64,000 nt of DNA from an uncultured Bacteroidales bacterium (GCA_963753055.1 CAVWAP010000002.1:39902-103901), one strand, 5' to 3'. Shown: positions 1 through 64,000, counted from the stretch's first letter. A program made the numbers and translations. The notes: generated from the letters alone by a model not told the origin.

Positions 1-36
1 TGTTTGCTGAAAAATGCAATCAACGTTCGCATTGTC

Positions 37-1059
37 CTATTTTATAAGGAAAGTAAACTTGTCAAAGTTCTTCAAAGCAATACCGGTTCCACGGGCAACA
101 GCCCTTAATGGATCCTCGGCCACATGTAATGGCAACTTGGTCTTCAGGTGCAGCCGTTTATCCAGCCCCCTGAGCATGGAGCCACCACCAGCCAGGTAAA
201 TACCTGTCCGGTATATGTCTGCAGAAAGCTCAGGTGGTGTCATTTCCAACGTATTAAGCACAGCAGATTCAATCTTGGAAATAGACTTGTCGAGTGCATG
301 TGCTATCTCTGCGTAATTAACCGTGATCTCCTTTGGAATACCCGTCAGCATGTCCCTGCCATGAACGGCATAATCTTCCGGCGGGTTGTCAATATCCGGA
401 ATGGCAGCTCCAACCTCTATCTTGATCCTCTCTGCTGTACGTTCACCAATATTGATATTATGTTGCTTCCTCATGTATTCGATGATATCATAGTTGAAAT
501 CATCTCCGGCAATACGGATAGATTTATTGTTAACGATACCACCCAGGGCAATGACCGCGATCTCGCTGGTACCGCCACCAACATCAATAACCATGTTTCC
601 GGTAGGCTCAAGCACATCAATTCCCATACCGATGGCGGCGGCCATAGGCTCATGGATCAGCTTAACCTCCTTGGCACCAGCCTGCTCCGCTGAATCTTTT
701 ACAGCACGCTCTTCAACCTCTGTAATACCCGAAGGTATACAGATTACCATTTTTAATGCCGGGGGAAATAAGGTTTTGCGGGGAAAGATCATCTTGATCA
801 TTTCCCTGATCATATATTCTGCTGATTGGAAGTCTGCTATCACACCATCCCTCAGTGGCCTGACAGTCTTGATGTTTTCATGGGTCTTGCCATGCATCAT
901 CTGGGCCTTCCTGCCCACAGCAATGATTTGCCCGGTGTTTCTTTCAATGGCCACGATCGATGGCTCATCAACAACCACCTTATCATCAAAAATGATAATA
1001 GTATTGGCCGTTCCCAGGTCAATCGCTATTTCTTTAGTTAAAAAGGAAAACAGTCCCAT
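37..1059 (-). CDS. mreB: Rod shape-determining protein MreB (actin-like ATPase)
   Basis: 340-aa ORF with IAIDLGTANT (phosphate-1) and DVGGGTSEIAV (phosphate-2) actin-fold motifs. Collinear with MreB over its full length by eye. The antisense ORFs 148..693 and 494..1249 are shadows. Confidence 0.95.
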   Translation of the reverse strand: MGLFSFLTKEIAIDLGTANTIIIFDDKVVVDEPSIVAIERNTGQIIAVGRKAQMMHGKTHENIKTVRPLRDGVIADFQSAEYMIREMIKMIFPRKTLFPPALKMVICIPSGITEVEERAVKDSAEQAGAKEVKLIHEPMAAAIGMGIDVLEPTGNMVIDVGGGTSEIAVIALGGIVNNKSIRIAGDDFNYDIIEYMRKQHNINIGERTAERIKIEVGAAIPDIDNPPEDYAVHGRDMLTGIPKEITVNYAEIAHALDKSISKIESAVLNTLEMTPPELSADIYRTGIYLAGGGSMLRGLDKRLHLKTKLPLHVAEDPLRAVARGTGIALKNFDKFTFLIK

Positions 1060-1081
1060 ATGTTATTTTGCTTACTTACTT

Positions 1082-2602
1082 TTAATGTTTAAAATGCCTT
1101 GTGCCGGTGAAAACCATTGCCATGTCATTGTTGTTACAGTAGTCAATGGACTCCTGGTCCCTGACAGATCCTCCCGGTTGGATTACCGCTTTGATTCCAG
1201 CCTTGTGGGCTATCTCAACGGAATCCGCAAATGGGAAAAAAGCATCTGAGGCCATAACAGCTCCATCCAGCTCTAACTCAAATGACCTGGCTTTCTCTAT
1301 AGCCTGCTTAAGGGCGTCTACCCTTGATGTCTGACCCACACCGGTCCCAATAAGTTGCCTGTTTTTCGCCAATACAATCGCGTTAGACTTGGTATGTTTT
1401 ACGATGATATTTGCAAAAAGTAAATCATTTTTCTCATTTTCTTTTGGAGACAAGCTTGTTACAGTCTCCATTTCCTCTATTGATAAGGGTTTTAGGTCTT
1501 TGTCCTGTGCTATAACGCCATTAAGAACGGATTTGTATTGCAGTGCAGGAAAAGTATAGGATTTTGCTTTAAGGATGATGCGGTTTTTCTTTGATTTCAG
1601 GATCTCCAGGGCCTCATCATCATAACCCGGAGCCAGTAATACCTCCAGGAATATTTTATTGATTTCTTCAGCGGTGACTTTATCAACAGCCCTGTTGGTA
1701 ATAATAACTCCCCCGAAGGCGGATATTGGATCACCGGCCAGTGCATCTTTCCAGGCTTCGGTTAGGTCGTCGCGGGAGGCTACACCACATGCATTGGTGT
1801 GCTTCAGGATGGCAAAAGTAGGATTTGAAAATTCGCTGATCAGGTTGATTGCAGCGTCAATGTCAACCAGGTTGTTGTAGCTTATGGCCTTGCCATGAAG
1901 CTGTTCGAACACCTTATCCAGGCGACCGTAAAACCTGCCGGCCTGGTGTGGGTTTTCTCCATACCTCATGGGGTTGGGGTGGGCGATACTGCGTTTAAAA
2001 GCAGTGCCATTATCTCCATCGAAATAATTAAAAATAGCTGTATCGTAATGGGAGCTTACATCAAAAGCATAGCGGGCAAAAAGCCTCCTGTCGTCCACAG
2101 ATGTTAAGCCATTCTTTTCCTGCAGCAGGGCAATAAGTTCATCATATTGATCTGAAGAAGGGACGATCAGCACGTCCTTGTAATTTTTTGCACCGGCACG
2201 GATCAACGAGATACCACCAATATCAATTTTTTCTATGATGTCCTGTTCTGAAGCACCTGATGACACTGTTTCTTCAAAAGGATAAAGGTCCACGATGACC
2301 AGGTCAAATTCAGGTATTTCATAAGAAGATAGCTGCTCCAGGTCCTCCTGGAGATCTCGTCGTGCCAGGATGCCGCCAAAGACTTTTGGATGAAGAGTTT
2401 TGACACGACCACCGAGGATGGAGGGATAATCAGTTAAGGACTCAACCGTATATGCCTCAACGCCAAGATCCTTGATATAATCATAGGTGCCCCCGGTGGA
2501 ATAGATCCTGATATTTAAACTTGTTAATAAATAAACGATTTCATCAAGCCTGTCTTTATGGTAGACAGAAATTAGTGCATTCTTGATTTTCTTATTTTGC
2601 AT
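1082..2602 (-). CDS. purH: Bifunctional AICAR formyltransferase / IMP cyclohydrolase PurH
   Basis: MGS-like N-terminus (ALISVYHKD..STGGT), AICARFT/IMPCHase body, and the typical C-terminal FTGTRHFKH. Start placed at ATG 2602 (MQNKKIK); the ORF-track start at 2641 adds 13 unlikely residues. Confidence 0.93.
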   Translation of the reverse strand: MQNKKIKNALISVYHKDRLDEIVYLLTSLNIRIYSTGGTYDYIKDLGVEAYTVESLTDYPSILGGRVKTLHPKVFGGILARRDLQEDLEQLSSYEIPEFDLVIVDLYPFEETVSSGASEQDIIEKIDIGGISLIRAGAKNYKDVLIVPSSDQYDELIALLQEKNGLTSVDDRRLFARYAFDVSSHYDTAIFNYFDGDNGTAFKRSIAHPNPMRYGENPHQAGRFYGRLDKVFEQLHGKAISYNNLVDIDAAINLISEFSNPTFAILKHTNACGVASRDDLTEAWKDALAGDPISAFGGVIITNRAVDKVTAEEINKIFLEVLLAPGYDDEALEILKSKKNRIILKAKSYTFPALQYKSVLNGVIAQDKDLKPLSIEEMETVTSLSPKENEKNDLLFANIIVKHTKSNAIVLAKNRQLIGTGVGQTSRVDALKQAIEKARSFELELDGAVMASDAFFPFADSVEIAHKAGIKAVIQPGGSVRDQESIDYCNNNDMAMVFTGTRHFKH

Positions 2603-2709
2603 TGAATAGTAGTTTATTACAAGGGCCTGAATAAGAGCCACAAATTTAATGCATAATTTTCAAAGTAATAGTATTAACTTTACAAATTGCGCCCGCAAAC
2701 AGGAAAAGT

Positions 2710-3951
2710 ATGATACTTATAAGACTGATCCGCGAAAGCTTCAATTTCGCCCTGCACGAACTGATGGTTCACAAGACCAGGACCATGCTTACATTGCTTG
2801 GAATAACCATTGGGATCTTTTCGGTGATTATGGTGTTCACCATCTTCGACTCCATGGAACGCAAAATGCGTAAAGGGATTGACTCTTTGGGTAGCAATGT
2901 GCTGTTTATCACCAAGTGGCCCTGGTCAATGGGTGGGGATTATCCCTGGTGGAAATATTACAGACGCCCGGAACCGAGCCTTAATGATCTGAAAGAGATA
3001 GAGAAAAGAAGCACCGCATCGGTGGCCAGCGCCTATATGACCGGTTTTAACCGTACCCTCAAATATCAGAACAACAGCATTGAAAGTGTTGAAATCATAG
3101 GAACTTCACATAATTACTATATTGTATTGCCGTTCGATCTCCACGATGGCCGGTATTTTTCCCAGCTTGAATCCAACTCGGGCCGGCCAGTTGCCATCAT
3201 AGGAAATAATATTGCTGAGAACCTTTTTAAGAACACAAACGCCATAGGCAAGAAATTCAAAATGTCCGGCAGAAAGATAGAGGTCATCGGAGTGATGGCC
3301 ATAGAAGGAGAAGACATGTTTGGAAACTCATCCGACAATATGGTCATTATCCCGGTAAACTATGCTAAAACATTTATAGACCTTCACGACAGGGGTGCTA
3401 ATATTGTTGTGATGGCCAAACCGGGCGTTTCCAATGAAGAGTTGAAAGATGAACTGATCGGGATAATGCGATCGGTGAGGAAGCTCAAACCTAACGCTGA
3501 TGATGATTTCTCCATCAACGAAATAGATATTATTTCACAGGGTTTTGATGATTTCTTCTCTGTGGTTGCCGTTATTGGCTGGATCATTGGAGGCTTTTCC
3601 CTGCTCGTCGGTGGCTTCGGCATTGCCAACATTATGTTTGTGTCTGTCAGGGAAAGGATCAACATTATTGGAATACAGAAAGCCCTTGGGGCAAAGAACT
3701 ATTTCATACTCCTGCAGTTCCTTTTCGAAGCAATCTTTCTCGCCATATTCGGTGGTGTGGTCGGACTGCTTATCATCTTCCTGATTACCCTGATAACGAC
3801 CTACGTACTTGATTTTGAATTGGTCCTGACACAGGGCAATATCACCCTTGGCATACTTGTCTCTGTGGGGATTGGAGTGGTTGCCGGACTGATCCCGGCC
3901 CTGTCAGCATCACGGCTGAACCCGGTAGACGCCATGAGGGCGAATGCTTAA
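2710..3951 (+). CDS. ABC transporter permease, FtsX/MacB family (single module)
   Basis: 413 aa with an N-terminal TM helix, a MacB-like periplasmic domain and a C-terminal FtsX 4-TM bundle ending in SASRLNPVDAMR. There is no adjacent ATPase gene. Confidence 0.85.
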   Translation: MILIRLIRESFNFALHELMVHKTRTMLTLLGITIGIFSVIMVFTIFDSMERKMRKGIDSLGSNVLFITKWPWSMGGDYPWWKYYRRPEPSLNDLKEIEKRSTASVASAYMTGFNRTLKYQNNSIESVEIIGTSHNYYIVLPFDLHDGRYFSQLESNSGRPVAIIGNNIAENLFKNTNAIGKKFKMSGRKIEVIGVMAIEGEDMFGNSSDNMVIIPVNYAKTFIDLHDRGANIVVMAKPGVSNEELKDELIGIMRSVRKLKPNADDDFSINEIDIISQGFDDFFSVVAVIGWIIGGFSLLVGGFGIANIMFVSVRERINIIGIQKALGAKNYFILLQFLFEAIFLAIFGGVVGLLIIFLITLITTYVLDFELVLTQGNITLGILVSVGIGVVAGLIPALSASRLNPVDAMRANA

Positions 3952-4031
3952 GGGGTGAAGAGTGAGGGGTGAAGAGTGAGGTGTGAAGGGTGAAGGGTGA
4001 AGGGTGAAGGGTGAAGGGTGAAGGGTGAAGA
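3952..4031. repeat. Degenerate tandem heptamer array (GGTGAAG / GGGTGAA / GAGTGAG); left arm of an inverted repeat
   Basis: Read directly: aggggtgaagagtgaggggtgaagagtgaggtgtgaagggtgaagggtgaagggtgaagggtgaagggtgaagag. Positions 3969-3997 are the exact reverse complement of 4450-4478. Confidence 0.95.
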
Positions 4032-4086
4032 GAAAAAATGGGAACGTTTTGTGATTTTTGGTATTAACTAATAAATACCAGAAACA

Positions 4087-4446
4087 ATGAATCACAAAGA
4101 CCTTGACGCTTGGAAAAACTCAATAGATTTTGTTGTTCAAATTTATGAGCTTACAAAAAGCTTTCCCCCCGGAGAATCTTATGCGTTGTCACAACAGCTC
4201 AGGCGCGCTTCAGTGTCAATAGCATCAAATATTGCAGAGGGCTCAGCCAGGAATTCTTCAAAAGAGCTTGTTCGCTTTCTGCATCTTTCCCTGGGATCAT
4301 TGTCAGAGGTAGAAACACAACTTATAATAGGTCGAAAACTAAATTATTTTCAAGACCTTGATTCATACATGAATCTGTTGTTAATGGTAAGAAGGCCATT
4401 GATAGGATTAATAAAGTACCAAAAAGAAAAGTTGAAAAAGGAATAA
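4087..4446 (+). CDS. Four-helix-bundle protein (23S rRNA intervening-sequence protein family, TIGR02436/PF05635; Avd-like)
   Basis: 119 aa. It has the family-typical pattern LDAWKNSIDFVVQIYELTKSFP..E.YALSQQLRRASVSIASNIAEGSAR....E..RFL.LSLGSLSEVETQL. Confidence 0.85.
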   Translation: MNHKDLDAWKNSIDFVVQIYELTKSFPPGESYALSQQLRRASVSIASNIAEGSARNSSKELVRFLHLSLGSLSEVETQLIIGRKLNYFQDLDSYMNLLLMVRRPLIGLIKYQKEKLKKE

Positions 4447-4449
4447 ATT

Positions 4450-4480
4450 CCCTTCACCCTTCACACCTCACTCTTCACTC
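4450..4480. repeat. CTTCACC-type heptamer array; right arm of the inverted repeat around the four-helix-bundle gene
   Basis: The sequence is cccttcacccttcacacctcactcttcactc. Positions 4450-4478 pair perfectly (29 bp, checked base by base) with 3969-3997. Confidence 0.95.
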
Positions 4481-6597
4481 TAATAATACAAACTCCTGTA
4501 ATCTTCGATATCTGCGTTTTTCTCAATGGCGCGATACGGATAGTTGTTCCTTACGTTGCGCTCAAACTCGGTGGCTATCTGGCTTTTGTACATGGCGTAG
4601 CTGCCAAGCTCCGGCGCTTCGCTGATGTTATCGAGAACGACAACAAACACAGCACCGTTTCCAACAAGAGGGCCACTGTTCTGGTTTGGTGATAGTGTAA
4701 AGATTTTGGCTATGACTTCACTTTCGGATCCGAAACCCGGAATATTCCTGGAAGCAAATGTCAGGGTGGTATTGGTGTCGAGCGATACATTCATCTGGTC
4801 AGAGATCTGATAGATATCAGAAATGCCGGACTCATTGATCTTGTTTACGATGAACTCACCCTTGACTTCATTCAACACGTTATTTTTCAGCCTTTCCCTC
4901 ATTTCGTCATAAGGGATAATACCTTTAAAACGCTCTCCGGTTGCAACAGCCACAACGAATTTTTTATCAAGCTCAAAGACAGGTGATACATCACCGATTT
5001 TGGTTTTTTCAAAATACAACCAACGTATAATAGCCCTTGGGTCATCAAGGCCGGGAACTGCATTGCCCATCTCACGCAAATAAGTTGCTTCCCTTTTATC
5101 AAGACCTTCATTGATAACTGTTTGGTCGAACTGGTCTTTCGTTGTATTCTCTCCGGCAAACTTGCTGGCCTGTGTATATATTTGCTGGAATGTCTGGCTG
5201 CTCGGTGCGATAATCCTTTCGATCTGCGCTACACGGACCTTTTTCTTTAATTCGGTCTTGCCGGTTACTTTTATGACGTGGTAACCAAAGATGGTTTCTG
5301 CTGTTGTGATCTCTCCTTCTTCTGCATTACGGACTGCCTCGTTAAAAGCATAAACCATATTTCCATCCGGGAACCAACCAAGATCACCAAGGTTTTGCTC
5401 AACAGAGCCATCATTAGAATACTGTACTGCCAGCTCCTGGATCTTTTCAGGGTTGTTTTGGACAACAGCAAGAAGACTGTCGGCAAGGGCCCTGGCCTGG
5501 GTTTTTGTCCTTGTAACCTCACGGGCTGTTCTGAAAGCACCGGCATAAGCAATGAGAATATGTTCTGCGCGAAGTGAATCCGGGCGGTACTGAACATCCA
5601 TCAACTTGGCCATATGCCATTTTTCCTCTTCAACATAAGGCTCAACAAAAACATCGATATCCGAGTTGAACATGATAGAGTCAATCAGTACGGGCAGGGT
5701 GCCCTGGGTATACCAGGAGCTATCATACCTGGCATCAGAGGTTGTATTTACGAAGGCTGGTACGTTCTCTGCATAGGTGAATTCGCGAAAAATATCACGT
5801 ACATCCTGCTCGATGCTGCTTAAATCATCCCTTGAAGGACCAACCTCAAAAACAACATATTCAATATCCCTGGTTGTTTCCTGATCGAAACGGTACTTGT
5901 TTTCTTCATAATAACGGAGCTCATCATCTTCTGTAACGGTAACGAGGGAATCAGGGATCTCTGCATATTTCTTATAGGCATAACGGAACTCAGCTGTCTT
6001 CTTCTGGTTTTCGTACCGGGACTTTGCAAATACCTGTGGTACATAAAATCCTTTTAAGATAAGATTGTTATACTTGGTGTTCAGGCGGTCTCTCTTGATA
6101 AACTGCTCAAAACTAAGCCACTGGTTACGGGCCTGCTCATCAAGCTGATCCAGGTTCTGTAAATAATTGATGATCAGGTTGCGGTCATAACGACCAGTTT
6201 CCGGATTTGTAAAATACTGAAGAATCAAGGGGTGAGGGCTTACACCCTGTATCTGGTCAAACAACTCATCAGCTGAGACAATAAGACCCAGGTTGGCGAA
6301 CTCCTCATCCATCAGGATTTCGTTCACGACCTGTGTCCAGGTATTTTGCTTTATTGTAAATAGCTCATCATAGGTTAGGTTTTCCTTGCCCTGGTTGAGT
6401 TTTTGTGTTTCCACATTTGCATCAACCTTGATATTAAAATCCATACCCTGTATTTCGACACCGTTGATGATGCCTATAGAGGTTTTAGCTTTAGGTCCGG
6501 CCTTGAACAAGTCGCTCAAAACAAAAGCGGCAATTGCTACGCCGACGAGAATTACTGCTAGTCCTGAATGTTTTCTTATAGCTCCAATTACTGCCAT
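4480..6597 (-). CDS. PpiD/SurA-like periplasmic chaperone with parvulin-type peptidyl-prolyl isomerase domain
   Basis: 705 aa with an N-terminal membrane anchor (LAVILVGVAIAAFVL) and a SurA_N-like region. A parvulin domain follows (AEHILIAY...GDLGWF......GYHVIKV). Confidence 0.8.
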   Translation of the reverse strand: MAVIGAIRKHSGLAVILVGVAIAAFVLSDLFKAGPKAKTSIGIINGVEIQGMDFNIKVDANVETQKLNQGKENLTYDELFTIKQNTWTQVVNEILMDEEFANLGLIVSADELFDQIQGVSPHPLILQYFTNPETGRYDRNLIINYLQNLDQLDEQARNQWLSFEQFIKRDRLNTKYNNLILKGFYVPQVFAKSRYENQKKTAEFRYAYKKYAEIPDSLVTVTEDDELRYYEENKYRFDQETTRDIEYVVFEVGPSRDDLSSIEQDVRDIFREFTYAENVPAFVNTTSDARYDSSWYTQGTLPVLIDSIMFNSDIDVFVEPYVEEEKWHMAKLMDVQYRPDSLRAEHILIAYAGAFRTAREVTRTKTQARALADSLLAVVQNNPEKIQELAVQYSNDGSVEQNLGDLGWFPDGNMVYAFNEAVRNAEEGEITTAETIFGYHVIKVTGKTELKKKVRVAQIERIIAPSSQTFQQIYTQASKFAGENTTKDQFDQTVINEGLDKREATYLREMGNAVPGLDDPRAIIRWLYFEKTKIGDVSPVFELDKKFVVAVATGERFKGIIPYDEMRERLKNNVLNEVKGEFIVNKINESGISDIYQISDQMNVSLDTNTTLTFASRNIPGFGSESEVIAKIFTLSPNQNSGPLVGNGAVFVVVLDNISEAPELGSYAMYKSQIATEFERNVRNNYPYRAIEKNADIEDYRSLYY

Positions 6598-6654
6598 TTT
6601 GACTGTCGGTTTAAAATAGTTTGCAAAGGTAGAATTAAATTTCGAAAAACCGAA

Positions 6655-7920
6655 TTATTCTTGAAATTTTAGGTGTACCAGGTCAATCCGCGATTCGCTT
6701 GCCTGTAGGATCACACAAATGAAGCGGCCAATCGGGATCTCCTCTTTCAGCTCGGGTATGCTTTCGTGATGATGAATAATGAATCCCGCAAGTGTTTCAT
6801 AGTCATCTGTTTCAGGAAAGCTAAGATTATATTTTTCGTTGAGGTAGTCAATTTCAAGACGTCCGGAAAAGATAAATCCTCCGTCATCGGCCTGGCGCTC
6901 TACCAGTGCTTCCTCATCAAACTCATCTTCAATCTCTCCAAAGATCTCTTCGATGATATCTTCCATGGTTACCATGCCCGAGGTGCCACCAAACTCGTCT
7001 ACCACCACAGCAACGCTCTTATGTTCCCGGATAAAGGTTGACAATACATTATTGGCAAGCATGGCTTCGGGTACAACGATGATTGAGCGAGTGATGGACT
7101 TAATGGTTTCAAGGTTTTTGAAAAGATCCGATGTATGCACATAGCCAATGATATGGTCTATGGATTCACGGTAGATGAGGATCTTGGAAAAGCCGGATTC
7201 AATGAACAGCTGCCTCAGGTTCTGGAGACTATCATTTTCTTCTAATGCAACAATCTCGGTTCTTGGGACCATGCACTCCCTCAGTTTGATATTTCTGAAG
7301 TCGATTGCATTCTGAAACATTTGTATTTCCTGTTGCAGATCACTCTCCTCCGGTGCTTCAAGGGTAATTGTCTTAAGGTAATGGTCAAGGTCGATGGTGC
7401 TGAACACATACTTCTGCCCGGTAGTCTTGATCCGGAAGAAAACCCTGATGATGATCTCTCCCAACCCGATAAAAAGAATTATAAATGGGTAAAAAATGAT
7501 ATAAAAGATAAAAACGGGAATTGCAAAAAGGTTCAGTATGTAATTTGGTTTGATCCGGAACAGTGCTTTTGGCAAGAACTCAGCGGTAAATAATATCACC
7601 AGGGTTGCCAGGATCGTTTGAATAAGCAGGATGACCCAGTTGTTGTTCAGCCCACCGGGAAGATTATTCAATAAAAATGGCTCCAGGAGCCTGGCGGTGG
7701 CGATGCCATAAATAACCAGTGCTATATTATTCCCAAGCAATAAAGCACCGATAAAACGTGGAGGGTTTTGATTGAAAAATGCAATGATTTGGGCAGACAG
7801 CAAGCCCTTGCCTTTGTCAATTTCTATTTTCAGGTTGTTTGAGCTGACAAAGGCGATCTCCATCCCGGAAAAGAATGCAGATAAAATGAGAGTGAATATG
7901 ATTATCAGCCAGTTATCCAT
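6655..7920 (-). CDS. CNNM/hemolysin-family membrane protein (DUF21 + CBS pair + CorC_HlyC), GldE-like
   Basis: 421 aa with an N-terminal 4-TM DUF21, tandem CBS region and a C-terminal CorC/HlyC transporter-associated domain. The position next to lptC is typical for Bacteroidota. Confidence 0.85.
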   Translation of the reverse strand: MDNWLIIIFTLILSAFFSGMEIAFVSSNNLKIEIDKGKGLLSAQIIAFFNQNPPRFIGALLLGNNIALVIYGIATARLLEPFLLNNLPGGLNNNWVILLIQTILATLVILFTAEFLPKALFRIKPNYILNLFAIPVFIFYIIFYPFIILFIGLGEIIIRVFFRIKTTGQKYVFSTIDLDHYLKTITLEAPEESDLQQEIQMFQNAIDFRNIKLRECMVPRTEIVALEENDSLQNLRQLFIESGFSKILIYRESIDHIIGYVHTSDLFKNLETIKSITRSIIVVPEAMLANNVLSTFIREHKSVAVVVDEFGGTSGMVTMEDIIEEIFGEIEDEFDEEALVERQADDGGFIFSGRLEIDYLNEKYNLSFPETDDYETLAGFIIHHHESIPELKEEIPIGRFICVILQASESRIDLVHLKFQE

Positions 7921-7923
7921 AAA

Positions 7924-8505
7924 TTATTGTTCCTCTTCATCGATGAGTATTTCTCCGTGGGGGTTGATAATCCTTCGGTTTGAAAATGTCTGATCCGACT
8001 CCAGCCCATCACCATAAAGCACACCATCTCCCGTGGTGATCTTGACAAATTTATTAGAATAGATGATTTCCTTGCGCTGGTCCCAGATCAGCTCTTCTGT
8101 GTTGAGCTGCTCGTCCGTATCATAGTTGTTTACCACCACATCACCTCTTGCTTCCATAAACTTTCTTTCCCGGTAGTTGATTCCGTAGTCTGCAGTGATC
8201 TGGCTTGTAACAATCATCTCTTCATCATAGAAGATTACCTTGAACCCATCAGGAAACTCCATGTAGGGATCTTCTCCGTCAAAGCTGTGCATGGTAGGTG
8301 CTGAAAGCCTGACCTGGATCCTTGCAGAGTCACTATGAATAAATTCTATATCGTAGGCGCTCAAACCAGGAAGGGAGTCCAGGGAGGTATCGAAGGCCGT
8401 GATGTCCTTCATTTCATTCCTGCATGCAAAAAGCATTGCGATTATTGTTGCAAGAACAATGCTTTTTGAAAGAAATCCTGTGCTTTTTTTAATGAGCCGT
8501 CTCAA
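7924..8505 (-). CDS. lptC: LPS export periplasmic protein LptC-like
   Basis: 193 aa with an N-terminal anchor or lipobox-like segment (AMLFAC) and a beta-jellyroll-like repeat pattern (ADYGINY..ARGDVVV.N......L.TEELIWD). Synteny also supports the call. Confidence 0.7.
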   Translation of the reverse strand: MRRLIKKSTGFLSKSIVLATIIAMLFACRNEMKDITAFDTSLDSLPGLSAYDIEFIHSDSARIQVRLSAPTMHSFDGEDPYMEFPDGFKVIFYDEEMIVTSQITADYGINYRERKFMEARGDVVVNNYDTDEQLNTEELIWDQRKEIIYSNKFVKITTGDGVLYGDGLESDQTFSNRRIINPHGEILIDEEEQ

Positions 8506-8523
8506 ATTCTTAAGACTTGGTTA

Positions 8524-9876
8524 CTATTTGGCCGCCCTGACCTTGGTCGTTTCGTTGATCCAGCATTCAACCTTGTAATCATCACCCTCATTCAGGTTGT
8601 GGAAGAAGATGGTCTGCCCCTGGGGAAAGTGTGCTGAGTATGTAGAGATACGGCTGTTTGCTATTTCTGTAAGAGACTCGTCAACACGCTTAGCTGTGTA
8701 GTACTTGTCAACTGCTGCCCAATAAACTGCCTTTTTACTAAGGTCGTTCGTTCCGCACTCATTGCCAGATGCAGCATACATATCACCGATTAACAGGTAT
8801 GGTTGCCCGTTATCAGGGTTAATCTTGGCAGCCTTCAACGCATATGAACGCGCAGCCGGGTAGTTATTTAACCTGTTGTATGCCTCTGCCAGCATCAGGC
8901 TACTATTAAAGACACTCTCCTGGTCTTCAAGTTTTTCACCTTCTTTAAGATAGGTGATGGCCTTGTTGTAGTCTTCTTTCTTCATCATCATCTTACCAAT
9001 AAGGTAAGCCGATTCCGGGCTGGGCTCCAGATCATAAAGCTTAACTGTACTTTCGAAGTACAAGGGAGCATCGATACATTTTTTCTTATCAAGAAGCTTG
9101 GTTAGCTTCTTTAACATATCTATATCATTCGGGTTCTCCTGGAATTTAGGCGTATAGATCTCGACCAGTGCATCACATGTAGCATATGGCTCAAAGGTAA
9201 TATCGATATTACCTTTAACATTTTCCCAGTTAGACTTCTTGTTCTGATCCTCAGCGTACTTCTTCAGGTTAAAATCGATGATTTGTGAAGATCGATCATA
9301 ATTTTCGAATATGATATCAACAGGAGCTTTTTCCTCATCGATCATCTTTTTAGTGGCGCGCATATAGAATACCAGAACATCGGGAGCTGTATTATTCCCG
9401 TCTAATTCTAGCGACCGGTTAAAAATTTTGTACGCCTCTTCAAAGTCTTCCGGCCTGTATGTATACAGATCCACACCTTTTCTTCCAAGAATATACCCCT
9501 CCTTATTAAAATACTTAATGCGGGAATCATAAACCATCATCAAAGTATCAATCATCTTGTTCTTAACAACCACATCCTTACTGTTTTGGATCCTCCAGGT
9601 CATGATCTTTACCCCGTCAAGATACAGGCTTTGCCTTGAGGCGGGACAGTTTAATAATACCGAGCGCCACGGAGGAATAACATCCTTAATAGCCTCATTT
9701 TTATACCCGCTGGCCTTCCATTGTTTAAAAAATTCCTTGTAGAGGGAAAGGTTCATGATACAATTAACGCTGTCTTCGCCGTATTTCTTAACCTTTTCTT
9801 CCTGCGCCTGCAGTGATGTGATGGCGAACAGGGAAATCGTGAAAATTATTACCAGTGAAAAGATCCGTGTTTTCAT
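8524..9876 (-). CDS. TPR-repeat secreted protein
   Basis: Start placed at ATG 9876 (MKTRIFSLVIIFTISLFAITSLQAQ signal peptide). TPR-like helical repeats run through the C-terminal half (AEAYNRLNNYPAARSYALKAAKINPDNGQPY). The longer ORF-track version would overlap the upstream gene. Confidence 0.7.
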   Translation of the reverse strand: MKTRIFSLVIIFTISLFAITSLQAQEEKVKKYGEDSVNCIMNLSLYKEFFKQWKASGYKNEAIKDVIPPWRSVLLNCPASRQSLYLDGVKIMTWRIQNSKDVVVKNKMIDTLMMVYDSRIKYFNKEGYILGRKGVDLYTYRPEDFEEAYKIFNRSLELDGNNTAPDVLVFYMRATKKMIDEEKAPVDIIFENYDRSSQIIDFNLKKYAEDQNKKSNWENVKGNIDITFEPYATCDALVEIYTPKFQENPNDIDMLKKLTKLLDKKKCIDAPLYFESTVKLYDLEPSPESAYLIGKMMMKKEDYNKAITYLKEGEKLEDQESVFNSSLMLAEAYNRLNNYPAARSYALKAAKINPDNGQPYLLIGDMYAASGNECGTNDLSKKAVYWAAVDKYYTAKRVDESLTEIANSRISTYSAHFPQGQTIFFHNLNEGDDYKVECWINETTKVRAAK

Positions 9877-9907
9877 TTCTGTTTTGTTGAAGCGATTAAT
9901 ATTCAAA

Positions 9908-11200
9908 TTACCTGTATTTGTTTTTAAGAAACCAACGTTCGTAAAGTGATAAACCAAAGTTAAATTTAATAAAATTCTCCTGAACAAGGTCTTCAGCCGT
10001 TGTTCCTCTTCTGCCGAACTCAAATCCAAAATTAAAATTTGATTTAGAACGCCGTAACGGTAAACTAAATCCAAAACTTATGCCAAATTCATTGATTTGC
10101 TGATTTCTGAACACCAGGGGCAGCTGTGTATACCGGGCACCAGCCCTGAAAGTCATCCTTTTCCAGAAGGATGATGTGGAGGTTTTGTCAGCCACATATT
10201 GTCCCCCAACCCTTATTTCATAGGTGTTTAAAAGAGAGTCGGTGTAACCAAACATTTCAAAATCTGACCAGTTCTGGAAATCGAAATCAGCACCTACGAG
10301 CCAGTGCTCACGTTTTTCAAGAACAAGGCCAACACCGATGTAAGCCGGCACAAGAATATGCCCTTTTTCTTCCGGAGAGTAAGCAACCGTGTCAAGAAAT
10401 GTTTCAGATGAACCTATGCTGCCCTGGAAAGTATTGGCAATATATTCTCTTCTTGCCCTCATTTTATTGTCCAGTGCAAAAGTTAGGCCGGATGTCAGCA
10501 CAAAGTCTTTTTTTAGGTTTGCAGCGTACTGTGCACCAAAGTCCACAGCAAGGTCACTAACTTTGATCTTATTTTCGAGGTTGGAGTTGATATATGTAGC
10601 CGAAGAGTCAGGAAAGTATACCTTCCTGTAACGGTTCATGGTCCCGAAATAATAAATGAAATTAATACCGAGAGAAAGCCCTTTTGTGACACTGAAGCCA
10701 TTTCCCCAGTAAGCCTGGTTTATGCCACCGGAGCCCTCATATTGCGTAAGGGTCCTTCCAATATTTTCTGATGTTTGTTCCTGTGTGATGTTGTATCCCA
10801 CATCACTGAAAGGCAGCACCCCCAGGCTCATTTTCCACCAATGGGTGGCAGGAAAGCCAAACAGGAGATGTGCCAGCGTACCGTACATTGATTGCTCAGT
10901 ATTGTAAGCGCTCTTCATGGTCGTAATATCGGTACTGATGCCCGCATCAAACAGAAAAGAAGTAGAGTCAATAGCTGAATATGATGCCGGATTAGCGAAG
11001 TTCAGATGATAGGGCGAGCGGATTGCGTTGCTGATTCCCCCCATCGAAGAGAACACAATATTATAGTCACCCCTGCGCAGAAGACCCACGCCATACCTTG
11101 AATAGGGAGAACTGATCCGCACCTGGGCCATGCCTGCTATGGCCAGAAGTAAAAAGCTCAGAAAAAGAAATGTTCGCCGACCCATATTAAAGTTAAACAT
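9908..11200 (-). CDS. Putative outer-membrane beta-barrel protein (family not recognised)
   Basis: 430 aa with a signal peptide (FLLLAIAGMAQ) and an N-terminal SPYSRYGVGLL motif. The G/Y/F/N-rich alternating pattern throughout fits an OM barrel. It keeps a conserved position between coaX and the TPR/lptC genes. Confidence 0.55.
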   Translation of the reverse strand: MFNFNMGRRTFLFLSFLLLAIAGMAQVRISSPYSRYGVGLLRRGDYNIVFSSMGGISNAIRSPYHLNFANPASYSAIDSTSFLFDAGISTDITTMKSAYNTEQSMYGTLAHLLFGFPATHWWKMSLGVLPFSDVGYNITQEQTSENIGRTLTQYEGSGGINQAYWGNGFSVTKGLSLGINFIYYFGTMNRYRKVYFPDSSATYINSNLENKIKVSDLAVDFGAQYAANLKKDFVLTSGLTFALDNKMRARREYIANTFQGSIGSSETFLDTVAYSPEEKGHILVPAYIGVGLVLEKREHWLVGADFDFQNWSDFEMFGYTDSLLNTYEIRVGGQYVADKTSTSSFWKRMTFRAGARYTQLPLVFRNQQINEFGISFGFSLPLRRSKSNFNFGFEFGRRGTTAEDLVQENFIKFNFGLSLYERWFLKNKYR

Positions 11201-11912
11201 TGAAGTCCAAGATTATATTTAGCCCTGTTAGTACGATGTTTGGGACTGCAAAGATGTTATTTTTTAGTTTCTTATCAAAATATTTGGCATCTCCACCACT
11301 TAAAATCGTTATTAAGTCACCATATTCATGCCTGAACCGGTCGATCATGCCATCAATTTCAGCGACAGTACCCACCTGTACACCGGATATTATTGATCCG
11401 CCCGTTGACCTACCCGTTAGTGCGCTTTCGGCGGACTTCTCTATTAACGGCAGGTGATCGGTAAAAGTATTCAGCGCGCGGAAACGCATGTCAATACCAG
11501 GAGCGATGGCACCTCCAAGGTATTCTTTATCGGAAGAAACCACATCATAGGTAATACATGTCCCGGCAGTGATAACAAGCACATTATGGTCCGGGTAAAG
11601 GTGTGAACCTGCCACCGCAGCGGCCATACGATCCTTGCCCAGTGTTTCGGGGGTATCGTAGTTTAATTTTACAGGGAGAGGGGTGCTGGTGGAAAGTTTG
11701 ATGAAAAAGGAACGCGCAGCCAGGATATCGGTAAGCCTCTCAGGGTAGTTGATTACAGAAGAAAGTATTGATGCACTTACCGGAACATCCTCCAGCATTC
11801 TTTCAAGTTCATCCAGATCAAGCTCTTCAACAGAAAAGAACTCCTTCATTTCATCCCCGTGAAAAAAAGCAAACTTTCTGAGTGTGTTACCGAGGTCGAT
11901 TACGAGTTTCAT
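11193..11912 (-). CDS. coaX: Type III pantothenate kinase CoaX
   Basis: 239 aa with an MKLVIDLGNT ASKHA-fold start, a GKDR motif, and the TAGTCITYD and GGAIAPG motifs typical of CoaX. Confidence 0.9.
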   Translation of the reverse strand: MKLVIDLGNTLRKFAFFHGDEMKEFFSVEELDLDELERMLEDVPVSASILSSVINYPERLTDILAARSFFIKLSTSTPLPVKLNYDTPETLGKDRMAAAVAGSHLYPDHNVLVITAGTCITYDVVSSDKEYLGGAIAPGIDMRFRALNTFTDHLPLIEKSAESALTGRSTGGSIISGVQVGTVAEIDGMIDRFRHEYGDLITILSGGDAKYFDKKLKNNIFAVPNIVLTGLNIILDFNV

Positions 11913-11935
11913 GTTGAGTATAAAGATACAACATT

Positions 11936-12072
11936 GATATCTGAATTATGATATCTGATATCTGAGTTATGATTTTCTGATCACAGACCAGCTCTTTTCT
12001 TTTACCCACCCCCCTTCCCCCTCCCTCAAGAAGGAGGGGGAGCGCATAAAGCCAGTGACCCCGGAGGGGTCA
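11936..12072. repeat. Intergenic word-repeat block (GATATCTGA words) followed by two short GC hairpins
   Basis: Positions 11936-11982 read gatatctgaattatgatatctgatatctgagttatgattttctgatc. One hairpin is ccccctcc(8 nt)ggaggggg at 12017-12040, and a second is tgacccc(gga)ggggtca at 12056-12072. The block lies downstream of the minus-strand T9SS gene, so it is probably terminator-like. Confidence 0.8.
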
Positions 12073-12124
12073 GATGTCTGTAGGAAAATAAACGATTTGA
12101 ACACACACCTCTTACAATGTGCAA

Positions 12125-13738
12125 TTATTCAATTATCAACTTTTGTGTTTGGATTTGATTGTTGGAATGTGAGCGGATAAAGTAAACACCCGCAGGCAAG
12201 CCACTTATATCAACAGTAAATTCGTACATGCCGGCGGACACTTCTTTTTCAACTATTCGCTTAATCAGATTTCCTGAAACCCCAAACAAATCAGATATCA
12301 GATATCCTGAACCATAAATCAGATATCGAAGGCACATAGTGCCTGTGGCGGGATTTGGATAAACAGACAGCAAATGATCTGCAGGTATATCATTAACAGT
12401 GACGCCGGTAAGCTGATCAGTAACCCTCACCAGCACCGGGTAAAGCCACCCTTCTTCGTAATGGATAATATTATCAAGATAAATAGTATCGTGGGCAATG
12501 CCGGAGGCATAGATAGAGCCATCATCAGAGATGGCCAGCTCGTGAAAAGTGTCATATCCTTTACCACCACCATTTTTCACCCACTGGACATTTCCTTCCG
12601 GATCATACTTGATCATGAAGTAATCATAATAAGTTTCGGCTTCAGAAACGATGCCATTGCCCCAATCGATAGTGCCACGCTGAAAACCACATAGTATTGG
12701 ATTACCCTGGTTGTCAATTGTTAAAGAATGATTGGCCCCAAGGCTTGCATCACCTGCGATCTGGCTTTGTACCGGGACCTCTTTTACCCATTGATATTCA
12801 CCGTCAGCATTCAGCCTGGTCAAAAAATAGTCATAGACCCACTCAGGGCCGTTTGCCGTGTGGCTTCCAAACTGTGTTTCTATATGTAGCAGGTCAGCAT
12901 AATATACATTTCCATTATCATCACACTGGATCGTAGGGAAGTTGCAGGTAATGTCTTCAACGTATCTAACCCACTGCACATCACCATCAGCATTGTATTT
13001 TGCAATATACCTGTTGTAGCCAAACTCAGGCTCATGGGCAACCCCGGCAAAGGTGGCAAGAGGACCAGCACATGATCCGGTGGTGAATATTTCACCTGAT
13101 GAGTTTGTGGCAATACCGCTGATCAGGGGAACATTTTCCTGGACCATTGACGAGAGGCTATCTCCTTCTACAGAGATCTCAGTGATATATGAAGCCCAGG
13201 GAGAGGCCCATCCCAATAGAAGGTTACCCTGGTTGTTGAAAGAAAAAGTTGAAATGTTATAAACAGGGGTCTGGAACAACCCATCTATATTCAGCATGAG
13301 CTCGGGCTCACCCTGGGGGCTTATCCTGGCCAGGAAATACTCGGAGTCATCTCCGCCACCATGACCCATAATGCTTGAACCCCAAAAGCCAAGATTGCTG
13401 CGCATGATTCCAAGCAGGTAAACATATTTCTGACCGTCATCTTTCATGGTGATGATACTACCATGGCCATATATTGTCTTTGCATAGATCTCGTTACCTG
13501 AAGCATCATATTTCGTCAATGCCAGGTCGCCAAACGCCTTGGTGCCATAGATGTATTTAAAGTTACGCATACTCCACATATATACACAGTTGTCATCGTC
13601 CGTTGTCGTTGATGTCTGGATCATGGCCGGGTTCATGCTGTAATCCAGCTGATGCGCACGAACCCATTCATATTGCTGGGTAAATGCACTTAATGTAAAT
13701 CCCAAAACCATTAACGCAGTATATATTGTGGTTCTCAT
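12125..13738 (-). CDS. Secreted beta-propeller (SBBP-like repeat) protein with T9SS C-terminal sorting domain
   Basis: 537 aa with a signal peptide (ALMVLGFTLSAFTQ) and repeated G-N-(I/V)-Y...G propeller-blade motifs. The C-terminus is VYPNPATG...GLPAGVYFIRSHSNNQIQTQKLIIE. The CTD contains an in-frame word-repeat segment (see findings). Confidence 0.8.
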   Translation of the reverse strand: MRTTIYTALMVLGFTLSAFTQQYEWVRAHQLDYSMNPAMIQTSTTTDDDNCVYMWSMRNFKYIYGTKAFGDLALTKYDASGNEIYAKTIYGHGSIITMKDDGQKYVYLLGIMRSNLGFWGSSIMGHGGGDDSEYFLARISPQGEPELMLNIDGLFQTPVYNISTFSFNNQGNLLLGWASPWASYITEISVEGDSLSSMVQENVPLISGIATNSSGEIFTTGSCAGPLATFAGVAHEPEFGYNRYIAKYNADGDVQWVRYVEDITCNFPTIQCDDNGNVYYADLLHIETQFGSHTANGPEWVYDYFLTRLNADGEYQWVKEVPVQSQIAGDASLGANHSLTIDNQGNPILCGFQRGTIDWGNGIVSEAETYYDYFMIKYDPEGNVQWVKNGGGKGYDTFHELAISDDGSIYASGIAHDTIYLDNIIHYEEGWLYPVLVRVTDQLTGVTVNDIPADHLLSVYPNPATGTMCLRYLIYGSGYLISDLFGVSGNLIKRIVEKEVSAGMYEFTVDISGLPAGVYFIRSHSNNQIQTQKLIIE

Positions 13739-13847
13739 GAGGGCGATTTAGATAAACTCTAAACAATTAAAGCATGCGATTGTTTTGCTGTACATTTGTA
13801 ACATGTCCGCCACTTGTGCGTCATAAAAACAGAAACACTATTGTATT

Positions 13848-16268
13848 ATGATCAGGAGTCTTTTCAGGCACAGCCTTCGTGCATTGCGTCGTCAAAAAAC
13901 CTATGTATTAATCAATGTGCTTGGGCTGGCCATTGGTATTGCCTGCAGCCTGATAATTGCTTTATTTATTATACATGAACTGAGCTTTGACCAGTATCAT
14001 GAAAAAAAGGACAGGCTTTACAGGGTGATCCTGCATGGCAAAATGGGCGGACAGGAGCTTCAAGTCACCTCAACAGCAGCCCCGATCGGGCCCACCATGC
14101 TTAATGAGTTTCCGGAGGTGGAAGATTTCCTCAGGATAAATGGTCGCTGGGAGGTTGTGATTAAATATGAGGACAAGCATTTTATCGAGAAGTATAATAT
14201 TGAGGCAGACTCTTCCTTTTTCAATTTCTTCTCCATTCCATTGATTAAAGGAGACGCCGCGACTGTCCTTAATGAAAAATATACGGCAGTCCTTTCGGAA
14301 ACCCTGGCGGCTAAAATATTTGGTGAGGAAGACCCGGTTGATAAGATGATAAAGGTTGGCAATGACAAGACCCTGTTCAGGGTTACAGGGGTGATGCAGG
14401 ATATTCCCGAAAACACCCACTTCAGGGCTAATATGATAACATCTTTCATGACTAATTCCAGGTCTACCGATGATCAATGGCTTTCAAATAGTTTTGATAC
14501 CTATGTCCTGCTGCATCCAAACTCGAATCCCCAGGATGTTGATGCCAGGTTCGTAGACATGATCATAAAATATGTCGGCCCCCTGGTTACCAAGTACTTT
14601 GGCACTACCCTGGAGGACTTCCTGGCCCAGGGCAACAAGTACAGGCTTTTCCTGCAGCCCCTGGGAGAGATTCACCTTAACCCAAATATTGAACAGGACC
14701 TCCGCCCGGCCAGCGATCCAAAATACCTCTGGATCTTTGGGAGCATTGCCATGCTAATCATTGTTATTGCCGGGATTAATTTTATGAACCTGTCAACCGC
14801 CCAGGCCTCAAAACGGGCAAAAGAAGTTGGAATAAAAATGGTAAGTGGCTCAACGAAAAGAAACCTGGTAAGCCAGTTCTTACTTGAAACCATCATCCTG
14901 TCCTTTCTCGCATTGCTGCTAGCCGTCCTGGCAACAGAATTATTCCTTCCCTATTTTAACGATTTGCTGGGAACAGAACTGGTAATCGGATATTTTAACA
15001 ACTGGTTTACGATTCCCGTACTCCTCTTGTTTTCAATCCTGATTGGCATTTTTGCAGGAAGTTATCCTTCGTTTTATCTTTCATCATTCAATCCTGTTTA
15101 TGTCCTTAAAGGCAGCCGGTCTGGCAGCAAGAGCAATACTCGTCTAAGGAGCGTGCTGGTTATTCTGCAGTTTTCTATTTCAATAATTCTCATCATCGGC
15201 ACCATGATTATGTTCAGGCAGATTAGCTATATGCAAAGCAAGAAACTTGGCTTTGATAAAGAACATGTTTTTGTAATCAGCCGGGGAGGTACGATCAGCG
15301 ACAACATTCAGGGCTTTAAAAATGACATCAGGCAAATTCCTGATGTAGTGAACATTACAACATCAACTGCCATTCCGGGACACAATAATAACAATAACGG
15401 GTATATGATGAAGGGAAGGGAAGAAGAATCCTTTTTGCTGATGACCAGTTGGGCCGACCAGGACTTTCTTAAGGTTTATGGCATGGAGATGGCGAAAGGA
15501 AGATTCTTTGACAAAACCTTTGGTACGGAAGAAAATGCTGTGGTTGTCAATGAAACGGCTGTCAAACATTATAATATGGCAGATCCATTGAGTGAGAAGT
15601 TCATGGACCGGGATGATGAGACCATGGAGGTATCATATATGCCCATTGTAGGTGTTGTGAAAGACTTTCATCATGAATCATTGCAGCGGGAAATAGGCCC
15701 TTTTATATTCAGGTATCGTGAGGATTTCAGCTGGGGTTATATCAGCATCAGGCTGGCGCCTACCGCCTCATCAGAAACGGTTGAAAAGATAGAGAGTCTA
15801 TGGGGATCCTATACTGACGGACAGCCCATGCAGTACTTTTTTCTTGATGAGGATTTTGAGCGATTGTATAAAGAAGAAAGGCAAAACGCTCGCCTATCCA
15901 TTCTCTTTACTATCCTGGGTATTCTGATTGCCTCACTTGGATTGTATGGGCTAACAGCCTTTACTGTTCAGCAGCGGACCAAAGAAATTGGTATTCGCAA
16001 AGTCTTTGGCGCATCTGTTTCCAGGGTCTGGTACCTGATCTCCAGAGAAATCATGATCCTCATTGCCATTTCCACCCTGATTGCCTGGCCACTGGTTTAC
16101 TGGATCGCCGACACCTGGCTTCAAAACTACCATTATCGCATCAGCCTGGATGCTTTTGACTTTATACTGGGATTTTTGGTTGCGATGGTCATTGCGTTGC
16201 TAACGACAACCTATCGGACAGTTCGGACTGCGCGGCTGAATCCCTCGGATTCATTGAGATACGAATAA
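13848..16268 (+). CDS. ABC transporter permease, double FtsX/MacB-type
   Basis: 806 aa containing two MacB_PCD + FtsX modules. It ends with TARLNPSDSLRYE. There is no adjacent ATPase. Confidence 0.85.
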   Translation: MIRSLFRHSLRALRRQKTYVLINVLGLAIGIACSLIIALFIIHELSFDQYHEKKDRLYRVILHGKMGGQELQVTSTAAPIGPTMLNEFPEVEDFLRINGRWEVVIKYEDKHFIEKYNIEADSSFFNFFSIPLIKGDAATVLNEKYTAVLSETLAAKIFGEEDPVDKMIKVGNDKTLFRVTGVMQDIPENTHFRANMITSFMTNSRSTDDQWLSNSFDTYVLLHPNSNPQDVDARFVDMIIKYVGPLVTKYFGTTLEDFLAQGNKYRLFLQPLGEIHLNPNIEQDLRPASDPKYLWIFGSIAMLIIVIAGINFMNLSTAQASKRAKEVGIKMVSGSTKRNLVSQFLLETIILSFLALLLAVLATELFLPYFNDLLGTELVIGYFNNWFTIPVLLLFSILIGIFAGSYPSFYLSSFNPVYVLKGSRSGSKSNTRLRSVLVILQFSISIILIIGTMIMFRQISYMQSKKLGFDKEHVFVISRGGTISDNIQGFKNDIRQIPDVVNITTSTAIPGHNNNNNGYMMKGREEESFLLMTSWADQDFLKVYGMEMAKGRFFDKTFGTEENAVVVNETAVKHYNMADPLSEKFMDRDDETMEVSYMPIVGVVKDFHHESLQREIGPFIFRYREDFSWGYISIRLAPTASSETVEKIESLWGSYTDGQPMQYFFLDEDFERLYKEERQNARLSILFTILGILIASLGLYGLTAFTVQQRTKEIGIRKVFGASVSRVWYLISREIMILIAISTLIAWPLVYWIADTWLQNYHYRISLDAFDFILGFLVAMVIALLTTTYRTVRTARLNPSDSLRYE

Positions 16269-16269
16269 T

Positions 16270-16341
16270 CAGTGAACACTGATCAGTGAACACTGAACAG
16301 AAATCTCAATACTCAATACTCAATACTTAATACTCAATACT
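16270..16341. repeat. Intergenic word repeats (CAGTGAACA words, then five copies of the 8-mer CTCAATAC/TCAATACT)
   Basis: The sequence is cagtgaacactgatcagtgaacactgaacagaaatctcaatactcaatactcaatacttaatactcaatactt. It lies between convergent genes. Confidence 0.9.
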
Positions 16342-16347
16342 TAACTA

Positions 16348-16923
16348 CTATTTCTCTACTACTGGCTGAACAGGGTACTGAGCCATGATCTGTGCTACAG
16401 CCTTGGGAATATTTTTTTCTCTTTTTTGTGGGTTGTCATTAACCGTTCCCTTACCAACACCCTCCCAGACCAATTTTTGGGCCTGTGTATCATACACGTC
16501 ACAAATGAGCGTACCTACGGTATAATCATAGGTGTTGTAGGTGGTGGTTGCCATACCTCCGCCCCATCCCCATCCGGGGCCATAACCGTAGCGGCCGCCA
16601 TAGCCAGCTCCCATGCCTGTGGTCGTTGCTGTCACCTGCTGTTCTTGTTGAGTATGAATAAAGAGCGCAACGGTAAGGTCGCCGCCATCTTTTACAAAAG
16701 TGAGCCCCCTCTTGTCAAACTCATCGGCAAAAGACTTTTCCAGCCTTTCCTTGTCAAAGCCGGTAAGCAACTGATCACTATTATCGGCCCAGCCATAATA
16801 GGAATATGTTTTGTATTGTGTGAAGTCAATGGTTTTATCATAGTCTGCAGTAACAGAAATGCTTGAGCATCCCACAATCACTGCGAGTGCCAGGACGAAT
16901 AATGCTAAGGTGTATTTTTTCAT
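16348..16923 (-). CDS. DUF4136-like lipoprotein
   Basis: 191 aa with a lipobox (LAVIVGC). The pattern ADYDK..DF..YKTY....... and a glycine-rich insert match my memory of DUF4136 lipoproteins. Confidence 0.7.
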   Translation of the reverse strand: MKKYTLALFVLALAVIVGCSSISVTADYDKTIDFTQYKTYSYYGWADNSDQLLTGFDKERLEKSFADEFDKRGLTFVKDGGDLTVALFIHTQQEQQVTATTTGMGAGYGGRYGYGPGWGWGGGMATTTYNTYDYTVGTLICDVYDTQAQKLVWEGVGKGTVNDNPQKREKNIPKAVAQIMAQYPVQPVVEK

Positions 16924-16990
16924 GGTTTACAAGTTTGTGTGAAGGACAAAGATAGTAAATCAGGGATTAAGCTGTTAAGTGGTTGGTGAA

Positions 16991-17063
16991 ATATGGCGCT
17001 ATGTCTCTATGATACTAGATGCTGGATGCCGGATACCAGATACTGGATGCCGGATACTGGATT
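16991..17063. repeat. W-family word repeat, copy 1 (ATATGGCGCTATGT..CTCTATGATAC.AGATGC.GGATGCC.GATACCAGA..)
   Basis: Related to the copies at 19941-19992 and 21507-21548. It sits immediately downstream of the stop codon of a T9SS cargo gene. Confidence 0.85.
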
Positions 17064-17073
17064 GGTTGTTATA

Positions 17074-19792
17074 TTATTGTTTCAGTACCTTCCTGGTTAT
17101 TTCTTTTCCGCCGGCTTCTATCCTGACAAAATAAATACCACGCGGATAACCCGCAAGGCTCAGTGTAGTCATTGCATTATAATATTCTTTTGAAAACAGG
17201 AGTTCTCCTGTGGAGCTAAATATTTCAACCTGGCTAAAGATCTTTTTGGACTTAATAGTTACCCTGTCGGTTGCAGGGTTTGGATAGATCTTGATGCTTT
17301 CATCCGCTTTGGATGTTGGCAGCTCACTTATCTCTGCGGTCAGAAAATCCAGGATGAATACATTATCCGGTCCGGGCCTGGGGATAAGGCATTGATAAGA
17401 TTCGTTGTAAACCTTAAATGGCTCGCAGCATTCCCGCAAGTAATATTCCTGTCCATTATATTGTAAATGTCTCAGTCCCTGTGTAACAGGATTTCCCAGC
17501 GGATCAATGCCTATCTGCATAAGCCTGCTTGTTGCATTTAAAAATATGGTGTCCACGAGAAGGCCACTGACCGGATCTGCCGTTAGAATATTGTATTGCA
17601 TCAGGAGGTAGAACTTACCATCAACCGGATTATATTCACAACCCATACCTGCATCCTTGCCCACATTGATTGTATGCTCAAGGTATGAATCAGGACCATT
17701 GATATAAATTACACTGTAATATTCATACATAAATCCATGGGCCAGGCATACTCTTTTGCTGTCGGGGGTAAATGCCATATCAAACACATGGTAATTAGGT
17801 GTGGGGACCACGCATTCGATATCCATCCTGCCGGTGTGGACGATCTGTATACCGTTCATCCCCTGGAACAATATATTCATTCCATCAGGGGAAATCTCAG
17901 GTGAATACCTCGACTCCCAGTTAACATAGAACACAAAGTGGTCTTCAATCAGCAAACTATCAATACGTATAGCATTAGTTCCATCGATCTGAAATTTGAT
18001 CAGTTTTGTTTCTCCCCTGTTGTGAACATAGAAATATTGATGATCCGGCGAAGGAAGAATTGTTATATCATAACCTCCATAGGGAGCACAAACTTGTAAT
18101 TCCTGGATTATACTTAATGTGTTCAAATCAAATAAATACATCTTTTCAAAATCCACGCCAGAGAGGACAACGATATCATCTGTAATACCGGTTACATTCG
18201 TTATCTCATTAACGGTAATGAAAGTATCGACTTCATATGTTGTGGCATTTATTATGCTTAAGTTTTGCGAAAATGTATTGGCTGGTAATGATCTTATTGT
18301 GTTTGGTGCTAAGAAAACATGTCCAGGGCAGGTCCGCTTCATCCCACATACCGCAAATGATGCTATCGGTTAATACAATATTGAAAGGATCATTAAAATC
18401 CCAGAAATTGATCCTCTCTGTTTTTAGCCAGTTGGTAACTTTTGTATAAGCATGGTGGTCATGCCATACATATTCATAGCTGTTTGGAGAAGCAGCATTA
18501 ACCTTATATCCATTCCATAAATATTCCAAACCCATCCATTTATAATCCACATATTCTTCGGCTTCAAAATCGAATACAGCCTGGTAGCCACTTCTATATG
18601 AGATCACGTATCTATTATCAAATGAAACGACCGGGTTATAACAGGGGTCATACAGGGTAGTATCAAATATAATTTGTTCATGGGTGTTAAAATCAGCCAT
18701 TAGTCCCATGGGGTTCCAGTTCATTCCAGACATTTCAATAAACAATTTCTTCCCTGTTGCATCAATACAAAGATTATCCTGCCAGTACCAGGATATGGGT
18801 AACTGGGGTGTTGGTGCTATGATTGAATCAAGGATTTCAAGGGTATTAGTATTGATGCAGAAATAACGCATGCTCTCATTATTTGGCCCTACTGAGGCTG
18901 TATACAGAGTATCTGCCCCGGGAGTGCTTACCATGGCAAAGTAGCTGTATTCAAAATCCTTGACTATATCTCCCGTTAATGCATCAAGGATGATAAGCCA
19001 CGTGCTACCCTGTTTCTGGCAGGCAATATAGTTGTCATCATTAATGAGCAAAAATTCGGCATAGGTATAAACCTTTCTGCCTTTATAACCTCTTGACATA
19101 TTAATCTGGTCGATATGGGGCCAGGTATTTGACCAGAGCTTGGTCTGGGTATTGAGGCTGTATCCTGTAAGAAAGCCTCCCTTATGTTCAGAACTATGAC
19201 AACCAACATAGATCAGGTCCTCATCTGAATTAACCCGTATCACACATGGATGAGATTCGACCCTCATTATCAAAGGAATAGAATAATCATCCAGGTTAAT
19301 AACATATACCTGGTCTGAATAATAGCAGCAGACATAAAGATGATGTTCTGTTACAACCATGTCCTCCGGCCCCAGCCCCACGTTAATTATGGCCAGGACT
19401 TCCTTCGTGTCAACATCATAGACATAAACATTATTAGAATGGTGGCAGATGGTTATCAGTCTTTCTCCGTCAGCGGTATATTTTATTTTATAGGGCAGAT
19501 CACCCTCGGGTAGTATTCCCGGGTCGATGCTGTCCAGGTTGTCGATCATCCTGGTATGTGGCTCGAATGAACCCCGATCAAACATCTCCCTGGGAGATAG
19601 CACATACTTGTCATCAAACTCTAAGTGCTCGGGAAGTTGCCCGTCAGTGAATTGATGCGTATAGGTGGTGTCTGGTAATTTTAGATAGAAGGTTGAGGAT
19701 TTACCATCCGGGTTATCAAATATGCCTATGTTTTGGGAAAAGCCGGGCATAGAACCCAGCAATAGAATGAAAAGAATAATTCGTGCTTTCAT
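17074..19792 (-). pseudogene. T9SS cargo protein (beta-propeller-like), split by one frameshift near 18313-18316
   Basis: The upstream ORF (19792..18233) has a signal peptide (MKARIILFILLLGSMPGFSQ) but no CTD. The downstream ORF (18342..17074) has no signal peptide but ends in a canonical CTD (IYPNPATDRVTI...GIYFVRIEAGGKEITRKVLKQ). The two overlap by 110 nt in different frames, and the join is consistent with an indel at the A4 run. Confidence 0.7.
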
Positions 19793-19828
19793 TTGAATTG
19801 GAGTTAATATGTAAGCGCAGGGGCATAT

Positions 19829-19836
19829 CAAATATA
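19829..19836 (-). promoter_or_regulatory. Candidate Bacteroidota -7 box (TATATTTG = TAnnTTTG) for the T9SS cargo gene
   Basis: The reverse complement of caaatata lies 37-44 nt upstream of ATG 19792. It is preceded by ATTCACTAT, which also occurs in the leaders at 29474-29549 and 31404-31479. Confidence 0.3.
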
Positions 19837-19950
19837 GTGAATAAAACGATGTGTTGTTGATTTATATCTGTGTTTACAATTTACAATATTTGATGTGGTA
19901 TCCGATCCTTCGGCTCCGCTCAGGGATGACAAAATTTGGAATATGGCGCT

Positions 19951-19992
19951 ATGTGCCTCTATGATACCAGATGCCGGATGCCAGATACCAGA
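19951..19992. repeat. W-family repeat, copy 2; exact 42-bp direct repeat with 21507-21548
   Basis: The sequence atgtgcctctatgataccagatgccggatgccagataccaga is identical at both positions (hand-checked). Confidence 0.95.
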
Positions 19993-20021
19993 CACCAGAT
20001 GATTTCTGTCAATATTGATGA

Positions 20022-20103
20022 TTTGCCTTGACATTTTTGTGTTTTATGCCGATATTTGCCTTGATAATTTGAAATTATCTGGCATTGTTTGCCCTGATAT
20101 TTT
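20022..20103 (+). promoter_or_regulatory. Three 16-nt direct repeats (TTTGCCYTGAYAWTTT) at exact 33-bp spacing upstream of the ATPase gene
   Basis: The copies are 20022-20037 tttgccttgacatttt, 20055-20070 tttgccttgataattt and 20088-20103 tttgccctgatatttt. The last ends 22 nt before ATG 20126, just before the aggaggtggg purine-rich tract. Confidence 0.6.
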
Positions 20104-20125
20104 GCAGAAAGGAGGTGGGATATTT

Positions 20126-21433
20126 ATGAAAAGAAGCATTGATCAGGAATTTAGGTGGTGGAAAACAGATCCTAACAGGAAAACATTATTGGTAAGGGGG
20201 GCCAGGCAGGTTGGAAAAACCTATTCTGTCCGGGAGCTTGCAAAAGGATTTGATCATTTCCTGGAGGTTAACTTTGAATCTGACCAGGAGGTTCACCATA
20301 TTTTTGATAAGGAAATGGATCCCGATGTTTTATGCAGGAACCTGTCGGCTTATTATAATGTTCCTGTAATTGACGGTAAAACACTTGTGTTCTTTGATGA
20401 AATACAGTCTTGCCCTCCGGCAATCTCTTCGTTGAGATTCTTTCATGAAAAGAAAAAAAACCTGCATATAATAGCGGCAGGGTCTTTACTTGAATTTGCT
20501 CTGGAAAAACTTCCCTCATTCGGTGTCGGGAGATTTGAGAATCTTTTCATGTACCCTTTTTCTTTTGATGAGTTCCTGTTAGCGCTGGGGGAAGAAAATC
20601 TCTATGATATCAAACATAAAAGCAGTTATAGTAAAATCCTAAACAATGCACTGCATGTAAAGCTGATTAATTATTTAAAACAGTTTTTACTGATAGGGGG
20701 CATGCCCGAGGTTGTTAAAACGTTTATTAGGACCAACGATTACTATCAGCCACAAACTGTTCTTGATCAGTTAATTACAGGCCTCCAGGACGATTTTATT
20801 AAATACAGGAAAAGGGTGCCGCAAAGCCGTATCAGAGAGGTATTTAATTCAATCGTTTATCAATCAGGGGGCAAATTCAATTATTCAAAAGCATCTGATT
20901 CTTCAAATCATTCTCAGACAAAAGAGGCACTTGACCTGCTTGAAATGGCCGGACTGGCTTATAAGGTTAAGCATACAGCTGCCAATGGAATCCCGCTGGG
21001 GGCTGAGGTAAACCCTAAAAAATTCAAGGTGATTTTATTTGATCATGGTATATTTCAGCGGATTCTTGGTCTTGACTTATCAAGATACCTGGTATCAGAT
21101 GATCTTAGTGTTATTAACAAAGGGAATCTGGCTGAGCAATTTGTTGCCATGGAGCTAATTAAGAATCAGCTACCCACCATAAAACCACAACTATATTATT
21201 GGCATCGTGAAAAGAGAGGAAGTTCTGCTGAAGTTGATTATATCATACAAAAGGACAAGGACCTGGTACCTCTGGAGGTTAAGTCCGGAACCCAGGGAAA
21301 GATGCAAAGCCTCCGGTTATTCCTGCGGGAAAAGAAAATTAACTACGGCATCCGGATTTCCATGGAGAACTTTGATCGATACCAAAATATAAAGGTGTTT
21401 CCTCTTTATGCAGTACAGAATATTCTTGACTGA
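20126..21433 (+). CDS. AAA+ ATPase, AAA_14 + DUF4143 architecture (COG1373-like)
   Basis: Start at ATG 20126 (MKRSIDQEF..). Walker A is GARQVGKT and Walker B is LVFFDEIQ. The C-terminal DUF4143-like region ends in AEVDYII....LVPLEVKSG, which looks like a PD-(D/E)xK-type motif. Confidence 0.8.
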   Translation: MKRSIDQEFRWWKTDPNRKTLLVRGARQVGKTYSVRELAKGFDHFLEVNFESDQEVHHIFDKEMDPDVLCRNLSAYYNVPVIDGKTLVFFDEIQSCPPAISSLRFFHEKKKNLHIIAAGSLLEFALEKLPSFGVGRFENLFMYPFSFDEFLLALGEENLYDIKHKSSYSKILNNALHVKLINYLKQFLLIGGMPEVVKTFIRTNDYYQPQTVLDQLITGLQDDFIKYRKRVPQSRIREVFNSIVYQSGGKFNYSKASDSSNHSQTKEALDLLEMAGLAYKVKHTAANGIPLGAEVNPKKFKVILFDHGIFQRILGLDLSRYLVSDDLSVINKGNLAEQFVAMELIKNQLPTIKPQLYYWHREKRGSSAEVDYIIQKDKDLVPLEVKSGTQGKMQSLRLFLREKKINYGIRISMENFDRYQNIKVFPLYAVQNILD

Positions 21434-21506
21434 CAGGGCTAAGGGCAAAGGGCGAAGAGCTAAGGGTGAAGAAACGCTTAGCGCTCTGCTCTTAGCTCTT
21501 TGCCAA

Positions 21507-21548
21507 ATGTGCCTCTATGATACCAGATGCCGGATGCCAGATACCAGA
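21507..21548. repeat. W-family repeat, copy 3; exact 42-bp direct repeat with 19951-19992
   Basis: See the 19951 entry. It is preceded (21437-21505) by an imperfect hairpin of GCTAAGGG/GAAGAGC words. Confidence 0.95.
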
Positions 21549-21689
21549 TTCATTAGGGAAAGTACCGATAACATCCATGATTTTTAAAATATGCGTACCC
21601 ATTGACTTTAGGTGTGTATTTCTGTAAATTTGGGTATCTCCAACTATTGTTACAGATCATGTTATTTTATAAACCCAAAACAAATAATT

Positions 21690-23198
21690 ATGAAAAAAAA
21701 TATTTTCTCAAATCATTTTACTGTTATCGTAATAATTATAATTCTGCAGATTATTTCGGGTTGCCAAAAAACAGATAATGATAACGATAATGTTATTGAT
21801 CCCCCAGAAATCGAGGGTTCCGAAAACCTTGGATCTGGTTATGATGTATTCGACAATTACGCCGAAGTATCACGTGTAAAGGCTGCCATTCTGGATGTAG
21901 ATAAGTTGAATAAAAATGGACTCATTGAAAAGAAAACAGTGGAAAACAGCATCTTTACTACCTCAAGCGGAGAAAGTATATCTGAATACAGCAACTCTCT
22001 TAAGGTATCAGCAAGCCTGGAAGGGAATTACATGTTTTTCAGCGGTGCTGTGGAAACAAATTTTCATGAAGACCGGTATCTTTATGAGTCCTATTCATTT
22101 GCTACGGTAAAAAGCAATATCCATAAAACCCAGCTTCGCCTGCCGATCGATATGTCGGCAGATGAACTGAAACCCTATCTTACTGAGACAGCCAAAAATA
22201 AGCTTAACGATCCTGCGGTGTCACCAGAGTATATTTTCGATATTTATGGCACGCACTGCCTGACCGGGGTAATGCTTGGGGGGCGGCTTGATTACAGTGT
22301 TTCTGCAAGAACCAGCGACCTGACCGTAGGGAAGAGTATCGAGGTATATGCAGAGGCCAGCTTTTCAAGTGGAGGTGTTTCTGTTACCGGCAGTAGTGGA
22401 ACAGTGACCAGCGAGGAATACTCCAAATACCTGAATAGCCAGAAAAAGATCGTGAAAACCTATGGTGGACAGAGTGAGTTTGGACAGGACATAATTAATG
22501 AGGATGATTATGACGCATGGATAAATAGCATTGATGAAAATACGGTATTTTGTGACTATACACAGCACGGTCTTGTCCCTGTATGGGAGTTTGTTGATGA
22601 ACAGTCACGTATAAATGAGCTGATAGCAGCTTTCGATGTATGGGCCAGCGATAATGAAATTACTACAAATCCAGCGCCTCAATTATGTATTCTTGATGTA
22701 AAGGTGTTTTTTGGTAACCCGGCTGATCCATTGTTAATTGACGACAGGGAATATCATCGTTTGAATGCTGACCTGAATGCCTCGGTTGGTGGATCGTTTA
22801 TATGGATTTATTATTTATTGGGGTATACTAACGATGAAACCTTTACACCTATAGCTGAAATATGCACCATAGATGCATCAGACGGGGAGTCTTTGAACAA
22901 TCTTCCTGGTGAAGGCTGGGTGCAGTTGCCGGAAGACCTTAATAAAGGCGCTGGAGGTGATTTAATTTACATCGCCTACCGGAGATCTGCAGGTCCTTCT
23001 GATGATTTGCTTACCGGGCTGCGGGTTGAGCATTCAGCCAAAGCAGATAACTATTATTCGAATTATACCGATGGAACAAATCACTGGTATGCCGTCATGC
23101 AAGGTTATAACGGTATATACAAACAAGACCTGAATGAAGGTTCGGGAGGATGGTTTATCTTCTTATATTATACGAACGATGAACTGATTGTTGAATAA
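21690..23198 (+). CDS. MACPF-domain lipoprotein with C-terminal threefold beta-prism (MABP-like) domain
   Basis: Start at ATG 21690 with a lipobox (LQIISGC). The MACPF signature Y-G-T-H-C-x6-G-G (IYGTHCLTGVMLGGRL) is at nt 22245-22283. The C-terminal ~170 aa hold three repeats of the form DLN..(A/V/S)GG..I(W/Y/F)(I/L)(Y/A)Y. Confidence 0.75.
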   Translation: MKKNIFSNHFTVIVIIIILQIISGCQKTDNDNDNVIDPPEIEGSENLGSGYDVFDNYAEVSRVKAAILDVDKLNKNGLIEKKTVENSIFTTSSGESISEYSNSLKVSASLEGNYMFFSGAVETNFHEDRYLYESYSFATVKSNIHKTQLRLPIDMSADELKPYLTETAKNKLNDPAVSPEYIFDIYGTHCLTGVMLGGRLDYSVSARTSDLTVGKSIEVYAEASFSSGGVSVTGSSGTVTSEEYSKYLNSQKKIVKTYGGQSEFGQDIINEDDYDAWINSIDENTVFCDYTQHGLVPVWEFVDEQSRINELIAAFDVWASDNEITTNPAPQLCILDVKVFFGNPADPLLIDDREYHRLNADLNASVGGSFIWIYYLLGYTNDETFTPIAEICTIDASDGESLNNLPGEGWVQLPEDLNKGAGGDLIYIAYRRSAGPSDDLLTGLRVEHSAKADNYYSNYTDGTNHWYAVMQGYNGIYKQDLNEGSGGWFIFLYYTNDELIVE

Positions 23199-23350
23199 AA
23201 ACCTTTGTTTCACATATCATATTGTGCCGGGATTATCAACATCAGGTCCCTGTTGGACCAGCCATGCACAGATCGCACCAGCAAGGTATCGTATACCAGA
23301 TATCGAATATCAGATCAAATATTGTAAATTGTAAACACAGAATTGTAAAT

Positions 23351-23383
23351 AAAAAAAGCCCAAGCATCGCTTGAGCTTTTTTT
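23351..23383. terminator. Bidirectional rho-independent terminator; the displaced original terminator of tRNA-Phe
   Basis: The structure is A7 - gcccaagc atc gcttgagc - T7, an 8-bp stem with one mismatch. Read on the minus strand it directly follows the 16-bp copy of the tRNA-Phe 3' end at 23381-23396. Confidence 0.7.
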
Positions 23384-23396
23384 GTGGTACCAGCTG
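23381..23396. repeat. attL-type direct repeat (TTTGTGGTACCAGCTG), a copy of the tRNA-Phe 3' end
   Basis: Exact 16-nt match to 33644-33659. The reverse complement CAGCTGGTACCA+CAAA equals tRNA positions 62-73 plus 4 nt. Confidence 0.9.
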
Positions 23397-23609
23397 TACC
23401 TCAACTAAACAAATCTCACCTAATTCCTGTTGTTAAGTATCATTAGAAAAAACACCTTAAACACTACGTTATTAAAGACATTACAGGTAACGTACATTAA
23501 TTTAGAAAAAGAGTAAATTAGGTTTAGTAAGGAAGAATAGTCCCCTTTACCGTCCCCCTTGGGTGCTTTTTGTCGTATATTTGTATATACAATCAACACC
23601 CCCATAACA

Positions 23610-24941
23610 ATGGCAACAATAAAGTTTGTTCTTAAAGAGCCCAACAGTGACAAAGAATCTCTTATCTATGCCCTTGTCCGCTTCGATAACAACAGGATTA
23701 AGTATTCAATTGGTCACTCCATCCATCCAAACTACTGGGATAAGGAAAACCAGGAGGCAATTACAAGGAGCTCACATGAGCAACTCATTAGGATGAGGCT
23801 TAAACTTTCAAATCCCACCAAAGAAACCAACAAGACTATTAATGTGCAGGTAGGTAGATACCGGGAGACTGTCACCAGGATATTTGACTCATTCACAATT
23901 CAAAGGGTTGAGCCTACTACCGAGGCAGTTCGTGAAGGGTTGGATATAGAATTTAAGAAACTCCCAAAGGCCAAAAGGGTAACCCTAAACGATTATATTG
24001 ATCAATTTATCGAAGACATTGAATCCGGGAACAGGCTCACCGAGAAAGGCGAAAAATACAAACACAGTTCAGTTAAGAACTACTATCAACTCAAGACCCA
24101 GTTAGGACTATTCCAAAAGGAGAAACACCGTGTGTTAGACTTTAAGGATGTCACAACAGACCTTTACGATGATCTACTCAAGTTCTTCAGGGAAAAGGAT
24201 TACTCTACCAACTCCATTGGCAGAGTGATCAAAACCCTTAAGGCTGTTATGAATGCATCCTACGAGGGGGGATTTCACAGCAACAACCAATATCAGCTAA
24301 AGAAATTCAAGGCAATTACTGAGAAGATCAAACCTATTTACCTCAGCCTGGAAGAGTTAGAGTGCATATATAACCTTGATCTTTCCGACAGCCCTGAACT
24401 TGCAACTGCAAGGGATATATTTCTTGTCGGTTGTTTTACTGCTTTAAGGTATTCGGATTACAGCCGAATTAAACCCCAACATATTCAAACAACACCCTCT
24501 GGTACAAAGGTGATCCGCATCATCACAAAAAAGACCGGAGAAGAGGTCATCATTCCCATGTGGCACTGGATCCTTGAGGAGCTGATAGACAAATACCCAG
24601 ATGGATTACCAAAGAGCTATGAGCAGAAGATCAACAAGAGGGTCAAAGACATTGGAGAAGAGGCAAAGATCAATGAACCCGTTAACAAGGTGGTGTATAA
24701 ACAAGGCACTAAATACGAAGTAACAACTCCTAAGCATAAACTAATAATGACTCATACCGCCAGAAGGTCGGGAGCCACCAACATGTATAAAGAGGGCATC
24801 CCAACAGTGGACATTATGAAGATCACCGGGCATAGCCTGGAGAGTAATTTCTTTAAATACATTCAGCTAACCAAGGAAGAGACAGCTGAAAGAATTACCC
24901 GGGATTACAAAATCAATAAACCACTCCAATTAGCGAAATAA
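23610..24941 (+). CDS. Tyrosine-type site-specific integrase (Bacteroidota phage-integrase family)
   Basis: Start at ATG 23610 (MATIKFVLKEP). It has an N-terminal Arm-DNA-binding-like and SAM-like domain. The catalytic residues read as ..TALRYSD.. (R), HTARRSGAT (H-x-x-R) and GHS...FFKYI (H..Y). Confidence 0.9.
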   Translation: MATIKFVLKEPNSDKESLIYALVRFDNNRIKYSIGHSIHPNYWDKENQEAITRSSHEQLIRMRLKLSNPTKETNKTINVQVGRYRETVTRIFDSFTIQRVEPTTEAVREGLDIEFKKLPKAKRVTLNDYIDQFIEDIESGNRLTEKGEKYKHSSVKNYYQLKTQLGLFQKEKHRVLDFKDVTTDLYDDLLKFFREKDYSTNSIGRVIKTLKAVMNASYEGGFHSNNQYQLKKFKAITEKIKPIYLSLEELECIYNLDLSDSPELATARDIFLVGCFTALRYSDYSRIKPQHIQTTPSGTKVIRIITKKTGEEVIIPMWHWILEELIDKYPDGLPKSYEQKINKRVKDIGEEAKINEPVNKVVYKQGTKYEVTTPKHKLIMTHTARRSGATNMYKEGIPTVDIMKITGHSLESNFFKYIQLTKEETAERITRDYKINKPLQLAK

Positions 24942-25026
24942 ATAAAATCTTGTTGTTATAGTCATTGTTTTATTTTCATTAAAGCCCTAATTTCATATTT
25001 TTATTTTCATCCAACTCGATAGGGAA

Positions 25027-25767
25027 ATGAATATTGGCAAGAAAAAGAGACTCTTCTTTTTAAAGTTGAGAGAAATTGAAGACGATTTAAGTAATTGTAA
25101 GTTGCACAATGAGAAGGATATATTAAATAAGATACGAGCGGCCCATGAATTTACGTATTTATTGTTTGAGGAACTTGAAAAACCCATTATGGCAGGGGAA
25201 AAAGGGATACTGTTAGTAAAAAAACATTATAATGAAGTTGCCAAAATCCTCAAACACAAAATTGAAATATTTGAATTAAACGTTAAAGAGATATATCAAA
25301 ATGTTGAACAGCATCCTTTAGATGATGAAATCTACAAAGAGTTTAATCTGAATAAGGAATACATGGAAATGTTAGGAAGCCTCAAGTTCAATTGTAATAA
25401 ATTTATCTTAGACATATTTCCGGAAACACAAAAAACGAAATCCCAAGACATAAGTCTTGACAAGATGTTTAGTGACGAAACAAAACTATCCGAGATTATT
25501 AATAAATTAAAAGAAAGAAATTATATCAGGGTGAATGACGCAGGAAATTATATATGGCATGGTAATCCCATTAATCAAAAAGGAAAGAAATTACAATTGG
25601 TTGCCCTTTCACTTGAACTTGATAAATACCTTAATAGTGAATACTCTGATAGAGAAATCCACAAAGCGTATATTAAGTATTTTAATTGCAAAATTTCGGA
25701 TACAATGTTTAAGGATTCCCAATCCGGTCTTGCTGAAAAATACCGATCTTATTTCAACTTCATTTAG
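25027..25767 (+). CDS. Hypothetical protein (246 aa, AT-rich, no recognised domain)
   Basis: A long ORF in the same orientation as int and xis-like genes. It is helical and K/E-rich. Calling it coding rests only on ORF length and position. Confidence 0.5.
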   Translation: MNIGKKKRLFFLKLREIEDDLSNCKLHNEKDILNKIRAAHEFTYLLFEELEKPIMAGEKGILLVKKHYNEVAKILKHKIEIFELNVKEIYQNVEQHPLDDEIYKEFNLNKEYMEMLGSLKFNCNKFILDIFPETQKTKSQDISLDKMFSDETKLSEIINKLKERNYIRVNDAGNYIWHGNPINQKGKKLQLVALSLELDKYLNSEYSDREIHKAYIKYFNCKISDTMFKDSQSGLAEKYRSYFNFI

Positions 25768-25857
25768 TCTATTGTTACCAAACTTACCAATGTTATTCTG
25801 GTAATTTAATCAGGCAATTTGCGATGTATTTTGCGGTCAAATAAAAATTATTTGACT

Positions 25858-26151
25858 ATGCAGACACTACAAATTCAAAACCTCTCCGTTGATGAGCTAA
25901 AAGTGATTATTGAAGACACCATCGAGAATAAGGTGTCAAGCCTCATCCCCAAACCTCAGCCCCAAGTAAAGTACCTAACCCGTCAGGAAACAGCGGATCA
26001 CCTCCGTATTTCCCTGGTTACCCTCCATGATTGGACAAAGAAAGGAATCATCAAGGCCTACCGCATCAATTCCAGGGTAAGGTTCAAGAGTGATGAGGTA
26101 GAGAATGCCGTCAAGGAAATTCATTCCCTGAAATATCGGAGGGATAAATAA
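25858..26151 (+). CDS. Excisionase-like helix-turn-helix DNA-binding protein (HTH_17/MerR-superfamily type)
   Basis: Start at ATG 25858. The motif YLTRQETADHLRISLVTLHDWTKKGIIKAYRINSRVRFKSDEV is typical of Bacteroidota Xis/AlpA-like HTH proteins. Confidence 0.75.
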   Translation: MQTLQIQNLSVDELKVIIEDTIENKVSSLIPKPQPQVKYLTRQETADHLRISLVTLHDWTKKGIIKAYRINSRVRFKSDEVENAVKEIHSLKYRRDK

Positions 26152-26474
26152 TGGAAAACATTCAAACCCTTCCCGGTATTATACACAAAAACGGTTTTAG
26201 GTATACTCAGATATGGCGTGGTAAGACTTCGTGCATTTACGAGCAAATGGTTTGGGAACCAGATACAATTTACTATGAGGTGTTCTTAATCAAAGTCAAA
26301 CCCGCTCAAACCTTATTTGGTAGAGAAATCCCCCCAAGGGAAAGATTCCCCCATAATGAAGCCTTTGGCTACTGGGCATGGACGTACCACAACCTCCGGG
26401 ATGCTAAGAGAAAATTCAATGAACTTGAAAAATCAATGACTTATGAGAACAAGATTTATTCCAGAGAATCTTAA
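26151..26474 (+). CDS. Hypothetical protein (107 aa)
   Basis: Its start codon overlaps the upstream stop codon (TAATG at 26149-26153) and its 3' end overlaps the next ORF by 32 nt, so it appears translationally coupled within the operon. Confidence 0.5.
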   Translation: MENIQTLPGIIHKNGFRYTQIWRGKTSCIYEQMVWEPDTIYYEVFLIKVKPAQTLFGREIPPRERFPHNEAFGYWAWTYHNLRDAKRKFNELEKSMTYENKIYSRES

Positions 26475-27813
26475 TGTAGAACAGCTAACGGTTGACCATC
26501 CCACTGACAACATCAAGTGGTTTAAAAAGTCAAAACTCATTCATATCATCAGTCTGTTTACCGAAATTCCAGCTCGAAACAAAACAGTTCGCAATAACTT
26601 TCAGAACAATGGATACGTCCCACTAAACTCTGAGAAACTTCGCCAGGACGGCATTCATAATTATAATGAATACCTCAACTATTTGATGGAATGCGGGGTT
26701 ATAGAAACCGATAATCAATTCATAGTTGGTCAGAAATCACGCGGCTATAGATTAACCAAGCTTTATCATACCCCTGTGAAAGAAGCCAAAGAAACAGGGA
26801 TTAAAAGAGTTAATCTGCATCGGTATCTCAGGGAAATCAAGTCCCGCAAAAAATACCACTATCTGAGTAAATATTTCGATGATGGGATGCTCACAATCGA
26901 CTTTGATCAATCAATAGATTTCATAGGTGATAAATTGAAAAAGTCGACTAAAGAGAACATGGCACATAAAATTATGAAACATAACACCGGGTTTTACTGC
27001 ATTTCTATGATACATCATAAGGACTACTTTTTCTTTGCTGACGAAACGGGGCACCGTGTCCACACCAACCTGACAATACTCCCAAAGGAGCTGAGACAGT
27101 TTATTACCTACGATAGCCAGTCTTTATCAGCAGTAGACATCAAAAACTCTCAGCCATATTTTAGCACCATCTTGTTTCAGCCTAAGTTTTATGAAAAATC
27201 GAGCCCGTTTAATATTTATGATATTATCCCTGTCAATTCTCCTTGTAAGAAAGTAAAACCAATAACTCAATCTATCCTGAGACAAGCCACCCCTACCATT
27301 ACTTTGTTAATATCGCTTGGGGCGGCTGAGAAACAGGAGGTTGGGGGGTATGTTTCTACCGTGGCAAATGGACTACTGTATGAACGATACCAGGTGACCT
27401 ATAACGAAAGTTACAATACACAAATTACACGTGAACAGGCGAAGAAAAAACTATTCCTTGTGATTTATTCTGCCGAAGGGTGTTATAGAAAGGAAAAAAA
27501 GGTTTTCAGCAGTCTCTTTCCAACCGTGAGCAAAATATTTTCAATCTTCAAGGAGCGGTATCATGAATGCCTTGCAGTATTGTTGCAACGGATTGAAGCA
27601 TATATTATACTTGACAAGGCCTGCAGAAGTATTTCATCGGAATATCCCCAGATCCCCCTTTTTACAATTCATGACAGTATTGTTACCCTCACCGGTTATG
27701 AGCAAAAGATTAAACCCATAGTAGAAGCAGAATTATTAAAGCATATTGGGATCCAACCCACTATCAATTATGAATATTGGTCAAACTTATCACATAAAAA
27801 CAATGATAAATAA
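26443..27813 (+). CDS. Stand-alone family-A (PolA-type) polymerase-like protein with N-terminal wHTH-like region
   Basis: 456 aa. Pre-motif A reads ETGHRVHTNLTILP (compare TGRLSS.DPNLQNIP). Motif A is SAVD(232)IKNSQPYF, compare DYSQIELR. The O-helix motif B is R330-EQA-K334-KKL-F338-LVI-Y342-S, with the exact R-x3-K-x3-F-x3-Y spacing. Motif C is LFTIH(410)D(411)SIVT. No exonuclease domains are visible. Confidence 0.6.
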   Translation: MRTRFIPENLNVEQLTVDHPTDNIKWFKKSKLIHIISLFTEIPARNKTVRNNFQNNGYVPLNSEKLRQDGIHNYNEYLNYLMECGVIETDNQFIVGQKSRGYRLTKLYHTPVKEAKETGIKRVNLHRYLREIKSRKKYHYLSKYFDDGMLTIDFDQSIDFIGDKLKKSTKENMAHKIMKHNTGFYCISMIHHKDYFFFADETGHRVHTNLTILPKELRQFITYDSQSLSAVDIKNSQPYFSTILFQPKFYEKSSPFNIYDIIPVNSPCKKVKPITQSILRQATPTITLLISLGAAEKQEVGGYVSTVANGLLYERYQVTYNESYNTQITREQAKKKLFLVIYSAEGCYRKEKKVFSSLFPTVSKIFSIFKERYHECLAVLLQRIEAYIILDKACRSISSEYPQIPLFTIHDSIVTLTGYEQKIKPIVEAELLKHIGIQPTINYEYWSNLSHKNNDK

Positions 27814-28180
27814 TAACGGGATACTTTGCATGAATGACAAGAAGGAATTGTTGATTAACTATCACTTGTCCAATGACTTTATTATCGAAAAATTCATTGA
27901 TATGAAAACTCAAATGAAGAATATTACCATTAATGATTTTAATGTTTGGGACATTATCTAAAAGCCCATCAACCATACACCTGATTTTGGCAAAAATGAG
28001 CCCAGTGGTATCTTACATTACCCAGCTTGGGTTCGTGCCTAATTTTCCGAATGGTTCCGCTGAAAATGGAAAATTGATAAGTTGATGTGATTAAGATTGG
28101 GGTACCCCCAGGAAATTCATCCCGAGAGGGGTGCTGGATGGCCGCCACATATTTTTTTGCCCTACTGAAACGTATACACA

Positions 28181-29440
28181 TTACCTCATCTTCACCATCT
28201 TCCCTCCACCAACCTTTCCTCCAGCTTGTATCCTGAAGTAATACATCCCAGCTGGTAGTCCTTCAGCGTTCCATTGAACCTTCTGCTCGCCTTTATCTTG
28301 CTTTTCCTGCATCAGATAAACAATCTGAGATTGTACATTGTAAATTGTAAATTGTACATTCTCTGGTTTGTCAAGGGTGTAGGTGAGGGTTGTTGAATTG
28401 GTGAAGGGGTTGGGGGATATATAACAGTATTCAATTAAATACTGCTCTTCAACAGAAACTCCATTGGCAATACAAGAATCCTGTACTTGTTCAGGGCTGT
28501 TGCAACCAATAGCGTTTTGAGTAATCCTCACATTACCAGAAGGATTATTTAAATAATTACAAATACTTTGAACGTCGCAGGTAGTCAGGGCATCATTTCT
28601 TGAAATCTCAAGGTCACCCCCAATGGAAGTCAAATTCTCCAATCCTGTTAAACTGGTCAGGGCAGAATTTCCTCCATACCAAATCTCCCCAATATTTAAA
28701 CTTCCTCCTAGGGAAGTCAAACCCTCCAGCCCGGTTAAACTGGTTAAGATAGGGTTATGTTCAAAATAGAGCCCTCCTCCGATTGTGGTCACATTCTCCA
28801 GCCCTGTCAGGCTGGCTAAATCATAGTTAGCGACAAGATTGAGCCCTCCTCCGATTGTGGTCACATTCTCCAGCCCTGCCAGGCTGGTAAAGTCATCGGT
28901 GACATCAATCGAAAGGCTTCCCACGATCGTGGTCAAATTCTCCAGGCCCGTCAGATTGGTTAGGCCTCCGCTAAATGAAATGCCAAGACTTTCGCCGATA
29001 TAGGATAAATTCTGTAGCCCTGCCAAACTACTTATGTAACTAATGTCAAGAAGAAGACTTCCACCGATTGTGGTCACATTCTCCAGGCCTGTCAAACTAG
29101 TTAAGGTTTGGTTATTTTCAAAATAGAGGTTTCCCCCGATAGTGGTTACATTCTCCAAGCCCGTGAGGCTGGTCAGGGAAAAGTTCCAATAAATATTAAG
29201 CTCTCCCCCGATAGAGGTTAAAACACTTAATCCATCGAGATTAGTAATATTACTAATCACCCCCACACCTGCTCCAATTCTCACATACCCTTCAATTTCC
29301 GTACAATTCGGATAAATTATCTGAAAACTATCAATCTGAGATTGTGTTTCAAATGTTATCCCTTCAGGTAAACATGGTTGGCATATGGCAATAAGAGGAA
29401 ATATAACGGTTGAAAAAACTGTCAGGGCTATTTTTTTCAT
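28181..29440 (-). CDS. Leucine-rich-repeat (BspA-like) T9SS cargo protein
   Basis: Start at ATG 29440 (MKKIALTVFSTVIFPLIAICQ). It has about ten ~22-aa repeats of the form LTSLTGLENVTTIGG.L....N. The C-terminal CTD is ISPNPFTN...GLPAGMYYFRIQAGGKVGGGKMVKMR. Confidence 0.85.
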   Translation of the reverse strand: MKKIALTVFSTVIFPLIAICQPCLPEGITFETQSQIDSFQIIYPNCTEIEGYVRIGAGVGVISNITNLDGLSVLTSIGGELNIYWNFSLTSLTGLENVTTIGGNLYFENNQTLTSLTGLENVTTIGGSLLLDISYISSLAGLQNLSYIGESLGISFSGGLTNLTGLENLTTIVGSLSIDVTDDFTSLAGLENVTTIGGGLNLVANYDLASLTGLENVTTIGGGLYFEHNPILTSLTGLEGLTSLGGSLNIGEIWYGGNSALTSLTGLENLTSIGGDLEISRNDALTTCDVQSICNYLNNPSGNVRITQNAIGCNSPEQVQDSCIANGVSVEEQYLIEYCYISPNPFTNSTTLTYTLDKPENVQFTIYNVQSQIVYLMQEKQDKGEQKVQWNAEGLPAGMYYFRIQAGGKVGGGKMVKMR

Positions 29441-29473
29441 CACTATGATATTTGGATTAATAAATAGTGGATT

Positions 29474-29549
29474 GAGAATCTGGCAGCATAGATGCTTCAA
29501 TGGTCGGATGGTCCTATAAAGATAGTGAATTGCAGGGGGTTAGTCAAGA
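29474..29549 (-). promoter_or_regulatory. Conserved 76-nt upstream leader/promoter, copy 1 (upstream of LRR gene)
   Basis: About 64 of 76 nt are identical (hand count) to 31404-31479. On the coding strand it contains TTGACTAAC and ATTCACTATCTTTATA, which look like -33 and -7 elements. Confidence 0.6.
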
Positions 29550-29637
29550 AATATCAGTGAACAGTGAACACTAATCACTGAACAGAAAATCATAATTCAT
29601 GAATCGTAAACCGAAATCAAATATCAGATATCACGAA

Positions 29638-29745
29638 TCAGATATCAGATATCTTAATAATCTTCCCCCCACCAATCATCTCCCCAGCCTGTATCCTGAA
29701 ATAGTACACAAATATTGCTGACGACAAACATACTCCAGCAGTACT
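29638..29745 (-). pseudogene. Remnant 3' end of a T9SS C-terminal domain (..AGV..VYYFRIQAGEMIGGGKIIKISDI*)
   Basis: It translates in the same frame, directly after the lipase stop codon. The DNA and peptide closely resemble the tail of the LRR gene (MYYFRIQAGGKVGGGKMVKMR*). There is no start codon and no upstream CTD part. Confidence 0.6.
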
Positions 29746-31368
29746 TTAAAGTAATTTAATTATCTGTATGTTATTCCCAGATACAATCTTTAGAAAATAC
29801 AAGCTTTGGTTATTTGATTTGTTAATTCCTAATGTAGAAACTTTCCAATTGTAGTTATATTGACCCTCTTCTAATATCCCAAGGTCAATCGAGGAGAGTT
29901 TTCTTCCAATTATATCGTAAGCTTCTACTATGGTGGAAGCCTGTTCAATTATTGTAATATCAACTTTAATTGATTCTTTTAAGGGAATTGGATATACATT
30001 AACTGTAAATTTTTCTTTACTGTAATCATCTTCCTCAAGAGGGGAACTTTTCAGGCATGGTCCAAGGTAAGCTCCCTGAGCCAACAAAGCAGGTACTGCA
30101 TTGGGACTTACACAAATGGTAGTGGGATTACTGTTATTCCCAGGTGGTATATGACACACCCAAACCTTATTACCATTATTCCCACATGCTCCCCCACATT
30201 CAACTCTCAAACTATCAAACCAAGTAAGTGCATATGGGTAGGATAGGAGCCAACATGTTTCATGTGTTCCAATTGGGTCTAAATCTATTGCTTGCACATC
30301 AGGGGCTCCAAGAGCAAGCATAGTGTCTTGTGCCATGATTGCATTTTCAGGGAAAGCCATTGAATCCATACCACAATATAACATACGAACTGGTTCCTGT
30401 GGAATCCAATTGTGCAGATCATTTTTCCTAAGATCAACATTTAAAGGATGATTAGGGTTGTTCAGGAAGTTGTTTAGAACGGAATCCTGGATAAAGTCAT
30501 AATAATTGTAAGGAAGTAATGCATCCCATTCACCAGCCCAATGTATACCCGAAGCCCACCAGTCAGGTATTATAGAGTCATAAGGGGGATCATAGATTTC
30601 ATTACAATTTGTATATAAATTTCCATAAACATGCTGGTAGGAATCGACACAATAAGCTATGAGTGATGGTACATAATAGGTTGAATCTCCGTCAAATACT
30701 CCATCTATTTGTACTGTCGACATTGAATAAGGTCCTGACATAGGAGCTGAGGCCACAACGTTAAATTCGCTTTGAAGATTATTGACTTCAATGTATTTGT
30801 GTACAGCCATAGTGGCATGTCCCCCTTCCGAATATCCAGTTAAAAATAACTGATTGTTATCCCAAATCTGAAGTGAACCATTTAAAAATTCTCTTGCCGC
30901 ACGAATTAAATCAATACTTGCCGTTGCTTCCGACTCCCAATGACACCATGGATGAGTACCAGGATTAACTCCCAATCCAAGATAATCTGGCATGGTGGTT
31001 ATATAACCATTTCCAGAAAATAACAAACCATTCCCTATAAGATAACCATTAGAAGGAACCCATATTTTTTCAAATATTGTTCCGTGTTGATAAGATACTA
31101 AAGGTAGAGTATCGCAGTAGTATTGAGGAACAAGCAAGGCACCAGATGCAACGGTTGGGCTCCCGAATACATCGATGGTGTTATAGGTAATTGAATAGAC
31201 TGTAACACCATTAAGGGACATAGAAGTGGTATTCCAACCGTACCAATCTAAAGTAAGCTGAACATCAGTAACATTTCCGCTGGCAATTTCTGTTGCACTA
31301 ATAAGGTGTTGTGCAAATGAAACAGAAGTAATCATTACAATGCTTGCTGTAAACAGTAATTTTCTCAT
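29746..31368 (-). CDS. Secreted alpha/beta-hydrolase (LIP-family lipase-like) with T9SS-type C-terminal domain
   Basis: 540 aa with a signal peptide (ASIVMITSVSFAQ) and the nucleophile elbow GYSEGGH. A Cys-rich KVWVCHIPPGN...ICV linker precedes a divergent CTD (VYPIPLKESIKVDI...LYFLKIVSGNNIQIIKLL). The gene is clearly more AT-rich than the neighbouring LRR gene. Confidence 0.75.
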   Translation of the reverse strand: MRKLLFTASIVMITSVSFAQHLISATEIASGNVTDVQLTLDWYGWNTTSMSLNGVTVYSITYNTIDVFGSPTVASGALLVPQYYCDTLPLVSYQHGTIFEKIWVPSNGYLIGNGLLFSGNGYITTMPDYLGLGVNPGTHPWCHWESEATASIDLIRAAREFLNGSLQIWDNNQLFLTGYSEGGHATMAVHKYIEVNNLQSEFNVVASAPMSGPYSMSTVQIDGVFDGDSTYYVPSLIAYCVDSYQHVYGNLYTNCNEIYDPPYDSIIPDWWASGIHWAGEWDALLPYNYYDFIQDSVLNNFLNNPNHPLNVDLRKNDLHNWIPQEPVRMLYCGMDSMAFPENAIMAQDTMLALGAPDVQAIDLDPIGTHETCWLLSYPYALTWFDSLRVECGGACGNNGNKVWVCHIPPGNNSNPTTICVSPNAVPALLAQGAYLGPCLKSSPLEEDDYSKEKFTVNVYPIPLKESIKVDITIIEQASTIVEAYDIIGRKLSSIDLGILEEGQYNYNWKVSTLGINKSNNQSLYFLKIVSGNNIQIIKLL

Positions 31369-31403
31369 AGCTCTAATATTTAAGATTTATAACAATGTAA
31401 GCT

Positions 31404-31479
31404 GAGTATCTGGCAGAGTAGATATCTCAATGGTCGGATAGACTTATAAAGATAGTGAATTACAGGTGGTTAGTCAAGG
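31404..31479 (-). promoter_or_regulatory. Conserved 76-nt upstream leader/promoter, copy 2 (upstream of lipase gene)
   Basis: See 29474-29549. Confidence 0.6.
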
Positions 31480-31630
31480 AGAGAGGAACTGAGGGGGAGG
31501 CTATAGTGATTCTTGGAGCTATTTAAATTAGTAAGCATGAACCCCACCGCGTTCATTCGCACGCAATCTCTCGCGAGGGGGTATACCTTTAGTCATTACT
31601 TCAATTTGCCAAAAACAAGAAGGGGGTATA

Positions 31631-33478
31631 CTATTTCTTTATTGCCTTTAGTATTCTGTCTTCCTTAATCACTACATCTCGCATTAACAAGTTATATGGT
31701 AGTTTTTTGAGTTTGGATTTTTTAAATCCGTCCAATATCCCCACAAGGGCACTGGCCGATATAAGTGAAAGATTTAGTTCGTATTCCAACTCACATTCAT
31801 TAATAAAATCATCACTAAAATCCGGGGCAACCAACAAAGACTTAATCACCTTAAAGTTGTTTTTCTGAGCCAATTCAAAATAAGATTTGATTTGACGTGA
31901 TACAGAACTAAACTTATTGTACCCACTTTCCTTAATGGTTTTGCATTCAATAATGATCAGTTCCTGGTTCCCAAGGTTAAGAACAATGTCCATCTTGTTC
32001 TTGTTTGTGTTAAGTTGTTTCCTTAATTTTTCATCCACATCAAACCCAAGCTTTGTGAATATGCTCTTAGTAAGAGTTTCAAATTTTGCTCCCAGGTCTG
32101 CCTCTTTAATCCTAATCCCATTTTCTTTTAAGGTGTTTAGATCCCTTAAACCAATATTCTCAAAATTTTCTAAGAAGATATTTTCTGTGTCCTTATATGA
32201 ATCTAAAATGTTTAAAACAATATTCCCCCTTGTCTTAATTGATTTTGCTTCAGAGAATCCCTCAAGCCCCTTGTTTCCGAGAATGTCCAGAATATCGCGA
32301 GGTTTTATGTTGTAATCAATTAAATATTTTCCACTGAGAACATTTTCTTCTTGCAGTTCAAATTCAGTCTTCACAAATTGGTTGAAGTTTCTTACGTTCT
32401 CATTTAGATCGACTAACAACTTTTCGTAACCGTCAATAGAAATTCCAACCTTTTCATCAGTTTCAATGTCCTCAAAGTACATAACGAGATTCTGAATCTT
32501 ATCACTTATGGTTATACCTTTTAGTGGGGGGGAAATTTTAAGCTCCTTTTCAAGTAATGTGTTTAGATAGTTCTTCTTGTCTGTTACCTTGGTGCCCTCT
32601 TTAAACATGTCGTTCTCAAGCATTCCCGAAAAAGAAATGCCCTCGTTAATGATTTCCTTAATTTTTTCTTGGCGAGACATTTTCCAATTGATATTATGTT
32701 TTCTACAAACCAGGTTAAGCGGTGAATCTTTTATATGTTTGAGAACCCTACGAAAGAATTTATCTGCAACCTCCTTGCCCCTTAGTTTTCTTAAAAGACG
32801 AACGATTTCATCAGTAATGAATACGTTGTGATTCTTTTTGGAGTAAAATACCACACCCCGGTTTCTTAAGTCGTTTATTATTTTGTCTATCTCCTGCTTT
32901 TCAATTGGCAAGATGGAATAATTAATAAGCTTGACTTCTTCCTGGGACAAATCTAATTGCTTTGATAAGGCGATCAGGATGGACTGTTCGTCACTCGTTA
33001 TTTTACTATCAAGGTTGCTTTGTAAATCATTGTAATAAGCAGTATGCAAACATTGACTATAGATCTTATAGTCCCTTATTCTCATTTCTCCCCTATTGCC
33101 CTCATCTTGCAAGATCTTTTTGAATTCTTTCAGCTTGGTATTTAGGTGTTTTATCTCCTCTATATAAAGCTTGTCGAACCACTCCCTAGACATTATGCAG
33201 TTACCATCCCGAATAAGTATATCCACCAATATATCAAGCTGGGAAGTGGTTTGGGCAAACTCCTCTTTGATACATTCTGAGAACTCGGTTTCTATTAAAG
33301 AAAAAACCCGCGCGATATTGATGTTGTCAACATTTTTCAGGTCTTTGTCGGTATCGCTTAAGATCTTGTCAATTTCCTTAAAGTTCTTCGGGTTTTCGGC
33401 GATGATATTGTCAACAATTTTAAGAAAAGCATTTTTCTCAAAGGAGTTCAGCTGGTCAAGGACTTTTACAAGTTTCAT
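31631..33478 (-). CDS. Large helical protein with C-terminal PD-(D/E)xK (Mrr-like restriction endonuclease) domain
   Basis: Start at ATG 33478 (MKLVKVLDQL). The C-terminal ~130 aa read FETLTKSIFTKLGF...(K)MDIVLNL..QELIIIECKT.......V.RQIKSY......FKVIKSLLVAPDFSDDF, which fits the Mrr_cat pattern E..D..ExK. The N-terminal ~480 aa are not recognised. The gene is very AT-rich. Confidence 0.6.
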   Translation of the reverse strand: MKLVKVLDQLNSFEKNAFLKIVDNIIAENPKNFKEIDKILSDTDKDLKNVDNINIARVFSLIETEFSECIKEEFAQTTSQLDILVDILIRDGNCIMSREWFDKLYIEEIKHLNTKLKEFKKILQDEGNRGEMRIRDYKIYSQCLHTAYYNDLQSNLDSKITSDEQSILIALSKQLDLSQEEVKLINYSILPIEKQEIDKIINDLRNRGVVFYSKKNHNVFITDEIVRLLRKLRGKEVADKFFRRVLKHIKDSPLNLVCRKHNINWKMSRQEKIKEIINEGISFSGMLENDMFKEGTKVTDKKNYLNTLLEKELKISPPLKGITISDKIQNLVMYFEDIETDEKVGISIDGYEKLLVDLNENVRNFNQFVKTEFELQEENVLSGKYLIDYNIKPRDILDILGNKGLEGFSEAKSIKTRGNIVLNILDSYKDTENIFLENFENIGLRDLNTLKENGIRIKEADLGAKFETLTKSIFTKLGFDVDEKLRKQLNTNKNKMDIVLNLGNQELIIIECKTIKESGYNKFSSVSRQIKSYFELAQKNNFKVIKSLLVAPDFSDDFINECELEYELNLSLISASALVGILDGFKKSKLKKLPYNLLMRDVVIKEDRILKAIKK

Positions 33479-33647
33479 AATCAGGGGTTTTAGGTGACAA
33501 CTACACAAATGTAATAAGAATAAATATGAACCCCAACTATAAAATTGTCTAGGCCGATTTTAGAGCACAACGATCCCCCAAACCGTCCCCCAACAAAAAA
33601 CCCACCACACAACAAATTGTTATATAGCGGGTTAATCTTTCGGTTTG

Positions 33648-33720
<73 letters not shown>

Positions 33721-33802
33721 GCTTGCGGGCACAAAGATACAATGGATTTTGGAAATAAAAAAATTATTGAGGAAAATCTACAGCTATGTTATTGATATTG
33801 AG

Positions 33803-33975
33803 GAATTGACCAATTCACCAATCTGCATCAATTGACCAAATAATTCACAACTTTCAATTGTTCAGATCTCAATTTTCAAAGAGTTGAAAATTTATCATTC
33901 TAACATTGAATTTTGGAGCTTATCTGGTCAATTGGAATGTGGTCAATTGGTCAATTTTCAAGGATTGGTCAATTC
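33803..33975. repeat. ATTGACCAAT-word palindromic repeat, copy A (~173 bp)
   Basis: Collinear with copy B (37423-37581) through gaattgaccaattcaccaatctg.atcaattgaccaaataatt.acaa.tttcaattgttcagat.tcaattttcaaa..gttgaa.atttatcattctaacattga.ttttgga..tta.ctggtcaattgg. Its ends are inverted (gaattgacca / tggtcaattc). It overlaps the last two sense codons and the stop codon of the downstream gene. Confidence 0.9.
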
Positions 33976-34832
33976 TTTAAAATGTTCTTCCCGTCAACCA
34001 CATATGATAGTCCAAACAACGATACAACGACCGTTATGAGGTAGAACATAAAACTCAACCCCACGGCCTCATTCACGTTCATGCTCAGGAATTGTGCCCC
34101 GTAGAGAAAGGTGATCTCGCGCGACCCTACACCACCCACCGTGATGGGGATGGAGGAGACGATGGAAGAGACCAGGAAGAGAAATAAATAGGTGAGATAG
34201 TTCTCTCCCGTGCCAAAAGCCAGTAAAATGCAAAAGGCAGATATGACCTGCAAAAGCTGGATCACATATGAATATCCAATGATCTTAAACACAATCCTGG
34301 TGAAATGCTTCAGGAAATAATAAATGACCAGGTAAAATGCCAGCGCAGATAGCGGGACCAACAACCAGGCCAGGTAATCAACAATTTCAGGAACCTCAAG
34401 GAAATAGATCAATACAGCTGCAATGCCAACAAGGGCAACCAGTCCACTCAGCCGGTCCATGATCAGGGCCCAAAACAACCTGCCCACCTTAACCCTGAAG
34501 TTTCTGTTCAAAAGGTAAATCTTATACCCATCACCCCCGATGCCACCGGGAAGAAACAGATTATAGAACATGCCCAGGAGATAAAGTTTAAGATTTGCCT
34601 TTTCTGAAATATGAATACCGACACTCATTAAAAACTGGTTGAGGCGGAAAGAGGAAAGGACCTGGGAAAGGACAAAAGCCAGCAATGCCAATAATAACCA
34701 CCATGGATCCGATCGCCCGAAAAGCAATAATACCTCCCGTATTTCTATATTCCTGAAAACAATATAGAGGGCGGCGACTGTGATAGAAATCTTCAGCAGC
34801 AGCTTAAGGGTTCTTTTGAGGCGCGTATTCAT
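33969..34832 (-). CDS. Flippase-like membrane protein (LPG_synthase_TM / UPF0104 family)
   Basis: 287 aa and polytopic, with the family-typical LPGGIGGDGYK motif. Confidence 0.75.
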   Translation of the reverse strand: MNTRLKRTLKLLLKISITVAALYIVFRNIEIREVLLLFGRSDPWWLLLALLAFVLSQVLSSFRLNQFLMSVGIHISEKANLKLYLLGMFYNLFLPGGIGGDGYKIYLLNRNFRVKVGRLFWALIMDRLSGLVALVGIAAVLIYFLEVPEIVDYLAWLLVPLSALAFYLVIYYFLKHFTRIVFKIIGYSYVIQLLQVISAFCILLAFGTGENYLTYLFLFLVSSIVSSIPITVGGVGSREITFLYGAQFLSMNVNEAVGLSFMFYLITVVVSLFGLSYVVDGKNILKN

Positions 34833-36429
34833 GAAGGATCTTTACAAGTTTAAGTTTTCGTTCCTGCCAATGGGTGTTGTACGAATAATACAGGCGGTAA
34901 TCTTTGTTAACCAGCTTATTGTTGTCGCCAATGTAATAAATAGTGCTACTGACATCATAAGGCCCCCCATGCTTCCTGGACAAAATCTCATTTCTTTCCC
35001 GCGTAATATAAAAGGCTGAAAAATCATCTACACCACTCCAACCAAGGATATACAAGGGTTCTCCTTTTATGATCTGTCCCATCCTGATCGCACCCTCTTT
35101 GGCCGGAATGCCACGATCAAGTTGATATCTTGCCGGAATAACGGTCCAGTTGAAGCCAATCCTCACCACTAGCATTATGATCGCAAAAATGAGCAGACGG
35201 TAAGGCTTTATCCTCAGCATCAGGTAAGTTAATACCCCCATGGCCAGGAAAAGGAATATAAACTTTGGAATGATCAAGGGCAGGTTCCTGGTTTCATCAA
35301 TAAAGAAGATAGCAATTGTTCCCAGAGTTGCGATGACACCAATAGCAAATAGCAAATAGTCAATCAGCACATTTTGAAACAGCTTCTCTTCTCTGTATTT
35401 ATAATAAAAGTAAAAAAGAACCCCAAAACTTAGCGGAATGAACATGATAAGATACCTGGCATGCACCTCGGGGGAGGTCCAGTAGACAATAATATTTGCC
35501 AGGAAAATGATCATGCAGAACTTTAAGAAAGGATGTCTCCAGATGGTTTTAAAGAAATCTTTCCGGAAACAACAAACAATCAACAATGCCCATGGGGCAA
35601 AATGATAAATCATGTCTAATGGAAATTTCATGATGCTCACCATGGTTTCCAGTACACCAAAACGAACCACCGTCCTGCGTGATGACTCATCGAAAAGCGT
35701 GTAGAACAAGTCTCCGGGTGTTCCTTCATACCGACCGAAATAGAGCAGGTAATAAGCTCCGACAATACCCAGGAAAACAAATATTCCTGCAAAATGCGCC
35801 AGGCTGAATAGCTTTTTGAACTCTTTCTGGTAGGTAAAAAAGATCAACAGGGTAATACCCTGAAAAACAATAGCCGGGAGGCCTTTAAACAGGTAGGCAA
35901 CGGCAGCAAGAAAGTAGGAAACAAGGAACAGTAGCAGAAGCCTGTTTTTATTATGAAAATGGTAAAAAGCCATGAAGTTCAAAAAGATCACCCAGGAGAA
36001 AGTGATGTCAATAAGCGCCAGCTGTGTATCCCAGAAGAGCATCCTGCCGCAGGTGATAAATGCGATGGCGTTCAGGAAAGCAATTTCATTTCCAAAGTGC
36101 TTTCTGAAGATTAAAAAGATTGAGACAGCAAACAAAATGGTGGAAACAACAGTTGAGAATCGCAGGGTAAACTCATCAAAATTCCCGAACAATGAGGTAT
36201 AACCTATTAAGATCCAGTTATACAGCGGAGGCTTCTTCAGATAGTACTCACCATACATGGTGGGCACGACCCAGTCATCACTGATCAGCATCTCCAGGGC
36301 GACCAGCCCACGGATCTGCTCGTCGGAGCTTACCGGCATCAGGCCAAGATTGATAAGAAGGGCTGGAAAAAGCAGGATAATGCTTGTGAGGTAAAGGATC
36401 CAGGGATTCTTTTCAATATAAGTGATCAT
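34804..36429 (-). CDS. ArnT/PMT_2-type (GT39/GT83-like) membrane glycosyltransferase
   Basis: 541 aa with more than 10 TM helices. The N-terminal loop motif SSDEQIRG and YLKKPPLY are typical of undecaprenyl-phosphate-sugar dependent transferases. Confidence 0.75.
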   Translation of the reverse strand: MITYIEKNPWILYLTSIILLFPALLINLGLMPVSSDEQIRGLVALEMLISDDWVVPTMYGEYYLKKPPLYNWILIGYTSLFGNFDEFTLRFSTVVSTILFAVSIFLIFRKHFGNEIAFLNAIAFITCGRMLFWDTQLALIDITFSWVIFLNFMAFYHFHNKNRLLLLFLVSYFLAAVAYLFKGLPAIVFQGITLLIFFTYQKEFKKLFSLAHFAGIFVFLGIVGAYYLLYFGRYEGTPGDLFYTLFDESSRRTVVRFGVLETMVSIMKFPLDMIYHFAPWALLIVCCFRKDFFKTIWRHPFLKFCMIIFLANIIVYWTSPEVHARYLIMFIPLSFGVLFYFYYKYREEKLFQNVLIDYLLFAIGVIATLGTIAIFFIDETRNLPLIIPKFIFLFLAMGVLTYLMLRIKPYRLLIFAIIMLVVRIGFNWTVIPARYQLDRGIPAKEGAIRMGQIIKGEPLYILGWSGVDDFSAFYITRERNEILSRKHGGPYDVSSTIYYIGDNNKLVNKDYRLYYSYNTHWQERKLKLVKILHEYAPQKNP

Positions 36430-36437
36430 CTTGGTCC

Positions 36438-37394
36438 TTAATTTTCTCCGCCGGTTATTTTTCTGATTTTATATGGCTTTTTCTGCTGTGATTCGTAGTA
36501 GGTCCTCATCTGGAGCTCTGCGGCGATCCCCACCGTGATAAACTGGATGCCAGCGATCAGCAGAATCACCCCCAGGATCAGCAGGGGCCTTCCCCAGATA
36601 TCCTGTCCCATGATCTTTAAAATGACAAGATAGATGTTGATTACAATGCCTGCCAGAAGCATTAATAAACCAAGATTCCCAAAAAGGTGCATAGGTTTCT
36701 GCATGTATTTCTTAAAGAAGAGCACCAGCAGAAGGTCGCTGATAACCCGAAATGTTCGCCCTATGCCATATTTCGACTTTCCGTGCTGACGTGGGTGGTG
36801 TTTGACGTCAACCTGTGTGATTTTGGCACCATCAAGGGCAGCCAGCACAGGAATAAAGCGATGAAGTTCACCATAAAGCCCAAGGTTCTTTGCGATATCA
36901 CTTTTAAAAACCTTCAGGGTGCAGCCATAATCTTTCATCTTAACACCCGTGGATGAGCGGATGATGAAGTTAGCCAGCTTGCTGGGGATCTTCCTGAGAA
37001 AAACACCATCTTTTCTGTTTTTCCTGATTCCAGCCACCAGGTCCCAGTCGCCACCCCCGGCGACCCTCAGCATCATGGGGATGTCGGAAGGGTCGTTCTG
37101 CAGGTCACCGTCGATGGTTACAATATATTCACCCTGTGCAGCATCAATGCCTGCTGCAAGTGCCGAGCTCTGCCCATAATTTTTTTGTAGCTCTATCAGT
37201 TTCATATCATTGTCCAGAACCTGTCTGACTTCAGCAACAGTATTGTCGGTCGAGCCATCATCCACATAAATAATCTCGTAATCAAAATCTTTTAAAGCAT
37301 CACGGATTTGTTGCACCAGGGGACTGATGTTCTCTTCCTCATTGTAAACACAGACTACGACGGAGAGTTTCATTGAAAAAGTTTTAGAATTCAA
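36438..37394 (-). CDS. GT2 polyprenyl-phosphate glycosyltransferase (ArnC/GtrB-like)
   Basis: LSVVVCVYNEEENI, the DDGSTD and DGDLQNDP motifs, and two C-terminal TM helices. An alternative start at ATG 37373 (MKLSVVV) is possible. Confidence 0.85.
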   Translation of the reverse strand: MNSKTFSMKLSVVVCVYNEEENISPLVQQIRDALKDFDYEIIYVDDGSTDNTVAEVRQVLDNDMKLIELQKNYGQSSALAAGIDAAQGEYIVTIDGDLQNDPSDIPMMLRVAGGGDWDLVAGIRKNRKDGVFLRKIPSKLANFIIRSSTGVKMKDYGCTLKVFKSDIAKNLGLYGELHRFIPVLAALDGAKITQVDVKHHPRQHGKSKYGIGRTFRVISDLLLVLFFKKYMQKPMHLFGNLGLLMLLAGIVINIYLVILKIMGQDIWGRPLLILGVILLIAGIQFITVGIAAELQMRTYYESQQKKPYKIRKITGGEN

Positions 37395-37422
37395 AGATAC
37401 TTAATTTCGATATCTGACTTAA

Positions 37423-37581
37423 GAATTGACCAATTCACCAATCTGTATCAATTGACCAAATAATTTACAAATTTCAATTGTTCAGATTTCAATTTTCAAA
37501 CGGTTGAATATTTATCATTCTAACATTGATTTTTGGAATTTACCTGGTCAATTGGTATAATTGATACAGATTGGTCAATTC
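37423..37581. repeat. ATTGACCAAT-word palindromic repeat, copy B (~159 bp)
   Basis: See copy A. Here the two ends pair over gaattgaccaat...aatctgtatcaatt / aattgatacagatt...ggtcaattc. It lies between the stop of gene 37596..38654 and the start of the GT2 operon. Confidence 0.9.
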
Positions 37582-37595
37582 TTAAAACAGCACCA

Positions 37596-38654
37596 CTATT
37601 TTATTAGATCAAACACAGTAGTAAACCCCAGCCCCTTGTTAGAGGCAACCCAGAGCGCAATCAACAGGATAACCACCAGCACAACATAGGTATAATGAAT
37701 ACGGATCTTGATTTTTCGGATTTTAAAACGGGGCCGCCTGTGGCGGTTGAACCAAACAGGGATAATGATGAAGCCCATGGTTATGAATGTGAGCAGCTCG
37801 TAAGTGAAATTCAGGTTATCCGGATCAAATAACATTGCCAGGAGGAGGCTTCCGACTATCCAGGGAAGAATAACCTGGTTGATTATAAACCTTCTCCGGT
37901 TGTCTGAGTTGATCATGGTAAGAGAGGTTGTGGTTTCCAGGAAAGGCCGTGTTGCACGCAACCCAATCCAGAACAACAGGATCAAAGCGATAAATGCCAA
38001 AAAGAACATCAAGACCTGCTGAATATTCAGCAGGCGTGTAACGTCCTTAAAACCTTCATTTGTAATTGCCCCGTACATCAGGGCACCAAAGAAATGATTA
38101 ATGCTATGCAGGGCAAGCCAAAGGACAAAAAGACGCTGAAGACCTGAAAAGAATTTTAACCTGAACACCCAGGTGAATAAGATCAAACCAAGAACGAGGG
38201 TCAGATTAGGTCCCACCGAGGCGATGAACAGGATCCCCAGCCGGGAATATAATGACGCGTGGCCGGTAAACACCATCCTGTGATATTGCTGGATGGTGCC
38301 GGTGCCCCACAGGCTGGCCCCGGCCAGGATAATTAGTTGGTACAGGAAGTATACCAGGATGAATGTGATGATATATATGGCCGTGGAGTCGACCGCAAGG
38401 TATAGAAACGTTCTGTTTTGTTTTTCAAATAGCGGAATACCCGGCAGGGGGGGGAAGAAATTGCGAATACGCTTCCTGGACCTGCTCCTGACCCTTTGTG
38501 GCTTTTGCTTTTCTTCCTGCTGGTGCTCTTTGATGCGCCGCCGGATCACTTTTTTCTTATACCGTCGCTTGGCCCGCTCCTCCCGTTCGAAGCTTACCTT
38601 TTTAAAGTACAGGCGTATACGCTCATTAATTGTGCTTCGTTTCTTGTGGGGCAT
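37596..38654 (-). CDS. Polytopic membrane protein with highly basic N-terminal tail (unknown family)
   Basis: 352 aa. The first ~65 residues are K/R-rich (RRYKKKVIRRRIKEHQQEEKQKPQRVRSRSRKRIR), followed by about 8 predicted TM helices. Confidence 0.55.
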   Translation of the reverse strand: MPHKKRSTINERIRLYFKKVSFEREERAKRRYKKKVIRRRIKEHQQEEKQKPQRVRSRSRKRIRNFFPPLPGIPLFEKQNRTFLYLAVDSTAIYIITFILVYFLYQLIILAGASLWGTGTIQQYHRMVFTGHASLYSRLGILFIASVGPNLTLVLGLILFTWVFRLKFFSGLQRLFVLWLALHSINHFFGALMYGAITNEGFKDVTRLLNIQQVLMFFLAFIALILLFWIGLRATRPFLETTTSLTMINSDNRRRFIINQVILPWIVGSLLLAMLFDPDNLNFTYELLTFITMGFIIIPVWFNRHRRPRFKIRKIKIRIHYTYVVLVVILLIALWVASNKGLGFTTVFDLIK

Positions 38655-38663
38655 TGTTATAAA

Positions 38664-38739
38664 CAGTGATCACTGATCACTGAACACTGAACAGAAAAAC
38701 AGATCACTACTGTTCACTGCTCAGTGTTCAGTGTTCACT
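38664..38739. repeat. Imperfect long hairpin made of CAGTGAWCA words in a divergent promoter region
   Basis: The sequence is cagtgatcactgatcactgaacactgaacag - aaaaacagatcacta - ctgttcactgctcagtgttcagtgttcact. Confidence 0.85.
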
Positions 38740-38810
38740 AATTAGATAGTAATTTAATTCAAATATATCTATTTTAGCCATCAATTACTATCAAAGCCAG
38801 GAAAAACCAA

Positions 38811-39383
38811 ATGCTCAAACGGCTCGACAACAAGATCAACAAGTTTCTGGAAAAGCATAAGTTGCGACCATTGAAGGATGTATTTTTTTTCATCCTCATA
38901 ACAATTGTAATTCATTTTTCCTGGCGCTCATGGGCTATAGACGGGCACTACTGGCCCATACAGGAGTTCATGCGAGATGCCGGCAATTTTATGGCCAAGG
39001 TGGTATTTATTCAAAGCTCCTGGTTTAATGAACATATCCTGGGACTTGAATTTACTACAGAAGGACAGACCATGTATTTTGTGAATAATGGCTACATAGG
39101 TCTTAATGCAAGCTGTTCAGGACTCAAGCAATTTACCCAGTTTGCTCTCTTGATGATGCTTTACCCCGGACCCTGGAAAAAGAAACTCTGGTTTATTCCC
39201 ATGGGTGTTGTCATCGTACACCTTACTAATCTTTTCCGTATTATTGGCCTCAGCGTGGTCGTAATCCACTGGCCATCACAATGGCATTTCGGCCATGATT
39301 ACCTGTTCCGCCCCTTCTTCTATGTTGTGATATTCACCCTGTGGGTGATATGGGTTGAGAGGATCGGGAAACTTAAGAATTGA
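38811..39383 (+). CDS. Exosortase-family protein, XrtF-like
   Basis: 190 aa and polytopic. The candidate catalytic triad lies in the family-typical contexts NASCSGLKQF (Cys), LTNLFRIIG (Arg) and HFGHDYLF (His). The size fits the short Bacteroidota XrtF class. Confidence 0.65.
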   Translation: MLKRLDNKINKFLEKHKLRPLKDVFFFILITIVIHFSWRSWAIDGHYWPIQEFMRDAGNFMAKVVFIQSSWFNEHILGLEFTTEGQTMYFVNNGYIGLNASCSGLKQFTQFALLMMLYPGPWKKKLWFIPMGVVIVHLTNLFRIIGLSVVVIHWPSQWHFGHDYLFRPFFYVVIFTLWVIWVERIGKLKN

Positions 39384-39409
39384 CCAATTGGAGCTTGAAA
39401 TTTGGTGAA

Positions 39410-40120
39410 TTATTTTTTAAGGACCCTCTTCATCACCGTGTCTTTGTCTATTTTTTTGGTGCAGAAGAACCAGTCTTTGCAATCAACACCCTCTTCTTTT
39501 CCGTCCATCCGGTCCTTGGCACTACCACACGAGCCTGCCGGTGGAACGATGACTTCATCACCGGGCCGCCAATCAGCTGGAGTAGCAACACCAAAAGCAT
39601 CAGCTGTTTGCAGAGCAATCAACACCCTGTATAGTTCGTCAAAATTACGTCCCAGGCTCAAGGGATAGTAAATAATGGTACGAATAATCCCCTTGGGGTC
39701 AACAAAAAATACAGCCCTGACAGCCTTGGTAGAGTCTTCATTTGGCTGAATCATGCCATATTTTTGAGCAACATTCATACTGATGTCTTCAATCAGTGGA
39801 AATGTAACCTCCACATCTTTCATGCCCTTGTATTCGATTTTTTCTTTTATAGTACGCAGCCATGCTATATGACTGAAAAGCCCATCAATAGATAATCCTA
39901 CCAGTTTGCAATTCGCCTCATTAAATTTATCTTCCATTGTTGCAAAAGTCATAAACTCAGATGTACAGACAGGTGTGAAGTCGGCCGGGTGACTGAAAAG
40001 GATAACCCAGTCTCCTTTATAATCTGCCGGGAAATTAATTTCGCCCTGTGTTGTAACGGCTTTAAATTCCGGTGCCGGATCGCCAATCCTTGGCATTGAT
40101 GTAATTTGATTTTCTTCCAT
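39410..40120 (-). CDS. Peroxiredoxin (Prx6/1-Cys-like, AhpC/TSA family)
   Basis: The motif FSHPADFTPVCTSE contains the peroxidatic Cys, and the rest has a collinear Prx fold. The plus-strand ORFs 39380..39668 are antisense shadows. Confidence 0.9.
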   Translation of the reverse strand: MEENQITSMPRIGDPAPEFKAVTTQGEINFPADYKGDWVILFSHPADFTPVCTSEFMTFATMEDKFNEANCKLVGLSIDGLFSHIAWLRTIKEKIEYKGMKDVEVTFPLIEDISMNVAQKYGMIQPNEDSTKAVRAVFFVDPKGIIRTIIYYPLSLGRNFDELYRVLIALQTADAFGVATPADWRPGDEVIVPPAGSCGSAKDRMDGKEEGVDCKDWFFCTKKIDKDTVMKRVLKK

Positions 40121-40167
40121 AATTGCTAATATTTAAGTTTGTAAAAATTTATTTTGTTTGTGTATTT

Positions 40168-40599
40168 TTATTTCTTTCGTTTTAAGAACCGGCCATTTAG
40201 CTGGAGCTTAATTTCCTCAATTTCAAACCCGGACACTCCCTTATTTTGAAAATAACCCCGAAGAATCTCATCAAGGTCATCATCCATATAGTCTTCAATT
40301 CTATCTGATTCGGAGCAATACAGGTGGTGGTGTTGATGCATCATGCCATCGTACCTCATGATATCCTTATCAGTTTTGACTTTTTGGATTATTTTCTTTT
40401 CAACCAACGCATCCAGAACCTTATACACGGTGCCTGTGGCAATATTGGGGTGTGTTTGCCGGATATAATCAACAATGTTTTCAGCCGTTGGGTGATTGTT
40501 CAGTTTATATATTGCCTCAAGCACAGCAAGGCGCTGTGGTGTAACCTTCAGGTCTGCGTGTTTAAGCGTATTTTGTGATTGACTAACAGTAAATCCCAT
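40168..40599 (-). CDS. Fur-family transcriptional regulator (PerR-like by context)
   Basis: 143 aa. The motif TPQRLAVLEAIYKLNNHPTAENIVDYI....P.IATGTVYKVLDALVEKKII is a Fur wHTH. His-rich HQHHHLYC forms the metal site. It sits adjacent to the peroxiredoxin gene. Confidence 0.8.
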   Translation of the reverse strand: MGFTVSQSQNTLKHADLKVTPQRLAVLEAIYKLNNHPTAENIVDYIRQTHPNIATGTVYKVLDALVEKKIIQKVKTDKDIMRYDGMMHQHHHLYCSESDRIEDYMDDDLDEILRGYFQNKGVSGFEIEEIKLQLNGRFLKRKK

Positions 40600-40684
40600 A
40601 TCGAATTAAACCTATTTAAGAATGATTCTCTTTTAAGAATAAACAAAGATAAGCATAATTTGTTCAATGGGATGGCATCTCCAT

Positions 40685-41941
40685 TTATAACCCAGCCTTC
40701 ACGATCTTTTTTAGCTGAACATTATTGCCCACTTGAAGCTTTAGGTAGTAAATGCCAGCTGGAATGCCGGCCATATCAACCACCACCTCATGCTCACCTG
40801 CGGGCATCACTTCATGAATCAATTCACGAATCCTCTTTCCCTCAATCGAATATAAATCACATATCAGATACCTGATATCATGAATCAGATATCGCAGACG
40901 CAACGCGTCTGCGCAGGGATTGGGATATATAGAAACAATAACCTCATTATTCTCACCAATACCCGCCCCGCTTATGGTATATTTCAATATGGTACCATTA
41001 TCACCGACAGCCCAGCCAAAATCGCTGCTTGCAAAACCTACATCATTAAGGTTTTCTGTGACACCGGAAACCTGCGACGACCAGCCAACTAAAAATCCTG
41101 CTTTGTGAAGAATGGTGCCGGCATCACCGACTGTCCAGAATTTATTAACTGTCACATCGCCATGAACGGCATTAAGATTGTTTTCTGTTCCGGAAGCCGG
41201 CTCATACCAGTTTGTCCAGTTGTCGATGGTTCCGATGATCAACCCTTGCTCACCAACAGCCCAGCCATCCGCGACCCCATAATCAATCATACCATAAAGG
41301 TCCTTGCCAAGGGATGGGATGGAAATGTTTATAGCCCAACCATTTCCAACAATTCCAGCATTGTTGGTAATTAGAAAAGTACCTCCAACCCCACAAATTT
41401 GACCCACCAGATTATCCCGGAAATAGACGCCATATAGTTCTCCGCTTACCCCGAGCAATTCCATCTGACGACCCCAGCTTTCGCCACCATCATCAGTAAA
41501 GATGATCCAGCCGGCAACGCCACCCTTTCCGACAATCCAGCCCCTGGTATCATTGATGAAGAAAACATCAAAGAAATAATTGGCCCTGGGGTGTTCCTTG
41601 TTTTGCCACGTCTGACCCCCATCATTGGTAATCATGACAAGGGTACTGTCGGTAGGCTCTTCTCCCCAACCAACCAGACAACCATGCTGGCTGTTGGTGA
41701 AAAAGATACTTTCCAGATGTTGTTGAGGAAAGGTGTGCTTGAGTTCCCAGGTCGTTCCACCATCTTCGGTATATAAAAGTGTTCCATTGACACCGGCTAT
41801 CCAGACATGCTGTTCGTCGATAACACTGATCGAAATCAAATTATCAGTGACCGGGGAATTTTGTTGGTACCAACCCGGATCTTGCCCAAATGATACTTGA
41901 AAGGCAAGTAGGATGAGGGGAAATAATGTAAGTTTTTTCAT
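40685..41941 (-). CDS. BNR/Asp-box beta-propeller (Ycf48-like) T9SS cargo protein
   Basis: Signal peptide, Asp-boxes (TEDGGTTW, TNDGGQTW, TDDGGESW), and a C-terminal CTD IYPNPCADALRLRYLIHDIRYLICDLYSIEGK...GIPAGIYYLKLQVG. Confidence 0.8.
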   Translation of the reverse strand: MKKLTLFPLILLAFQVSFGQDPGWYQQNSPVTDNLISISVIDEQHVWIAGVNGTLLYTEDGGTTWELKHTFPQQHLESIFFTNSQHGCLVGWGEEPTDSTLVMITNDGGQTWQNKEHPRANYFFDVFFINDTRGWIVGKGGVAGWIIFTDDGGESWGRQMELLGVSGELYGVYFRDNLVGQICGVGGTFLITNNAGIVGNGWAINISIPSLGKDLYGMIDYGVADGWAVGEQGLIIGTIDNWTNWYEPASGTENNLNAVHGDVTVNKFWTVGDAGTILHKAGFLVGWSSQVSGVTENLNDVGFASSDFGWAVGDNGTILKYTISGAGIGENNEVIVSIYPNPCADALRLRYLIHDIRYLICDLYSIEGKRIRELIHEVMPAGEHEVVVDMAGIPAGIYYLKLQVGNNVQLKKIVKAGL

Positions 41942-41964
41942 AATGTATCAGTTTTCAGTTGTCA

Positions 41965-41991
41965 GTTCTCAGTTAAGTAACAACTGAGAAC
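41965..41991 (-). terminator. Perfect 10-bp hairpin (gttctcagtt aagtaac aactgagaac) of CAGTT words between tandem T9SS genes
   Basis: Read directly. It is placed 11 nt downstream of the stop of gene 42002..42991. No U-run follows, so the terminator role is inferred. Confidence 0.45.
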
Positions 41992-42001
41992 CGAGAACTT
42001 G

Positions 42002-42991
42002 TTAATGAACTACCACCAATTTCAAAATTGTATTCTCGCTTCCCGCCTGAATACGGATCATATAAATGCCACCAGGCAAGTCACTCACATCAAACTCAAA
42101 ATCATGGGCGCCGGGCATCATCGATTCATTTATGAGTTCTTTTATTTTTATTCCCGTAACCGAAAACAAATCACATATCAGATACCTGTCCCGAGTACTT
42201 CGACTTTGCTCAGTATAAACTCCGCCGAGGGATCCGATATCATGAATCAGATATCGCAGACGCACCGCGTCTGCGCAGGGATTAGGGTAAACCGACACCT
42301 CATCAAGCTCTTTTTCCTCAATGCCAACCAAGAAATCACACTCACCCTGCGGAACCTCCGTGTACCACCCCAGAATATCATCATGATAACACCTGAAGGC
42401 ACCACCTTCGCCCAGGTCGGCAACAGGACAGTTTTCTGTGATGTTGGGCAAAAGGTAATAACTGGTATTGCCAATATATTCTATTACTTCTGCAGGATTA
42501 CCGAGGCTCCAATATGAGCCTTCCCCGGGAGTTAAAAGAAGTATATTCAACTGGAACCCATTAAGCTCAACAGTGTCGGAGAATTCACAATTTACAAGCC
42601 CGACACTGTCACAAATTGTATCAACGGAATAAGTGTAAGGTACCTGCCACTGGGTTCCCTGCCCTGCACCAAAATCATAAAGGGTGTAAACCACATGATT
42701 TCGCCAGATGTACACCTTGTTATCCTCATAATAAGTATATTCCCGCCCGATTTCTCCATGAAAATAGATAGATGTTATGTGATTATAGGAATGTTGGGTT
42801 TTTACCAATACCCTGTAGGTTTGCCCGTCAATTACCGTATCGCTGACCGCTTCGATCATCATATAACCCTCAACACCAAAACCATCAACAGAATAATACC
42901 ATGTAGCTCCCGGTGGGGCCCATTCTTGCGCAAATGATCTTGAGCTGAAAATAAAAATCAATAAAAGAAGCAGAAATCTCTTGTTAAACAT
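42002..42991 (-). CDS. T9SS cargo protein (unknown N-terminal domain)
   Basis: 329 aa with a signal peptide (LLLLLIFIFSSRSFAQ). Its CTD is homologous to the neighbouring gene's but carries a 16-aa in-frame insertion. Confidence 0.75.
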   Translation of the reverse strand: MFNKRFLLLLLIFIFSSRSFAQEWAPPGATWYYSVDGFGVEGYMMIEAVSDTVIDGQTYRVLVKTQHSYNHITSIYFHGEIGREYTYYEDNKVYIWRNHVVYTLYDFGAGQGTQWQVPYTYSVDTICDSVGLVNCEFSDTVELNGFQLNILLLTPGEGSYWSLGNPAEVIEYIGNTSYYLLPNITENCPVADLGEGGAFRCYHDDILGWYTEVPQGECDFLVGIEEKELDEVSVYPNPCADAVRLRYLIHDIGSLGGVYTEQSRSTRDRYLICDLFSVTGIKIKELINESMMPGAHDFEFDVSDLPGGIYMIRIQAGSENTILKLVVVH

Positions 42992-43216
42992 GTCGGATGC
43001 TTTTTGAGTGTCTAATATAACACCAAGTTACATGTTTAATCAATATAAATCAAGCAGGGATTTATAAATTGTTAATATTGAACTGTTAATTGTTGATTTG
43101 GAAATTGGTAGTAAGCTGCTGTGATGAAAGCGGTCCATAACCCACCTGTGCAGAGACAGGATAATATGAACCGCAGTAACTTTATTAGAGCCAATAAATA
43201 ATCGACTGATCCGGTA

Positions 43217-43873
43217 TTAGTCGTCTTTCAGGACTCTGTGTCCCAACGCATACCTTACCAGCCCGGCTGTGTTTTTCACACCAATCTTGCTTAACAACCG
43301 TGCTCTGTGTCCATCGACAGTCCTTTTACTGATGTCGAGCCGGGTGGCGATCTCCTTGGTGGTGAGGCCATGACTGATCATCTCGAGGACTTCTCCTTCA
43401 CGGTTGGTTAAATGACTGGCATTTTCTTTATCCCCAGCCTTCATTTCCATCTCAATTTCACTGAATGAAGACTGAAAAATTGTTGATGAAAAGTAGTGAT
43501 TTCCCTCATGCACTTTATCCAGTGCCTGGATAAACTCCTCTTTAGTGGTGGAATTACTGATAAAACCTTTAATTCCTAACTGAAGGAGTTCCGAAATATT
43601 CTGGACTTCCAGATTATTGAAAATCACTATGTATTTTACTGAGGGGTTTTGCTTCATGTAGTCTTTAAAATCAGTCCTCCCCTCATTTTGGATCCACTGG
43701 ATGGTACTGATAACGATGAGGTATTTTTGTAGCTTTGATTTTTCAACGAATTCATCCCAGAAGCTAGCCTTTGCAACCAGTTTATATCCCTGAACACCAC
43801 GGAGCCAGGATGATATACCTTGTTTAATGAGTTCGTTATCATCTGCTATAAATACCTTGACAGATGAGTTCAT
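43217..43873 (-). CDS. LuxR/NarL-family regulator with atypical (pseudo-)receiver domain
   Basis: The C-terminal HTH_LuxR reads LTNREGEVLEMISHGLTTKEIATRLDISKRTVDGHRARLLSKIG. The N-terminal receiver keeps the DD pair (IADDNE) but has LIVISTIQW where the phospho-acceptor Asp is expected. Confidence 0.75.
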   Translation of the reverse strand: MNSSVKVFIADDNELIKQGISSWLRGVQGYKLVAKASFWDEFVEKSKLQKYLIVISTIQWIQNEGRTDFKDYMKQNPSVKYIVIFNNLEVQNISELLQLGIKGFISNSTTKEEFIQALDKVHEGNHYFSSTIFQSSFSEIEMEMKAGDKENASHLTNREGEVLEMISHGLTTKEIATRLDISKRTVDGHRARLLSKIGVKNTAGLVRYALGHRVLKDD

Positions 43874-44045
43874 AGTAGTCGTAATTTATTAGTTCTCTTC
43901 GGGTTTAGATCTGCAAATTAGTTTATTATTAAGGCTTTGTCAATAGGTAAAAACCCGAATTTTGAGAACATGGATCCTTAAAAAACCAAATATACAGAGG
44001 GTTTAGTTAAATTCCAAATTCCAAATTCCAAATTCTAACCTTCAA

Positions 44046-46535
44046 CTATCTGTTAAAGATTCGCTTAATTACGGACTTCTTCTTCTCCATTTCCCGGTCA
44101 TCAGTGTAGTAACCATAACCGTAGCCATAGCCATAACCGTAGCCATAACCGTAGCCGTAGCCGTAACCATAGCCATAGCCATAGCTGTATCCATACCCGG
44201 TACGGCCCAGCTTAACATCATTGATCAGGATGCAGACATTGGGGATTTGTCGCGACTCAACATCTTTGATAATGGAACCAAACACCTTCTTATTGGTGAA
44301 ATTCTGGCGTACGATGAAGATATTGGCATCTGTATGCTTCATCAGCAGGAAAGCATCTGTAACAAGGCCCACCGGGGGAGTGTCAATGATGATGAAATCA
44401 TATATTTCCTTGAGCTGCTCAAAAAGTTTGTCGGTTTCTGCAGAAGCAATTAACTCAGCAGGATTAGGAGGGACGGGGCCTGCCATGATGATATCCAGAT
44501 TATCAATACTGGAACGCTGAATAATATCATCCAGAGAGCTTTTTCCTATCATATAGGTGCTGATCCCCTCGGTATTGGTGAGCTCAAAATCCTGGTAAAT
44601 CTTAGGTTTCCTTAGGTCGAAGCCCATCAGGAGGGTTTTCTTGCCGTAAAAAGCATAAATAGAGGCAATATTAATGGCAATAAATGTTTTTCCGGCACTT
44701 ACCATATCCGATGTGATCAGAATGGTTTGTTTTTCTTTGTTCTTGAGAATGTATTGCATGTTGGTCCGGACCGACCGGAACGATTCAGCAATAGATGATT
44801 TAGGGGCTTCGGCCACAACAAGATTGGTTAATTTGGTGCTGTGTACCACATGGCCAATGATGGGAAGCCTTGTAAGGTTCTCCACGTCCTTGCGCTCAAC
44901 GATCTTATCATTGAAATAATCCCGGCCAAGGATATAAATAATTGGCAGGATCAGCCCCAATAAGATTGCGATGGTATAATTCAGGCTTTTCTTGGGCAAC
45001 ACCTGTGCCCTGGCTTCTTCCCGTGCAACATCAATCACTTCATTGTCAGGGAAGTTAGATGCCTCGGTAATCTGCGCCTCTGAACGTTTCTGGAGCAAAT
45101 AAGTATATATTGCGTTATTGAGCTTAAACTCTCTCTCAATACCGAATAGCAAACGCTGTGTATGTGGCAGGCGACGGATCCGTATTTCAATCTCCGCAAT
45201 CCTGCCGTCAATATCCTTAATTGCAATATTTGATGTTAGAATGATGTTACTTACATTTTCAAGCAGGGCATTCCGCGTATTCCTGATCTTCAGGTTCAAC
45301 TCTTCAACAAATGGGTTCTTTTCGCTTGATGCAGTGAGCATCTCTGTTTTTTGATTGTACAGGCTGATCAGGGTTACACTTAACTGGTTCAACAAAGGAT
45401 CTTCAATACCCATGGAAGAAGGGACCACCAGCTTATCCAGGTCCTCCTGGTGTTTTTCAACATACTTCTGGAGGCTGGCATAATATTTCGACTTAACCAT
45501 CAGCTCTGCCTTCTGGTCCTGTAAGGTCTTCATGAATTCAAATGCTTGCTGTGCCTCAAAATCCATATCCATGACCTCATTGTTCAGTCGGAAGTCCTCC
45601 AGTACCTGCTCAGTATTGATCAGCGTGTCTTCAATATCAGCTAATTCCGTGTTGATAAACTCTATCGTATTCCTTGCAACCTTGTTTTTCTTTTCCAGCT
45701 CCCGGGCAAGGTACTCCAGGGTGAGCGTATTCAGGAAATCAACAAGCTTTTTAACATTGCTTCCTTCGAGCGAGATCCTAAGCAAAGAAGCTTCTCTTTC
45801 TGTTGGTTCGATCTTTAGGGCCTGGAAATTCTTGGCCAGGGCTTGCATGTTGTTAAACTGAAAATACAAATCCCGGTCAATATCAATATCTGGCTCAAAA
45901 TTGCTGTTAAGTAAAATCCGGAAGCTGAAATATTCATCCTCAATAATTTCTCCAAAAACAAATTCCTGGTCAAGGCTTATTGCATCGATTTTAATATCTT
46001 CAACCACATCCTTGGTTCTATAATCGTATAAACCAATCTCCATGGCTTCGGCCTCAAGACGAAATTTGTTGCTAGACAGAATAGTTACATGGAATTTTAA
46101 ATCTAATGGCTGAGGAGCGTTAGTATCAAACACCACGGTAAATGGTGATTCGTTATAAAGTTCTTTGCTGATAAAATTCTCAACTTTGAAATAAGAAACT
46201 TCAAACTCAAGCTTATTAATGGTCCTGCTTGCCAGGTTGTAGGATTTCAGGATGCCTACTTCATTTTCTATGTTTTGCTGCTGACGGCCTATAAAGCCCA
46301 TCCCTATCAGGTCCTGGGCGTCCATAGTTGCGTCTATTTTAACCAGGACAGTTGTGTTGACCTCGTAAACAGGCTTTGTATACTTATTAAATAAGAAGGC
46401 GACAACCAGGGCAACAATCACGGTAAAGGCAAAAATATACCAGTAACGATAAAACTTGAAGAACAATACCTTGTAATCTATCGGTTCTTCCTTGTCAATT
46501 TGATAAATTCTTTCTTGTTCAAGGTTCGCTTCCAT
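44046..46535 (-). CDS. Polysaccharide co-polymerase / BY-kinase (Wzc-like tyrosine autokinase)
   Basis: 829 aa with a Wzz-type N-terminal domain containing 2 TM helices and a coiled-coil periplasmic region. The C-terminal P-loop kinase has Walker A SAGKT and Walker A' IIIDTPP. The tail is GYGYSYGYGY...GYGYY with 16 Tyr. Confidence 0.85.
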   Translation of the reverse strand: MEANLEQERIYQIDKEEPIDYKVLFFKFYRYWYIFAFTVIVALVVAFLFNKYTKPVYEVNTTVLVKIDATMDAQDLIGMGFIGRQQQNIENEVGILKSYNLASRTINKLEFEVSYFKVENFISKELYNESPFTVVFDTNAPQPLDLKFHVTILSSNKFRLEAEAMEIGLYDYRTKDVVEDIKIDAISLDQEFVFGEIIEDEYFSFRILLNSNFEPDIDIDRDLYFQFNNMQALAKNFQALKIEPTEREASLLRISLEGSNVKKLVDFLNTLTLEYLARELEKKNKVARNTIEFINTELADIEDTLINTEQVLEDFRLNNEVMDMDFEAQQAFEFMKTLQDQKAELMVKSKYYASLQKYVEKHQEDLDKLVVPSSMGIEDPLLNQLSVTLISLYNQKTEMLTASSEKNPFVEELNLKIRNTRNALLENVSNIILTSNIAIKDIDGRIAEIEIRIRRLPHTQRLLFGIEREFKLNNAIYTYLLQKRSEAQITEASNFPDNEVIDVAREEARAQVLPKKSLNYTIAILLGLILPIIYILGRDYFNDKIVERKDVENLTRLPIIGHVVHSTKLTNLVVAEAPKSSIAESFRSVRTNMQYILKNKEKQTILITSDMVSAGKTFIAINIASIYAFYGKKTLLMGFDLRKPKIYQDFELTNTEGISTYMIGKSSLDDIIQRSSIDNLDIIMAGPVPPNPAELIASAETDKLFEQLKEIYDFIIIDTPPVGLVTDAFLLMKHTDANIFIVRQNFTNKKVFGSIIKDVESRQIPNVCILINDVKLGRTGYGYSYGYGYGYGYGYGYGYGYGYGYGYGYYTDDREMEKKKSVIKRIFNR

Positions 46536-46541
46536 GGGCGC

Positions 46542-47333
46542 TTATCTTTGGAAAAATGCAATAATGACTAAGACTGTTGTAATGGACGTAAGTACCAGGG
46601 CGTAAGGGAAATTGGCAAATGAGAACTGCTTCCCTTTAAGTGGTGGTGCATAAATGATATCACCGGGCTTCAGGATGTAAAAGTCCGATTCAATGATTCT
46701 TTTATCGTTGAGATTCAGACGCTTAATAACAGAGCCGTTTTTTGTTTTCCGGATAATGGAAACTTCACTTCGCATAGCAAAATCCGTCATATCTCCAGCC
46801 ATTGAAATGGCCTCAAAAATGTTAATATAATGTTGATAAACATAATATTGCCCGGGCTTTCTGAACTCACCCAGCATAGAAACAGTAAAATTAACCAGCT
46901 TCACCACCACCGTTGTTTCTTTGAGGTATTCATTAATTACTTCCTGCAAAACCCTCTTAACCTCATCGACTGTCTGGTTTTTGACATATATCTCTCCGGC
47001 AAGGGGGAAATCAATATAGCCCGAATCACTCACCGAATAACTGTTGAGGTAAACACCAATGGGGTTATAATAATTTGTCCTCATTTGCGCTTCCCTGTTG
47101 AAATAACTCATGGCTTTTTCTTCCAGGCTGAAAATGTTAATATACAGGTTGTCACCAGGCTGAATTAAATAGTCCGCCTTTAGCTGGTGAACCATATTCA
47201 TTACCGTGTCTTCCTCGGGCATGTCTTGCAAATAAAGGATTTTTTTCTGTGGAACGCAGGAGGAGATAAGGATAATGAAAATGATGGAAATGAAGAATAA
47301 ATAGGATTTGAATTTCATTCGCGTCAGGTTCAT
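46542..47333 (-). CDS. Polysaccharide export outer-membrane protein (Wza-like: Poly_export + SLBB)
   Basis: 263 aa with a lipobox-like ILISSC. The pattern YLIQPGDNLYINIF... and the SLBB-like segment LKPGDIIY are present. It lies directly upstream of the Wzc-like gene. Confidence 0.8.
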   Translation of the reverse strand: MNLTRMKFKSYLFFISIIFIILISSCVPQKKILYLQDMPEEDTVMNMVHQLKADYLIQPGDNLYINIFSLEEKAMSYFNREAQMRTNYYNPIGVYLNSYSVSDSGYIDFPLAGEIYVKNQTVDEVKRVLQEVINEYLKETTVVVKLVNFTVSMLGEFRKPGQYYVYQHYINIFEAISMAGDMTDFAMRSEVSIIRKTKNGSVIKRLNLNDKRIIESDFYILKPGDIIYAPPLKGKQFSFANFPYALVLTSITTVLVIIAFFQR

Positions 47334-47437
47334 TTCAAAAGATTATATGCTATATTTGATCCAAATTTAGAGACCTTCTGCAAAAGTAATCTAAAAATTG
47401 TTTTACAGCCTTGGTAAGAAATTAAAAGTCATTAGAC

Positions 47438-49354
47438 ATGATAAAATTATTAAACGGTAACATTATTAAATTGTCATATTATTATACTGTTATATTGTTA
47501 TTGGTCGGCAGCATTGGTTCGGTAAAGGCCCAGAATGAAGTGCCTGATATTTACTCTAATATTGCATATGACGAAGAGGGGGTTTTGTACTTCCAGGATC
47601 CTGAAAGCCTGGAAAAATTCTATAAAATTGATACAGTGCCACCTTTTACGCTTAGCCAGGTTGAGCAAAGCATAAGTGGGTCTGACGAAGGCGTAATATT
47701 TGATTTTAAAGATGAGAACTTTGAGGGCCAGGTGGTGTTTGGGTTCATTAATATGGATGATGGCCTATACCACCAGCCAGTGTATTTTAAATACCCCGCT
47801 AAAATCAGCAAAGGAAAGGCCTCGGTCAACATTTTACAACTGAAAGGCAAGTATGATTTTATCGGCTGGGAAAATAAAGGAAAAGCAAAGATTGGGTATC
47901 GTATCATCTATAAAGATGGCACTATCGTATATAATGGGAAGGTGAACCTGGATGGAACCGGGCCCTTTGTTGTTGATACATGTATTATAGAAGGTCCGTT
48001 TGTTAACATGCTGACCCATGAGAGTGCTGTCATTTCATTCCGGACGAATTACCCTGTGCTTGCTAATATTGAGGCCAATGACAATAAGTTTTATATGCTG
48101 GAAAAAACCACCAGCCATGAAATCATGATAAACAAGCTAAACCCTGCAACCGATTACAGTTATACTATCAATGTTGGGGATATACAGGAAACCTATGGTT
48201 TTCGCACAGCCCCCAATCCTGCCTCCAGAGCCCCATTCACATTTGCTTTTGCAAGCGATAGCAGGTCAGGACAGGGTGGTGGAGAGCGGAGCACATACAG
48301 ATGCAACACCTACATGATGAGAAAGATCACCGCACTGGCTCTACAGCAGGGATCTGCCTTTATCCAGTTTACCGGCGACATGATTACCGGATATTCAGAT
48401 AATATTGAAGACACCAGGCTTCAGTATGTGAACTGGAAGAGATCTATTGAGCCATTTGCAGCATATGTCCCCGTGTATGTTGGCATAGGGAATCATGAAT
48501 CTGTCAATCATATCTTTGATGATGGCAGCAAATACGGCATCCTTGTTGAAAAATTCCCCTTCCATACATCTTCTACGGAAAGCCTTTTTGCTGAGATGTT
48601 TGTGAACCCCAACAATGGCCCGGTAAGCGAAGACAGGTCTAAGTATGATCCGGATAAAAAAACCAGGAACTTCCCTTCCTATAAAGAGAATGTTTACTAC
48701 TATACTTACGGTAACGTTGCGATGATCGTACTCAATTCCAATTATTGGTACGCATCAACGGAAGACAGAATAAAGCATACCAGCGGAAACCTCCATGGTT
48801 ACATTATGGATAACCAGCTGGCGTGGTTGAAAAAGACACTGGAGGCGTTTGAAAAAGATTCACGTATCGATCATGTTTTTGTAAGCATCCACACCCCTGC
48901 ATTTCCCAATGGCGGCCATGTTGACAGTGACATGTGGTATAATGGAAATAATGATTATCGTCCATATGTATCAGGGAAACCTGTTGACAAAGGCATTATT
49001 GAGCGTCGCGACCAGTTTGTAGACCTGATGGTTAACCACAGCACCAAGGTGGCAGCACTGCTTTGTGGTGATGAACATAATTACAGCAGGACCAGGATCA
49101 GGCAAAGCACAATTATTTACCTTACAAATTGGGAGGGTGTTCGCTTGCCCATCATGAGCCACCTCTGGCAGATTACCAATGGCTCTGCCGGTGCACCGTA
49201 TTATGGACAGGAACGCCCACCATGGCGGCCTGCTGTCAAAATGTTTTCAACTCAATACGCACTCTGTCTTTTCCATATTGACGGACAGAAGGTTACGCTG
49301 GAGGTGCTGAATCCGGATACGCTGGAGGAAATTGAGGTCTTTGACCTCAAGTGA
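47438..49354 (+). CDS. Secreted calcineurin-like metallophosphoesterase (purple-acid-phosphatase-like)
   Basis: 638 aa with a signal peptide. The motifs are FASDSR, GDMITGY, GNHE, HTPAF and GDEHNY, in the canonical order. Confidence 0.75.
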   Translation: MIKLLNGNIIKLSYYYTVILLLVGSIGSVKAQNEVPDIYSNIAYDEEGVLYFQDPESLEKFYKIDTVPPFTLSQVEQSISGSDEGVIFDFKDENFEGQVVFGFINMDDGLYHQPVYFKYPAKISKGKASVNILQLKGKYDFIGWENKGKAKIGYRIIYKDGTIVYNGKVNLDGTGPFVVDTCIIEGPFVNMLTHESAVISFRTNYPVLANIEANDNKFYMLEKTTSHEIMINKLNPATDYSYTINVGDIQETYGFRTAPNPASRAPFTFAFASDSRSGQGGGERSTYRCNTYMMRKITALALQQGSAFIQFTGDMITGYSDNIEDTRLQYVNWKRSIEPFAAYVPVYVGIGNHESVNHIFDDGSKYGILVEKFPFHTSSTESLFAEMFVNPNNGPVSEDRSKYDPDKKTRNFPSYKENVYYYTYGNVAMIVLNSNYWYASTEDRIKHTSGNLHGYIMDNQLAWLKKTLEAFEKDSRIDHVFVSIHTPAFPNGGHVDSDMWYNGNNDYRPYVSGKPVDKGIIERRDQFVDLMVNHSTKVAALLCGDEHNYSRTRIRQSTIIYLTNWEGVRLPIMSHLWQITNGSAGAPYYGQERPPWRPAVKMFSTQYALCLFHIDGQKVTLEVLNPDTLEEIEVFDLK

Positions 49355-49382
49355 TCACTGATTTGTTATATTTGTATTCATG

Positions 49383-49420
49383 CCCCCTTTCCGCTTCAGG
49401 GGGTTTATCTGGGTTTTTTC
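49383..49420. terminator. Hairpin ccccct(9 nt)aggggg followed by a T-rich tract, between convergent genes
   Basis: The stem pairs 49383-49388 with 49398-49403, and tttatctgggtttttt follows. Confidence 0.45.
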
Positions 49421-49430
49421 AGAAGAATAA

Positions 49431-51656
49431 TCATTGTACCATTACTATTTTCTTAACAATAGTTTCCTGGCCGATTTTGATATGAATATAGTACAGGCCA
49501 GCAGGTAATTGTTGTCCTTTGTGTTTCCATGATATACGGTGCTCGCCGCTTCTGTATTTCTGATCAGCACTTATTATCGCAAGCTCCGACATCTTTTCAT
49601 CAAACATTCGGATATCTACAACCTCACTTTCTGCTAAAACAAAAGAAATGTTAATATTTCCGTTTGTTGGATTTGGATGAATATTTATGTTGTAATTGAC
49701 CGATGTTTGTTCAGGTATTCCAGTGAGCAATTCTTCATTGATGGCAACAATGATGTCGTATTGATAAGATCCATTGGCCGTGATCTGCATGGTATCATAG
49801 GCGTAACCTTCCCAGGATTGATAGGTGGTGAAATCAACCTTGACCAACAGTTCTGTTGAGTCACCGACAGGTAAGTCATAAGGAATAGCTCCGGGAATAT
49901 TATCTATATACCACATGGCATTTTGAATATATCCATCCTGCTGGATCTGATTAACATTGATACTATCCCATGAATAATTTGCCATCACCAGCATTATTCC
50001 CCCCATACATTCTTCAAAGGTTTCAAACCACAATGTATCGGTGTTGAAGGTCAGCTCTTTGGCAATTTTAACTGATGAAATCATCGTTTCCCATTCAAGC
50101 GATCCGGTTCCTCCCATATACATTTGCGTGTACCAGAAGGTCTGGTCGTCGCTGGGATCAATCGTCATGTAACTGTAATCACCCCATCTACCATTGCCAC
50201 TTTGGTATCCCAGGCCGGTCTTTACCTCAATTTCTTCAAGGGTCATAGCCCCAGGCTCATCGGTGTCGAATCGTCCGCTTATCCTGATAGATGGATATAT
50301 TTCATTGCTGGACACACTGTAACCCAATGCCATATTTCCCCTGTTATCCATAGATATACTGCCCATCCAACGATATTCTTCGTTGGGCGCATAGGTACTT
50401 TGCTGGTTCAGATACCAATCATCCCCATCCTTTCTCAGTTCATACCAGCGTATGCCTGCATGATCATTCTCATCAAGGGTAACGGTATGGTTGGTTGTAA
50501 GCACCTCATAATCACCAAAATTCCGGTATTGCAACCTGAACATTAAGCGGTCAGGCATGGCAAAAATGGTTTGGGTGGTATTTGCCTGGGGAATGAACCA
50601 GGTGTAATCAATATTGGTCGTGAATGGCTCTACGGGAATGACCTGAACCTCCTCCAGTGTGGAATTGGAAGGAACAGCCCAATCCGTATTCAATTCCCAG
50701 AGTGACAGGTGATCATAATCATAGCCCCAGGTATCATCCTTGAAATACAGGAGATAATTTGGACTACCCAGGGGGGCCATAGGGCCATCGATGTCGGCAG
50801 GTAAAAATGAAGACGGGTTATCATAAAGACTAATGCTGCTGACAGCTGTTGTAAATTCAATTACCCCTGGTTTAGCTGATCCCGTCATCAGATCCTGCTT
50901 TTTAAAAGCCCAGATACCAGCTCCCATAAAAGGATATGTTGTTACACTTAAATCAGCATTGTTGATGGTCATGACGATCTCATTGTTCCACACTCCGAAT
51001 TTTGGATAATCAGGCATATAATCAAATTCGTAAGCATAACAGTACCATTCTCCCAGTGGATTGGGGGTGGCCGACCAGGCAATTACTTCCCAGAAATATT
51101 CCCAGTCTTTACTGTAGACCATATTGCTTGCCAGCCATCTGTCTGCAAAATGGTCATAAACAACAATAGGGTCAGTAAAAACATGATCGAGCCAGGGGCC
51201 GGGCAGGGTCGACCATAAAGTTTTATTATGCACAGGGCCATATAATAAATTTCCCTCTTTATCCCAGATGGCAAAAGAACGTTTAATCATTTGCATATAA
51301 TGGTTGAGGCCCACATCCCCATCTGTGTCCGGATTGGTGCAGGTTATGTCGAAGGGCCCCAGCCCATCGAAATTTTGAATTAATGGAGGAGCGGTTGTGA
51401 GGCCCATTTCATCCTGAACCACAGGATCAGAATAGATATTTTTACCCAGATTTAAGCCAGCAGCCTGATCTATACTATGGGCTTCTTCCTTTTGGGGCAC
51501 ATGAATTACTTTCTCCCGGTAGGGCTCAATGTCTTTTAAGGGCGGTGTTTTGCAAAAGGCAACCGGCTTCTTTCCGGTTCTGGCCTGATAAACGGTGTTT
51601 TGGGCTGGCAATTGGAATATGCACAAGCATAGTGAGATGATAATCAAATATTTCAT
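49431..51656 (-). CDS. Large T9SS cargo protein (N-terminal domains not recognised)
   Basis: 741 aa with a signal peptide (SLCLCIFQLPAQ) and a canonical CTD (IHPNPTNGNINISF...LPAGLYYIHIKIGQETIVKKIVMVQ). Confidence 0.75.
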   Translation of the reverse strand: MKYLIIISLCLCIFQLPAQNTVYQARTGKKPVAFCKTPPLKDIEPYREKVIHVPQKEEAHSIDQAAGLNLGKNIYSDPVVQDEMGLTTAPPLIQNFDGLGPFDITCTNPDTDGDVGLNHYMQMIKRSFAIWDKEGNLLYGPVHNKTLWSTLPGPWLDHVFTDPIVVYDHFADRWLASNMVYSKDWEYFWEVIAWSATPNPLGEWYCYAYEFDYMPDYPKFGVWNNEIVMTINNADLSVTTYPFMGAGIWAFKKQDLMTGSAKPGVIEFTTAVSSISLYDNPSSFLPADIDGPMAPLGSPNYLLYFKDDTWGYDYDHLSLWELNTDWAVPSNSTLEEVQVIPVEPFTTNIDYTWFIPQANTTQTIFAMPDRLMFRLQYRNFGDYEVLTTNHTVTLDENDHAGIRWYELRKDGDDWYLNQQSTYAPNEEYRWMGSISMDNRGNMALGYSVSSNEIYPSIRISGRFDTDEPGAMTLEEIEVKTGLGYQSGNGRWGDYSYMTIDPSDDQTFWYTQMYMGGTGSLEWETMISSVKIAKELTFNTDTLWFETFEECMGGIMLVMANYSWDSINVNQIQQDGYIQNAMWYIDNIPGAIPYDLPVGDSTELLVKVDFTTYQSWEGYAYDTMQITANGSYQYDIIVAINEELLTGIPEQTSVNYNINIHPNPTNGNINISFVLAESEVVDIRMFDEKMSELAIISADQKYRSGEHRISWKHKGQQLPAGLYYIHIKIGQETIVKKIVMVQ

Positions 51657-51747
51657 GGGACAAAAGAATTAAATGCAGAATAACAATGGCCATATAAAGT
51701 TAGTATAAATATATCGCAAAACGCAGAACGCAAAAATCTACCAACCA

Positions 51748-51769
51748 CCCCTGCCTTCGCAGGGGCAGG
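51748..51769. repeat. 22-nt hairpin element cccctgccttcgcaggggcagg, copy 1, flanked by CCAACCAC on both sides
   Basis: Identical to 58071-58092. The stem is cccctgc/gcagggg with loop cttc. It is followed by CCAACCACT/AACCACT word repeats up to about 51808. Confidence 0.9.
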
Positions 51770-51814
51770 CCAACCACTAACCACTAGTCACTAACCACTA
51801 ATCACTATTTATAC

Positions 51815-51822
51815 TATTTTTG
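51815..51822 (+). promoter_or_regulatory. Candidate -7 box TATTTTTG (TAnnTTTG) for the ZnuA-like gene
   Basis: Located 26-33 nt upstream of ATG 51848. This is a motif match only. Confidence 0.3.
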
Positions 51823-51847
51823 CTCTGAAAAAAACAAACCAATCAAC

Positions 51848-52747
51848 ATGAAAAAAGCAATATATTTAATCATACTGCTGGCTGTAATTGCTTGTTCGGG
51901 CCAGCAAGGAAAAACCTCCGGGCCTGTAGTTATTGCTGCAGTTAACTATCCTGTAGCATTTTTTGCAGAAAAGATTGGGGGAGCCCTGGTGAAGGTTGAG
52001 TTGCCTATACCGGCAGGGGTTGATCCTGCGTATTGGACACCAGATGAAGCAGCTCTTCAGCTTTATCAGGAAGCCGACATTATCCTGGCCAATGGAGCAG
52101 GTTATGCCAAATGGATGGAAAAGGCAAGCTTGCCGGAGTCAAAAATTATATACACGGCCGATAGACTTAATGACAGATACCTTACTGTTAATGAGACGAC
52201 AACCCATTCTCATGGATCTGAAGGTGAGCATGAGCATATGGGATTTGCCTTTACCACCTGGCTGGATTTTGAGATAGCAACCGCACAGGCAAAGGCTGTT
52301 TATGAGGCTCTTTTAGGTACGATGCCCCAGCATAAAGAAGAACTGAATGTCAGGTTCAAGCAGCTAAAAATAGAGCTTGAGAGTTTTGACAGAAAGCTGA
52401 TCGAATACAGTAAATCTATCAGGGGCAAAGCATTTGTAGCATCTCATCCTGTTTACCAGTATTTCGGGCAACGTTATCATTTAGAAATTTATAACCTTCA
52501 CTGGGAACCAGACAAGATTCCTTCACAGCACGAATGGGAAAATTTAATAAGTATCCTCAAAGAGCATCAAACAGGAACCATGCTCTGGGAAGCAGAGCCA
52601 CTACCTAAAATCCGCCAGGAACTGGAAAAAATTAATCTTAACCTGGTGGTCTTCGATCCCTGTTCCAACAAACCCGAAACGGGAGATTTTATGAGTGTAA
52701 TGAGGGAAAATGTCGCTTCGCTCCTGGAAAGCGGAATCCCGCGATAA
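51848..52747 (+). CDS. ZnuA/TroA-family metal (Zn/Mn) ABC substrate-binding lipoprotein
   Basis: 299 aa with a lipobox (LAVIAC) and a His/Glu-rich loop (THSHGSEGEHEHMG) typical of ZnuA. It is collinear with cluster A-I binding proteins. No cognate permease or ATPase gene is adjacent. Confidence 0.8.
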   Translation: MKKAIYLIILLAVIACSGQQGKTSGPVVIAAVNYPVAFFAEKIGGALVKVELPIPAGVDPAYWTPDEAALQLYQEADIILANGAGYAKWMEKASLPESKIIYTADRLNDRYLTVNETTTHSHGSEGEHEHMGFAFTTWLDFEIATAQAKAVYEALLGTMPQHKEELNVRFKQLKIELESFDRKLIEYSKSIRGKAFVASHPVYQYFGQRYHLEIYNLHWEPDKIPSQHEWENLISILKEHQTGTMLWEAEPLPKIRQELEKINLNLVVFDPCSNKPETGDFMSVMRENVASLLESGIPR

Positions 52748-52806
52748 ATCGGGAAGCAGGCGAGCAATAAAAAAAAGACAAAAGACATTTAACCAGGAAC
52801 AGGCAT

Positions 52807-55149
52807 TTATTCATAGCGTAATGCATCGACCGGGTTTTTATTGGCGGCCCTGAAAGATTGATAGCTTACGGTAAGGACCGCAATTACCAATGCAACAACA
52901 GCGGAAAGAATAAAAATATACCATGGTATATCTACACGATAGGCAAAGTTGTTCAGCCAGTTGATAATAAAGACATACGCCAGGGGCCAGGCGATAAGAT
53001 TAGCAATCAGGACCCATTTGACGAACGATTTTATGAACATGGCAAGAATAGACTGAACGGATGCACCGAATACTTTTCTGATCCCAATTTCCTTGGTTTT
53101 TTGCTGGGCCGTATGAGAGGCCAGGCTAAATAAACCAATGCAGGTAATCAGTATAGCCAGCAGGGTAAAGGTAGCTGCCAGCCTCCCGATCCTTTCATCC
53201 CCTATGTAACTACGGGCAATACGTTCAGCAACAAATGTATGCTCAAAAGGGAATCCGGGAACATAAGCATTCCATGTATTTTCAATATATTCAATCGTTT
53301 CAGGAATCTTCTCAGGCCTGATGCGGATCAGGATACGCCAGTAATAATCAGGCAATATCCTGAAAAGAGCAGGCTCCAGCTCATAATGCAGTGGAAGGGT
53401 GTTAAAGTTTTTGACCACCCCGATAATCCTGCCATCCAGGTCATCTGAGCCCATCTTTTTGCCTATCGGATCATCGTAAGCAAATTGCTCTGCTGCTACT
53501 TCATTGATGATATAATTTGCGGTATCTGTTCCAAAATCTTTCGAAAAATTCCTGCCGCTGACCAGCTCCAATCCTACAGTCTCCAGATAATCATAATCAA
53601 CAGCAGCAAAACCGAATGCAAAGGTCTCAGTACTTTCATTGCCCTCCCATGTAATACCCCGCATAATATTCCATATATGAGAAGGATATTGAGAGGTGCG
53701 ACATACATTCACAATATTAGGGCTTCCAACAAGGTCATTTCGGAAGGCCTGATACTTATTATTCAGGTCGCCCACTACAGGCAAAGAAATTAGATTTTCC
53801 TTGTCAAAACCGATATCTTTTTTAATTACAAATTTCAATTGTGAATAGATGAGCAGACTGCTGATGATCAGTCCGATAGAGATGGAAAACTGAATGGTAA
53901 CAAGTGTTTTTCTGAAAAACACCTGGCTTTTGCCTGCCACCACCTTTCCCCGGAACACATCAGATGGTTTGTAGGAGGAAAGTAGCAAAGCCGGATAAGC
54001 ACCAGCTGTGAATGTGGTTATGATTAATAGAGCAAACAGGGAAATTAAAAACCATCCACTTGAATAGGGAATAAAAATAGTCTTACCTGTCAGCTCATTA
54101 AAATAAGGCCTTAAAAGTTCAACCAGGGTCATCGCAACAAGTAAAGCAAAAAGTGTTTGGAGAAAGGATTCACCAAGAAATTGCATGGCTAATTGGCCCC
54201 GGTTAGCTCCGACCACTTTTTTTAACCCGATCTCTCGTGCACGCCTGACGGATAAGGCGGTTGACATGTTCATATAATTGATGCATGCAATGAATAATAT
54301 CATTAATCCAATGAGTAAAAAGATATGTACATATTGAGCCCTGTGCTTTTTTTCCGTTGGATTATATAAATGTCTTTTTGTTATAGGCTGTGTCATCAGC
54401 TGGATTGTAGCATCTTCCTCCAGGTAACTCCGGATCAGCCTTGTAAGCTTTGTGTTGATGGTGTCTCTATTCACTTCCGCTGGCAACACCATATAGGTTT
54501 GGATAAAATGAGAATACCAGTTTTTTAAATCAGATTCATTCCTTAATGCGGTTGTAATGGGCAATAGAATATGATAGTTCATGTAGGTATTGTCTGGTAC
54601 ATTTTCAATCACCGCAGAAACAACATATTGATCCTCATGATCAATGACAAGAACCTTTCCGATAGGATCTTCTTCCCCAAAATACTTTATCGCAATATCT
54701 TCTGTGATGACCGCACTGAAAGGTTTTTCTAAAGCCTGAGCTGGATTGCCTTTGATGAACCGACAATTGAAGATGTTAAAATATGAGGTGTCAACAAAGC
54801 CAATTTCTGATTCCCTGAAATGTTTATCCTTATGACTTACCAGCGAGGCATCACGCATAGCCCTGGTCACATGCAGGGCTTCAGGAAATTCATTCATAAG
54901 TGTCGGGCCCAGAAGATAAGGCAGGGAGCTATTGACATCAAGGTCGTCTCCAATTAGAAAAGTCTTATAGACCTGATGAATATTGTCAGCATTTTTGTAT
55001 ATCCTTTCATAACTGGATTCATGAATAATCCAGAGACTGATCAGGATAAAACTGGCCAACCCAATAGCCAGTCCAAAGATGTTAATAAAGGCATAAATTC
55101 CCTGGCGTTTTATATTGCGGAATGCAATTCTGAAATAGTTGATGAGCAT
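52807..55149 (-). CDS. ABC transporter permease, double FtsX/MacB-type
   Basis: 780 aa, a paralog-like match to 13848..16268, ending in ANKNPVDALRYE. Confidence 0.85.
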   Translation of the reverse strand: MLINYFRIAFRNIKRQGIYAFINIFGLAIGLASFILISLWIIHESSYERIYKNADNIHQVYKTFLIGDDLDVNSSLPYLLGPTLMNEFPEALHVTRAMRDASLVSHKDKHFRESEIGFVDTSYFNIFNCRFIKGNPAQALEKPFSAVITEDIAIKYFGEEDPIGKVLVIDHEDQYVVSAVIENVPDNTYMNYHILLPITTALRNESDLKNWYSHFIQTYMVLPAEVNRDTINTKLTRLIRSYLEEDATIQLMTQPITKRHLYNPTEKKHRAQYVHIFLLIGLMILFIACINYMNMSTALSVRRAREIGLKKVVGANRGQLAMQFLGESFLQTLFALLVAMTLVELLRPYFNELTGKTIFIPYSSGWFLISLFALLIITTFTAGAYPALLLSSYKPSDVFRGKVVAGKSQVFFRKTLVTIQFSISIGLIISSLLIYSQLKFVIKKDIGFDKENLISLPVVGDLNNKYQAFRNDLVGSPNIVNVCRTSQYPSHIWNIMRGITWEGNESTETFAFGFAAVDYDYLETVGLELVSGRNFSKDFGTDTANYIINEVAAEQFAYDDPIGKKMGSDDLDGRIIGVVKNFNTLPLHYELEPALFRILPDYYWRILIRIRPEKIPETIEYIENTWNAYVPGFPFEHTFVAERIARSYIGDERIGRLAATFTLLAILITCIGLFSLASHTAQQKTKEIGIRKVFGASVQSILAMFIKSFVKWVLIANLIAWPLAYVFIINWLNNFAYRVDIPWYIFILSAVVALVIAVLTVSYQSFRAANKNPVDALRYE

Positions 55150-55258
55150 GGTTAATGAGTCTGGTTGTTAATCTATAAGCAAACAAGGTACCACAAACCA
55201 CATATGTCTGATTATCAGTTGTTTTCTTCGGGCCGTTAACTGTTGGTGGATTAATAAG

Positions 55259-55297
55259 TGTATAAAATTGCGACAACGGATGTATAAAAATGCGACA
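55259..55297 (+). promoter_or_regulatory. Tandem 17-nt direct repeat TGTATAAAWTGCGACA upstream of the NtrC-like gene
   Basis: 55259-55275 reads tgtataaaattgcgaca and 55281-55297 reads tgtataaaaatgcgaca, with one mismatch and 22-nt spacing. The second copy ends 36 nt before ATG 55333. Confidence 0.5.
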
Positions 55298-55332
55298 CAA
55301 TTGTTTATCTTTGATGGAGCCAAATAAGCCAG

Positions 55333-56709
55333 ATGCAAAAAACTGAGGCCAGCATATTGATCATTGATGACGACAGGGATGTTTTGACTACGGCTCAATT
55401 ATTCCTGAAGCAGCTATTCACCTCTGTACGGGCGGAAAAAAACCCGGAGCATATTCTGCAGATCATGGCAGAGCAAAGATTCGATGTCATTTTGCTGGAC
55501 ATGAATTTTAAAAAGGGGCTTAACGATGGCTCTGAAGGATTCTATTGGCTCGAGAAAATACTAAAGATAGATACTGATGTCGTTGTTGTATTTATCACAG
55601 CCTTTGGCGGTGTTGACCTGGCAGTGAGGGCAATAAAAGAAGGCGCATTTGATTTCATAGTAAAGCCATGGGAGAACGATAAATTATTGGCCTCAATAAA
55701 CTCGGCACTTCAGCTCAGGCGTTCAAAATACGAAACAGAAAAATATAAACACCGGCACCAGCAACTCTCCATTGATATTGACCGTGATTATAAGGTGGTT
55801 ATTGGAAATTCCCTCCCCATGCAGAAAGTTTTCAACCTGGTTGAAAAGATTGCAGGTACAGATGCTGATGTGTTGATTCTGGGGGACAATGGAACAGGCA
55901 AGGAGCTTATAGCCCGGGAAGTTCACCGGCGCTCATCCAGGTCGAAAGAAGTATTTATTAAAGTTGACCTGGGCGCAATACATGAAAACCTTTTTGAAAG
56001 TGAGCTCTTTGGCCACCAAAAAGGTTCATACACTGACGCCATTGATAGTCGACCAGGCAGGTTTGAAATTGCTTCGGGAGGAACATTGTTTCTTGATGAG
56101 ATAGGCAACCTGTCATTGCCTTTACAGGCAAAATTATTGTCTGTGATACAGAACCGTGAAGTATACCGTATAGGTTCAAACAAAGCTATTCCTATTGATG
56201 TAAGATTGATTTGTGCTACCAACCGACCCCTGAACCAGATGGTCATTGAAAAGACGTTCAGGGAAGACCTGCTGTATAGGATCAATATGATGGAAATTCA
56301 TATTCCGTCTTTGCGTGAAAGATCCGGTGATATTGCCCTGATGCTAAATCATTTCCTTGAAATCTATAAGAGAAAATACAAAAAACCGGGCCTCAGGATC
56401 TCAAAAAGTGCACATACAAGATTACAAAAATATCACTGGCCCGGTAATGTCAGAGAACTGGAAAATGCCATTGAAAGAGCTGTGATTTTAAGTGAGGGTA
56501 TGCTCCTGGGTTTTGGTGATTTTGCCACGGATTTATCAGTGAAAGTGAGTGACGGGCCTGCGGGCGACATGCTTGATCTCAGGGATATGGAGAAACGATA
56601 CATCCTTAAGGCCATCAGTATGCATAAAGGAAATATGACCCGGGCAGCAAAGGACCTGGGCCTTACACGGTCAACATTATACAGAAAACTGGAGAAATAT
56701 GGCTTATAA
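55333..56709 (+). CDS. Sigma-54-dependent response regulator (NtrC family)
   Basis: The receiver reads ILIIDDD...DVILLDMNF. The AAA+ sigma54-interaction domain has GDNGTGKE and ESELFGH. The C-terminal Fis-type HTH reads AAKDLGLTRSTLYRKLEKYG. Confidence 0.9.
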   Translation: MQKTEASILIIDDDRDVLTTAQLFLKQLFTSVRAEKNPEHILQIMAEQRFDVILLDMNFKKGLNDGSEGFYWLEKILKIDTDVVVVFITAFGGVDLAVRAIKEGAFDFIVKPWENDKLLASINSALQLRRSKYETEKYKHRHQQLSIDIDRDYKVVIGNSLPMQKVFNLVEKIAGTDADVLILGDNGTGKELIAREVHRRSSRSKEVFIKVDLGAIHENLFESELFGHQKGSYTDAIDSRPGRFEIASGGTLFLDEIGNLSLPLQAKLLSVIQNREVYRIGSNKAIPIDVRLICATNRPLNQMVIEKTFREDLLYRINMMEIHIPSLRERSGDIALMLNHFLEIYKRKYKKPGLRISKSAHTRLQKYHWPGNVRELENAIERAVILSEGMLLGFGDFATDLSVKVSDGPAGDMLDLRDMEKRYILKAISMHKGNMTRAAKDLGLTRSTLYRKLEKYGL

Positions 56710-58063
56710 AGGATACGCCCTGAATGTAAGCATTAGAATATTCCTGATCCTGGTCACGCTGACAGGTTCCGCCATTTCAATTTTATTGTTGAAATCCGAT
56801 CAGTTATTATTCACCTATCTCCTCATCCTGCTCATCTTAATCGCCCAGGTCATTGAGCTTATCAGGTATGTGCGGAGAACTAACATGGAACTTGCAAATT
56901 TTCTGAAAGGGATTAAATCAAAGGATTTTCAAATGCATTACAGGCCGGAAGGAGAAAGCGGGTCGAAAAAAGAACTCTACCAGGCCTTTAATGAAATTGT
57001 TGGAGTGATGAATGAAATTAGCCTGGAAAAGAGAGCCCAATACCTTTTTTTAAAAAGATTGGTGGGGCAAATAGAAATCGGTATCCTTATATTGGATCCT
57101 TTGCTAAATATTGAACTTATCAATGATATGGCAGAGGACCTGCTGGATATTTCCGGCCCATCAAAATGGCAGCATATACATAAAAAAGCGCCTGAATTTT
57201 CCGAAGCAGTTAAGCAGATTCTCCCTGAGGGCAGAATATTGTTGGAATCCGGAAGGGATAAGCAAATGACAGACCTTGCTATTCAGGTGGCTTCGATCAA
57301 ACTATTAGATGATCAATATACAATAATTGTTTTTCAAAATATAAGTAGCGAGGTTGATCAAAAAGTAAATGAAGCCTGGATTAAACTGATCAGGACCATG
57401 AACCATGAGATTATGAATTCTGTTACACCGATCAGCTCCTTAACGGAAACCATCCTGATGATACTCAGAAATGATAACAATGAATACAAAAGCCCCGGAG
57501 AGCTTAATAAAGAGCAAATTGCAGATGTTATTGGATCGGTGGATACGATCAGGAAAAGAGGGCAAAACCTGCTGGCCTTTGTGAATGAATACCGGAAGTT
57601 GACCAAGATTCCAAAACCAAAAATCGAAAACATCCAGCTTCAGGATTTTATGGAAGAATTGCATCATTTAATGAAAGCAGAATTCGACAGGAACAATATT
57701 CACTTTGAATTGAATATCGATCCTGTTGATTTGTGTGTTTCAGCCGATCCTGTTTTGTTGCAGCAGGTACTTCTAAATCTTATTAAAAATAGCATTGAAG
57801 CCTTAGGGGAAACAAAGGGAAAAGAAATTTCTGTTTGTGCTGGTACGGATATCAACTTAAAGCCAAACATTGAAGTCAGGGATAATGGACCAGGTATAGT
57901 AAAGGGATTGCAAAAGGAAGTTTTCGTTCCATTCTTTTCTACCAAAGATGGTGGATCCGGTATCGGGCTAAACCTGTGCAGGCAGATTATGCACCTGCAT
58001 GGAGGCTCTATCAATGTTTCTTCTGAACCCGGGCAAATGACGACATTTATGTTGAACTTTTAA
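56699..58063 (+). CDS. Sensor histidine kinase (2 TM + HisKA + HATPase_c)
   Basis: The H-box is MNHEIMNSVTPI, the N-box is LLNLIKNSIEA, G1 is RDNGPGI and G2 is GGSGIGLNLCRQI. It overlaps the regulator gene by 11 nt. Confidence 0.9.
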   Translation: MAYKGYALNVSIRIFLILVTLTGSAISILLLKSDQLLFTYLLILLILIAQVIELIRYVRRTNMELANFLKGIKSKDFQMHYRPEGESGSKKELYQAFNEIVGVMNEISLEKRAQYLFLKRLVGQIEIGILILDPLLNIELINDMAEDLLDISGPSKWQHIHKKAPEFSEAVKQILPEGRILLESGRDKQMTDLAIQVASIKLLDDQYTIIVFQNISSEVDQKVNEAWIKLIRTMNHEIMNSVTPISSLTETILMILRNDNNEYKSPGELNKEQIADVIGSVDTIRKRGQNLLAFVNEYRKLTKIPKPKIENIQLQDFMEELHHLMKAEFDRNNIHFELNIDPVDLCVSADPVLLQQVLLNLIKNSIEALGETKGKEISVCAGTDINLKPNIEVRDNGPGIVKGLQKEVFVPFFSTKDGGSGIGLNLCRQIMHLHGGSINVSSEPGQMTTFMLNF

Positions 58064-58070
58064 CCTGTGA

Positions 58071-58092
58071 CCCCTGCCTTCGCAGGGGCAGG
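58071..58092. repeat. 22-nt hairpin element cccctgccttcgcaggggcagg, copy 2, flanked by CCTGTGA on both sides
   Basis: Identical to 51748-51769. It lies between convergent gene ends. Confidence 0.9.
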
Positions 58093-58102
58093 CCTGTGAT
58101 CC

Positions 58103-60298
58103 CTAGCGTCTTCTTCCGCCGCCGCCACGGCTGCCACCGCTTGGCCTGGATCCACTACTTGGCCTGGACTGGCTCTGGTTATAATTACGTTGCTGTGTAG
58201 AACCTTGCTGACGACTCTGGTGGTTACGGTTCATTTGTTGGTTGCTTCCCGAACGATTTTCCCAGCTATTTCCTGATCGTTGCTGCCAGTTACCGTTGTT
58301 ATCCCTGCGTTGGACATTACCGTTGCGGTCGCTATATACATTATTGGGCTGATTTGATGGCCTGGTCTGGGCTCGGTTTTGGGCAGCCCCCTGGTTGACT
58401 GAGCCGGCCTGGCGGCTGGTATTTCCCGCCCTGTTTCGTGCGGCATTTGACTGTGCAGCATTATTTCGAACCCCGGTGGATTGCACACCGTTGGATCGGT
58501 TGCGGTACACATTATTGGAAGCTGCACGCGTGCTGGAAGACCTGCTACCAGCCCTGTAACCAGCTCTTGCACCGGCAGAATAACCCCGGTTATACCCATG
58601 CCGGTATCCGTGATGATAGCCCCGGTGATAGCCATGGCGATATCCGCCGCGATAACCCCGGGGTCCCCAATAGCCATATCCACCACCCATACGAACACTG
58701 AACCATCCATAGCTTACGCCAACCGAGAAGCCCCAGCCGGTCCATGGATTGTAATGGACACCAAAGCCCCAGGTGACAGGTCTTGGATAATAATAAGCCC
58801 CATACCAGGGCTGGTAATAATAACCGGTACCATAAACGACTACACCGCCATAAACATATGAGCAGGTATATCCCGGGGTATAGCCAACATAAACTACGGT
58901 AGGGGTATAATCGTAAACGTATACGTATTTCACATTATACACTGGTGATTCCGGTGGGATCTTATCCACCTCATCAGGCCGTTTAATGCTGACCTCATAG
59001 GGTCCGGTAGCTTTACTGGCCTCAAACCAGATGCCATCATCAACACAATAATAAGTGTTATCGATGAGCAAGACAGTCTTATCGCAGTTTACGGCATAAG
59101 CGACTGAAGTGCCATCAACCTTTTCAAATTTGGGATTACCATCATATTTGACTTTTACCGTTGCGGTGGCCCTGTCAACAGTTGCTGTTTGAGGGATGGT
59201 TTGCTCCAGCATAGCAGTCTTTGCTTCATCGGTTCCAGGGACACTGGACCGCACATTGGCCATGTCGCTTTCCGTTGGGATCTTGCTGAAGTCCTCCGGA
59301 AGGTCTTTTGGTTCGATAAACTGCCAGGAGCCATCTTTTAAGGTTTTAGATGCGTACCAGCGACCTGCAAGCAATACATAATAGTCCTGGGTGTTGATAT
59401 CCATTATGATATCACTCTCGGTGTTCTTCACGTAAAGAAGCGTTGTCTCATCGATCGGGGTATAATCAGGTTCACCATCAACCATTATCAATTCTGCAGG
59501 GATGGTGCTCACAATCAATTCGGGCGCTTCTGTCATGGCCATCATCACAGAATCTTCTTCTGCATCACTGTCTTCCATGACCTTATCGGCTAATTTACGA
59601 ACTTTCTTGGGGGCCTTATCAATGGATTCCCAAGCATCAACAATAGCTGGTGATGAGTACCACCATTTCCCCCCTTTGATATAATATTTTCCGCTGCTGC
59701 TTTCTTTAATGATAAAAAAAGGTGTGTTCAACACGTATTGATAACCCTGTTCTTCTGTGTCTTTCAGGATAGGCTCCCCGTCAATATAAATAAGTATCGA
59801 TGGTACTGTACGGAAGTGTATTTGGGGGGCAGCATTGTTGAAGTTTTCAATTCGATCCTTTTCCTGCTCATTTACCTCGAGTCCGGCTAACAAGCGGTCG
59901 AGCGACATTTCAAGGTCCTTTGATTCCAAATCTTCTTCTATCAGTCGGGTGAAATGCTCGATCAGCTCATCATTCTTCACCTCAGGGAAATGGACCTTGT
60001 TAATATCTATGGATTTTAATAAAACCACACGATACTCCATATCCGTTTCCATAATGGCATCAAACCAGAGAGCGCCAAAAAACAATTTATCTTCTTTTGA
60101 CTTGACCGAAAGAGCCATTCGCCCGGAGAGCACATTGTTGTCAAATGATTCAAGCTGAGGTTGATATAAGGTGACGATGGTGTTTTCAATTTCCATTTCG
60201 CGGGGCCAGGTAAGCTTATTTTCTTCTTCCTCATCTGCCATCAGGAAAAGGGTGGAGACAAGGATAAAAAAGAATGTAAGCAGGGTATTTTTATACAT
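58103..60298 (-). CDS. Secreted protein of unknown function with ~240-aa low-complexity C-terminal tail
   Basis: 731 aa with a signal peptide (FFFILVSTLFLMA). After a structured ~490-aa region, a Y/G/W segment and then a (G/Y/R/H) segment lead into an N/Q/S/R-rich tail ending in GGSRGGGGRRR. The antisense ORFs in 58231-58861 are composition artefacts. Confidence 0.65.
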   Translation of the reverse strand: MYKNTLLTFFFILVSTLFLMADEEEENKLTWPREMEIENTIVTLYQPQLESFDNNVLSGRMALSVKSKEDKLFFGALWFDAIMETDMEYRVVLLKSIDINKVHFPEVKNDELIEHFTRLIEEDLESKDLEMSLDRLLAGLEVNEQEKDRIENFNNAAPQIHFRTVPSILIYIDGEPILKDTEEQGYQYVLNTPFFIIKESSSGKYYIKGGKWWYSSPAIVDAWESIDKAPKKVRKLADKVMEDSDAEEDSVMMAMTEAPELIVSTIPAELIMVDGEPDYTPIDETTLLYVKNTESDIIMDINTQDYYVLLAGRWYASKTLKDGSWQFIEPKDLPEDFSKIPTESDMANVRSSVPGTDEAKTAMLEQTIPQTATVDRATATVKVKYDGNPKFEKVDGTSVAYAVNCDKTVLLIDNTYYCVDDGIWFEASKATGPYEVSIKRPDEVDKIPPESPVYNVKYVYVYDYTPTVVYVGYTPGYTCSYVYGGVVVYGTGYYYQPWYGAYYYPRPVTWGFGVHYNPWTGWGFSVGVSYGWFSVRMGGGYGYWGPRGYRGGYRHGYHRGYHHGYRHGYNRGYSAGARAGYRAGSRSSSTRAASNNVYRNRSNGVQSTGVRNNAAQSNAARNRAGNTSRQAGSVNQGAAQNRAQTRPSNQPNNVYSDRNGNVQRRDNNGNWQQRSGNSWENRSGSNQQMNRNHQSRQQGSTQQRNYNQSQSRPSSGSRPSGGSRGGGGRRR

Positions 60299-60466
60299 GG
60301 GAGATAGTTTTAAGGATTGGGGGTGTAAAGGTAGTGATTAAGTGATTGAGTAGATCGACAGGACTCATCTTTCATATCCTGAATATTTTATATTTTTAAT
60401 GGCTCTTACAAGAAGACTATTTCCTTTTAAAACAACATTGGCATTTAACAATTAATAATTATATAC

Positions 60467-61636
60467 ATGAAGAAATTTATTCCATCCTATCTAAGGATCA
60501 GCTCGGTAATACTGCTTGCTATTGCAGTTGCCTCATGTGGAGAAAAGAAACAGGAAGCGCCCCCCCCCCCTGATGTACCCGTAGTTGAGGTTATACAAAA
60601 GGATGTGCCTATATACCGCTCATTCGTTGGACAGGTATATGGCCATTCTGATATTCCAATCCGGGCCAGGGTTGCCGGTTTCCTGGAGGGTATTCACTTT
60701 GACGAAGGGCTGGGTGTTAAAAAAGGTCAGTTGCTCTACAGCATCGATCCTTCTGAATTTCAGTCAAAAGTTGCTACCCAGCAAAGCTATCTTGCGGAAG
60801 CGAAAACAGACCTGGCCAAAGCAAAAAGTGATCTTGACAGGATTGAACCGCTTGCCAGGATCAATGCAGTTAGCCAGAGTGACCTCGATGCTGCCCAGGC
60901 AAACTACGATGCATCGCTTTCCTATGTGGAGGCGCAGGAATCAAATCTTAGATTTGCAAACATTAATCTGAGTTATTGCTGGATCAAGTCCCCATTGGAT
61001 GGCATTATTGGCAAGACAAAGGCCCGGGTGGGTGAGTTTGTTGGAAAGGATCCCAACCCTGTTATCTTAAACACAGTATCTATCATTGATTCAATACGCG
61101 TTGAGTTTTACATTGCAGAAGCCCAGTATATTCGTTTAGCCAGGGAATCCAGGAGGATTAGAGAGTTTGATAATAGAAAAACCGTCAAAAGAGAGCCTGA
61201 CCTTAGGCTCATCCTTGCAGACGGTTCGACCTTCAAGTATAAAGGATACGTCAATTTTATTAACCGTGAGGTTGATCCGGAAACAGGTTCATTGCTTGTA
61301 CAGACTACTTTTCCAAACCCGGAATATTTATTGAGGCCGGGCCAATACGCCAAGGTTGTGATCAAATTGAAAGATGTGAAGGATGGATTATTAATTCCAC
61401 AGCGTTGTGTCATGGAGCTGCAGGGACAATATTCTGTTTATGTGGTCAATAATGAAAATAAAGTGGAGAGCAGGCAAATTGTTGCCGGAGAGACAATAGG
61501 TGATATGCTTCTGGTAAATGAAGGCCTTCAGGCTGGTGAAAAAGTTGTTATCGATGCGTTACAAAAGGTAGTTACCGGGATGGAAGTCAAGCCGGATATA
61601 ACTGTATTCGAAAGTCAATCTAACACACAATTCTAA
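60467..61636 (+). CDS. RND efflux periplasmic adaptor (membrane fusion protein, HlyD_D23/MexA-like) lipoprotein
   Basis: 389 aa with a lipobox (AVASC) and coiled-coil hairpin, barrel-sandwich and beta-barrel segments. It lies directly upstream of the RND pump. It contains an 11-C tract at 60560-60570. Confidence 0.85.
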   Translation: MKKFIPSYLRISSVILLAIAVASCGEKKQEAPPPPDVPVVEVIQKDVPIYRSFVGQVYGHSDIPIRARVAGFLEGIHFDEGLGVKKGQLLYSIDPSEFQSKVATQQSYLAEAKTDLAKAKSDLDRIEPLARINAVSQSDLDAAQANYDASLSYVEAQESNLRFANINLSYCWIKSPLDGIIGKTKARVGEFVGKDPNPVILNTVSIIDSIRVEFYIAEAQYIRLARESRRIREFDNRKTVKREPDLRLILADGSTFKYKGYVNFINREVDPETGSLLVQTTFPNPEYLLRPGQYAKVVIKLKDVKDGLLIPQRCVMELQGQYSVYVVNNENKVESRQIVAGETIGDMLLVNEGLQAGEKVVIDALQKVVTGMEVKPDITVFESQSNTQF

Positions 61637-61640
61637 GATT

Positions 61641-64000
61641 ATGGCAGAAAACAAAGGAAATTTTTTCGTTCACCGGCCCATTGTCGCCATGGTCATTGCA
61701 ATCGTAATTGTGATCGTTGGGACGGTATCATTGATCGGTCTGGCCATTGAACAATATCCAAATTTGACCCCACCCATTGTGGAAGTGAGGGGTACCTATA
61801 CTGGTGCGAATGCAATAAATGTAGAAGAATCTGTAGCTACACCCCTGGAGCAGGAAATCAATGGTGTAGATAACATGATCTACATGAAATCGACCAATGC
61901 CAATGATGGCACCATGGTTATCCAGGTATCATTTGATGTAGGTACTGACCCTGATATGAACACCGTTTTAACCCAAAACAGGGTATCGGCTGCATCTGCA
62001 AAATTGCCGCCTGACGTAACCAAATATGGTGTTACAACCATAAAGTCATTGCCCAACATTATGTTGGCTATTACACTGACATCCGATGGAAGGTATGACC
62101 AGGACTTTTTGGGCAACTATGCTTTGATCAATATTAAAGATCAGTTGGCCAGGGTTAAAGGTATTGGCCGGGTTGATGTGATGGGTGCTGCCAATTATTC
62201 AATGCGTATCTGGGTTAAACCCGATCGCCTGGCACAAATGGGCATGACTGTTCCTGAAATCGTGAATGCGATCAATGAACAGAATGTGATCGTTCCCGGA
62301 GGAAAATTTGGTGCTGAACCTGCACCACCCGGAACTGAATTTACCTATACTGTCAGATTGCCGGAGAGGTTTAACTCTGCTGAAGCATTTGAAGATATTG
62401 TTATCCGGACGAACCCTGATGGATCACAGGTAAAAATCGGCGACATAGCAACTGTTAACCTTGGAGTAGAAACCTATAATATGATTCCCCGGACAAACTC
62501 AAGAAACCTGTGCTATCATTGCACTCTACCAGTCTCCGGGATCAAATGCAGTTGAATTGGCCGAAAAGATCATCGCTGAAATGGACGAACTGGCAAAAAG
62601 TTTCCCTGAAAGTGTTACTTATGAGGTTGGACTTGATACTACGCTTCCGATTACAGCAGGAATAAAAGATATTGTAGTGACCTTAATTATTGCACTGGTC
62701 CTGGTGATATTGGTGGTATTTATTTTTATCCAGGACTGGCGGGCAACACTTATCCCCACCCTGGCTATTCCTGTATCCCTGATTGGTGCATTTATCTTTT
62801 TCCCGATGCTTGGATTTACCATCAATGTGTTATCACTCCTGGGGCTTGTTCTGGCCATCGGAATTGTGGTGGATGATGCCATTGTCGTTGTGGAAGCTGT
62901 GCAGGTGAATATTGCCAAAGGGCATGAATGCTAAAGAAGCAACCCTGGATGCCATGGCGAAAGTTACGGCCCCGGTTATTGCTACAACCCTTGTTTTAAT
63001 TGCAGTATTTATTCCTGTTGCCGGAATGGCCGGTATTACAGGAATTTTATATCAGCAGTTTGCAATCACTATTGTAGTTTCTGTAATTGTTTCATCAATA
63101 AATGCACTTACACTTAGTCCTGCACTTTGTTCCATCCTGTTAAAGGAACCAAAACCGTATAAAGGTCCTTTGGGTTGGTTCTTTGGCAAGTTCAATAAAT
63201 GGATGGATAAGAGCACGGAATCATACATGAGTGTTACTAATATAGTAACGCGTAAGATTAAGCGAAGTGTAGTATTTATTGTGATCATGACCGTTGCAGC
63301 CGGTATTTTTGGAAGACTGGTGCCAGGTGGTTTTATCCCCGAAGAAGACATGGGGTACTTCTATGTAAATATCCAGTTGCCTGATGCTGCATCACTTCAA
63401 AGAACAAGTGTTATTTCTGGAACGATATTGAAGAAATCCTGCTGGAGTATCCTGAAGTTCAATTTGTACTGAATGCAACGGGCTATAGCATGCTTACAGG
63501 GTCCATGATCCCAAATAATGGATTTATGTTCGTCACCCTGAGGCATTGGTCGGAAAGAGATATCACCGTAAAGGAAATGATTGATAAAATAAATTTCCGG
63601 TTATCCAGGGAAATAAAAGGTGCCCAGGTTTTTGCTTTTGGCCCACCCGCCCTTCCCGGCCTTGGAAACGGTTCCGGGTTTAGCATGATGATACAGGACA
63701 GGGCTGGTAATACACCTGAATACCTGTCTCAAAATGCCATGAAATTTATTAAAGCAGCCAATGCCCGGCCCGAAATCGGGAAGGCATTTACAACATTCCA
63801 GGCAACAGTACCTCAGCGGTATATGGATATTGATAAGGAAAAGGCACTTAAGCTTGGAATTAATTTGAATGACCTCTATTTAACCATTGGGGCTTTCATG
63901 GGTGGTTCGTATGTAAATGACTTTACTCGCTTTGGAAGGCTGTACAAAACATATATCCAGGCTGAGCCCGAATACCGTGTAGATGAAAGGCAGATCAGTA
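61641..64000 (+). pseudogene. RND (AcrB/HAE1-like) efflux permease interrupted by three frameshifts; continues past the window end
   Basis: AcrB-like sequence can be followed through four frames. Segment 1 is 61641-~62490 (FFVHRPIVAMVIAI...). Segment 2 is ~62490-62920 (..CAIIALYQSPGSNAVELAEKI..VVDDAIVVVE). Segment 3 is 62920-~63420 (GMNAKEATLDAM..). Segment 4 is 63421-64000 (NDIEEILLEYPEVQ...). The shifts fall at runs C4 (62487-62490), G3 (62920-62922) and GG (63419-63420). Confidence 0.75.

Follow-up and report, generated by a model that had tools for sequence, protein, structure and literature searches.

A close precedent for the gene at the centre of this work is the TV-Pol family, which Iyer, Abhiman and Aravind (2008, PMC2579912) described as minimal family A-like polymerases of 400-600 aa. 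Their minimal core consists of antiparallel thumb helices, a beta-hairpin bearing an Arg, an RRM palm with two Asp and fingers with an RxxxK motif. TV-Pol genes were found to be linked to lambda-type integrases, the proteins were predicted to be prim-pols, and members from the Bacteroidetes were named in the same paper. Typical neighbours of the family are an integrase, resolvase or transposase, or else a D5-like helicase. SCCmec, too, encodes a truncated family A polymerase in its core, and the gene shares an operon with that of a small partner protein; in the island reported here, the polymerase gene shares its operon with the small orf107. The SCCmec enzyme, CcPol-MP, has been demonstrated to act as a primase-polymerase (PMC7581432); it primes DNA synthesis de novo and was proposed to replicate excised SCCmec (PMC7581432, PMC10061031). 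There are, however, differences between the CcPol-MP/Cch2 system and the island. SCC hosts are Bacillota rather than Bacteroidales, and SCC elements integrate at rlmH by large serine recombinases, not at a tRNA gene by a tyrosine integrase. In PolA-SSB primases, as the CcPol-MP type is called (PMC10061031), the small ssDNA-binding partner has an OB fold; MP is encoded downstream of its polymerase, orf107 upstream of the one here. SCCmec has the Cch2 helicase, whereas the island has no helicase, although some of its relatives do.

Two further kinds of element bear comparison. The 10K island of Riemerella anatipestifer (PMC6764341) is, like ours, from the Bacteroidota, about 10 kb long, bounded by direct repeats of a tRNA 3' end and devoid of transfer genes. 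It encodes an IntN1-like tyrosine integrase and targets tRNA-Arg, and experiments have shown that it excises as a circle and re-integrates by means of this integrase. The sizes of its ORFs are strikingly similar to those here, i.e., an integrase of 1356 bp, a hypothetical of 744 bp, a DNA-binding protein of 288 bp and a hypothetical of 1383 bp; it differs in having a tRNA-Arg, a 53-bp repeat and an integrase gene that adjoins the tRNA, against a tRNA-Phe, a 16-bp repeat and an integrase gene at the displaced end. Pipolins (PMC11551731, PMC7385651) also have direct-repeat flanks, usually in tRNA genes, their own DNA polymerase and one or more tyrosine recombinases, carry exchangeable defence cargo, and are found mostly in Proteobacteria, Firmicutes and Actinobacteria. 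The pipolin polymerase is the primer-independent family B enzyme piPolB, whereas the one here is family A by its fold; pipolins resemble our island at most in the way they work, and there is no homology between them.

The island lies within a 64-kb window (the whole stretch of DNA that was analysed) from an uncultured Bacteroidales bacterium. We conclude that it is a genuine 10.3-kb mobile-element insertion at the end of a tRNA-Phe gene and an ordinary kind of genomic island, whose interior, 23397-33643, is that between two 16-bp cores. The features of its two ends are as follows:

23351-23383, minus strand: ancestral tRNA-Phe terminator (A-run, 8-bp stem, T-run), from a terminator scan and folding
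23381-23396, minus strand: distal 16-bp core copy, the att site at the displaced end, an exact repeat of 33644-33659
23539-23558, plus strand: candidate arm-type integrase sites of the left arm, AGTCCCC-N5-ACCGTCCCCC, from a pattern match to 33572-33591
33572-33591, plus strand: candidate arm-type sites of the right arm, GATCCCCC-N2-ACCGTCCCCC, a bipartite pattern shared with the left arm
33599-33633, minus strand: island-borne replacement terminator, a 16-pair stem and T-run in the scan
33644-33659, minus strand: tRNA-proximal 16-bp core copy, from the repeat search and the tRNA overlap
33647-33720, minus strand: tRNA-Phe(GAA), the integration target, from ARAGORN

The core TTTGTGGTACCAGCTG occurs exactly twice in the window, at 23381-23396 and 33644-33659 (16/16 match), and there is no third site with two or fewer mismatches there, 0.04 being expected. 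The repeat search and ARAGORN bore out the original prediction that the second copy is the last 12 nt of tRNA-Phe plus 4 nt: counting to the discriminator A73 (33648), it comprises tRNA positions 62-73 and 4 nt beyond, while ARAGORN's own end for the tRNA splits the 16-mer as 13+3. Could such a repeat be a coincidence, and the 10 kb native chromosome beside a stray integrase? There are 17 dispersed exact repeats of at least 16 nt in the window, which lends this idea some initial plausibility, but they are mostly host word repeats in intergenic DNA, and the 16-mer alone among them touches a tRNA. The composition of the island also speaks against it. The GC content is 0.379 within the island and 0.427 in the host, and each of three island segments lies at a greater tetranucleotide distance than every host window of equal size; the island is foreign in composition and has not been ameliorated.

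It was the genomes of relatives that settled the matter. In six of them (~74-77% nucleotide identity), a hairpin terminator comes directly after tRNA-Phe. In at least four (L096, L098, L102 and L103), the order is tRNA-Phe, terminator and then TTTTTT(A)ATTTACA, and this ATTTACA-type flank is homologous to positions 23316-23350 of the window, just outside the distal repeat. Since the same motif is present there, it marks the empty site. In L095, too, the terminator directly follows the tRNA and the island is absent. These five empty sites, all of them from ~74-77%-identical relatives, and the homology of the distal flank are inexplicable by chance, and the comparison refutes a coincidental repeat, to which we would give almost no credence.

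The same flank, together with the folding of the distal hairpin (-18.4 kcal/mol, z -4.5), upheld the earlier reading of 23351-23383 as the ancestral tRNA-Phe terminator, which is outside the island and has been displaced 10.3 kb from its tRNA. The hairpin at 33599-33633 (-25.2 kcal/mol, z -4.05), which is conserved in L093, is a replacement terminator for the reconstituted tRNA-Phe and is supplied by the island. The tRNA-Phe itself is kept intact by the core copy of the island, and its sequence does not differ among the relatives L093-L098.

Eight ORFs, all of them intact, make up the island, and these are listed here with one repeat region:

23610-24941, plus strand: 443-aa tyrosine integrase of the Bacteroidota type, arm-binding domain at its N-terminus (Pfam)
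25027-25767, plus strand: orf246, no family match
25819-26151, plus strand: DNA-binding protein with HTH_17 of the excisionase/MerR type, encoded at the start of the HTH-orf107-pol operon (Pfam)
26151-26474, plus strand: orf107, sharing 1 nt with the end of the HTH gene and 32 nt with the start of the polymerase gene
26443-27813, plus strand: compact family A (TV-Pol-like) polymerase, 456 aa (AF2 model and Foldseek)
28181-29500, minus strand: secreted LRR/receptor-L-domain protein with a T9SS C-terminal sorting domain, cargo (Pfam)
29555-29653, no strand: host-type word repeats of 7-bp period (CAGTGAA, ATCAGAT) between the LRR and lipase genes
29746-31368, minus strand: secreted lipase-like protein with a weak T9SS tail, cargo (Pfam LIP, E 8e-8)
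31631-33478, minus strand: orf615, ATG at 33478, with a C-terminal PD-(D/E)xK-like motif, cargo (PHROGs and motif)

The integrase, predicted near the distal end, was recognised by three Pfam domains, Arm-DNA-bind_5, Phage_int_SAM_5 and Phage_integrase (6-171/172), its catalytic R, HxxR, H and Y can be read from the sequence, and its ATG at 23610 is 213 nt inside the distal repeat. Its gene adjoins the displaced piece of the tRNA, and the core there is in inverted orientation with respect to the gene; in the fetched relatives in which an integrase and a tRNA were both detected, the integrase gene follows the intact tRNA in the same direction, L090 being the exception. As for the sites it might bind, the 10-mer ACCGTCCCCC is present in the same orientation at both ends (23549-23558 and 33582-33591) as had been claimed, but its significance is borderline, since a shared 10-mer turns up in 5.5% of shuffles of both arms. 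Within the 64-kb window, CGTCCCCC is confined to the two candidate sites, and the motif of the right arm is unchanged in L093 though adjacent bases differ. The bipartite motifs are candidate arm-type sites of the integrase.

The most interesting part of the island is the compact gene resembling DNA polymerase I. No sequence-level match to Pfam or the PDB was obtained for this family. The AF2 model (pLDDT 91.8), however, matched only family A polymerases among PDB entries with E <=0.001 in Foldseek, and models of compact phage PolA proteins in BFVD matched it over its whole length (TM 0.70/0.78), so that the PolA-like call was well founded. The catalytic motifs, namely the motif A Asp, the motif B RxxxK (R330xxxK334) and the motif C HD (H410-D411), are invariant, and R205, D232, K334, H410 and D411 were the residues seen not to vary. 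In the model, thumb helices are seen at H154-167 and H173-191 and a hairpin at E197-208 that includes the invariant R205, and there is no exonuclease fold in its 456 aa; nor was a nuclease found adjoining the polymerase gene in the clustered related loci. By its modelled fold, its motifs and its neighbourhood, the protein appears to fit the already described TV-Pol family (PMC2579912), with which it shares a minimal family A-like polymerase, the lack of a nuclease domain, an extra N-terminal domain, and linkage to a lambda-type integrase in hotspots with restriction-modification genes. For TV-Pol, the N-terminal domain was predicted to be all-helical; here it is modelled as mixed alpha/beta, part of it resembling a winged helix. 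The targeting of tRNA genes, the att structure and the coupling to HTH_17 are features of the present elements that are absent from the TV-Pol paper.

Searches for homologs produced 417 relatives in metagenomes and 8667 cluster representatives, and the compact polymerase recurs beside integrases in thousands of related, uncharacterised elements. Of 44 loci in which 3 kb or more precede the polymerase gene, 35 have an integrase, and our integrase clusters with those adjoining polymerase homologs in 51 loci. In approximately 30 fetched loci, the module has a tRNA gene next to it or upstream, for Ser, Thr, Asn, Met, Leu, Asp or Arg, and in most of those with a detected integrase the tRNA directly adjoins the integrase gene. 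Direct repeats of a tRNA 3' end bound islands of 10.7-14.4 kb in five of the loci (L028, L054, L058, L060 and L078). The conserved core of this large Bacteroidota family is the integrase, HTH_17 and the exonuclease-less family A polymerase, the rest being variable cargo, and the module is found beside many Bacteroidota tRNA genes in islands of ~10-14 kb, often with restriction-modification or other defence genes.

The HTH protein (HTH_17, E 2.5e-10; excisionase domain TIGR01764) had been described as xis-like. The domain is as stated, but excision is only one possible role: the gene is in an operon with the polymerase here, and in most relatives it immediately precedes the polymerase gene, 0-43 nt away, and hence the protein is not simply an excisionase. 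The product of orf246 had no match in Pfam, PHROGs, NCBIfam or PADLOC and was not conserved in 89 related loci. There was likewise no match for orf107 in those four collections or in the PDB, and its being a polymerase partner is speculation.

Taken together, these data make it likely, in our opinion, that this is an integrated genomic island with a TV-Pol-like core that entered the tRNA-Phe 3' end by means of its own integrase. Entry would have been a site-specific recombination, with the crossover somewhere within the 16-bp identity, which takes in the 3' side of the T-stem and that of the acceptor stem. The core bases brought by the island would have restored the tRNA, its hairpin would now terminate the tRNA transcript, and the original 3' end and terminator would have been pushed 10.3 kb away. 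By inference, the integrase would also excise the island, the polymerase would then prime and/or copy the circular form, probably assisted on the circle by the co-transcribed HTH_17 and orf107 products, and such replication would parallel that proposed for CcPol-MP of SCCmec.

A quite different role for the PolA-like protein was considered, i.e., that it is an effector, e.g., an immune or toxin-like enzyme that synthesises nucleic acid, in a defence or cargo island moved by the integrase. Genes for restriction-modification, SIR2, HipA and nucleases abound in related islands, and profile and repeat searches of our island revealed no helicase, primase or iteron-like origin. In addition, a Hymenobacter plasmid that bears a homolog has its own annotated Rep, and so offers no support for a replicase role. 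Yet the polymerase gene belongs to the conserved core beside the integrase and not to the variable cargo, it had no PADLOC match, and it is linked to a helicase, DEAD-like or D5-type, in several lineages (in Aestuariibaculum a D5_N/PriCT_2 protein is encoded 1.5 kb downstream). Moreover, the sole tested relative is a primase-polymerase in a replication module (PMC7581432). We think an effector improbable.

When the eight ORFs were compared with Pfam, PHROGs and NCBIfam, none was assigned to a terminase, capsid-remodelling, relaxase or oriT-type family, in agreement with the original prediction that mobilisation, conjugation and capsid genes are lacking, and because there are no recognisable genes for transfer or packaging, passage between cells would have to use a helper or transformation. 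The island might be a phage satellite or IME that excises, replicates and is then packaged or conjugated by its helper. An integrase, an HTH protein and a replication module without structural genes resemble the core of such elements, the defence cargo of the relatives is of a sort often carried by satellites, and polymerase homologs are present in Bacteroidota megaphages and in 5 IMG/VR contigs. Only 5 of >420 relatives, however, are in viral contigs, and no packaging or mobilisation gene was recognised among the eight ORFs, of which orf246 and orf107 had no family match; we rate a helper-dependent element as somewhat unlikely.

Whether the island still moves is a separate question, on which a single occupied site was informative. 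In L093, the 946 nt after tRNA-Phe match the right end of the island at 91.2%, and the adjacent host genes are 91.3% identical. The original prediction had allowed the island to be either old or from a close relative; its divergence at the level of the host means that it is old. Its vertical inheritance in this lineage predates the separation from this 91%-identical relative, and it is on that account at best rarely mobile. Current mobility is unproven, and the divergence is a sign of long residence. No circular contigs were found among 80 related metagenome loci. It is possible, if on balance doubtful, that the insertion is a fossil, in which the integrase and polymerase persist by chance or through co-option by the host and the whole region acts like any other part of the chromosome. 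Apart from the comparison with L093, such a fate would suit the host-type heptamers within the island, the lack of transfer genes, and the failure to find variant contigs from the same sample, which is the only one from which the island's own proteins are on record. Against decay are the intact ORFs, the retained catalytic residues of the integrase, the identity of the two cores, the conservation of the candidate arm sites in L093 and the unameliorated composition. Two contigs, L094 and L097, stop precisely where tRNA-Phe does at its 3' side, which is what one would expect of populations polymorphic there.

The cargo had been considered unusual for so small an element, a view we do not share, as it is not unusual for this family. 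The LRR protein has Recep_L_domain and LRR_5 matches and the predicted T9SS tail (Por_Secre_tail, E 1.6e-9), and its gene carries coding repeats of 72 nt. For the supposed T9SS-secreted lipase, the lipase domain held up, but the tail is weak (Por_Secre_tail 17 bits, below the cut-off of 27). At its C-terminus, the protein is similar to the tail of a host protein (40700-40945). The third gene, orf615, had been called a nuclease fusion, to which only an invariant D..ExK motif (D497, E511, K513) and weak fold resemblances to FokI and Nt.BspD6I point. It matches phrog_34709 over its full length (E 3e-111) and has >3000 homologs, the best 120 of which are 61-73% identical, with those that are named coming from several phyla; it is best regarded as a solitary, highly conserved PD-(D/E)xK-type protein. 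Lastly, the word repeats inside the island are real heptamers of host type, at 29555-29585 and 29616-29653, and an 18-mer of theirs is also present at host position 12289.

The island in tRNA-Phe(GAA) is of the textbook kind and cleanly delimited, with both junctions, empty sites, and displaced and replacement terminators all identifiable. According to the original prediction the 16-mer TTTGTGGTACCAGCTG has exactly two copies (23381-23396 and 33644-33659), and this proved correct: there are zero extra copies in the window even with 2 mismatches (chance expectation 0.04), and a longer probe, drawn from the 3' half of the tRNA, has its sole match in the tRNA. Since the window has 17 dispersed exact repeats of at least 16 nt, the length of the 16-mer alone is unremarkable; it is the only one of them to involve a tRNA, the others being intergenic word repeats. 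ARAGORN found a single tRNA in the window, and the tRNA-strand repeat consists of CAGCTGGTACCA (positions 62-73, to the discriminator base) plus CAAA, i.e., the predicted last 12 nt plus 4. The displaced terminator expected at the distal copy is also there, as a hairpin directly 3' on the tRNA strand (-18.4 kcal/mol, z -4.5). Absent from the prediction was a second terminator, a 16-pair hairpin and T-run directly 3' of the reconstituted tRNA (-25.2 kcal/mol, z -4.05), which the island supplies to the tRNA as a replacement.

Features of the island and its ends
Directly after the distal core, tRNA strand: displaced terminator, A7-GCTCAAGC-GAT-GCTTGGGC-T7
33633 to 33599, minus strand: replacement terminator
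33647-33720, minus strand: tRNA-Phe(GAA)
attB junction, synthetic (empty site restored), tRNA strand: ...TTCGATTCCAGCTGGTACCACAAAAAAAGCTCAAGCGATGCTTGGGCTTTTTTTATTTAC
attP junction, synthetic (circle), plus strand: ...ATATAGCGGGTTAATCTTTCGGTTTGTGGTACCAGCTGTACCTCAACTAAACAAATCTC
23610-24941, plus strand: integrase gene (int)
25027-25767, plus strand: orf246
25819-26151, plus strand: HTH_17 gene
26151-26474, plus strand: orf107
26443-27813, plus strand: orf456, compact PolA-like polymerase
31631-33478, minus strand: orf615 (orf625 before correction of its start to the ATG at 33478)

A comparison with relatives that lack the island, the check proposed with the original prediction, was made using orthologs of the LPG-synthase gene adjoining the tRNA together with their contigs, all of which carry tRNA-Phe. 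The island sequence is absent in six relatives (L095, L096, L097, L098, L102 and L103) of ~74-77% nucleotide identity, and empty sites were found in which tRNA-Phe is joined to a terminator and native flank. The L097 contig stops 8 nt past the tRNA and is uninformative further on; the other five have their own hairpin terminator directly 3' of tRNA-Phe, followed in L096, L098, L102 and L103 by a conserved TTTTTT(A)ATTTACA-type block. L098 reads AAAAAAAG-hairpin-CTTTTTTTATTTACGATTCTGTATGTACAATTTAGAATG and the window immediately beyond the distal repeat has AAAAAAAG-hairpin-CTTTTTTTATTTACAATTCTGTGTTTACAATTTACAATATTTG; window positions 23316-23343 were matched in L096 (28 nt, 96%) ~130 nt past its tRNA. 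What lies left of 23381 is therefore the flank that natively follows tRNA-Phe. The closest relative, L093 (92% protein identity), has an occupied site, its tRNA being followed by the island right end with the replacement terminator and GGGGGACGG motifs, in a match that reaches the contig end at window position 32701. Its identity is 91.2% over the island stretch versus 91.3% over the adjacent host genes, which dates entry to the interval between two splits, that from the ~76% relatives and the later one from L093. Judged by these identities the island is old and vertically inherited, so that of the two origins first offered, an old resident or an arrival from a close relative, it is age that stood, divergence from L093 being equal to that of host genes. 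Contigs L094 and L097 break exactly at the tRNA 3' end, a pattern that is consistent with assembly ambiguity at a polymorphic site and proves nothing. A scan of genome contigs with the MACPF flank gave one relative, L005, non-syntenic, without the tRNA and of no help with the empty site; looking up the MACPF protein by exact sequence gave no match, and the island's own proteins are recorded only from sample ERR11523668.

In composition the island differs from its surroundings, with a GC of 0.379 versus 0.427 for the rest of the window, and each of three segments of it (int to pol; LRR and lipase; orf615) lies further from the host tetranucleotide profile than any host window of equal size. Host-type word repeats had been reported inside the island, and they are present, with a 7-bp period, at 29555-29585 and 29616-29653, one 18-mer being common to host position 12289. 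Within the island they are confined to the lipase/LRR intergenic region, a location that fits either long residence or the capture of the LRR and lipase genes from a related genome.

Integration by a tyrosine integrase is well supported. The 443-aa protein carries the domains Arm-DNA-bind_5, Phage_int_SAM_5 and Phage_integrase and retains its full catalytic set, and its gene adjoins the displaced tRNA fragment, with the core inverted relative to int. This placement is atypical, in that among the fetched relatives with both int and tRNA detected, all except L090 have int at the other end, after the intact tRNA and in the same direction; because the integrases of this island and of the relatives are only ~25% identical, a different attP layout is plausible. 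The shared 10-mer that had been proposed as arm-type sites, ACCGTCCCCC, does lie in the same orientation inside both ends (at 153 nt from the left one and 52 nt from the right one), at a chance level of 5.5% for a shared 10-mer in shuffles of both arms. A second xTCCCC unit precedes both copies at equal spacing, CGTCCCCC has no other occurrence in the 64-kb window, and its right-arm copy is unchanged in L093. It is reasonable to regard these as candidate arm sites that the integrase N-domain would bind.

The polymerase was recognized by fold rather than by sequence: orf456 and its family profile had no match in Pfam, PHROGs, NCBIfam, PADLOC or PDB sequences, and only fold comparison worked. 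Foldseek searches of the PDB (E <=0.001) with an AlphaFold model built from a 47-homolog alignment (pLDDT 91.8, pTM 0.89) returned exclusively family A polymerases, including apicoplast Pol, Bst, KlenTaq, Klenow and M. smegmatis Pol1 at probability 1.0. Next, with slightly weaker E-values, came T7 DNA polymerase, Pol theta and mitochondrial RNA polymerase. Among viral models, compact 400-aa phage "putative DNA polymerase I" proteins matched over the whole chain (TM 0.70/0.78, E 2e-23). The "PolA-like" designation is thus upheld by the fold and by the invariance of the catalytic motifs.

Conserved residues of orf456
Motif A: D232 in VDIKNSQPY, invariant
Motif B: R330xxxK334xxxFxxxY, invariant
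Motif C: H410-D411-S, invariant
Beta-hairpin: R205, invariant

The protein has no exonuclease domain and, in the AlphaFold model, an extra N-terminal domain of ~145 aa that is partly winged-helix-like. A precedent exists in the TV-Pol family defined by Iyer, Abhiman and Aravind in 2008: minimal family A-like polymerases of 400-600 aa without a nuclease, with thumb helices, a hairpin Arg, two palm Asp and fingers RxxxK, an extra N-terminal domain in some, and Bacteroidetes among the host groups (PMC2579912). Their genes sit in integration hotspots with many restriction-modification genes and show linkage to lambda-type integrases, resolvases or D5 helicases; the authors predicted them to be prim-pols of replicative mobile elements (PMC2579912). 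Compared by these published features, orf456 agrees in each. The island, an old insertion in tRNA-Phe with a polymerase of TV-Pol type, thus belongs to a general kind already known.

Close homologs of orf456 (n = 230) all belong to Bacteroidota where the source names the organism; 417 relatives are in metagenome contigs, human gut included, and 5 in IMG/VR. Same-cluster integrases were found in 51 of the 89 fetched loci (35 of the 44 in which upstream sequence reaches at least 3 kb), the usual order being tRNA, int, small HTH_17 gene, pol, with Ser, Thr, Asn, Met, Leu, Asp and Arg tRNAs among the neighbors. Repeats of tRNA 3' ends bound islands of 10.7-14.4 kb at L028, L054, L058, L060 and L078, and HTH_17 accounts for 7 of the 9 small ORFs directly upstream of pol. 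The 110-aa product of that gene here, predicted as an xis-like HTH, is indeed HTH_17 of excisionase type, and orf107, overlapping by 1 nt and 32 nt, is an extra gene between it and pol relative to the other loci. Aestuariibaculum has a D5-type primase-helicase close to its pol homolog. In a gut-containing sub-lineage (L043, L050, L054-L083), partly from human-gut metagenomes and often downstream of tRNA-Met or tRNA-Thr, a 783-aa DEAD-like helicase stands immediately upstream of pol and replaces the small HTH_17. Homologs of pol also occur in Bacteroidota megaphages and a Hymenobacter plasmid; the idea that the latter's homolog is its replicase was dropped because the plasmid carries its own annotated Rep and ParA. 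A search of 80 related loci for circular (episomal) contigs gave none, the repeat in L060 being a tRNA-Asn repeat and not a terminal overlap.

CcPol of SCCmec, the only tested relative, becomes a primase when the small OB-fold protein MP is bound, and has a partner helicase, Cch2; the survey of the CcPol type was confined to Bacillota (PMC7581432, PMC10061031). In Riemerella anatipestifer, excision and re-integration were shown for an island of 10 kb in tRNA-Arg that encodes an IntN1-like integrase; its ORF sizes (1356, 744, 288 ... 1383 bp) are like those here, a possible lead (PMC6764341). Pipolins are a family B analogue (PMC11551731). From the family context and, by analogy, from CcPol, we infer that orf456 may replicate the circle. 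A tentative extension, which we consider doubtful, is that the int/HTH_17/TV-Pol islands of Bacteroidota are self-replicating integrative elements, the family A counterpart of pipolins. The N-domain-bearing mini-polymerase, led by its co-transcribed HTH_17 partner (and orf107 here), would recognize an origin on the excised circle, and would then prime and copy it without a dedicated primase or helicase; a search of the island's non-coding stretches for iterons or an origin gave nothing convincing. The island family is abundant in Bacteroidota and has not been studied by experiment, and its interest derives from the large polymerase family (8667 cluster representatives by profile search, with only the distant Firmicute cousin CcPol biochemically tested) and not from this island itself. 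If the reading were true, primer-independent synthesis would be open to family A enzymes in a second way, and compact primer-independent family A polymerases possibly of practical use would be added; priming and replication of excised islands would also explain how small transfer-less islands persist and spread cargo, often defence systems, in Bacteroidota, including gut species.

The cargo of related islands includes type I restriction-modification, Dcm methylases, NucS-like nucleases, SIR2 and HipA. Here, as predicted, recognizable transfer and capsid genes are lacking, relaxase, conjugation, terminase and capsid families all being absent in domain and family searches. Of the two proteins proposed to be T9SS-secreted, the LRR protein has a clear sorting domain and the lipase only a weak tail. 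Their genes have an exact common 17-mer, TATAAAGATAGTGAATT, just upstream of the starts (29515-29531 and 31445-31461). Read on the coding strand, it includes a TAnnTTT-like Bacteroidota -7 box, a hint that the promoter is shared. T9SS-sorted and SBBP-repeat cargo, together with a resolvase, is found on the 35-kb Hymenobacter qilianensis plasmid NZ_CP060788.1 (2824-4398, 12703-16497, 20739-22415) and echoes that of this island. Family and structure searches gave no match for orf246 or orf107, an I-MsoI-like hit for orf246 (E 9.5e-4 over 45 residues) being judged meaningless. The predicted nuclease fusion, orf615 (615 aa), matched phrog_34709 over its full length, has no Pfam domain in its family and gave no match in a viral-contig scan. 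Its invariant D497, E511 and K513 (a D..ExK motif) make a nuclease plausible, but the call is weak because its model (pLDDT 80) resembles Nt.BspD6I, FokI, PspGI and arenavirus endonucleases only at E 0.02-0.3. There are more than 3000 homologs; the best 120 listed are ~616 aa long at 61-73% identity, those with names being from MAGs in at least five phyla (Bacteroidota, Chlorobi, Aminicenantes, Desulfobacterota and Proteobacteria). In another genome a homolog is solitary among host genes, and the conservation thus spans phyla for what is a solitary uncharacterised gene.

The region downstream of tRNA-Phe is a variable hotspot that extends beyond the island. Content between the tRNA and the conserved MacB/DUF4136 genes differs in each relative (window 17000-23380; L095 8141-12850; L096 3493-6080; L098 3600-7178): the window has T9SS proteins, an AAA_14 ATPase and the MACPF protein, L095 and L096 a guanylate-cyclase/TPR gene, and L098 two other T9SS proteins. 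L095 additionally has a 632-aa membrane protein gene adjoining tRNA-Phe, which was ruled out as a relative of orf615, being unrelated. On the other side, a ~110-bp block upstream of tRNA-Phe (33803-33910), made of AATTGACC-type word repeats, is duplicated upstream of the GT2 gene (37423-37530), and the GT2-PMT-LPG operon is inverted relative to the tRNA compared with L098 (7176-10890), apparently at these blocks. Much of the host intergenic DNA contains short tandem arrays with a 7-bp period (units include GGGTGAA x11, TGATATC, GATACTG, GATGCCA, AACACTG and AACCACT), a pattern that seems to extend genome-wide.

Arrays with a 7-bp period in the window
3953-4030, 11935-11981, 12290-12306, 16268-16349, 17011-17062, 19963-20001, 21435-21549
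23287-23335, 38662-38737, 40855-40893, 41948-41974, 44009-44035, 51772-51807

A 42-bp sequence with many GATGCCA/GATACCA heptamers, repeated exactly and in direct orientation (19951-19992 and 21507-21548), brackets the lone AAA_14/DUF4143 ATPase gene (20015-21433), possibly marking a one-gene insertion or a duplication.
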